Shown here one piece after another: positions 1 through 20,000 of a stretch of DNA of 20,000 bases. A model generated the notes under the pieces. It searched no databases, was not told the origin of the DNA, and saw nothing but the letters and a program-made list of their open reading frames with translations. Origin of the DNA: an uncultured virus (IMG/VR IMGVR_UViG_2675903165_000002) (lineage: Duplodnaviria > Heunggongvirae > Uroviricota > Caudoviricetes). Made by a program: the position numbers and the translations under genes. Positions within the stretch are counted from its first letter, which is position 1. Each line of letters begins with the position of its first letter. The DNA lies in the IMG/VR virus record IMGVR_UViG_2675903165_000002, one strand, 5' to 3'.

Positions 1-2
1 TA

Positions 3-3000
3 TTGTATTTTGGCGATGAGCAAAGAACCAAAGATGAGTTTTTGAAGTGGTTTGTTCAAGACATAAGAGAAGCAAAATATTCCTCAGAAGTTGAAAAAGG
101 TATTTTAAAGTTTGTGAATGACCTCATTGATGGAAAAATTGAGGTGCGAGCGCATAATTCCAGTGCTATACACGCCAAATTTTATTTGTTTCTGCCAGAA
201 AATCATTCGGTACACTCTGACGGCTGGGTAATTATGGGGTCTTCCAACCTGACAGAAGCAGGGCTTGGAATAAAGAAATCGCCTAATTATGAGCTAAATA
301 TCGCGCTGAAAGACTACGATGACGTAGCGTTTACCAAACAAGAGTTCCTTACACTTTGGGAGCAATCTACTCCTATCTTACCCGCAGATATACACAGCTT
401 TAAACAAAAAACACACGTAGGACAAAAATTTTCGCCCTATGAACTGTACATAAAGTTTCTGATAGAATACTTTGATAAAAATATAGATTACGACCCCGAC
501 ACTGTAGGCGATTTGCCTCGAAATTACAAGAAATTATCGTATCAGGTTGATGCAGTAAATGAAGGTTTTCAGATGCTTATGGAGCATAACGGGTTTTTCT
601 TGTCCGACGTTGTGGGCTTAGGAAAAACCGTGATTGCTGCTATGATTGCCAAGCGATTTTTAATTGCCAACGGCTCACTAAATACCAAGATTCTTGTAGT
701 ATATCCACCAGCACTAGAAAAAAACTGGAAAAATACATTCGGCTTATTTAAACTTGACAAACATACCAAATTTATTACGAACGGAAGACTTGAAAAAATA
801 GCAGAAGGCAACGACATTAATTATTGGGCAAAGGAAGATTACGACTTAGTTTTGGTAGATGAAGCACATCGCTACCGAAATCATACCTCACAAGCATTTG
901 CTATGCTCCAAAGAATTTGTAAGGCTCCAAGAAACGGGGAAGGTCTTGTAACTGGCAATAAGAAAAAGGTAATTCTCATCTCAGCAACACCGCTCAATAA
1001 CAGACCGCAAGATTTATATTATCAATTGCTTTTATTCCAAGATGCAAGGCGCAGCACGTTGCCCATAACAAATTTACAAGGCTTTTTTGCCCCAATTATT
1101 CGGGAGTTTTGGAAAATTATGCAGCATGACAAACCTGATATTGAAAGAATACGAGAGTTGTATTCAGAAATACGCGAAAAGATAATTTCGCAGATTACCG
1201 TAAGGCGTACTCGCAAGCACCTAGAAAAGTACCCTAAATACATAGAGGACTTAACCGAGCAGGGAATTAAGTTTCCCGACATAGCTGCCCCTAAACCCAA
1301 AATTTATACCCTAGATGCCAAGTTAAGTAAGCTATTTTATCATACAATTTTTTACTTGACAGACGAAGATAAAATTCAGTTTTATAGATACCAAGCCATA
1401 CGGTTTTTATCCGATGAACAGTTGGAAATTTGTGGCTACACGCAAGCTGAAAGATTTTCAAAATCTTTGGCTGGTATTATAAAAACGCTTCTGATAAAAA
1501 GACTAGAAAGCAGCTTCACTGCGTTTAAGAAAACGCTTAATAATCTCCTCATCTCCACAGGGCGAATGATTGAGATGTTTGAAAATGATAAAGTGTTCAT
1601 TGCGCCAGACTTAGGAGTCAATGAATTACAGGACAAAGGTTTAACCGAAAGTCAAATTGAATCTATCATTTTAGACTACAGTATTATCAATCCCAAAAAC
1701 AATGTCTTTAATAAAAAAGATTTTGTTGAAAGGCAAATCAGTAAAAAAAATCCTGTATTTGTCGAGATTTTAGATGGCTTGAAAAAAGACTATGCCTTAT
1801 TGCAAGAATTAGTAAAGGCATGGAGCAAGGTAGATACTGACCCAAAACTTGACACTTTTCTTGCAACGTTAAAAGACGAACTACTTGATAAACAGATAAA
1901 CCCGACAGGAAAGCTGGTGATTTTTACCGAAAGTACCGACACTGCCAACTACCTGACAGAAAAGGTAGAAGCGTTTTTAGGGACTAAAATCTTGAATGTG
2001 TCGAGTAATAATCGGAACAAAATTTTTGAGATAATACTCGAAAATTTTGATGCCAATTATATTGGGGAGAGAAAAGACGACTACGACATTATCATCACTA
2101 CCGATGTGCTGGCCGAAGGTGTAAACCTACACCGCGCCAATGTGATTGTTAATTACGATACCCCTTGGAACGCCACAAGGCTCATGCAGCGTATTGGGCG
2201 AGTAAACAGAATTGGTAGTGTTGCGGGCGTTATCTACAATTACAATTTCTACCCATCGCAGCAAGGTGACGAGGAAATAAAATTGTATAGGAATGCGCTC
2301 GTAAAGTTGCAAGGTTTTCATACTGCCTTTGGCGAAGACGCACAAATTTATACGCACGAAGAATTGCTCGAACAATTTGAGTTATTTAAGGAAGGTTTGC
2401 CCGACGACGAAGACAAAAGGCTTTATTATTTGCGCGTTATCAGAGAGTTTAAAGACAAAAACCCAAAAGAATTTAAACGAATAAAGGCATTCCCGCTTAA
2501 AGCCAGAACAGCCCGAAAAGAAGAGTATGCACAAAAAAGTCAGGCACAACAATCTACTGTAGTATTCCTTAAATCGGTTTACAAAACAGAATTTTACCAA
2601 ATAAACGACAAAGCACAAGTAAAACCACTTACTTTTTTGGAGGCTGCACAAATTTTTGAAGCCAAGACCTCAGAGCCAGCTTTCGACCTGCCAGAAAGCC
2701 ACTATAAACACGTACAAGCCGCTTTACTCTCTTTTGAACAAGATTTTCTGAGTGCAAGCACAGAAAAAGTAACTTCTACCGACAAAGCTGATGCCAACAC
2801 CAAACAAGCACTCAAATTTTTGCGTGATTTTAAAGGCATTACACACCAAGCTACTGTAAAAGAAGTTTGTCAAACCTTGCAACCAATAGTAGAGGCTGGC
2901 ACTTATACGCCATTGGCTAACGAACTGAAAAAAATCAGTCAAAAATTGTTTAACAAACGAGAAATTACTACATCGCAGGCTGATAATTTGCTCATTGCTC

Positions 3001-3113
3001 TCGCTCAAAAATACGATGCACTCAACACCGACGAAGAAAATAATGCGCAAACAAGCATTGTAGAAGCCAATATTTCACCAGAAATTGTACTATCAGAAAC
3101 CTTTATTGATTAA
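3..3113 (+). CDS. PLD-nuclease / SNF2-like (SF2) helicase fusion, 5'-truncated by the window edge; probable restriction/motor subunit of the adjacent methyltransferase system
   Basis: N-terminal PLD-like motifs HAKFYLF...GSSNLT...NYE; helicase motifs LSDVVGLGKT (Walker A), LVDEAH (motif II), ISATP (III), LAEGVNL (V), QRIGRVNRIG (VI). Frame is open from the window start. Confidence 0.88.
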   Translation: MYFGDEQRTKDEFLKWFVQDIREAKYSSEVEKGILKFVNDLIDGKIEVRAHNSSAIHAKFYLFLPENHSVHSDGWVIMGSSNLTEAGLGIKKSPNYELNIALKDYDDVAFTKQEFLTLWEQSTPILPADIHSFKQKTHVGQKFSPYELYIKFLIEYFDKNIDYDPDTVGDLPRNYKKLSYQVDAVNEGFQMLMEHNGFFLSDVVGLGKTVIAAMIAKRFLIANGSLNTKILVVYPPALEKNWKNTFGLFKLDKHTKFITNGRLEKIAEGNDINYWAKEDYDLVLVDEAHRYRNHTSQAFAMLQRICKAPRNGEGLVTGNKKKVILISATPLNNRPQDLYYQLLLFQDARRSTLPITNLQGFFAPIIREFWKIMQHDKPDIERIRELYSEIREKIISQITVRRTRKHLEKYPKYIEDLTEQGIKFPDIAAPKPKIYTLDAKLSKLFYHTIFYLTDEDKIQFYRYQAIRFLSDEQLEICGYTQAERFSKSLAGIIKTLLIKRLESSFTAFKKTLNNLLISTGRMIEMFENDKVFIAPDLGVNELQDKGLTESQIESIILDYSIINPKNNVFNKKDFVERQISKKNPVFVEILDGLKKDYALLQELVKAWSKVDTDPKLDTFLATLKDELLDKQINPTGKLVIFTESTDTANYLTEKVEAFLGTKILNVSSNNRNKIFEIILENFDANYIGERKDDYDIIITTDVLAEGVNLHRANVIVNYDTPWNATRLMQRIGRVNRIGSVAGVIYNYNFYPSQQGDEEIKLYRNALVKLQGFHTAFGEDAQIYTHEELLEQFELFKEGLPDDEDKRLYYLRVIREFKDKNPKEFKRIKAFPLKARTARKEEYAQKSQAQQSTVVFLKSVYKTEFYQINDKAQVKPLTFLEAAQIFEAKTSEPAFDLPESHYKHVQAALLSFEQDFLSASTEKVTSTDKADANTKQALKFLRDFKGITHQATVKEVCQTLQPIVEAGTYTPLANELKKISQKLFNKREITTSQADNLLIALAQKYDALNTDEENNAQTSIVEANISPEIVLSETFID

Positions 3114-3116
3114 AAC

Positions 3117-4169
3117 ATGAATAAACTTAAAAGTGAGAATACTGAATTTAAGCAAGTTGTTCTACTGATAGAAGAAGCCAGAAACAGAGCTTTCCATAAA
3201 GTAAATGAAGAACTTATATTACTTTATTTCAGGGTAGGTAAACTGGTGTCCGAAAAAGTTTCTGCTGGAATATGGGGCGAAAATACAGTGGAAGCACTCG
3301 CAGGTTTTATTCAGGAAAAATGCCCAGAGTTGAGAGGATTCAACCGCAGGGGACTTTATAGAATGAAGCAATTTTATGAAGCATACACAGCACCTGAATT
3401 TGTGTCAACACTGATGACACATTTACAAAAATCTGAAAATGAAGCTATTAAAATTGTAAAAACACTACTAACTCAATTGCAATGGTCGGCACATCTCCTC
3501 CTTTTGAGCAAAACCAAAACACCCGATGAAAAGCTGTTTTACCTGCATTTGGCCATACAAGAAAAACTTTCTGTAAGGGAACTGGAGAGACAGCTCAACT
3601 CCGCAGTATTTGAAAGAACGGCACTTTCTAACCAACAATTGAAAACGACATTTACACAATTGCCTCAAAACTTTTTTAAAGACCCCTACATTTTCGAGTT
3701 TTTGGAACTGCCAGAAGGTCATTCAGAAAAAGACCTTGAAAAAGCACTCATAAGCAATCTGCAAAAATTTATTCTTGAAATAGGAAAAGGGTTTACCTAC
3801 ATGGGAAATCAATACCGATTACAAGTAGGCAATAAAGACTATTACACCGACTTACTTTTCTACCATCGCGATTTGCAATGCTTAGTATTATTTGAACTGA
3901 AAATTCAAGAGTTTGAACCCGAATTTTTGGGTAAACTGAACTTCTATTTAGAAGCATTAGACCGCGACGTAAAACGCCCTTTTGAAAATAATAGTATTGG
4001 TATTTTGCTTTGCAAAGGCAAAGAAACCGAAGTAGTTGAATATGCGATGGCTCGAAATACATCGCCTGCCATGATTGCCGATTACGAAACCAAACTAATA
4101 TCCAAAACCTTGTTGGCAAACAAGTTACATCAACTTGTGCTACAACTTTCTAATAAAGATATTGACTAA
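3117..4169 (+). CDS. yhcG: YhcG/DUF1016 family PD-(D/E)xK nuclease domain protein
   Basis: Family motifs WGENTVEALA, GFNRRGLYRMKQFY, LSVRELERQL, KDPYIFEFL, FILEIGKGF, YYTDLLFYHRDLQCLVLFELK, GKLNFYL, SIGILLC, VVEYAM. Stop TAA overlaps the ATG of the next gene at 4169. Confidence 0.88.
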   Translation: MNKLKSENTEFKQVVLLIEEARNRAFHKVNEELILLYFRVGKLVSEKVSAGIWGENTVEALAGFIQEKCPELRGFNRRGLYRMKQFYEAYTAPEFVSTLMTHLQKSENEAIKIVKTLLTQLQWSAHLLLLSKTKTPDEKLFYLHLAIQEKLSVRELERQLNSAVFERTALSNQQLKTTFTQLPQNFFKDPYIFEFLELPEGHSEKDLEKALISNLQKFILEIGKGFTYMGNQYRLQVGNKDYYTDLLFYHRDLQCLVLFELKIQEFEPEFLGKLNFYLEALDRDVKRPFENNSIGILLCKGKETEVVEYAMARNTSPAMIADYETKLISKTLLANKLHQLVLQLSNKDID

Positions 4170-7100
4170 TGGAAAAGAAAATACTTCAAAATATATTATC
4201 GAAGCCCTTTGTGCTTTCCGACTGGCTGACTTTATTGACAGATGTTTTCGGTGTAAAAAACTTTCTTCAAAACCCTGCTGAAATCCCTTTACCAAGCAAC
4301 AACAAAGCCGAAGCTGCTTTTGAGTTGGGTAGTTTCAGTACGGCTGACGATAGAATTATTGGGTTGTATTTGGTAAAGGTAAAACCCGAAGTTTGGTTGG
4401 AGCGCAACAAAGTGGGTTTAAGGGAATTACTACGTTCTGTTTACAAAAATGAGGTGGACGGTGCTTTAATTGTATTCGAGCAAGCTGATAAATGGCGTTT
4501 GAGTTTTGTAAGCGAAATTCGTACTTTGGACGAGTATGGGCAAATTGTTGAAAACCAAACGCAACCCAAACGATACACCTATCTTTTAGGCAGTGGTCAA
4601 AAAGTAAAAACCCCCACCGACAGACTATGTGCCATTGCAGGTAAAAAAGCAAAACTTGAGGATATTAGAAGTTTATTTTCTGTTTCAACGCTCACCAAAG
4701 AGTTTTACAACGAACTCTTTAAATGGTACGAATGGGCATTGTCGGAGGAAATAGGTATTACCTTTCCTAAAAATACAAGTACCGCAGACGACGACCGCGA
4801 AAAGTTGGAAGAACAAATTATTCGCCTCATTACTCGTTTGCTTTTTGTATGGTTCATCAAACAAAAACAGTTAGTGCCACACAATTTATTCGACAAAGAA
4901 CAACTAAAATCCATACTAAAAGACTTTAATCCAAACGACAACAATAACGGGAGCTATTACAATGCTATCTTGCAAAACCTGTTTTTTGCCACACTCAATA
5001 AATCCGTTACTGAACGTGCTTTTGCCAAAGACGAAAATAACAGAGATGTAAAAACATTGTATCGCTATGCAGAAATGTTTGATATTGAAGAAGCGGAAGT
5101 TTTAAATCTATTCTGCAAAATTCCTTTTTTGAATGGCGGTTTATTTGAATGTTTGGACAAAGAAGCATCAACCGACGGCGTAAAATATCATTTAGACGGC
5201 TTTAGTCGAAACGATAGGAAAGTAAGAGGGCAATTCAGCCACCGTGCATACATTCCCAACTGCGTTTTCTTCGACGAAAACAAGGGCATTATTCCACTAT
5301 TGGAACGCTACAATTTTACCGTAGAAGAAAATGCGCCCGAAGATGTGCAAGTGGCTCTTGACCCCGAACTCTTGGGTAATGTATTTGAAAACCTTTTGGG
5401 TGCATACAACAGCGAAACCAAAGAATCTGCCCGTAAGCAAAGCGGAAGTTTTTACACACCCCGCGAGATTGTGGATTTTATGGTAAGCGAAAGTTTGCAG
5501 ACCTATTTGAACGAAAAAATTGGCGATGTTGATTTGAACGGACAACTGACCGATGAACAAAAAAAGAAAATTTACAATACCTTACTCAAAGTAAAAATCC
5601 TTGACCCAGCCTGCGGTTCTGGTGCTTTTCCAATGGGAATTTTGAACGGCATCATTGCCTTGCTCGAAAAAATTGGCGTGGCACAACACTTGGATATGTA
5701 CCAGCTAAAACTACACCTGATTGAAAACTGTATTTATGGTGTGGATTTACAAACCATAGCGGCACAAATAAGCAAATTGCGTTTCTTTATTTCGCTTATT
5801 GTGGAACAAGGGGAAATGGATTTGAGCAAAGAAAATTACGGTGTCATTACTTTACCTAACTTGGAAACCAAATTTGTAGCGGCAAACACCTTACTTGGGC
5901 TGCCTAAAAGGCAAGCTCAGATTGATTTGTTTGAAGACCCAGCCATAGAAACAACTAAACAGGAAATTTTTGCAGTGCGCCACGAACATTTTTACGCCAG
6001 AACAGCCAAAGAAAAGCGGCAACTACGCGATAAAGACGAAAAATTGCGTAAGAAGTTAGTGCAGTTGTTAGAAAACAACCATTCACTTAACCATGAAGAT
6101 GCAAAAAAAATAGCTGAATGGAATCCTTATGACCAAAACTCAAGTTCTGATTTTTTTGATGTAGAATGGATGTTTCTTTTAAAGGATGGCTTTGACATTG
6201 TAATTGGAAATCCACCTTATTTTTCACTATCAACAGATAGCATCTACTTAGATGATAAAACAGGGAAAAGGATAAAACACAACAGAATTTATGAACCTCA
6301 GGGCTTCAAAGTTTTTTCTAATTCTGGCGACATCTATTCTCTCTTTTATGAAAAAGGTTGGCAAGTGATAAAAGAAAAAGGCCACTTGTGTTTTATTACT
6401 TCCAACAAATGGATGCGGGCAGGCTATGGCGAAAGTACACGAAAGTTTTTTGCTGAAAATACCAACCCCGTATTACTGATTGATTTTGCAGGGCAAAAAA
6501 TATTTGAAAGTGCCACAGTTGATGTAAATATTTTACTGTTTAGCAAAAGTAAAAATCAACAAAAGACACTTGCTTGCATTGTTAAAGAAAAGGTGTTAAA
6601 TAATTTGAGCGTTTTTGTTAGACAACAAGGCTCAGAATGTGGTTTTTTAGGAAAAGAAAGCTGGACAATTCTTAGCCCAATTGAGCAAAGTATTAAACAA
6701 AAAATAGAAGCTGTTGGCACACCCCTCAAAGATTGGGATATAAATATTTATCGTGGAATTTTGACGGGCTACAACGAAGCATTTATAATTGACGGAAGCA
6801 CTAAAGACAAACTGGTAAAAGAAGACCCAAAATCTATCGAAATTATAAGACCGATTTTACGTGGGCGCGATATTAAGCGTTACGGCTATGAGTATGCAGA
6901 CCTTTACCTGATTGCTACTTTTCCAAGCCTTAAAATTGATATAGAACAGTATCCTGCCGTAAAAAAGCATCTGCTTTCGTTTGGAATGGAACGTTTAGAG
7001 CAAACAGGAAAAGAGTACAAAGTAAATGGCGAAACTATAAAAGCTCGCAAAAAAACCAACAATAAATGGTTTGAAACGCAAGATAGCATAAGTTATTGGG

Positions 7101-7507
7101 ACGATTTTAATAGGCAGAAAATCGTGTGGAAACGTGTTGGTTCAATTTTGCGATTTTCATACGATGAAGCGGGAACAATGGCTTTGGATAGTACTTGTTT
7201 TGCAACGGGAAAATATATCAAGTTTTTGGTTGGTGTTCTCAACTCTAAAATGGGACATTATTTGATGAAAGATGCGCCACAAACAGGAACAGGAGATTTA
7301 TTGATAAGCGTCCAAGCTATTGAGCCACTCAAGATTCCTATTCCTGATACAAATACAGAGCAGTCCATTAGTAAACTAATAGAAGAAATCTTGCATAATA
7401 AAAAACATGGATTAAGTTCGTATGAGTTAGAGCATAGACTTGATAATGTAGTATACGCTTTATATAACCTTGAAAAAACAGAGATTGATTTTGTTAATAT
7501 TCTGTAA
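4169..7507 (+). CDS. Type IIG/Eco57I-like N6-adenine DNA methyltransferase with TaqI-like C-terminal target recognition domain (currently expressed allele)
   Basis: FLNGGLF, LDPELLGNVFENLL, GSFYTPREIV, SAM-binding ILDPACGSGAF, catalytic IVIGNPPY, FITSNKW, C-terminal TRD-type segments (RGILTGYNEAF, ILRGRDIKRY, VLNS). Confidence 0.9.
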   Translation: MEKKILQNILSKPFVLSDWLTLLTDVFGVKNFLQNPAEIPLPSNNKAEAAFELGSFSTADDRIIGLYLVKVKPEVWLERNKVGLRELLRSVYKNEVDGALIVFEQADKWRLSFVSEIRTLDEYGQIVENQTQPKRYTYLLGSGQKVKTPTDRLCAIAGKKAKLEDIRSLFSVSTLTKEFYNELFKWYEWALSEEIGITFPKNTSTADDDREKLEEQIIRLITRLLFVWFIKQKQLVPHNLFDKEQLKSILKDFNPNDNNNGSYYNAILQNLFFATLNKSVTERAFAKDENNRDVKTLYRYAEMFDIEEAEVLNLFCKIPFLNGGLFECLDKEASTDGVKYHLDGFSRNDRKVRGQFSHRAYIPNCVFFDENKGIIPLLERYNFTVEENAPEDVQVALDPELLGNVFENLLGAYNSETKESARKQSGSFYTPREIVDFMVSESLQTYLNEKIGDVDLNGQLTDEQKKKIYNTLLKVKILDPACGSGAFPMGILNGIIALLEKIGVAQHLDMYQLKLHLIENCIYGVDLQTIAAQISKLRFFISLIVEQGEMDLSKENYGVITLPNLETKFVAANTLLGLPKRQAQIDLFEDPAIETTKQEIFAVRHEHFYARTAKEKRQLRDKDEKLRKKLVQLLENNHSLNHEDAKKIAEWNPYDQNSSSDFFDVEWMFLLKDGFDIVIGNPPYFSLSTDSIYLDDKTGKRIKHNRIYEPQGFKVFSNSGDIYSLFYEKGWQVIKEKGHLCFITSNKWMRAGYGESTRKFFAENTNPVLLIDFAGQKIFESATVDVNILLFSKSKNQQKTLACIVKEKVLNNLSVFVRQQGSECGFLGKESWTILSPIEQSIKQKIEAVGTPLKDWDINIYRGILTGYNEAFIIDGSTKDKLVKEDPKSIEIIRPILRGRDIKRYGYEYADLYLIATFPSLKIDIEQYPAVKKHLLSFGMERLEQTGKEYKVNGETIKARKKTNNKWFETQDSISYWDDFNRQKIVWKRVGSILRFSYDEAGTMALDSTCFATGKYIKFLVGVLNSKMGHYLMKDAPQTGTGDLLISVQAIEPLKIPIPDTNTEQSISKLIEEILHNKKHGLSSYELEHRLDNVVYALYNLEKTEIDFVNIL
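6607..6625 (+). repeat. Left 19-bp inverted repeat (putative invertase crossover site) inside the MTase coding sequence
   Basis: GAGCGTTTTTGTTAGACAA at 6607-6625 is the exact reverse complement of 9271-9289; flanking bases mismatch on both sides. Confidence 0.88.
6839..7122 (+). repeat. Left copy of perfect 284-bp inverted repeat in the middle of the TRD
   Basis: Base-by-base comparison shows 6839-7122 is the reverse complement of 8774-9057; encodes EIIRPILRGRDIKRY...WDDFNRQKI. Confidence 0.93.
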
Positions 7508-7742
7508 TTCTGCTCAATATGTTTTTTATAGAGTTTTCAATCTCATCTATTTCTTCGTTGGTAAAAAGCATCATTTCATAAACCCATTTATTTACATAAA
7601 AAGCATCTATTTTTTTAGACAAAATGTTTTGGGTTTCTTTTAATCTTTTTTCATTAGGTAATGGCAATGGAATATTTTGAAAATAGTCGGTAAAAATTTT
7701 AAATCCTGTTTCATCAAAGGAATAAATGTAATATCGAAATAA

Positions 7743-8604
7743 GAGTATGTTTAAAAATTAAGTATTGTGATTATCTAAAACGATTGAGTATAATTTGGAT
7801 ATTAGTCCACAAAATCCAGTTTTGGGAACTTTTCGCTGTTTTTTCATAATCTTTAGCAAGCCTACGAAAGAAATTATGCCAAGCAAAAGTTCTTTCCACT
7901 GCCCACCGCCACTTGACGGGAACAAATCCTTTCCTGCTGGGCGGTACAGCACTACACTCTACTGCTAAACCAAGTATATTAGCTTCTACCCATTGCATAA
8001 ATCCTTTTTTGTAGGCCGCATCCACCAGTATTTTTTGCATCCTATCTAAATAACCCAAACAGTGTTCTACCAGTAAATGAGCCTTTTGACTGTCATGGCT
8101 GTCTGCTCCATGAACAACCACCCCCCAAACTAAACCAAGCGTATCTACTATCACGTGTCTTTTTCGACCATTGATACACTTATTCCCATCAACACCTTTG
8201 TCTTTACTGACAAAAGGAGATACTTTTATAGATTGACTATCAATACTGAATAAACTCGGGATAGCCTTTTTCCCTTGCCGTTGGCGTTCGAGTTTATTCA
8301 GTTCGCTATTGATTCTTTCTAAGGTGCCATCTTTGCCCCATTTGGCAAAATAATAGTAAACCAATGGCCATGGGGGATAACAAGTTTCCAAATTACGCCA
8401 TTGCGTCCCTTTCCGAAGAATGCTCAAAATACCATTGACAACCGCACGCAAAGAATATTTGCGCTTTCTTTGCTGATTCAATATTTTACTGATAATTTCC
8501 CACGCGGTATCGGATAAATCTTTAAAACAGGTTTGCATTTTACTTTCATGTTTGGTCACTAAAAGTAAATTATCCGATACCCTTTTTTAAATTTAAACAT
8601 ACTC
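7743..8604 (-). mobile_element. IS5 family, IS1031-group insertion sequence (862 bp)
   Basis: 13-bp terminal inverted repeats GAGTATGTTTAAA (7743-7755) / TTTAAACATACTC (8592-8604), 3-bp TAA target duplication (7740-7742 and 8605-8607), single transposase ORF. GAG ends and TWA duplication match the IS1031 group. Confidence 0.92.
7771..8559 (-). CDS. IS5-family DDE transposase (start may be the ATG at 8538)
   Basis: DLSDTAW, GTQWRNL, VYYYFAKW, IDSQSIK, GRKRHVIVDTLG, LVDAAY, RWAVERTFAW, RRLAKDYE. Confidence 0.93.
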   Translation of the reverse strand: MTKHESKMQTCFKDLSDTAWEIISKILNQQRKRKYSLRAVVNGILSILRKGTQWRNLETCYPPWPLVYYYFAKWGKDGTLERINSELNKLERQRQGKKAIPSLFSIDSQSIKVSPFVSKDKGVDGNKCINGRKRHVIVDTLGLVWGVVVHGADSHDSQKAHLLVEHCLGYLDRMQKILVDAAYKKGFMQWVEANILGLAVECSAVPPSRKGFVPVKWRWAVERTFAWHNFFRRLAKDYEKTAKSSQNWILWTNIQIILNRFR

Positions 8605-8773
8605 TAAATACCCCAAAAGGGTAGAGTTTAAAAGTAACCAAAGATATTCTAAATCTTTACCAACTAAAAAATAGCAATCATTGCCAAAGAAAAAGTTCTT
8701 ATCGTTATCTAATGCAAAACGGGGGAAATTATTTTCGTTGCTTTTAGCAATTCTCATAATTCCTGGATAGATA

Positions 8774-9057
8774 ATTTTCTGCCTATTAAAATCGTCCCAA
8801 TAACTTATGCTATCTTGCGTTTCAAACCATTTATTGTTGGTTTTTTTGCGAGCTTTTATAGTTTCGCCATTTACTTTGTACTCTTTTCCTGTTTGCTCTA
8901 AACGTTCCATTCCAAACGAAAGCAGATGCTTTTTTACGGCAGGATACTGTTCTATATCAATTTTAAGGCTTGGAAAAGTAGCAATCAGGTAAAGGTCTGC
9001 ATACTCATAGCCGTAACGCTTAATATCGCGCCCACGTAAAATCGGTCTTATAATTTC
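8774..9057 (-). repeat. Right copy of perfect 284-bp inverted repeat (in silent TRD cassette)
   Basis: Reverse complement of 6839-7122; also explains the identical shadow ORFs 6904-7089 and 8807-8992. Confidence 0.93.
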
Positions 9058-9270
9058 TTCACTTTTGGGGTCTTGCGCAATGAGTTCTTTTCGCTTTGAG
9101 CCATCAATGATGAAAGCCTCATTAAAACCTGTTTTTATTCCATAATTGATTTGAATATCCCAGTCCTTTAACGGTGTTCCTATTCTCTCAATTTTTTCTT
9201 TTATGCGTTGTTCAATGTCAGAAAGAATAACCCAGCTATCGGCATTATTGAAACTACCCAGATTTCCTGC

Positions 9271-9289
9271 TTGTCTAACAAAAACGCTC
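9271..9289 (-). repeat. Right 19-bp inverted repeat (putative invertase crossover site) marking the start of the silent TRD cassette
   Basis: TTGTCTAACAAAAACGCTC; similarity to the MTase stops immediately outside it; lies about 100 bp upstream of the serine recombinase. Confidence 0.88.
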
Positions 9290-9386
9290 TTTTAGTTGTA
9301 TAAAATAATTGTCTAAGTTTTTTCTATACAATTTTGGTTTAAATTAAGCAGTTGAATGTAATATTAAGTTAAACAAGAAAAACATT

Positions 9387-9983
9387 ATGATTTACGGTTA
9401 CATTCGGGTAAGCACCGACAAACAAACAGTAGAAAACCAACGCTACGAAATCAATCAATTTTGCCAAAACAATGTATATGTAGTAGATAAATGGATTGAA
9501 GAAACCATTTCGGGAGCTAAAAATCTACAAGACCGAAAACTTGGCAAACTTTTAAAACGAATGAAAAAGGGCGACATTCTTATCTGCTCCGAGCTTTCAC
9601 GTTTGGGCAGAAATTTGTTAATGATTATGGGCATACTTAACGAATGTATGAACCGCGACATTCAGGTTTGGACGATAAAGGATAATTATCGTTTGGGTAG
9701 CGACATCAACTCAAAAGTATTGGCCTTTGCCTTTGGTCTTTCAGCAGAAATAGAGCGCAACTTAATTTCGCAAAGAACAAAAGAAGCCTTGGCGCGAAAA
9801 AAAGCGGAAGGCGTAATTCTTGGCCGTCCCAAAGGACGAAAATCATCGAAAACCAAACTTACAGGACAGGAAAAAAAGATAAAGGACTTATTGGATAAAA
9901 AAGTTTCTTATTCAGCCATCGGCAGGATATTGGGTGTACACAGGCTTACGGTCAGTAGTTTTGTGAAAGCACAAACAGAATAG
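9387..9983 (+). CDS. mpi: Small serine recombinase/DNA invertase, Mpi-like family
   Basis: MIYGYIRVSTDKQTVENQR (catalytic Ser), ELSRLGRNL, WTIKDNYRLG..INSKVLAFAFGLSAEIERNLISQRTKEALARKKAEGVILGRPKG, C-terminal HTH; recognised as close to Bacteroides Mpi-type invertases. Confidence 0.85.
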   Translation: MIYGYIRVSTDKQTVENQRYEINQFCQNNVYVVDKWIEETISGAKNLQDRKLGKLLKRMKKGDILICSELSRLGRNLLMIMGILNECMNRDIQVWTIKDNYRLGSDINSKVLAFAFGLSAEIERNLISQRTKEALARKKAEGVILGRPKGRKSSKTKLTGQEKKIKDLLDKKVSYSAIGRILGVHRLTVSSFVKAQTE

Positions 9984-10090
9984 GTAATCAAATTGAATGA
10001 AGGCAAAATTCTTTTCCCAAGAAAGTAGAAGCAGCCAACAGATTTTTAGAAGGTGCAACATTCAAAACCCCATTGAAATCAAAACCACTC

Positions 10091-10121
10091 ACCGCCAGCG
10101 CAACCCGTTGGCGGTTTTTTT
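10091..10121 (+). terminator. Intrinsic terminator downstream of the invertase
   Basis: Stem ACCGCCAGCG / CGTTGGCGGT (one G-U), loop CAACC, followed by a T run. Confidence 0.75.
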
Positions 10122-10122
10122 A

Positions 10123-10157
10123 TGTCCTTTTTCTCCTTCTATTTCCCTTTAGCTTGC
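10123..10157 (+). promoter_or_regulatory. TGTCCTTT-N19-TAGCTTGC motif, putative promoter-like element (copy 1)
   Basis: Same bipartite motif and same terminator-adjacent position as 16163-16198; second half resembles the Bacteroidota -7 box TAnnTTTG. Confidence 0.4.
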
Positions 10158-10160
10158 ACC

Positions 10161-11399
10161 TTACAATCCTAACAACCTGTTACTCATTTCTTTTCGGGTA
10201 TCGTCCTCAAAACTGGCCAAATAGACTTCTGTGATGGTGGTATTGGTATGTCCCAAACTTTCACTAATGTATTCTATGCTTGCCCCTGACCGCTTCAATA
10301 CTGTTGAGAAACTATGCCGCGCCGTGTAGGTAGTAATATGCTTACTGATACCTAATTCTTGCCCAACCTGCTTCATAAATCTATTGATGGTGGAGACGAT
10401 ATTGTGGGTTTTAACTGCCCTCTTCAATGGTGATTGTTGGTCATTATAAAAAGGAAAAATATAAGTATTGGGTAAGCAGGGTTTCTGTCCCCAACGGGCA
10501 ATAATATCTTGGGCAATGGCTGGCAAATGAGCCTGAATTAAGCGTGGGTTGCTACGGAGCTTATTAGCTGTTTTTTGTCTCATAAAGGTTAGCCTATCGC
10601 CATCTATATTGCTATATTTGAGGTTGCATATATCTTTTACGTTTATCCCATTGCACAGATAAGAAAAGACCCACAAGTCTCGGGCTAAAGCCTCTTTTCC
10701 TTGTGGGTCTTGTGGGGTGTAATGTATAATTTTCATAATATCAGCGAAGGGCAAGGCTTTTTTGATATTGACGGATGTTAAGGGTTGGTATTTTTTTCTT
10801 CCAAAGGGGTAGAAATCTTTTGAAACAATACCGTCTGCCATGGCAGCATTAAAGACGGTACGAATAGAGGTTGTATAAAATCCAATAGACCCCGCTTTGA
10901 GTCCTTTTATGAGTAGAGCCTCTTCGTATTTTTTCAAGAAGGCGGGAGTGATGTCCTCAAAATATAGATTTGTGCCAGCGTATTGCCGCAGGGAGTTGAG
11001 AGCGCAAGCAAATCCCCATGCAGATTTAATACGGCCTTCAGCAAATAGATTATCAATAAAAGATTGGAAGTAGTTTATGACCTTACGCGATACGACAGCA
11101 TTGTTACTTTTTCCATTGTATAGTTCCGTGAATCGCCTAAAAGTAAATACTCCCATAGACTTAAGTATGAGTTGTGCTTTATGCTCTATGGCCGTTATTT
11201 TAATTTTGAGCTCTTTAAGTTGTCCGCCGCGCACGGAGGTGGTTTTGAGCTTGTCCCAATCAGCTACTGAAACATATTCTGCAATGCTGATATATTGTCT
11301 TTCTTTTCGATAAGTAATGCGTAATTTAAGAGGGAAAGTTCCATCGACTTTTTGCCTTCTTCTGTCGATAACGACGGCAATTGTTGCAGTGTTTTCCAT
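10161..11399 (-). CDS. Tyrosine site-specific integrase (N-terminal arm-binding domain, SAM-like core-binding domain, catalytic domain)
   Basis: N-terminal DGTFPLKLRITY..ERQYI arm-domain pattern; catalytic region FSYLCNGINVKDI, FMRQKT, TYTARHSFST, ISESLGHT, TEVYL. No IntI-type insertion recognised. Confidence 0.9.
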   Translation of the reverse strand: MENTATIAVVIDRRRQKVDGTFPLKLRITYRKERQYISIAEYVSVADWDKLKTTSVRGGQLKELKIKITAIEHKAQLILKSMGVFTFRRFTELYNGKSNNAVVSRKVINYFQSFIDNLFAEGRIKSAWGFACALNSLRQYAGTNLYFEDITPAFLKKYEEALLIKGLKAGSIGFYTTSIRTVFNAAMADGIVSKDFYPFGRKKYQPLTSVNIKKALPFADIMKIIHYTPQDPQGKEALARDLWVFSYLCNGINVKDICNLKYSNIDGDRLTFMRQKTANKLRSNPRLIQAHLPAIAQDIIARWGQKPCLPNTYIFPFYNDQQSPLKRAVKTHNIVSTINRFMKQVGQELGISKHITTYTARHSFSTVLKRSGASIEYISESLGHTNTTITEVYLASFEDDTRKEMSNRLLGL

Positions 11400-11439
11400 G
11401 ATATTTACGATAAAATGTAAGATTTGTGTAATGCGTAAA

Positions 11440-11890
11440 TATACAAATAGTACAATAAAATATCAAAGAAAAACGGAATAATTATTATAATAAATAGCTA
11501 TAAATCAGATGATTAGTAAATTTGTGCAAACAATGAAAAAATAAGTAAAATTACATTTTGCCCAAATGGGTGATTGCTCTAAAAATGTATAAATAAATCT
11601 AAATAAGCATGTGTACGGAGAGTATTTAAAACTGCTCAGTATAAAGCTTTGTTAGACACGAGTAATATGATATTTTGAGTAAAAACTTTTCTTTGACGTA
11701 AAAAATCGTATTACTTTTGATACACTATTTGATACATGGTGTAGTAAAATAGCGCAAAAAAGTAATAATGTAGAGGAAAGAAAAATTCGTTATTGCATTG
11801 TAAATCAATGTATTATGATAGTATTGTAAAATAGCGAAAATATAACTATCCCTTCTTAAAAATAAAATATAAAAATATTTGCAAATATTC
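11440..11890. promoter_or_regulatory. AT-rich putative att/recombination-control region with IHF-consensus sites and short direct repeats
   Basis: WATCAR-N4-TTR matches at 11503-11515 and 11803-11815; TTTGATACA at 11716 and 11728; GTAAAATAGCG at 11744 and 11826; perfect palindrome AATATTTGCAAATATT at 11874-11889. Confidence 0.4.
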
Positions 11891-12003
11891 TATCTGTTTA
11901 AGATTTTGCGTGAGAATGGCAGGCAAGGTGCTTGCAGAATGGAAAAGATAAACGCAATAAGGTGTGTTTATACAAATGTTGTGCATAATTAAACGAAACA
12001 GAA

Positions 12004-12741
12004 ATGTCAGATAACAAAGAAAATAAAGCTAACTGGAAGCCCACAGATAAAAGATTTGTAGCATTTTTAGATATATTGGGTTTTAAAGACTTGGTTATGA
12101 GAAATACCCATGATGAAATATATCAAATATTAAATCAAATATCAAAAAGCAAAAAATTAATAGAAGAAGCCACAAAGTTTGAAGAAATTTCAAAGGTATT
12201 TGGTGATGTTGAAGTTTATGTAGTAAGCTTTTCAGATTCTATTGTAATCTTTTCAAAAAACGATAGTATTGAAAATTTCAAATATTTTCTATTAGCGACT
12301 AGGTGGTTTTTTACAGGTGCATTTAATAAACAAATACCTATAAAAGGAGCAATGGCACACGGTGAAATTAGTTTGAATAAGAAGGAACAGATTTATTTTG
12401 GGCAACCAATAATTGATGCTTATTTAATGGAAGAAGATGTGAATTATATGGGCATTGTCGCTCATAATAGTATTGACAATTATATTTCAAAAATTGAAGA
12501 AGAATCAGTTCTAAAGAGTATTGAGAGATTGTTGTTTGAAGAAAAAACTCCACTAAAATGTGGTAGCTTGACTCATACAAATCTCAATTGGTTCAAGATA
12601 ATTAAGAAAACCGATGAAGAGTTTAATATTCAGTATTTAAAATCTAAGATTAATTTATTCAAAAAAACGACATCTGGTACTGCAAGAAAATATATTGATA
12701 ATACTTTTAATATCTTAGAAAAAATAGAGGGTAGTTTATAA
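12004..12741 (+). CDS. Class III nucleotide cyclase-like protein (cassette 1)
   Basis: FVAFLDILGFK (first Asp), SFSDSIVI (second Asp), IKGAMAHGEI, YFGQPIIDAYLME follow the adenylate/guanylate cyclase motif order; product unknown. Confidence 0.6.
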   Translation: MSDNKENKANWKPTDKRFVAFLDILGFKDLVMRNTHDEIYQILNQISKSKKLIEEATKFEEISKVFGDVEVYVVSFSDSIVIFSKNDSIENFKYFLLATRWFFTGAFNKQIPIKGAMAHGEISLNKKEQIYFGQPIIDAYLMEEDVNYMGIVAHNSIDNYISKIEEESVLKSIERLLFEEKTPLKCGSLTHTNLNWFKIIKKTDEEFNIQYLKSKINLFKKTTSGTARKYIDNTFNILEKIEGSL

Positions 12742-12742
12742 A

Positions 12743-12869
12743 TTAACTATGCACAACACACAATATAGCCAATAAGGGTTTCAGTGGTATGCGAAGGTTT
12801 GTAGCCCCCTTCAATTTTTCGTGTACCATGATAGGAAATCGCCCGCAATCCCTTACTGGCCAGTTAGCA
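12743..12869. repeat. attC-like site 1 (shortened right arm)
   Basis: TTAACTATGCACAAC (12743-12757) complements the cassette 1 start GTTGTGCATAATTAA (11978-11992); inner stem GCCAATAAGGG (12768-12778) / CCCTTACTGGC (12850-12860); next GTT at 12863. Confidence 0.75.
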
Positions 12870-12895
12870 GCAAGCTTAAAAAAACAAAGCAATCT

Positions 12896-13786
12896 ATGAG
12901 AATTTTTATTAGTTGGTCAGGAGACGTAAGTAAGCAAATAGGAGAAGCCATTAAAGATTGGCTACCCGCTGTGTTACAAAATGTCAAACCCTATTTTACT
13001 CCAAATGATATTGAAAAAGGAGCACGCTGGAATGCAGATATTTCAAAAGAATTAGAGCATTGTAAGTTAGGAATATTTATATATACAAAGGATAATATTG
13101 ACAGCCAATGGATGTTGTTTGAAGCAGGTGCAATTAGTAAAATGTTGGACAATTCAAAAGTTTGTCCCATTTTGTTTGGGCTAGACAATGCTGATTTTAA
13201 AGGACCACTTACACAATTTCAAACGTCACAATTTCAAAAGACAGATTTTAGAAAATTAGTTTACTCAATCAATAATAGTCTTTCTGAACAAAAACTAGAG
13301 GAAAAAGTATTAGATGAAGTTTTTGAAATGTGGTGGCCAAAACTTGAAAATAAGGTTAATAAACTTTTAGATGCTAATAAGGTAGAAAACATTGCTGTTA
13401 GAAATGACCGAGAACTTCTTGAAGAAATACTTGCGATTTCTAGAATTACAGCAAAACGTACAATAGAAACAGGTAAGTCAAACTCAAAAAGAAGATATAA
13501 TACAGAAGTTTATGAAAAACTTGTGTCGAGCTTTATTTTTGGAACAGAAACTATTTTTGAAATAGATTGGGAACATACCAAGTCTTGTTTAGAAGGTGAT
13601 AATCTTCAATACTTCGTTGCACAAAATGGGGACTTTTTAAATCCTAATGTAAATGATGAAGGAAATAACTGGGCTAATAGGGTTGGGTTTTTAGAATCTT
13701 ATCGAAAACTTAAGTCATTCATCGAAGAATATGGATTAAGAAAAAGAGATTCATATTTTGACCCTGAAAACGAACCTCCATTTTAA
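12896..13786 (+). CDS. TIR-domain protein (cassette 2), 296 aa
   Basis: MRIFISWSG...WLPAVLQ...DIEKGARW...WMLFEAGAISK with the conserved TIR Glu. Start placed at ATG 12896, inside the cassette, rather than 12821, which lies in the attC-like site. Confidence 0.85.
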   Translation: MRIFISWSGDVSKQIGEAIKDWLPAVLQNVKPYFTPNDIEKGARWNADISKELEHCKLGIFIYTKDNIDSQWMLFEAGAISKMLDNSKVCPILFGLDNADFKGPLTQFQTSQFQKTDFRKLVYSINNSLSEQKLEEKVLDEVFEMWWPKLENKVNKLLDANKVENIAVRNDRELLEEILAISRITAKRTIETGKSNSKRRYNTEVYEKLVSSFIFGTETIFEIDWEHTKSCLEGDNLQYFVAQNGDFLNPNVNDEGNNWANRVGFLESYRKLKSFIEEYGLRKRDSYFDPENEPPF

Positions 13787-13789
13787 TTA

Positions 13790-13931
13790 AAGCCTGCTGC
13801 TAACATGGGTATTTGCAATAGTGCGGCTTGAAGTTAAATGATCAACTTAGGTAATTTTATGTAACTTTAGTGCAAAACTCGGCTGACGGAATACTATTAC
13901 CGCACCATCGCAAATACCTAATCCGTTGCCT
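13790..13931. repeat. attC-like site 2
   Basis: AAGCCTGCTGCTAAC (13790-13804) complements the cassette 2 start GTTAGCAGCAAGCTT (12863-12877); inner stem GGTATTTGCAATAGTGCGG (13808-13826) / CCGCACCATCGCAAATACC (13900-13918), 17/19; next GTT at 13925. Confidence 0.82.
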
Positions 13932-13975
13932 GTAATTGTATACAGACTTCACTATAAACTGAATCACATAAAGTA

Positions 13976-14524
13976 ATGGACAAAATAATCAGCACAGAAC
14001 CTAATTGGATAATTACAACCTTAATTGGAACTGTTATTGGTTATTTATACCCTTACTTTATTAAAGGAATTATTTACATTGGCAGACTTCTCTTTACTAA
14101 ACATTATTTAACTGGACAATGGAATAGCTACTACCAAATTTGGGAGAATAATTTAGCAGTAATCAAACACGAAAAATGGACTGTATCATTAGGATACAAT
14201 AGCAAACTTAAAGTGAAAATAAAAACTGTAGCAGAAGGTAATTTGAATTATTCTGGAGAACTTACAGAAGAAAGGGGACATTTGATTGTAACATTAAAAG
14301 CTAAAGAATATGATGAGAGAGTATTTGGACGATACCCAATTCCAATTCCAAGTAATGACGCAACTGTTGTAGGACTTTGGTTGGGAGTTGATTTTAATGC
14401 ACACGCAACTGTTGGAGCAAACATACTTTCGAGAATAGAGCTTGACAATGAAAAAATAATAATTCTGTTAAGAGAATACACAGAAGTTGATACTGAAAAT
14501 GAAATGATAAGGCTAAAGCACTAA
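13976..14524 (+). CDS. Hypothetical membrane protein: N-terminal TM segment plus beta-rich domain (cassette 3)
   Basis: Hydrophobic WIITTLIGTVIGYLYPYFIKGIIYI, then LTGQWNSY (GxW) and alternating beta-strand patterns ending GLWLGVDF...ILSR. Confidence 0.7.
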   Translation: MDKIISTEPNWIITTLIGTVIGYLYPYFIKGIIYIGRLLFTKHYLTGQWNSYYQIWENNLAVIKHEKWTVSLGYNSKLKVKIKTVAEGNLNYSGELTEERGHLIVTLKAKEYDERVFGRYPIPIPSNDATVVGLWLGVDFNAHATVGANILSRIELDNEKIIILLREYTEVDTENEMIRLKH

Positions 14525-14544
14525 TTCAAGAAACATTTGACAAA

Positions 14545-14688
14545 ACAACTACAGGCAACATTGGGTTTGCTGCAATTTGGGCTTGACGTTGTAAGCATCA
14601 ACTTTTGTAATTCTATTGGGCATTTGTGCAAATGTTGGGCTGACGTTTTTCAAATACCCCACCATTGCCAATATGTGGATTGTTAGTT
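14545..14688. repeat. attC-like site 3
   Basis: ACAACTACAGGCAAC (14545-14559) complements the cassette 3 start GTTGCCTGTAATTGT (13925-13939); centre homologous to site 2 (GCTTGA.GTT...ATCAACTT..GTAATT.TAT...GTGCAAA...GGCTGACG); inner stem degenerate; next GTT at 14682. Confidence 0.75.
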
Positions 14689-14744
14689 GCAAGCATTGTG
14701 GGACAATTTTAACATAAAACTATTTAGAAGAAATAAACATTAGT

Positions 14745-15998
14745 ATGAGTAACCTTGACTTTTCAAAAATTGCTTCAAAAGTTTTGACTCAACAACTTGA
14801 GACACAAATCAAGGAATACAAAGTATTTTACAAGACGCATTTGCGAAATGTAAAAGACCGACAATTAGTTTTATCACAACTCGACAACCTTTGTATAAGG
14901 TTTCAAAAAATATCACAAAAAATAGATTTTCTTTCCGACCCAGAAAGATATAAACTTGAAGAAGAAACTGAAAAACTTTTAAAGAAGTATTTCAATAACG
15001 ATATTTTTGAACTTTATAACAAAAAAATACCAACCCCTGAAGCGAAGCGAAAAATCCCTAATCCTGAAAATAAATTTTGGCTTACAGTTCTTGACTCAGT
15101 TTATCAAGCTGTTGAAGTCACAGCAGAACAGGTAAAACAAGAATTGGTTTATAAGACAGACTTTGTTACTTTTCTAAATAACTGTTTACTGTATTTTGGT
15201 TTACATCCAAATATTTTAAAGAGAGATAATACTATTTATAAACGCTATAATTGTGTTTTAGAACATCACTTTAAATCACCAAAGATAAAGCAGACAGAGT
15301 CTAAAATTTTATTAAAGAAGGAAATCTTGCAAGCTGAATTTCTAACTCCATATGAAAAGAAATTGCCAATTAGAATAAATGGGAAACTAATTCCATTCGA
15401 GGACATTTATCAAATCAAAATCACTTCAACTATTTTACAAGATGACGAGATAGAACTGTTTGCTGCTAAAAATAAATTTACATGGACTGACAATTCTAAA
15501 GACTATGTTGCTTTCATAAATAATTGCCATGACGAAACCGAACAACTACATAATAATCCATATTTGATTGGCCAAGACAAAGAGAGATTTAGAAATCATA
15601 ATACTTTCTTTGTTCATCCAACAAGAATTTTGGAATTACAAAAGATAAAAAACAATAAGTTCGACCTAATAAAACTTATTCAACTATGTGAAGAATTAAA
15701 TAATGCTTCTTCATCAAAAAATCCATTTAGTTTAACTTTTCTAGCGAGAGCAATTATTGACCACACTCCACCGATATTTGGGTTCAGTAATTTTTCAGAA
15801 GTAGCAAATAATTATTCAGGTGGGACAAGAAGTTTTAAGAAATCAATGCAAAACTTAGACAATTCATTGCGTAATATTGCAGACAACAACATACATTCAC
15901 AAGTAAGAAAAAAAGAAGTCTTGCCAACCACAACTCAAGTTGATTTTACGCAAGAGCTTGACCTGCTTCTGAGTGAAATCGTGAGAATTTTAGAGTAA
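14745..15998 (+). CDS. Hypothetical protein with C-terminal helical HEPN/Abi-like domain (cassette 4)
   Basis: 417-aa ORF; C-terminal FDLIKLIQLCEELN...LARAIIDHTPPIFG...LRNIADNNIH has an R...H motif spaced longer than canonical HEPN Rx4-6H, so the domain call is tentative. Confidence 0.55.
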   Translation: MSNLDFSKIASKVLTQQLETQIKEYKVFYKTHLRNVKDRQLVLSQLDNLCIRFQKISQKIDFLSDPERYKLEEETEKLLKKYFNNDIFELYNKKIPTPEAKRKIPNPENKFWLTVLDSVYQAVEVTAEQVKQELVYKTDFVTFLNNCLLYFGLHPNILKRDNTIYKRYNCVLEHHFKSPKIKQTESKILLKKEILQAEFLTPYEKKLPIRINGKLIPFEDIYQIKITSTILQDDEIELFAAKNKFTWTDNSKDYVAFINNCHDETEQLHNNPYLIGQDKERFRNHNTFFVHPTRILELQKIKNNKFDLIKLIQLCEELNNASSSKNPFSLTFLARAIIDHTPPIFGFSNFSEVANNYSGGTRSFKKSMQNLDNSLRNIADNNIHSQVRKKEVLPTTTQVDFTQELDLLLSEIVRILE

Positions 15999-16021
15999 AC
16001 AACAACTTCGGACGAACGGTA

Positions 16022-16100
16022 GCACAGCCATCAACACACTTTTAGCATCAGGAAGGGTAACGTGCAAACTTGAGGTTCTGTACCTTCAATTTTCTACCTG
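16022..16100. repeat. Truncated/degenerate attC-like site 4 (left half only)
   Basis: GCACAGCCATCAAC (16022-16035) sits in the expected position after the stop, but only 6/11 bases complement the cassette 4 start GTTAGTTGCAA, and no right arm was found. Confidence 0.4.
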
Positions 16101-16130
16101 AATGCAAAGCCCGAAATCTTTTTGAAACCC

Positions 16131-16160
16131 GCCACCAACTTACCCAGTTGGTGGCTTTTT
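16131..16160 (+). terminator. Intrinsic terminator closing the cassette array
   Basis: Perfect 9-bp stem GCCACCAAC / GTTGGTGGC, 7-nt loop, TTTTT tail. Confidence 0.78.
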
Positions 16161-16162
16161 CT

Positions 16163-16198
16163 TGTCCTTTTGAGTGAATCAATCCACCGATAGATTGC
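16163..16198 (+). promoter_or_regulatory. TGTCCTTT-N20-TAGATTGC motif, putative promoter of the tape measure gene (copy 2)
   Basis: Ends 20 nt before the ATG at 16219; matches copy 1 at 10123-10157. Confidence 0.45.
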
Positions 16199-16218
16199 GC
16201 CATAAACTTTAATAGTTC

Positions 16219-19200
16219 ATGGCCTCTACCACTCAAGCACAATCACAGATTACCGTTATCACTGATGCCAAACAAAGCATCAATGAGTTAGGACGGCTGC
16301 AACTCAAAGCCGCCGATTTTGCCAAAGAAATCAAAGACTCCAAAAAGAGCTTTGATGAGTTCAATCGCTCCAGTACAGCCCTTTCCCGCATGGGCGAAGG
16401 CATCAAACGCCTTAGCATAGAAGCCGCTCAATTCAAGCAGGCAATGACCGCCAACAAAACGGCTGCCGAGCAATTCAGCAAGTCCACTGCTGATTTGGGC
16501 AAAGTAAACACCGAGCTAAAAAACCTCAAAAGCCAAGCCGCCGAACTCCGTACCGCCATCAAAGGTATGAAAGAAGGCACGGAGGAATACGCACGCGAAA
16601 ACGACAAGCTCACGGCCATCAAAACCAAAATAGAGTCCCTGAAGACTTCGGCCACGGCACTCAAAGCCCAAATGCTTGAGTCGAAAAATGCGGCCAAAGA
16701 CTTTGATAAAGCCAATGCAGGATTAGACAAAACGAATGCCACTTTAACCAAACTCACGGCCAAAGCCGATGACTTGGCAGCCGCTACGCTTCGAGCCAAA
16801 GCCGAAGCCGACAAATACAGTGCCGCCAAAGAAGGCTTTAAAGCCGTCAATGCTGAAATAGACAAGGAGCGCGAAAAATTGGGCGTGCTGGGCATGACCA
16901 TGAACCAAATGCTCAAGTACCAGAAGGATTTGAACGCGGCCATCAATACAGGAGCAGTCTATGGAACAGAACGCTACCAACAACTAAACACGAAACTTGT
17001 AGAGGTTAATGGCGCGATTCAGCAGCAGAAAAATGACCAAAAACGCTTGCAACAGGAAACAGGTCTTACTGTTGGTTCATTGCGAGAACTGGAAGAACAA
17101 GAAAAGCGATTAAACGCTGAGATTAAGAATTTAGGCATCAATACGAAAGAATTTGCGGCCAAAGCCCGCGAGCTTCGCACCGTAGAAAGCCAAATCAGTT
17201 CGGCAGAAAATAAACTCAAAGGTTTTGCGGGTTCGTGGGCAAACATGAAAAACAGCATCATGAATGTGGCGGGTGGTGTTATTGGTGGTACGCTGGCCTT
17301 GTCTGCTTTTCAGAAGTTGGCCGAGTTTATCCCCAACCTCATTTCTTCACAAGCCAAACTCTCGGACAGTTTCGCCGACATTCGCAAAACTACGAACATG
17401 AGCATTGAGGGCGTGAAGGAGTATAACAAACAACTTTCCCAACTCAATACCCGCACGGCCACCGAAGAGCTACGCAAAATTTCCATTATCGCAGGTCAGT
17501 TGGGCATAGACCAAACAAAGGTGTTTGATTTTACGGCTGCCGTTGATAAAATGGTCGTGGCTCTTGGTGATGAATTTACAGGCGGTGCGGAACAAATCAC
17601 CAAAGAAATGGGTGCGTTGCGCAACATCTTTTCCGACATCAAAACAGATAAAATTGATGAGGATATGTTACGCATCGGCAACGCCATCAATCAATTGGGT
17701 AGCGAAGGCGCAGCGACAGGGCCAGTAATGGCGGACTTCGCTTCGCGTATCGGTGGCGTTGGGGTTCAATTAGGATTGAGTTCTGGGCAAATATTGGGGC
17801 TTTCGGCCACCCTTCAGGAGTTGAACGTAAACGCCGAGCGTGGCGGTACGGCCATCGTTAAAATTTTACAACGCATGGCCTCGACACCAGAGGAGTTTGC
17901 CAAAGTTGCCCAAATGTCCGCCAAGTCCTTTACCGAACTCGTGGACAATGACATTTACGGAGCTTTGACCAGAGTCATTGAAAAGGCCAATGAATCAGGG
18001 GCAAGTGCTACGGTTTTAGCTTCTATCCTCAAAGAACTGGACGTGGACGGAGCAGGCGCAAGTGAGGTGTTTGCCAAACTTGGCGGAAATATGGATACGT
18101 TGGCCAAGAAAGTGGCCAGTTCCAACAGCGCGTTGAAAAGTACCGATTCCATCATGAACGAGTTTGGCATCAAAAACGAAAACTTTGCAGCCAAACTCGA
18201 AAAGTTGAGCAAGGCCATCAGCAAAATGTTCACGTTCCCAACGCTCAATAAAGCCATTGAAGATACCGTCGGTTGGCTGTATAAGTTACTGCCCGCCACC
18301 GAAAAATTTAGTGCTTCTCTCGAAAAAGAAGCCTACAATTTGGATAGTGCAACCATTGGCATCATGAGCCTCAAGGTAGGCACGGAAGAGCGCACCAGAG
18401 CCATCAAGGAATTGCAAGACAAATACCCCGACTATTTGGGTAATCTCAACGCCGAAACCGTCTCTAATGCCGAGCTGAAAAAATCCATTGACAACGTAAC
18501 CAATTCGCTCATTGAGCAAATTATTATCAAAAAGGCAATGGAAAAAGTGGACGAGCAAGCCAACAAAGCAGCAGAAGCCTACGCCAATTTGATGGAAAAA
18601 CGCAGAGTGGTACAAGACCGTCTCAATGATTATTTCAATCAAGAAAAAGGCAATACCGAAAAACACAATCAGTTACAATCTATTAAAAATCAGCTCATGG
18701 CTTCGGGAATGAGCTTGGAAAAACAATACGAGTTCATTCAGAGCGGACGTGTAAAAGAATTGCCGCGTTGGGGCGATGCTTATCATGAATTGGCTGGTTC
18801 TGTCATGTATTTGCGAATAGCCGAACAAGACTACAACAAGGAAGCAGAAAAAACACTTCAGTTTGAAAAAGAACGAACTGAAGTATATAAATCACTTGGC
18901 CGTAATGCCAATGGTGAAACCCCCGCCGAGATTGCCGCCCGCAAAAAAGCGGAAGAAGATGCCAAAAGGAAAGAAGAGGAGGACAAGTTAAAAGCCGCAG
19001 CCGCCCGTAAAAAAGCCCGTGAGGAGGCCGAGAAAAAAGAGCGTGATGACAACGCCAAAAAGAACAAGGCCGAAGCCGAAAAACGCGCCAAAGAAGCGTT
19101 GGAGGCAGAGCGTAAAATCATTGATTTACGTCTTAACCTGCTCAAAGATGAGCGCGAGCGCAAACGAGCCATTGCCACAGAGGAAAATCGCCGAGAAATC

Positions 19201-20000
19201 CAAGACTTTAAAATGTCAGCAGAAGACAAAGCCAAGCTATCTAAAACCGAGCGAGCCAAACGTAATGCGCAAGAGACAGCATTTGAAAAGCTATCTAAAC
19301 GAAAACTTGATGAAGAGCTGCACCAAATAGACACCGAGTATTACGAGAAAGCCCGCGAAGCCTACGAGAAGTTGCAAAAGGAAAAAGTAGAAGCCGCCAA
19401 GAAAGCCAAGCAACAGGAGTTGGACGATGCGACGGCCTTTGCAGAATTGCAAGTGCTTGTAACGCAAAAGGATACCGATGTGATGGGCTTTGAGGTGCAG
19501 AAAAGCGAAGGCATTATCCGAGAGCTAAAACGCCGAAAATACGCCGAGCTTGAAAACACCGAACTCACACAGGAGCAACGCCTTGCCATTACACAACGCT
19601 ATGACAAACAAATCAATGCGGTAGAAGTGGCAGGCCGTGCCACCAACGTAGAGGCACAAATCGGGCTACTCAATATCCAAATGCAAAAAGAGTTGGCCAA
19701 AGAGGAGCTGACTGAGAATGAAAAATATAACATTCAGGCCAAGTACATCGACAAAATCAACCAACTTCTTGACGAGCAGGAAAAACAGGAACAGGAGAAT
19801 ATTAAAAACAAGGTCATTGGTTTTGTAGATGCCTTCAAAACCATCATGGAAGGCATTAATGAACTCAATGCCATTGAAATTGATAATCAGTTCATTGAGC
19901 TTGATAAACTCAAGCAATACCAAGACCAGCAATACGAGAACAACAAGCAGCGATTAGGCAACCAGCTTGCGCAAGAAGAGGCCGCCAAAAATGCCCGTTT
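16219..20000 (+). CDS. Phage tail tape measure protein (TP901-like core), >1260 aa, runs off the window
   Basis: My translation from ATG 16219: MASTTQAQSQITVITDAKQSINELGRLQ..., coiled-coil N-terminus, core LSDSFADIRKTTNM...LNTRTATEELRKISIIAGQLGI...FTAAVDKMVVALGDEF, K/E/A-rich later part. Absent from the ORF track, consistent with no stop inside the window; many antisense shadow ORFs. Confidence 0.9.
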   Translation, partial: MASTTQAQSQITVITDAKQSINELGRLQLKAADFAKEIKDSKKSFDEFNRSSTALSRMGEGIKRLSIEAAQFKQAMTANKTAAEQFSKSTADLGKVNTELKNLKSQAAELRTAIKGMKEGTEEYARENDKLTAIKTKIESLKTSATALKAQMLESKNAAKDFDKANAGLDKTNATLTKLTAKADDLAAATLRAKAEADKYSAAKEGFKAVNAEIDKEREKLGVLGMTMNQMLKYQKDLNAAINTGAVYGTERYQQLNTKLVEVNGAIQQQKNDQKRLQQETGLTVGSLRELEEQEKRLNAEIKNLGINTKEFAAKARELRTVESQISSAENKLKGFAGSWANMKNSIMNVAGGVIGGTLALSAFQKLAEFIPNLISSQAKLSDSFADIRKTTNMSIEGVKEYNKQLSQLNTRTATEELRKISIIAGQLGIDQTKVFDFTAAVDKMVVALGDEFTGGAEQITKEMGALRNIFSDIKTDKIDEDMLRIGNAINQLGSEGAATGPVMADFASRIGGVGVQLGLSSGQILGLSATLQELNVNAERGGTAIVKILQRMASTPEEFAKVAQMSAKSFTELVDNDIYGALTRVIEKANESGASATVLASILKELDVDGAGASEVFAKLGGNMDTLAKKVASSNSALKSTDSIMNEFGIKNENFAAKLEKLSKAISKMFTFPTLNKAIEDTVGWLYKLLPATEKFSASLEKEAYNLDSATIGIMSLKVGTEERTRAIKELQDKYPDYLGNLNAETVSNAELKKSIDNVTNSLIEQIIIKKAMEKVDEQANKAAEAYANLMEKRRVVQDRLNDYFNQEKGNTEKHNQLQSIKNQLMASGMSLEKQYEFIQSGRVKELPRWGDAYHELAGSVMYLRIAEQDYNKEAEKTLQFEKERTEVYKSLGRNANGETPAEIAARKKAEEDAKRKEEEDKLKAAAARKKAREEAEKKERDDNAKKNKAEAEKRAKEALEAERKIIDLRLNLLKDERERKRAIATEENRREIQDFKMSAEDKAKLSKTERAKRNAQETAFEKLSKRKLDEELHQIDTEYYEKAREAYEKLQKEKVEAAKKAKQQELDDATAFAELQVLVTQKDTDVMGFEVQKSEGIIRELKRRKYAELENTELTQEQRLAITQRYDKQINAVEVAGRATNVEAQIGLLNIQMQKELAKEELTENEKYNIQAKYIDKINQLLDEQEKQEQENIKNKVIGFVDAFKTIMEGINELNAIEIDNQFIELDKLKQYQDQQYENNKQRLGNQLAQEEAAKNAR

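Follow-up and report, generated by a model that had tools for sequence, protein, structure and literature searches.

In a stretch of 20,000 nucleotides from an uncultured virus of the Caudoviricetes (IMG/VR record IMGVR_UViG_2675903165_000002; hereafter the window), a methyltransferase (MTase) gene is followed by a second, inverted version of its C-terminal recognition domain (TRD). This raises the question of whether DNA inversion exchanges the two ends and which enzymes such an exchange would produce. We consider it likely (probability of about 0.85) that the locus encodes a restriction-type MTase with an invertase-driven invertible TRD, a silent cassette split by an insertion sequence (IS), and two nested exchange sites. 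Inversion would then be expected to affect methylation and restriction. The switch class is already known and was first described in 2023 (PMC9881135); what the present locus adds is a spare recognition end that has been broken by an IS.

Organization of the locus and its relatives

From 587 confirmed relatives, 75 loci were kept. A full expressed TRD is present in 35 loci, and for 24 of these 35 at least 2000 bp of downstream sequence is available. The PLD-SNF2 gene, whose 5' end lies 294 nt ahead of the window (complete gene G000:C10:50844-54251, 1135 aa), is found upstream of the MTase gene in 63 of the 75 loci, and the DUF1016 gene, inserted between the helicase and MTase genes, in 9. A silent inverted TRD is present in all 24 loci with enough flank and the invertase in 22 of them. 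The relatives include contigs that bear the labels Bacteroidota, Spirochaetes, Clostridia, and Planctomycetaceae; a search of 19 same-family genomes found no homologous locus. The surroundings of the locus include a TIR-TM defense gene and mobile-element genes.

The MTase matches the PADLOC profile REase_MTase_IIG at 8.5e-148, although over residues 468-1109 only, and its NPPY motif (residues 681-684) is invariant in alignment A1. Among the invariant columns of its N-terminal 170 residues, there is no conserved D...(D/E)xK triad. The serine invertase noticed in an earlier sequence-only reading, just outside the segment, does belong to the Mpi family (Table 1). Its gene lies 97 bp outside the repeat and encodes Pfam Resolvase (4.7e-35) and HTH_38 domains with an N-terminal YIRVSTDKQ. 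It is the sole invertase homologue in the genome, and we infer that it catalyzes the inversion of the segment.

Table 1. Features of the locus, in window coordinates
Feature	Position	Strand	Basis
PLD (HKD) nuclease and SNF2 helicase gene	3..3113	+	Pfam PLDc_2, SNF2-rel_dom, Helicase_C, ResIII; PADLOC 'HKD+Snf2' 1.1e-44
DUF1016/YhcG PD-(D/E)xK-type nuclease gene	3117..4169	+	Pfam YhcG_C 1.5e-57, DUF1016_N 3.5e-33; PADLOC PDC-S02 6.8e-120
N6-adenine MTase with C-terminal TRD, 1112 aa, expressed allele V1a-C-V2a	4169..7507	+	Pfam Eco57I 1.5e-35, N6_Mtase, TaqI_C, MmeI_Mtase
Site 1, left copy, 19-bp perfect repeat within codons L813-Q819	6607..6625	+	longest exact word common to both arms
Variable module V1a, expressed TRD	6626..6838	+	diverged from V1b within 516-nt, 83% repeat
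Conserved block C	6839..7122	+	284 nt identical to 8774-9057
Site 2, left copy, at codons W-D-D-F-N-R-Q-K, closing block C on its inner side	7099..7122	+	repeat comparison; discrete short island at this codon position in 21 related loci
Variable module V2a, C-terminal 128 residues of expressed TRD	7123..7507	+	little similarity to V2b
Silent cassette, last part: remaining 81 V2b residues (7739 to 7497) and stop	7494..7739	-	homologue in L029 directly abuts that of the first part
IS5-family insertion sequence, 862 bp	7743..8604	-	NCBIfam IS5 NF033580, 168.5 bits vs cutoff 110; Pfam DUF4096 and DDE_Tnp_1
Silent cassette, first part: V1b (9270 to 9058), block C (9057 to 8774), V2b start (8773 to 8605)	8605..9270	-	TaqI_C 3.5e-06
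Site 2, right copy	8774..8797	-	repeat comparison
Site 1, right copy, head of silent cassette	9271..9289	-	longest exact word common to both arms
Mpi-family serine invertase, 198 aa	9387..9983	+	NCBIfam NF009949, 1.9e-104, 347.8 bits vs cutoff 272, positions 1-196 of 203
Terminator-like hairpin with T run, 3' of invertase gene	10091..10115	+	consensus match only: 2 found vs 2.0 expected

Exchange sites

The perfect 19-bp in-frame inverted repeat of the sequence-only reading is real. It lies at the outer tip of a longer inverted repeat (6607-7122 vs 8774-9289; 516 nt, 83%; BLAST E 3.5e-149) and is therefore not a product of chance; the arms in full (6607-6630 / 9266-9289) are 92% identical over 24 nt. 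In-silico inversion keeps the reading frame across site 1 (...VLNNLSVFVRQAGNLGSF...). The family consensus of 58 left sites is TTG followed by AGCGWTTTYGTKMRRCA, homology on the right side begins at (G)AGCG, and in 31 right sites from many genera one and the same codon marks the outer limit of the repeat. Site-1-like words in the genome are restricted to the two arms and one weak match on contig C19. Sites of Mpi in Bacteroides fragilis have the core ARACGTWCGT. The proposed likeness of the right site to this core holds insofar as AAACGCTCTT is present at 9282-9291, but a match of 8 in 10 is at chance level (38 in the window vs 45.7 expected from shuffles), and the left site is not among these matches.

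An inner repeat (6822-7122 / 8774-9074; 301 nt, 98%) ends in site 2. Short repeat islands of the family form GGAGGATTTTTCTAAGCAGAAAAT lie at this position in 21 related loci, the second repeat being 22-35 nt long in many relatives, and five silent cassettes consist of V2 only, starting at TRD residues 161-166. Among 44 silent-cassette matches, 8 start at neither site; the start of 4 of these lies at residues 81-86, a hint of either a further exchange point or alignment truncation. Within the window, the similarity between sites 1 and 2 is weak (8 of 18, by eye). The locus probably has two nested exchange points and not one, with site 2 presumably in use.

The silent cassette and its insertion sequence

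The silent cassette lies tail to tail with the expressed gene, and their ends overlap by 14 nt. As previously described, it opens as an inverted frame without a start codon (228-229 residues, from 9288 to 8605). This first part shares 78% identity with the silent cassette of the related locus L029, which is uninterrupted; there, the homologues of both cassette parts abut directly (9236 / 9235) without an IS between them. In the window, the two parts are separated by an IS5-family element that is flanked by TAA duplications (7740-7742, 8605-8607), bounded by the terminal inverted repeats GAGTATGTTTAAA, and equipped with a transposase ORF at 7771-8559; the element is present as a single copy in the genome. 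The X4 relatives depart from the window sequence at 8605-8607, and in the source culture (X1) the IS is contained uninterrupted in a contig spanning 7093-8803 (depth 189.9).

Because the IS splits V2b, whole-TRD inversion creates a fused ORF of 1044 aa whose stop lies within the IS end, with the terminal residues ...LLGYLEYV. The exchange of 299 for 309 residues put forward in the sequence-only reading is thus right for the 299 C-terminal residues (1112 minus 813), but the 309-residue alternative is not continuous and is obtained only when the IS is removed (228 + 81 residues). In the present strain, the product of whole-TRD inversion is a truncated, probably inactive enzyme instead of a second specificity; for another intact specificity to arise, a further exchange at the inner site is required. 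Phase-variable specificity in a single-chain MTase-TRD stands as the core idea, supported by an inverted junction (see below), but not in the form of an intact whole-TRD swap. The IS split, the inner repeat with its second site, and the chance level of the Mpi-core match had been overlooked.

Evidence for inversion

The inverted junction exists in a near-identical relative from a freshwater metagenome of another study (X2). Here, a 457-nt contig fuses 6443-6606 (+) to 9289-8997 (-), with 19 letters at the joint of 6606 and 9289 fitting either side and 3 differing letters in each aligned piece; the X2 contigs cease to resemble the window at 7129 and 8772, which speaks for site 2. The opposite orientation, which had been suggested as something to seek in relatives, is also seen between the related loci L040 and L048, where the cassette pair is oppositely oriented (97% over 245 nt and 91.5% over 294 nt in inverted comparison) and the flanks are collinear (88-93%).

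In the source culture, contigs overlapping by 30 letters break at 6625, 6596/6636, and 6607 and at 9289, 9260/9300, and 9271. Since the 19-letter shared word is shorter than the 31-letter word of the assembly graph, the repeat alone cannot branch the graph, and recombinant reads are needed. Two further X1 records align only in part. Loose ends of 11 letters at 9271 and 9289 equal the reverse complements of 6626-6636 and 6596-6606, as both inverted junctions would read. The same ends could also arise from one reference contig placed at the other arm. The reference-junction contigs have depths of 164.1 and 149.1 vs 183.3-193.2 in their neighbors (unequal deficits of 13% and 21%), and bin 9216-9349 has a depth of 286.2 vs 261.3 from the three listed contigs, the excess corresponding to 22-29%. 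Together, breaks, loose ends, and depths suggest that the source culture inverts at very roughly a fifth of molecules. Block C is assembled as a single 284-nt contig of double depth (385.2) and, being longer than the word length, makes the contigs blind to exchange at site 2. A metagenome scan found no near-identical second copy (best 74-76%).

These data bear on two explanations that dispense with an active invertase-driven switch. The repeats and silent cassette might be leftovers of a segment that no longer inverts in the present strain, as the assembly in one orientation, the lack of a recombinant contig among the listed X1 contigs, and an IS that could mean relaxed selection would allow; yet the X1 contigs end at a 19-bp repeat, which should pose no obstacle to a 31-word graph, and the contigs over the junctions are of reduced depth. 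Moreover, the invertase has its full length, its catalytic serine motif, and a score above the family cutoff, and the 19-mer is still perfect in both arms, so that we regard a fossil switch as quite improbable. It is very improbable that general homologous recombination over the 284-516-nt repeat inverts the segment and that the invertase is irrelevant to it. Perfect identity over 284 nt would be ample for RecA-type recombination, and the product would equal that of site 2 exchange. However, both the joint of X2 and the breaks of X1 coincide with the 19-bp site, which has poor identity at its flanks, the outer boundary is held at one codon in the 31 right sites, the invertase accompanies 22 of 24 loci, and the second repeat has a length of only 22-35 nt in many relatives.

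Proposed mechanism

According to the preferred reading, a mobile element would carry a restriction-type module consisting of a PLD-SNF2 nuclease-helicase, a DUF1016 nuclease, and the 1112-aa MTase with its 299-residue C-terminal recognition domain, followed by a second recognition domain that is inverted and lacks promoter and start, with a dedicated Mpi-family serine invertase beside it. The invertase would recombine site 1 (codons 813-819) with its inverted copy, thereby exchanging the whole TRD, while the last module alone can probably be exchanged through site 2 or through the identical 284-nt block that ends in it. Two sites would deliver four alleles (V1a-V2a, V1b-V2b, V1a-V2b, and V1b-V2a), two of which would be truncated (1044 aa) in the present strain by the IS-split V2b. 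The switch would alternate between an enzyme that is intact and one that is probably dead, with one chimeric specificity as a possible third state.

A narrower switch is possible, albeit doubtful, in which the present strain uses site 1 only and alternates between the intact MTase and an inactive, IS-truncated one, the second specificity never being made. The fused ORF ending inside the IS, the fixation of the IS in the culture, and the visible junctions, which in all data are those of site 1 only, agree with this ON/OFF behavior; on the other side, the relatives' site 2 islands and V2-only cassettes and the 284-nt block make V2 exchange plausible, which would give an intact V1b-V2a chimera. 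We think it unlikely that the MTase is mainly an epigenetic regulator (phasevarion) instead of the recognition subunit of a restriction or defense complex. Phase-variable MTases are known as regulators (for instance, from the work on Cj0031 cited in PMC9881135), and the lack of a conserved triad among the invariant N-terminal columns would fit such a role, but the PLD-SNF2 gene directly upstream in most related loci, the DUF1016 nuclease, and the neighboring TIR-TM and mobile-element genes speak for the complex.

Comparison with known systems

Milman et al. (Nucleic Acids Res 2023; PMC9881135) used long reads to confirm that Cj0031-like Type II MTases undergo programmed inversions, which makes the earlier view that specificity shufflons are best known for Type I hsdS outdated. 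In the consulted part of that report, the loci have a PLD+SNF helicase or DUF1016 gene upstream, annotations for Mpi-family invertase, DUF1016, and Eco57I are enriched at invertible loci, and homologues of the inverting systems occur in three phyla; examples are Bacteroides ovatus CP083813.1:5322008-5329826 and CP033760.1:4018068-4024437. Compared by description, the present locus shares the PLD-SNF2, DUF1016, and Eco57I-type MTase genes in the same order, inverted repeats overlapping the 3' part of the MTase gene, and an adjoining Mpi-family invertase. It differs in having helicase and DUF1016 together and in its IS-split silent cassette; for the recombination sites, the consulted part of the published account offers no consensus.

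With Type I hsdS invertons (SpnD39III/cod locus of S. pneumoniae; B. fragilis, PMC7641763), the locus has in common start-less, inverse silent specificity cassettes, repeats within coding sequence, a nearby recombinase, and half-module exchange. As far as described there, the variable part is a separate two-TRD HsdS and the partner HsdR, whereas here they are the MTase C-terminus and PLD-SNF2. The BREX type 1 PglX of L. rhamnosus (NC_013198.1, PMC9881135) is likewise a large gamma-class adenine MTase with inversion-rewritten recognition and an adjacent recombinase, but in that account its C-terminus is constant, while here the C-terminus itself varies. The profile of the present family matches the BrxX structure 9ewz (3.5e-14), the MTase scores 71.7 with the PglX NCBIfam model against a cutoff of 500, and no BrxC or PglZ genes were found near the locus.

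Mpi, the master DNA invertase of B. fragilis, inverts 13 dispersed regions, and polysaccharide promoters account for seven of them (PMC4747536). The present invertase belongs to the same family, NF009949, by a full-length match; unlike Mpi, it has one local coding target, with a single weak match as the only other site-1-like word. Another phase-variable single-chain MTase-TRD of the Eco57I type is the Type IIG enzyme Cj0031 from Campylobacter jejuni (Anjum et al. 2016, cited in PMC9881135), but it is switched ON and OFF through a polyG tract, in contrast to the cassette inversion at the present locus.

Gene layout and the methyltransferase

The window corresponds to positions 51139-71138 of genome contig G000:C10 and opens with a restriction-modification (R-M) module, in which a PLD+SNF2 nuclease-helicase and a DUF1016 coding sequence both lie upstream of an adenine methyltransferase (MTase) gene and run in the same direction. 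The MTase shows Pfam matches to Eco57I (1.5e-35) and N6_Mtase (1.5e-13) and ends in a C-terminal TaqI_C-type TRD (1e-08). The features of gamma-class adenine MTases are present, namely the residues N681, P682, P683, and Y684, which are invariant in the family alignment, together with the C-terminal TRD. A family profile over the MTase-TRD part matches adenine MTase structures (7lni/8cxz, 9.3e-27; BseCI, BrxX, and TaqI), and the best Type IIG model in PADLOC (REase_MTase_IIG, 8.5e-148) is confined to residues 468-1109.

Features of the locus and its surroundings
Feature	Position (nt)	Strand	Remarks
PLD+SNF2 nuclease-helicase gene	3-3113	+	5' end 294 nt before window
DUF1016/YhcG nuclease gene	3117-4169	+	
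Adenine methyltransferase gene	4169-7507	+	1112 aa; Eco57I, N6_Mtase, TaqI_C domains
516-nt inverted repeat	6607-7122 / 8774-9289		
Site 1 (outer exchange point)	6607-6625 / 9271-9289		19-bp perfect inverted repeat
Site 2 (proposed inner exchange point)	7099-7122 / 8774-8797		inner edge of identical block
IS5-family element	7743-8604		862 bp; inside silent TRD at TAA; transposase gene in same direction as silent cassette
Mpi-family invertase gene	9387-9983		97 bp from right repeat
Tyrosine integrase gene, Bacteroidota-type	10161-11399	-	downstream of R-M module
ORF before TIR gene	12004-12741		unknown
TIR-domain defence gene	12821-13786		PADLOC TIR-TM 5.9e-75
ORF, 1260+ aa	16219-19998	+	runs off contig end; phage minor-tail/tape-measure domain 1.5e-15

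The residues before 399 gave zero Pfam or PDB sequence matches. A structure model of residues 1-424 (pLDDT 71.8) returned nothing in Foldseek at E <= 0.001. With VIA-align, residues 1-172 bear a weak likeness to the nuclease domains of DrdV (Z 4.5), BpuSI (Z 3.9), and FokI (Z 3.8), and residues 172-424 to the helical N-domains of HsdM, MmeI, and PglX (Z 5.0-6.9), where every match of the N-terminus (Z 3.8-6.9) falls under the tool's caution level. A D...(D/E)xK triad was sought among the invariant columns of the MTase alignment, and none is conserved. It is weakly suggested that DNA cleavage would be supplied by the PLD-SNF2 partner.

Two other defence systems were considered and rejected. For Class 1 DISARM, DrmD reached 126.5 bits against a cutoff of 610, DrmMI matched over a short stretch only (9.2e-23), and a DUF1998 or DrmA-type gene is absent from the window and the 11 kb upstream. 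For BREX type 1, PglX scored 71.7 bits against a cutoff of 500, and the neighbours BrxC and PglZ are absent.

Inverted repeats and the silent cassette

The 19-bp perfect inverted repeat described in the sequence-only reading exists and forms the outer end of the 516-nt inverted repeat, which is 83% identical between its arms (E 3.5e-149, from which the significance of the repeat was taken). Its inner 301 nt are 98% identical, and 284 nt of these are fully identical. The start-less inverted alternative TRD is present as well, as a minus-strand frame that runs downward from 9291 and consists of SVFVRQ, a diverged stretch (V1), an identical block (C), and another diverged stretch (V2). After 229 residues this frame meets the IS5-family element, and its last 81 residues lie at 7739-7497. 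The 309-residue TRD that had been proposed is recovered once the element is removed (228 + 81 residues), but the cassette as it stands is split by the element and not continuous. Likewise, inversion at the 19-bp repeat would indeed create the predicted in-frame fusion, but as the DNA lies the fusion would reach a stop after 1044 residues.

The element belongs to the IS5 family by its NF033580 match (168.5 bits against 110), 13-nt terminal inverted repeats, and a TAA target duplication. Its DDE transposase ORF is uninterrupted, and it is single-copy in the genome and contiguous in the source run. In a Kaistella locus (L029), homologues of both cassette pieces (78% and 53% identical) join without a gap, which shows the element to be a secondary insertion. 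The locus would offer a natural example of an IS that sets one portion of a specificity switch to OFF. After inversion, the transposase gene would be co-directional with, and downstream of, the MTase gene. Relatives of the element (about 92% identical) were also found in another context in a wastewater run (X4).

Evidence for inversion in sequencing runs

The only direct view of the inverted junction comes from an independent sample, X2, the run of a freshwater metagenome that belongs to a study other than the source. A 457-nt contig from X2 joins 6443-6606 (+) to 9289-8997 (-), with three differing letters per piece and 19 letters at the joint that fit both sides. This contig is the predicted inverted junction, in which the silent V1 is fused to the methyltransferase.

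The source run (X1) was read as contigs built from 31-letter words, in which neighbouring contigs share 30 letters. Its contigs break at 6625, 6596/6636, and 6607 and again at 9289, 9260/9300, and 9271. The longest word common to both repeat arms is 19 letters, so the repeat alone cannot branch a 31-letter graph, and reads with an alternative continuation are needed. Two X1 records that match partly carry 11-letter loose ends at 9271 and 9289, which equal the reverse complements of 6626-6636 and 6596-6606, respectively. Furthermore, the contigs across the reference junctions have depths of 164.1 and 149.1 compared with 183.3-193.2 alongside, and the bin 9216-9349 has a depth of 286.2 compared with 261.3 summed over its three listed contigs, whereas the depth of the left bin (264.2) is accounted for in full by its three contigs. 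From the contig breaks, loose ends, and depths we infer that both orientations coexist in the source culture, with the inverted one in the minority, at about one fifth by a very rough estimate (13-29%, according to which measure is taken) from contigs of which those listed include no recombinant record. Two further runs have no bearing on inversion: X3 holds C-V2a, the end of the expressed TRD, at low depth and arranged as in the reference, and X4 holds relatives of the IS only.

The invertase and its likeness to Mpi

The gene just outside the right repeat encodes an invertase that belongs, as had been claimed, to the Mpi family (NCBIfam NF009949, 347.8 bits against 272, a full-length match in which residues 1-196 align to positions 1-196 of the 203-position profile). 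It carries a Resolvase-type catalytic domain (PF00239, 4.7e-35) with the N-terminal serine motif YIRVSTDKQ. No second invertase homologue was found in the genome, and words resembling site 1 occur there only at the two arms and as one weak match on contig C19. The enzyme looks like a dedicated local Mpi-family invertase, and it differs in this from the master role of Mpi, which acts on many dispersed targets. As given in the sequence-only reading, the core of the Mpi target repeats is ARACGTWCGT. The 8/10 likeness of the right site to this core (9282-9291) is no better than chance, as the window contains 38 matches of this quality where 45.7 are expected, and the motif itself did not turn up in the literature searched.

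Relatives of the locus

The collection of genome contigs searched contains 587 confirmed relatives, of which 75 loci were kept. The expressed TRD is complete in 35 of the 75, and in 24 of these 35 the downstream sequence extends for at least 2000 bp. Each of these 24 loci carries a silent inverted TRD, and 22 of them an Mpi-like invertase; in the other two (L013 and L033) there is no invertase within the flank examined. The TRD is incomplete at the contig end in 21 of the 75 public contigs, 12 of which end inside it. Breakage of short-read assemblies by inverted repeats or mixed orientations may explain these premature ends, as they would then be expected. If these do break assemblies, many database copies of the MTase gene would be truncated.

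Two relatives, L040 and L048, have collinear flanks that are 88-93% identical and carry their cassettes in opposite orientation. A swap of V1 only was considered for this pair and rejected, as a finer comparison showed that the whole cassette pair is flipped and V2 has diverged. The pair was therefore counted solely in favour of inversion at site 1. The two loci, labelled Sphingobacterium lumbrici and Flavobacterium sp. (a MAG), respectively, share about 90% identity across more than 6 kb despite their assignment to different families, which suggests either that the module as a whole moved horizontally or that the binning went wrong.

The opposite orientation was also sought by a DNA search of 61 related genomes, in which the locus was found in 0 of the 19 genomes of the same family, leaving no orientation comparison with close kin; the other matches were weak and correspond to conserved MTase or IS pieces. 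A metagenome scan with the silent cassette returned 620 stretches, 604 of them relatives and the best 74-76% identical, among which there was no near-identical copy, orientation evidence, or IS-free twin. By best segment, the identity of L023 and L066, two relatives labelled Bacteroides, is 53-56%.

Two putative exchange sites and proposed allele shuffling

At site 1, the homology of the arms starts at one fixed point, between TTG and AGCGWTTTYGTKMRRCA (58 expressed and 31 silent copies), and the Ser codon is nearly always AGC, which indicates that the site is conserved at the DNA level. Some 460-590 nt further in, 21 related loci have a short repeat island, site 2, which usually spans 22-35 nt and stands out from its diverged surroundings with an identity of up to 100%. 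Across the family it takes the form GGAGGATTTTTCTAAGCAGAAAAT, which encodes W-E/D-D-F-x-K-Q/P-K. Among the 44 matches to silent cassettes, 31 begin at site 1 and five at site 2, residues 161-166 (L017, L025, L032, L058, and L063). The remaining eight begin elsewhere, four of them at TRD residues 81-86. Moreover, a relative in X2 remains near-identical to the window as far as site 2 and ceases to resemble it directly past this point, at 7129 and 8772. Taken together, the islands, the cassette starts, and the X2 divergence make an exchange of V2 on its own appear possible. We think that V2 could be exchanged in this way, which would give four alleles, two of them IS-truncated here.

The invertase may also act at site 2, where the 284-nt identity would permit general recombination too. 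In a bolder reading, to which we give a probability of about 0.4, one small Mpi-type invertase would, across this widespread family, read both AGCGWTTTYGT... at the start of the TRD (site 1) and GGAGGATTTTTCTAAGCAGAAAAT about 165 codons later (site 2), so that the two sub-modules of a single-chain TRD would be shuffled independently. The IS in one V2 module would then convert a four-allele switch into one of three states, namely specificity A, a chimeric specificity, and OFF. If this is true and the truncated state persists in a sizeable fraction of the culture, it would follow that the PLD-SNF2 nuclease cannot attack self DNA without the MTase-TRD. Such a two-site single-chain TRD would be the one-polypeptide counterpart of TRD1/TRD2 shuffling in Type I HsdS. 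Both proposed recombination sites occupy fixed codons in many genera, a feature that could also serve to detect such switches.

The four minus-strand TRD matches that begin at residues 81-86 (L030, L039, L042, and L086) do so where the conserved block starts and may mark a third exchange point in some members of the family, or else be the product of alignment truncation. In a Porphyromonadaceae MAG (L032:8964-9751), about 790 nt interrupt the expressed TRD match exactly at site 2; this could be another cassette or another insertion.

Relation to known invertible methyltransferases

Milman et al. (2023, PMC9881135) used long reads to confirm programmed inversions in a class described as 'Type II R-M enzymes homologous to Cj0031'. 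Immediately upstream, these enzymes have a CDS for a PLD+SNF helicase, as in B. ovatus CP083813.1, or for DUF1016, as in CP033760.1. At inversion targets, annotations of Mpi-family invertase, DUF1016, and Eco57I were reported to be enriched. MTase inverted repeats with neighbouring invertases are reported across gut bacteria in a 2025 preprint (PMC11741434). The Eco57I/N6-adenine MTase with a TaqI_C-type TRD of class b of Milman et al. is found here too, as are the repeats across the MTase CDS, the downstream partial inverted copy, and the nearby recombinase. The class has PLD+SNF2 helicase and/or DUF1016 neighbours; here both occur, upstream and in the same direction.

TRD inversion of a Cj0031/Eco57I-type methyltransferase with a PLD-SNF2 partner has thus been in print since 2023, and the locus opens no new question in this respect. 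Specific to it are the IS-split cassette, the helicase and DUF1016 together, and the signs that a minority orientation is live. It is also a worked example of the class with evidence for a live switch in the sequenced culture. The sequence-only reading is borne out in part on both counts: as an observation in the repeat and not in the continuous cassette, and partly also in its interpretation as inversion of Type IIG-like MTase specificity by the adjacent Mpi-family invertase.

Probable mobile-element surroundings

The 11 kb upstream (G000:C10:40000-51138) encode a coupling-protein-like ATPase, an ArdC anti-restriction/metallopeptidase protein, and an RNase H protein, together with a weak relaxase-like match that is under the Pfam cutoff. 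An integrative mobile element appears to carry the R-M switch as cargo, and the R-M module together with the TIR-TM gene looks like a small defence island. The long ORF with the tape-measure domain suggests a prophage or a region for a tail-like particle beside the element.

Follow-up and report, generated by a model that had tools for sequence, protein, structure and literature searches.

The described systems closest to the array presented here are the rAID-1 clusters (recombinase-associated acquired interbacterial defence; 10.1101/471110, PMC12247911) and the integrons. In the available text of the rAID-1 account (Ross et al. 2019; 10.1101/471110), clusters from the Bacteroidales combine a XerD-like recombinase with low-GC genes in the same orientation and with repetitive, integron-like sequences between the genes, the recombinase being defined by at least 44% identity to B. 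fragilis BF9343_RS08045. For integrons and for CALINs, the sources (PMC8876359; 10.1101/2024.07.02.601686) describe, in the parts available, cassettes that lack promoters and all follow a platform promoter in the same orientation, hairpin sites between AAC and GTT, G|TT junctions of attI-like and cassette sites, greater stability of the bottom strand, the frequent occurrence of arrays without a recombinase, and defence genes as cargo; in all of these the present array or its relatives resemble them.

With a probability of about 80%, positions 11846–16155 of the 20,000-nt stretch of DNA that was analysed (the window) are a four-cassette array of a Bacteroidota integron-like gene-capture system of the rAID type, the cognate recombinase of which is absent from the genome. 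All elements lie on the plus strand. The array is headed by a platform module (11846–11977), which comprises an AT-rich region resembling a promoter, a pair of small hairpins and, directly against the first GTT, an attI-like end. The cassettes share one plan: a head that begins with TT, an ORF, a tail ending in AAC and a loop of approximately 105–122 nt with a final G. The GTT starts at 11978, 12863, 13925 and 14682 and the AAC-to-GTT gaps of 105, 120 and 122 nt (cassettes 1, 2 and 3) given in the original prediction were verified in both coordinates and counts; the corresponding unit lengths are 885, 1062 and 757 nt. Cassette 1 (11978–12862) has its head at 11978–11992, an ORF at 12004–12741 encoding a 245-aa product without a family match, its tail at 12743–12757 and its loop at 12758–12862 (site S1). 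Cassette 2 (12863–13924; head 12863–12877, tail 13790–13804, loop 13805–13924, site S2) carries an ORF at 12899–13786 with a TIR domain (Pfam TIR_2, 1.3e-8; PADLOC ‘TIR-TM’ PDLC03016, 4.9e-74). The ORF of cassette 3 (13925–14681; head 13925–13939, tail 14545–14559, loop 14560–14681, site S3) occupies 13976–14524, and that of cassette 4 (14682–16093; head 14682–14696) occupies 14745–15998; their products, of 182 and 417 aa respectively, have no family match. Cassette 4 ends in a collapsed site remnant (16021–16093). The four co-oriented ORFs have a G+C of 0.27–0.32, compared with 0.424 for the genome. At the array end a terminator-like hairpin (16131–16155) coincides with a climb in G+C from 0.32 to 0.46; a terminator scan of 11400–16300 found this to be the sole plus-strand terminator-like site, with none between cassettes. 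A junction like that at the array end also precedes paralogous tape-measure-like genes (contig C4; C10:50651).

The cassettes are delimited by complementarity between their own ends. In cassettes 1–3 the 15-nt head, counted from GTT, is the reverse complement of the tail of the same cassette at 14 of 15 positions, while off-diagonal comparisons of heads and tails in the window give 7–11/15; the proposal that each tail matches its own head and not that of the neighbour is therefore upheld. The lone mismatch is constant in these three cassettes, where position 5 of the tail faces position 11 of the head. A complementary tail was also sought for cassette 4, where the best match was only 9–10/15; the tail of the remnant matches head 4 at 7/15 (hand count). 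In a survey set of 47 cassettes, each lying between consecutive detected sites, own complementarity was at least 13/15 in 34 and below 13 in the other 13, in agreement with the predicted extent of 15 nt rather than about 7. Since only 0.3% of 5438 non-own pairs (mean 7.67) reach this level, the complementarity is not due to chance; tail/head pairs across the same site (n=65) have a mean of 8.08 and a maximum of 12. The median own complementarity is 13/15 over 71 cassettes in 32 arrays, and at loci that were added next to recombinases just 10 of 24 cassettes reach 13/15. The mismatch at tail position 5 is present in 40/40 pairs with at least 11 matches, and head position 11 is an A in 110 of 112 heads. 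These paired boxes of 15 nt with an obligatory mismatch differ from the boxes of about 7 nt in integrons. The R''/R' boxes (RYYYAAC/GTTRRRY) are likewise not followed here: as had been noted from the window, the ends depart from GTTRRRY, which is seen in 10/112 heads, while AAC and GTT themselves are retained.

A covariance model (R1) was built from the sites of about 150 nt between the ORFs, as the original prediction had suggested; with it, 78 of the 151 genomes sampled from the order, and 17 of its 22 families, were found to contain this site family. The window sites S1, S2 and S3 score 71.3, 122.3 and 144.8 bits; with filters off, the site 4 remnant scores 13.3 bits, 12 nt replacing 89 model positions. 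The sites measure 135–166 nt and, in a further difference from integrons, have a strongly conserved central core, with approximately 90% identity across orders. The loop of S1 is 90–94% identical in two genomes from another family, which keep 11 extra nt before GTT where S1 has an 11-nt deletion in the stem. The S3 loop core is 83–93% identical in other families, and plasmids of Emticicia, Riemerella and Empedobacter carry it at 89–91% identity. Another site in the same genome, on contig C7, is partial. The ends of the array on contig C15 fit the cassette model, with a first head that is not preceded by a loop and a loop after the last tail.

The predicted imperfect hairpin is a fair description of site 2, but within the array all three sites fold no better than shuffled sequences (z −1.6 to +1.1). 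When its own head is restored, as in the circularised cassette, the site folds better (z −1.2 to −5.6): own tail and head then flank the loop and pair into a stem of 15 bp, in which one mismatch is obligatory, atop the imperfect hairpin. In 41 of 43 circularised sites the bottom strand folds more stably than the top strand, with a mean difference of 3.4 kcal/mol. The integron logic first read from the window, with a crossover at or beside GTT and a circular form that restores a long stem, is thus sustained. A comparable case is that of the dif modules of Acinetobacter plasmids, small units of genes that lie between inverted recombinase sites and are mobilised by a tyrosine recombinase of the Xer type; in these, however, single 28-bp sites are common to adjacent modules and alternate in orientation, whereas the sites described here are hairpins of about 150 nt that all point the same way and, in relatives, follow a dedicated recombinase.

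Comparison of related loci shows that cassettes move. Two Runella loci (L104 and L105), 98.5–100% identical, differ by cassettes inserted at attI, and one Runella cassette is found in a different place in each; the junctions fall at G|TT, both of an attI-like site and of the cassette sites. Strains thus gain and reorder cassettes, which is the shuffling that had been anticipated. The homology of cassette 1 was likewise expected to end at GTT, and a 98.1% identical copy in an independent metagenome contig (X2 record 11) is homologous as far as the GTT of the site, past which it has another right-hand neighbour. In both cases the loop moves with the upstream ORF as far as GTT. In a cassette common to genomes G145 and G020 (93%), the loops are unrelated after AAC-A, so that loop and upstream cassette are not in every case inherited together. 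Strand-changing joints were not found in the contigs searched, which were assembled contigs only. In its own-end complementarity, G|TT junctions and insertion at attI (Runella), the system works like an integron. Mechanistically, a recombinase may join the folded strand of the cassette site to attI in the manner of IntI, presumably favouring the bottom strand and cleaving at a position within or beside GTT; cassettes would therefore be inserted beside the platform promoter in a single orientation. This promoter could then drive transcription of the cassettes as far as the 16131 terminator. The cargo would be mostly anti-phage defence, represented here by the TIR-TM protein alongside the three products without a family match.

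In three genomes (G106, G067 and G020) a tyrosine recombinase of 352–354 aa lies directly upstream of the arrays and is co-oriented with them. Of the 36 recombinase loci for which the downstream flank extends 2.5 kb or more, 20 have R1 sites downstream and in the same orientation, and all genomes with a strong ortholog have sites (10/10); 31 of the 78 site-bearing genomes have no recombinase homolog at E≤1e-50. The enzyme is near IntI and Xer, and its named relatives are from Cytophagales, Chitinophagales, Sphingobacteriales and Flavobacteriales. In contrast with the integron enzyme, it is co-oriented with the array and does not contain the IntI-specific insertion: 23 residues lie between the aligned blocks, compared with 66 in VchIntIA, and array-linked recombinases score 191–197 bits, in two stretches, against TIGR02249, under the cut-off of 265. 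The predicted absence of IntI was confirmed for the whole genome, where the best TIGR02249 match is 79.7 bits. A recombinase of the rAID type is also missing from the assembly (99.84% complete); the best tblastn match, at 26%, is to Xer-like genes.

On the basis of architecture and of the published description, the array matches the rAID type. The available text of that description (10.1101/471110) specifies at least two co-oriented downstream genes with a G+C of at most 41%, and the window has four such ORFs; it describes repetitive intergenic sequences ‘reminiscent of integrons’, a wording that may also cover the conserved site family; and it has the XerD-like tyrosine recombinase 5' of the array and co-oriented, as in the relatives examined here. 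Presence in roughly half of the genomes sampled from the order is a further likeness to what that text reports. The differences are that the present genome has no such recombinase, beside the array or anywhere in the assembly, that the host is not a gut Bacteroidales, and that the cargo is anti-phage defence rather than the T6SS immunity genes of the published clusters, as far as the account is available. The original prediction had proposed a distinct gene-capture system. An undescribed system was rejected, because the layout of co-oriented recombinase, low-GC genes and integron-like intergenic repeats is already present in the available rAID-1 text (10.1101/471110), and the site family lies behind such a recombinase in other genomes. 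That text covers motif enrichment only; the cassette boundaries, the 15-nt offset complementarity and the fixed mismatch come from the present analysis.

Several other explanations of the array were considered. It could be the remnant of a classical integron, a CALIN with divergent, IntI-dependent attC sites, and the AAC...GTT boxes, hairpin sites, co-oriented promoterless cassettes and defence cargo are those expected from the available integron literature (PMC8876359; 10.1101/2024.07.02.601686); with no IntI in the genome, site-linked recombinases that score below the family cut-off and have the shorter 23-residue stretch, few GTTRRRY heads and 15-nt paired boxes with a fixed mismatch, this explanation is highly improbable. 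Equally hard to credit is that each ORF is an independent unit with 15-bp inverted repeats, an invertible segment or small transposon, and that the stretches of 105–122 nt are mere spacers. Head and tail do form inverted repeats around each ORF, an Mpi-like serine invertase and an IS5 transposase are nearby, and in one genome pair homology stops at AAC-A, before the loop; against this, each of the 71 scored cassettes (71/71) is enclosed by two consecutive sites on a single strand of its array, the loop accompanies the upstream ORF to GTT in Runella and the metagenome contig, the loops are a conserved structured family tied to a tyrosine recombinase, and the cassettes have no flanking target-site duplications. 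A third candidate concerns a gene absent from the original prediction, a 412-aa tyrosine recombinase on the minus strand (10161–11399; Pfam Arm-DNA-bind_5, SAM_5 and Phage_integrase), which has the arm-binding, SAM-like and catalytic domains of IntCTnDOT-type integrases (CTnDOT, NBU1; PMC8138268, in the part available). Lying 580 bp upstream of cassette 1 and divergent from the array, as intI is, it could be the array's own recombinase in a distinct system with integron-like geometry. The likeness to IntCTnDOT is limited to this gene and does not extend to the array, and direct repeats separating the integrase from the platform agree with the proposal. However, its two paralogs (88% amino-acid identity; contigs C34 and C36) are not beside arrays, none being found on their far sides (end of C13, start of C15), but flank defence genes; no recombinase flanks the C15:88255 array, the sole other platform copy with flanks examined; a comparison of coordinates places the genome's few tyrosine-recombinase matches away from sites and platforms; and arrays in other genomes follow a different, co-oriented recombinase family. 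The gene is at the end of a defence-island block, and the C34 paralog closes a block of four large co-oriented genes. We consider a role as array recombinase improbable; the integrase probably belongs to a separate defence-island element and is probably not the cassette enzyme.

Finally, the array may still be active, through host Xer-like recombinases (C20:163170-164000 and C38:124207-125031) or a recombinase supplied in trans by a plasmid or phage. S2 and S3 are intact (122 and 145 bits), the site family is carried by plasmids, many site-bearing genomes (31/78) likewise have no recombinase homolog, the array recombinase is akin to both Xer and IntI, and cassette 1 is found in another context among biofilm-metagenome relatives. 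This is nevertheless unlikely: 11 nt of the stem are gone from site 1, site 4 is collapsed and the C7 site partial, Xer proteins are not known to act on such sites, and the source assembly contains no variant joint, although contigs are unsuited to showing circles or joints. The window has three R1 sites and one remnant with the cognate recombinase missing, as in a CALIN. The lack of this enzyme, together with the damaged site 1 and the collapsed site 4, points to an orphan array; it looks partly decayed rather than active, a counterpart of a CALIN that is frozen or served only in trans.

The platform is not confined to this array. An nhmmer profile built from 12 copies in the same genome gives 110.6 bits for the window copy and 30 matches in the genome at E≤0.01, 13 of them of at least 54 bits. 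In the alignment the copies diverge immediately past GTT, and in G067 and Runella the recombinase has attI-like ends of like form on its downstream side. Each of the 17 copies examined precedes 1–4 low-GC ORFs, several of which are defence genes. Approximately 13–30 scattered modules, each a promoter with an attI-like end, head similar short low-GC arrays, and this is the novel element of the genome. It is a tentative possibility that the platform itself has multiplied, which would make this a distributed multi-locus capture system with a proliferating docking module of about 130 nt and an enzyme provided in trans from plasmids, phages or neighbours. We know of no multi-platform organisation of this kind described for integrons. 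A dispersed multi-copy platform is also absent from the rAID-1 account as far as its text is available (10.1101/471110; PMC12247911), in contrast to the many copies here. The window itself contains the tail part of a second, upstream array (3–7507, plus strand), encoding an HKD+SNF2 helicase, a PDC-S02/YhcG nuclease and a Type IIG restriction-modification enzyme. A platform copy lies upstream of it at C10:49634; next come an RNase H-like ORF and, just before the window, an R1 site (C10:50529-50651). Defence cargo elsewhere in the genome includes Hachiman, a GmrSD-like protein and a Type IIG restriction-modification enzyme.

The array in the window consists of four co-oriented cassettes on the plus strand, with ORFs at 12004-12741, 12899-13786, 13976-14524 and 14745-15998; the second carries the TIR-TM cargo and has an alternative start, an upstream GTG at 12821. 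The first 15 nt of a cassette, counted from GTT (the head), and the 15 nt ending in AAC after its stop codon (the tail) had been described in the original prediction as reverse complements of each other, and the comparison bears this out: the heads at 11978, 12863 and 13925 each match their own tail at 14 of 15 positions. Mismatched combinations of head and tail within the window give 7-11 of 15. The predicted AAC-to-GTT gaps of 105, 120 and 122 nt, which form the loops of the three inter-ORF sites S1, S2 and S3, are also confirmed. The sole mismatch is constant in the window, placing tail position 5 opposite head position 11. For cassette 4, a tail matching its own head was looked for and none was found. 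An Rfam search of 11400-16300 returned nothing at E ≤ 1, and the same region holds a single plus-strand terminator-like site (16131-16155), consistent with transcription of the entire array from the module upstream of cassette 1.

The offset complementarity is general. A covariance model, R1, was built from nine sites, which can be aligned over their full length from tail to head. In 47 cassettes lying between consecutive R1 sites, the median match of a head with its own tail is 14 of 15, and 34 of the 47 reach at least 13. The tail and head that flank the same site match at a mean of 8.08 positions with a maximum of 12 (n = 65), and random pairs have a mean of 7.67, with 0.3% of 5438 reaching at least 13. 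With recombinase-adjacent arrays included, the set grows to 71 cassettes in 32 arrays, of which 44 reach 13 or above and the median is 13; the added loci by themselves are weaker (10/24 at ≥13). Low values coincide with long intervals between sites, in which we suspect that a site has been missed. All 40 pairs with ≥11 matches share the mismatch at tail position 5, with an invariant A in the head facing C in 33 tails, A in six and G in one.

Conservation of the sites reaches well past the genome of the window. When 40 relatives were searched at the DNA level, the window ORFs had no homolog, and site S3 matched at 76-93% identity in other families of the same order. R1 matches are present in 78 of 151 sampled genomes, covering 17 of the 22 families of the order. 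The assembly that holds the window has 15 at E ≤ 1, including one directly upstream of the window and a three-site array on contig C15 whose cassettes encode Hachiman, then a PD-(D/E)XK protein, then a DUF3885 protein. The DNA flanking this C15 array is too divergent from that of 19 family relatives to delimit an inserted unit. Plasmids of Emticicia oligotrophica, Riemerella anatipestifer and Empedobacter stercoris carry the S3 loop core at 89-91% identity; on the Emticicia plasmid this core stands behind a DUF262 gene, which likewise has a complementary head and tail. A phage collection searched with S3 gave no match. In one sampled genome, G020, direct repeats of ~260-275 bp with 88% identity (L015 8910-9200 and 14283-14560) stand on either side of a three-site array, as if the entire array were an insertion into a duplicated target.

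When folded with DNA parameters in their array context, the three window sites are no better than shuffles (z -1.6 to +1.1), and with their own head restored, as in the circular form, z ranges from -1.2 to -5.6. Of 43 circle reconstructions, 41 have a more stable bottom strand; the average difference is 3.4 kcal/mol. Consensus RNA folding of the top strand of nine sites gives only 8 pairs and -0.12 kcal/mol; the structure signal is confined to DNA parameters and circularised sites. Integrons use a folded bottom strand (PMC8876359). The bias in computed stability parallels this, and the sites described here would likewise be used as a folded bottom strand.

The original prediction noted that no IntI is present, and the best match to TIGR02249 in the whole assembly (79.7 bits, against a cut-off of 265) agrees with this. 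It had overlooked a 412-aa tyrosine recombinase encoded on the minus strand at 10161-11399, 580 bp from cassette 1, with the domain set of CTnDOT-type integrases (PMC8138268). The idea that this adjacent integrase and the array form one unit was rejected on account of its paralogs, which lack arrays. Two paralogs, at 88% identity, lie terminally on contigs C34 and C36; on the corresponding far sides (the end of C13 and the start of C15) come ordinary genes without arrays, and the C34 paralog terminates a block of four large co-oriented genes. From the array-free paralogs and the end of the C34 block, we read the 412-aa integrase as the end of a separate defence-island element. A conserved stretch that includes an inverted repeat (11692-11867 in the window) comes before each of the three copies (window, C34/L025 and C36/L026). 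C34 and C36 both start with ~800 bp that are 74% like C10:48500-49253, with variable defence-type cargo between. The integrase copies, repeats and variable cargo together suggest a recurring defence-island element.

Arrays in other genomes have a different recombinase gene immediately 5' of them, in the same orientation. The encoded protein has 352-354 aa with SAM_4 and catalytic domains, and the copies in three sampled genomes (G106, G067 and G020) share 67-72% identity. The closest relative with a solved structure is VchIntIA; a segment of 66 residues in IntI is 23 long in the array recombinase, whose score lies under the IntI cut-off. Among the best 80 loci of this array recombinase in a collection of named genomes, 36 have at least 2.5 kb downstream, and co-oriented R1 sites are found in 20 of these. 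In the 151-genome sample, sites and a homolog occur together in 47 genomes, sites only in 31, a homolog only in 18 and neither in 55, counts on which tests are inflated by kinship; where a strong ortholog is present, sites are present too (10/10 genomes). The genome of the window belongs to the 'sites only' class, the best match there to the array recombinase being 26%, to Xer-like genes. A protein search for kinship of the array recombinase with the rAID recombinase of B. fragilis gave close relatives only; the best 120 matches all have at least 69% identity, and none is titled Bacteroides. Distant homologs (~35% identity, 180-250 bits) in G051 (L031 3472-4350) and G083 (C1:401886-402701) sit within R1-type arrays or a few kb away, and R1-type sites may be served by more than one recombinase subfamily. 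In G067, an SSB gene (L032 7109-7447) separates the array recombinase from the attI-like end, a position suggestive of a mechanism using folded single strands.

Direct evidence of cassette movement, as natural reshuffling between two strains, comes from a pair of Runella loci (L104 and L105) that are 98.5-100% identical and differ in cassette content and order. In L105, cassette A follows immediately after the attI-like end; in L104 two extra cassettes lie between them, one of which occupies a distal position in L105. The breakpoints fall at G|TT, with a 3-nt difference at one. L104, from a metagenome-assembled genome, also has a 1240-bp insertion (8968-10208) with terminal inverted repeats and a 7-bp duplication, TTTTATC, that the sister strain does not have; this is an insertion sequence within a cassette.

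In an independent biofilm metagenome, a contig of 997 nt agrees with window positions 11947-12862 apart from 17 differences, and continues with 11 nt missing from the window, then GTT and an unrelated head. The same 11 nt occur in S1-type loops (90-94% identical) of two other genomes, which indicates that part of the stem has been deleted from site 1 in the window. Strict linkage of a loop with its upstream cassette is argued against by a cassette shared at 93% identity between G145 and G020, which belong to different families (L036 2-1392 and L018 3303-1912), since the loops are unrelated right after AAC-A; an exchange of the loop at the left box may account for this. The layout of the array ends, with a first head that has no preceding loop and a last tail that has a loop after it, favours the GTT side as the crossover.

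The module upstream of cassette 1, here called the platform (11846-11977), spans ~130 nt and consists of an AT-rich promoter-like part, two hairpins and an end abutting GTT. Going by the consensus, the AT-rich part may be a promoter of the Bacteroidota type. A profile search of the same assembly finds 30 copies at E ≤ 0.01, 13 of them strong, and the aligned copies diverge immediately past GTT. Behind every one of the 17 copies inspected stand one to four ORFs, the first having a G+C content of 0.27-0.38; the first cassette's own tail was located for three of the 17, with 13-14 of 15 matches. In G067 and Runella, the first cassette behind the recombinase also comes after a similar attI-like end. 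Dispersed platform copies were not seen in the passages on rAID and integrons that were examined. One copy, C10:49634, heads a second array, which runs via a truncated fragment of a tape-measure-like gene into window positions 1-7507. A ~200-nt repeat, found at L019 10261-10462 (equal to C15:88260-88461) and at five further genomic positions, precedes some copies of the platform and in other cases stands alone. The 83-codon ORF that crosses it upstream of the C15 platform looks non-coding and was set aside as a DNA repeat.

How rAID arrays are built is called 'an area of active research' in a 2025 preprint (PMC12247911). Literature searches for an account of where the cassettes begin and end yielded only rAID papers and integron reviews. 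The rAID-type arrays represent a second, IntI-independent solution to gene capture. Their anatomy provides substrates for recombination assays, namely 15-nt boxes that pair, with a fixed mismatch, with the opposite end of the same cassette, an attI-like end and G|TT junctions, and the bottom-strand bias and the Runella reshuffling are likewise part of what can be used. Like chromosomal integrons, such arrays accumulate genes for anti-phage defence outside gut Bacteroidales. The window array itself allows a more limited conclusion: it is probably an orphaned and partly decayed array of the rAID type with defence-type cargo.

Two further features of the neighbourhood were observed. Downstream of a full Type IIG restriction-modification gene (4169-7507), the region 7771-9983 contains a C-terminal Type IIG fragment (8593-8910, minus strand) with an IS5 transposase (7771-8559) on one side and an Mpi-like serine invertase (9387-9983) on the other; the arrangement resembles a phase-variable specificity switch that the IS may have disrupted. 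After the array, a tape-measure-like gene (PhageMin_Tail, 16219-19998) runs to the end of the contig, which lies inside the gene. A truncated 5' fragment of such a gene is found at C10:50651-50830, after the site of the upstream array, and a paralog on contig C4 (L023, from ~14190 onward) likewise comes after a low-GC block with an R1 site at its end, where the junction is similar.

What the first reader, a model, noticed from the sequence alone, without database searches (positions are those of the whole stretch)
11978..14559. Conserved position-11 mismatch and bottom-strand folding bias in the cassette sites
Seen: in all three intact cassettes the single mismatch between start and end lies at position 11, always A at the start versus C at the end (GTTGTGCATAa, GTTAGCAGCAa, GTTGCCTGTAa). 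All four starts fit GTTR-N4-YAA. Inner-stem mismatches in sites 1 and 2 are also A/C on the top strand, which become G-T wobbles on the bottom strand. Inference: the sites are recognised as folded single-stranded bottom strands, as for attC, but with a different sequence code and no obvious extrahelical bases.
Basis: partly seen in the sequence, partly recalled or inferred. Interest (0 to 1): 0.7.

Follow-up and report, generated by a model that had tools for sequence, protein, structure and literature searches.

The report
Wobble-marked integron-like cassette sites, Bacteroidota
The fixed mismatch at the ends of these small swappable genes is a real, family-wide mark of an integron-like gene-capture system of Bacteroidota: paired G-T wobbles seem to replace the bulged bases that classical integron sites use, and the family's recombinase lacks the segment that reads those bulges.

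Summary
Confirmed and extended. Each of three cassettes has ends complementary over 15 bases, with one A/C mismatch at position 11. In related arrays, a detector blind to positions 10-15 found start A11 in 122 of 123 cassettes and A opposite C in 115. Inner stems carry a matching A/C 15-16 bases after AAC in 159 of 167 sites. Both become G-T on the bottom strand. Classical IntI cassettes show this in 1 and 0 of 57 and have bulges instead. Arrays follow a co-oriented tyrosine recombinase lacking the IntI insertion, usually with an N-terminal HARP-like domain. This genome lacks that enzyme; its array starts at an attI-like site and only site 2 is intact: an orphan, decaying array. Corrections: a bottom-strand G:T bias is already published for classical attC, and an extra T sits beside the wobble in about a fifth of cassettes. 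Single-strand recombination and wobble read-out are inferred, not shown. Ten open-access searches found no description; this scan noted the same wobbles and recombinase before on other DNA.

The parts
11854..11935 (+). Promoter-like module repeated about 20 times in this genome, several copies ahead of attI-like GTT junctions (promoter role inferred)
   Evidence: blastn of the upstream region against G000; contig pieces
11948..11980 (+). attI-like site in front of cassette 1
   Evidence: Matrix from 31 recombinase-proximal first junctions scores it 7.5, within the leave-one-out range (-12.9 to 17.7); 55 of 71,506 GTTR sites of the genome score as high; the other three starts score -10 to -17
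11978..11992 (+). Cassette 1 start box; A at position 11 (11988)
12004..12741 (+). Cassette 1 gene, 245 aa, no Pfam/NCBIfam/PADLOC hit; feature look-alikes are named putative guanylate-cyclase-domain proteins (lead only)
12743..12757 (+). Cassette 1 end box, complementary to 11978-11992 except C at 12747
12758..12862 (+). Site 1 hairpin, 105 nt; A/C at 12772/12856; right arm shortened by about 11 bases next to the crossover
   Evidence: metagenome contigs continue 11 bases further before GTT
12863..12877 (+). Cassette 2 start box; A at 12873
12896..13786 (+). Cassette 2 gene, TIR-domain protein (TIR_2 over cut-off; PADLOC TIR-TM model E 5e-75 over residues 1-208)
13790..13804 (+). Cassette 2 end box; C at 13794
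13805..13924 (+). Site 2 hairpin, 120 nt, the only intact site; A/C at 13817/13909 and 13820/13906; homologous to sites on Empedobacter and Riemerella plasmids
13925..13939 (+). Cassette 3 start box; A at 13935
13976..14524 (+). Cassette 3 gene, 182 aa, no family hit
14545..14559 (+). Cassette 3 end box; C at 14549
14560..14681 (+). Site 3, 122 nt, chimeric: left arm nearest to ~180-nt sites, right arm nearest to other classes; arms pair poorly, conserved G next to the crossover lost
14682..14696 (+). Cassette 4 start box; A at 14692; no matching end
14745..15998 (+). Gene 4, 417 aa, no family hit
16025..16121 (+). Decayed fourth site: end box of another cassette, 83-nt hairpin of a known 118-nt class, TTT in place of GTT
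10161..11399 (-). Neighbouring tyrosine integrase of the arm-binding (ICE/prophage) type; probably not the cassette recombinase
   Evidence: Arm-DNA-bind_5 + SAM_5 + Phage_integrase; TIGR02249 52 bits against cut-off 265; 49.9 bits to the family profile

Best explanation
The stretch is an orphan, partly decayed array of an integron-like system of Bacteroidota. A cassette is TT-start box, gene, end box-AAC, hairpin, G, as in classical integrons (shown by shuffled copies). In the excised circle the bottom strand folds into two helical arms around an unpaired spacer: an outer arm (the cassette's own 15-bp ends) and an inner arm. Each arm carries a G-T wobble at a fixed place, 11 bases out and 15-16 bases in, about symmetric around a 6-7-base overlap, often with an unpaired T beside it (shown as sequence pattern). 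On the top strand these are A-C mismatches, so the bottom strand folds better and presents the mark (computed). A co-oriented tyrosine recombinase without the IntI insertion, usually with one to three HARP-like N-terminal domains, inserts circles at an attI-like site just behind its own gene by cutting the folded bottom strand within the GTT core, probably G|TT (inferred). The wobbles probably take the strand-selecting role of the classical extrahelical G (inferred, about 0.6); that the HARP-like domain reads them is a guess (about 0.3).
For: Position 11 A/C in 150 of 153 cassettes with a downstream hairpin, among 93 different position 4-10 words and 56 different 12-15 words; with a detector blind to 10-15, 115 of 123 from 37 loci. 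Inner A/C at left 14-17 in 159 of 167 sites, 76 of 83 site families. Same local motifs in both arms, including the bulged-T form TCA/TTCG (9 outer, 12 inner). Bottom strand lower in 150 of 162 circle forms, median -4.4 kcal/mol (selected for A/C at 11), and in 76 of 107 inner hairpins oriented by the recombinase alone. Compensatory GTA/TAC at position 3 in two loci. Polarity follows the array, not the gene: catB and ere(D) genes lie inverted in their cassettes. Twelve pairs of shared cassettes change upstream neighbour at GTT and keep the downstream hairpin, including reordered copies inside one complete chromosome; cassette 1 itself occurs in a biofilm metagenome (one study) with another next cassette. 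34 of 60 recombinase loci have A/C cassettes downstream, 88 of 94 downstream hits in that polarity and none reversed. The recombinase's best solved relative is VchIntIA, with query 285-297 spanning IntIA 188-243, the segment that holds the bulge-binding residues K209, Y210, W219, P232, H240, H241 (PMC3053210, passages). Classical A bulge at left 16/17 maps onto the wobble A at 15/16 once the classical C9 bulge is removed.
Against: No recombination assay exists here. The window's genome has no such recombinase, so the link rests on other genomes. 54 of 167 inner stems have a top-strand wobble at left 6-7; 31 of 107 recombinase-oriented inner hairpins do not favour the bottom strand and the median gap is only -1.2 kcal/mol. 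In the array form the outer arm pairs poorly (3.4 of 7 at positions 4-10), so how excision sees the outer wobble is unclear. 5 of 17 recombinases without a HARP-like domain also precede A/C cassettes, and 15 of 49 with one show none (8 of these with under 3 kb of contig left). HARP support is modest: Pfam cut-off passed in 1 of 7 proteins, Foldseek E 0.05, Z 4.6-6.2. One phage site next to such a cassette was recombined by IntI1, with changed outer bases (PMC9892861 section 3.4).
Confidence: 0.72

Rival explanations
1. Same integron-like system, but the A and C are read as sequence by the recombinase (two slightly different binding arms); the wobble geometry and the folding bias are by-products.
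For: A at start position 11 is more constant (122 of 123) than the in-register opposition (93 of 123 without a bulge) and is kept in array form where its neighbours do not pair (159 of 164 next starts); 3 cassettes keep the A with a bulged T and no wobble.
Against: The partner is nearly always the one base that makes a wobble on the bottom strand; it shifts by one when a T is inserted (21 cases); the same motif recurs in the inner arm with opposite arm identity, as a dyad predicts.
Confidence: 0.14
2. Ordinary integron cassettes (a CALIN) moved by classical IntI; the wobble is part of the known bottom-strand G:T skew.
For: Same core, register and cassette geometry as attC; classical sites have 1.24 against 0.39 G:T pairs (PMC5027507); classical IntI is over cut-off in 67 of 201 genomes of the phylum sample; P12002L_attC2 was recombined by IntI1, bottom strand only.
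Against: Beside classical IntI, position 11 is A/C in 1 of 57 and pairs in 39, 12-15 fall to background, bulges are present in 42 and 48 of 57. In the 14 families of the window's own order and class (f13, f22-f34) classical IntI is in 1 of 49 genomes and the insertion-less family in 30 of 49. P12002L_attC1, which lies between cassette-type ends, failed with IntI1.
Confidence: 0.07
3. The hairpins act as RNA (terminators, stabilisers or antisense RNA) and the wobbles are G-U pairs.
For: The sites lie just after stop codons; RNA folding also favours the bottom strand for sites 1 and 2.
Against: The favoured strand is antisense to the largest ORF in 168 of 183 cassettes; polarity stays with the array where genes are inverted; the outer stem closes only across a whole gene or in a circle; breakpoints fall at GTT; no Rfam match.
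Confidence: 0.03
4. Double-stranded recombination at cassette ends by the neighbouring arm-binding integrase (10161-11399) or host XerCD.
For: The integrase is divergent and 580 bases from the array, like intI; XerCD can use folded single-stranded phage DNA without bulges (PMC4792948 discussion).
Against: It is an ICE/prophage-type enzyme with two close paralogues elsewhere in the genome; related arrays are preceded by the other family; end sequences vary freely while staying complementary.
Confidence: 0.04

Closest known systems
Classical integrons: IntI, attI, attC recombined as folded bottom strands (VCR/VchIntIA, PDB 2A3V; PMC2727003, PMC5027507)
   Same: AAC/GTT core, cassette = start box-gene-end box-hairpin, own ends complementary for about 10 bases, G next to the bottom-strand AAC (99% of 171 sites), TT at left 7-8, asymmetric unpaired spacer, long variable terminal structure, bottom-strand folding bias, first cassette at a recombinase-proximal site, enzyme nearest to IntI in sequence and fold.
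   Different: No extrahelical G; the distal T is opposed by G; a second fixed wobble in the outer arm followed by four more pairs; recombinase lacks the ~43-residue insertion, is co-oriented upstream of attI and mostly bears HARP-like domains.
CALINs, including phage CALINs (PMC4889954; PMC9892861)
   Same: Cassette array without its recombinase nearby; Polaribacter phage P12002L of the latter paper carries cassette ends of this A/C type (5 of 8 detector hits).
   Different: [quoted passage not shown]
'Integron-like' subgroup of tyrosine recombinases, with IS91/IS3-associated members lacking the insertion (bioRxiv 10.1101/542381)
   Same: SAM_4 plus catalytic domain, no IntI insertion; IS91-linked relatives are among the plasmid hits.
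   Different: The passages read report no cassette arrays or HARP domains for them.
CTX phage integration by XerCD (PMC4792948, discussion)
   Same: Folded single-stranded site without bulges, enzyme without I2.
   Different: Host enzymes and one fixed site there; here a dedicated enzyme and at least 83 site families.
SMARCAL1 HARP / UvsW N-terminal / XPB N-terminal domains
   Same: Best Foldseek hit for the recombinase's N-terminal domain is 4O66 (prob 0.97, E 0.05); VIA Z 6.2 UvsW, 5.9 XPB, 4.6 HARP at rmsd 1.9; Pfam HARP over cut-off in the Spirosoma protein.
   Different: Fused to a recombinase, not a helicase; scores are in the range of common folds; kinship to the MutS mismatch-recognition domain is recalled, not retrieved.

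Membership tests
Classical attC site | AAC ... GTT cores in inverted repeat with own-end complementarity | tested here: met
Classical attC site | R and L arms separated by an unpaired central spacer, variable terminal structure | tested here: met
   spacers mostly 1-3 left and 5-7 right; lengths cluster at 115-120 and 178-185; intact only at site 2 in the window
Classical attC site | Extrahelical G (strand selector) and T on the R''-L'' arm | tested here: not met
   C bulge 0 of 167, A bulge 1 of 167, against 42 and 48 of 57 classical sites
Classical attC site | Crossover at G|TT of the downstream core; hairpin travels with the upstream gene | tested here: inconclusive
   hairpin travels with the upstream cassette and breakpoints fall at GTT; position 3 travels with the cassette; the exact bond cannot be fixed
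Classical attC site | Recombined as folded bottom strand | not testable with these tools
   only folding energies and mismatch counts
Integron integrase (IntI) | IntI-specific insertion (I2 region) | tested here: not met
   12 residues span IntIA 188-243; TIGR02249 236.5 bits, below 265, in two stretches
Integron integrase (IntI) | SAM_4 + tyrosine-recombinase catalytic domain, close to IntI | tested here: met
   7 of 7; catalytic motifs invariant; outside the IntI group but on its side of the Xer branch in a quick tree
Complete integron (this window) | Cognate recombinase gene beside attI | tested here: not met
   none in G000, 99.8% complete, 48 contigs
Complete integron (this window) | attI and cassette promoter | tested here: inconclusive
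   attI-like score in the top 0.08%; promoter not tested
CALIN | Cluster of attC sites as called by IntegronFinder/HattCI, no integrase near | not testable with these tools
   those models are not available; works like a CALIN of non-classical sites
HARP domain | PF07443 or fold match | tested here: inconclusive
   over cut-off in 1 of 7; profile hit to 4O66 E 0.079; fold hits modest
Structured RNA family (Rfam) | Match to a covariance model | tested here: not met
   0 matches at E up to 5 in 11400-16400

The most novel reading that the evidence does not exclude
A second, phylum-wide lineage of integrons recombines single-stranded cassette sites with no extrahelical G and no I2 insertion: dyad-symmetric G-T wobbles, read by a mismatch-sensing HARP-like domain fused to the recombinase, select the strand. 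It would be a working intermediate or a parallel solution to the published I2/bulge chicken-and-egg problem, and the unrecognised capture system behind Bacteroidota-derived resistance genes such as tet(X) variants and blaVEB.
Probability: 0.33. Interest if true: 0.92.

Novelty: new variant of a known kind. Interest (0 to 1): 0.76.

Why it matters
The I2 insertion and the extrahelical bases are treated as the defining, co-evolved pair of integron recombination, and their origin is stated as an open paradox (PMC4792948). Here both are missing together while arrays, shuffling and attI-like sites remain, in a recombinase family found in 70 of 201 sampled genomes of the phylum. The fixed wobbles give two single positions to mutate in an existing assay, so the question becomes directly testable. 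They also give a simple search rule for cassettes that tools built on intI_Cterm and bulged attC models probably overlook (not run here). tet(X2), catB, lnu(H), ere(D) and a blaOXA gene lie in such cassettes on Empedobacter and Riemerella plasmids, and tet(X3) and blaVEB-3 lie right behind truncated members of the family on Acinetobacter and Klebsiella plasmids.

Tried and rejected
Rfam: nothing. Repeat finder: did not report the cassette ends. Strict site scan of the own genome: only site 2. Site 2 DNA against 41 relatives: one 23-base hit only. Site 2 pattern in viral contigs: 0. One search was an uninformative pattern. A loose core-to-core pattern gave counts no higher than its reversed control. 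A class 1 integron control yielded only 6 rows, some false, and was not used (six regions fetched, five analysed); the control rests on 57 cassettes from 14 of 20 classical IntI loci of the same phylum. A class-wide IntI search around G244 found 1 of 201 and was not used as a control. The idea that GTA at first junctions places the crossover after position 3 was rejected: both ends carry it. No recombinase remnant upstream of 11978 (best E 0.014). The first detector required 12-15 in register and so missed bulged cassettes; its counts (183 of 200, 150 of 153) are biased upward and are superseded. About 17 non-A/C hits among the 200 match the detector's background of 16 per Mb but were not checked one by one. 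DNA 1999 and 2004 parameters gave identical energies and count as one. The careful tree did not finish; the quick tree is midpoint-rooted and gives no order of events. No joints in the laid contigs; contigs drop rare forms. No tRNA in the window. The blaVEB 'Re1' repeats were not compared with these sites.
Full report
1. Observation. In 1000 dinucleotide shuffles of the region none gave two such pairs. Inner A/C mismatches are real in sites 1 and 2. Circle forms fold better on the bottom strand by 2.5, 3.6 and 0.9 kcal/mol as DNA; as RNA site 3 reverses. As they lie in the array, only the site 2 bottom strand stands out from shuffles (z -2.0).

2. The window array is a relic. Site 2 is intact. 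Site 1 lacks about 11 bases of its right arm: contigs of two biofilm metagenome runs (one study) hold cassette 1 from 11947 to 12862 at about 98% identity, continue 11 bases further to GTT and then enter a different cassette (nearest homologue agrees). Site 3 joins arms of different classes, and a fourth site at 16025-16121 is decayed. The first start has no hairpin before it and scores as an attI-like site (top 0.08% of 71,506 GTTR sites). The genome (99.8% complete) has no cognate recombinase or remnant; the divergent integrase at 10161-11399 is an arm-binding type. The host is probably a member of Bacteroidota (inferred from named relatives of the sites).

3. The mismatch is family-wide. 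Site 2 led to Empedobacter and Riemerella plasmids and to 31 genome loci, mostly Bacteroidota. Pooling these with recombinase-linked loci gave 200 distinct end pairs, 183 with A/C at 11, and 150 of 153 among those with a downstream hairpin, across 93 different position 4-10 words. That detector required 12-15 in register. A detector blind to 10-15 gave 123 cassettes from 37 loci: start A11 in 122; A opposite C in 115, of which 70 plain, 21 with an A/A mismatch at 10, 22 with one extra base (21 T) on the end arm, 2 with 12-15 unpaired; 3 more have the extra T and no wobble. Inner stems have A (left 15 or 16 after AAC) opposite C in 159 of 167 sites and 76 of 83 site families; about 65 have a second one three bases earlier; 133 of 167 have no bulge. 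Mismatches that become wobbles on the bottom strand outnumber those on the top 272 to 87, but 54 of the latter are a regular feature at left 6-7. The two wobbles are about symmetric around a 6-7-base overlap (inference from distances), and the same local motifs occur in both arms, including TCA against TTCG. Bottom strands fold lower in 150 of 162 circle forms (set chosen for A/C at 11) and in 76 of 107 inner hairpins oriented only by the recombinase.

4. Control. In 57 cassettes from 14 of 20 loci beside classical IntI of the same phylum, position 11 is A/C once and paired 39 times, 12-15 fall to background, the C bulge is present in 42 and the A bulge in 48, and no A/C pair occurs at 14-17. 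The classical A bulge at left 16/17 coincides with the wobble A at 15/16 if the C9 bulge is removed, so the distal T looks homologous and the strand-selecting G is what is missing. Bouvier et al. assign strand choice to that G (PMC2727003, introduction read whole). Nivina et al. report a general bottom-strand G:T excess and a 2.12 kcal/mol bias in classical sites (PMC5027507, passages): the bias is known, the fixed positions are not mentioned in those passages.

5. Geometry and mobility. Twelve pairs of shared cassettes change their upstream neighbour at GTT and keep the downstream hairpin; three cassettes recur in different order within one complete chromosome. Position 3 covaries (GTA/TAC) in two loci, so the crossover lies before it, compatible with G|TT. 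The largest ORF is on the top strand in 168 of 183 cassettes; catB and ere(D) are inverted while polarity follows the array, which argues against an mRNA structure.

6. The recombinase. Arrays in five genomes begin just behind a co-oriented tyrosine recombinase. A profile of seven such proteins matched 70 of 201 genomes of the phylum (87 matches). Of the best 60 loci, 34 have A/C cassettes downstream; 88 of 94 downstream hits have that polarity, none the reverse; 6 hits lie in the shorter upstream flank; many empty loci end at a contig break. Its closest solved relative is VchIntIA, but 12 residues span IntIA 188-243, where the bulge-binding residues lie (PMC3053210, passages). A HARP-like domain precedes the core in 49 of 66 loci; support for the fold is consistent but modest, and 5 of 17 enzymes without it also precede cassettes. 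In a quick tree the family lies outside IntI but apart from Xer. In the families of the window's own order and class it is in 30 of 49 genomes, classical IntI in 1 of 49.

7. Mechanism. Shown: the sequence rules, the loss of bulges together with the bulge-binding segment, shuffling at GTT. Computed: bottom-strand advantage. Inferred: single-strand recombination, strand choice by the wobbles, read-out by the HARP-like domain. Open: in the array form the outer arm pairs at only 3.4 of 7 positions, so the outer wobble may matter mainly for integration of circles.

8. Literature. Ten searches of the open-access library listed no paper on this system; subscription journals and bioRxiv supplements were not visible, so prior description is not excluded. 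Cury et al. judged insertion-less recombinases near attC not to be IntI (PMC4889954, passages). Smyshlyaev et al. list insertion-less IS91-linked relatives (10.1101/542381, passages). Qi et al. called a CALIN in phage P12002L; one site failed and one recombined with IntI1, bottom strand only (PMC9892861, passages, section 3.4 and supplement rows); that phage has A/C cassette ends, mostly with genes on the opposite strand. Escudero et al. state the I2/bulge paradox (PMC4792948, discussion part 1). PMC8618304 and PMC9427477 were seen as passages only. Earlier notes of this scan describe the same wobbles and recombinase on other DNA; they are unchecked leads, and my position-11 and HARP results preceded reading those on wobbles and HARP.

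9. Verdict. Observation confirmed; interpretation mostly right but unproven and in need of three corrections. It works like attC; it fails the bulge and I2 tests for classical membership. New variant of a known kind; interest 0.76.

Noticed in passing
window 11854-11935; G000 C15, C27, C28, C38, C7: About 20 copies of a 50-80-base AT-rich module, probably a promoter; at least seven are followed by an attI-like junction and a gene, with no recombinase in the genome: dispersed landing sites or relics.
   Followed up: partly
G000 C15:83158-88147, C15:262204-263087, C28:297737-298717: Further orphan cassettes of the same A/C type in this genome.
   Followed up: partly
L191/L192 4043-6089; L193 6133-7754: tet(X3) on Acinetobacter plasmids and pHH1107, and blaVEB-3 on a Klebsiella plasmid, sit directly behind a truncated recombinase of this family (annotated TnpF or tyrosine recombinase) and an attI-like GTT junction.
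   Followed up: partly
L003, L004, L009, L030: tet(X2), catB, lnu(H), ere(D) and a blaOXA gene are cassettes of this type; the 1208-base tet(X) cassette has three different upstream neighbours.
   Followed up: partly
L032, L048, L049 (Niabella ginsengisoli contig): Array of about 50 kb whose recombinase has an internal stop; G041 has three arrays and two intact recombinases with shared cassettes reordered.
   Followed up: partly
L220 (phage P12002L) 29237-40764: A/C cassette ends with genes on the opposite strand and short hairpins, beyond the two sites tested in PMC9892861.
   Followed up: partly
The insertion-less family and classical IntI split by class within the phylum sample; some genomes of other classes hold both.
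   Followed up: no
window 12004-13786: A cyclase-like gene next to a TIR gene suggests defence cargo, but they are separate cassettes and cassette 1 has other neighbours elsewhere.
   Followed up: no
window 6607-7122 and 8593-9289: A 301-base, 98% inverted duplication of part of the type II restriction-modification gene, flanking an IS5-family transposase at 7771-8559.
   Followed up: no
window 16211-20000: Long GC-richer open frame resembling a tape-measure protein by eye, running to the contig end; the array lies between it and the ICE-type integrase.
   Followed up: no
site set: Hairpin lengths cluster sharply at 117-119 and 178-185 bases across distant genera, with different spacer splits per class.
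   Followed up: no
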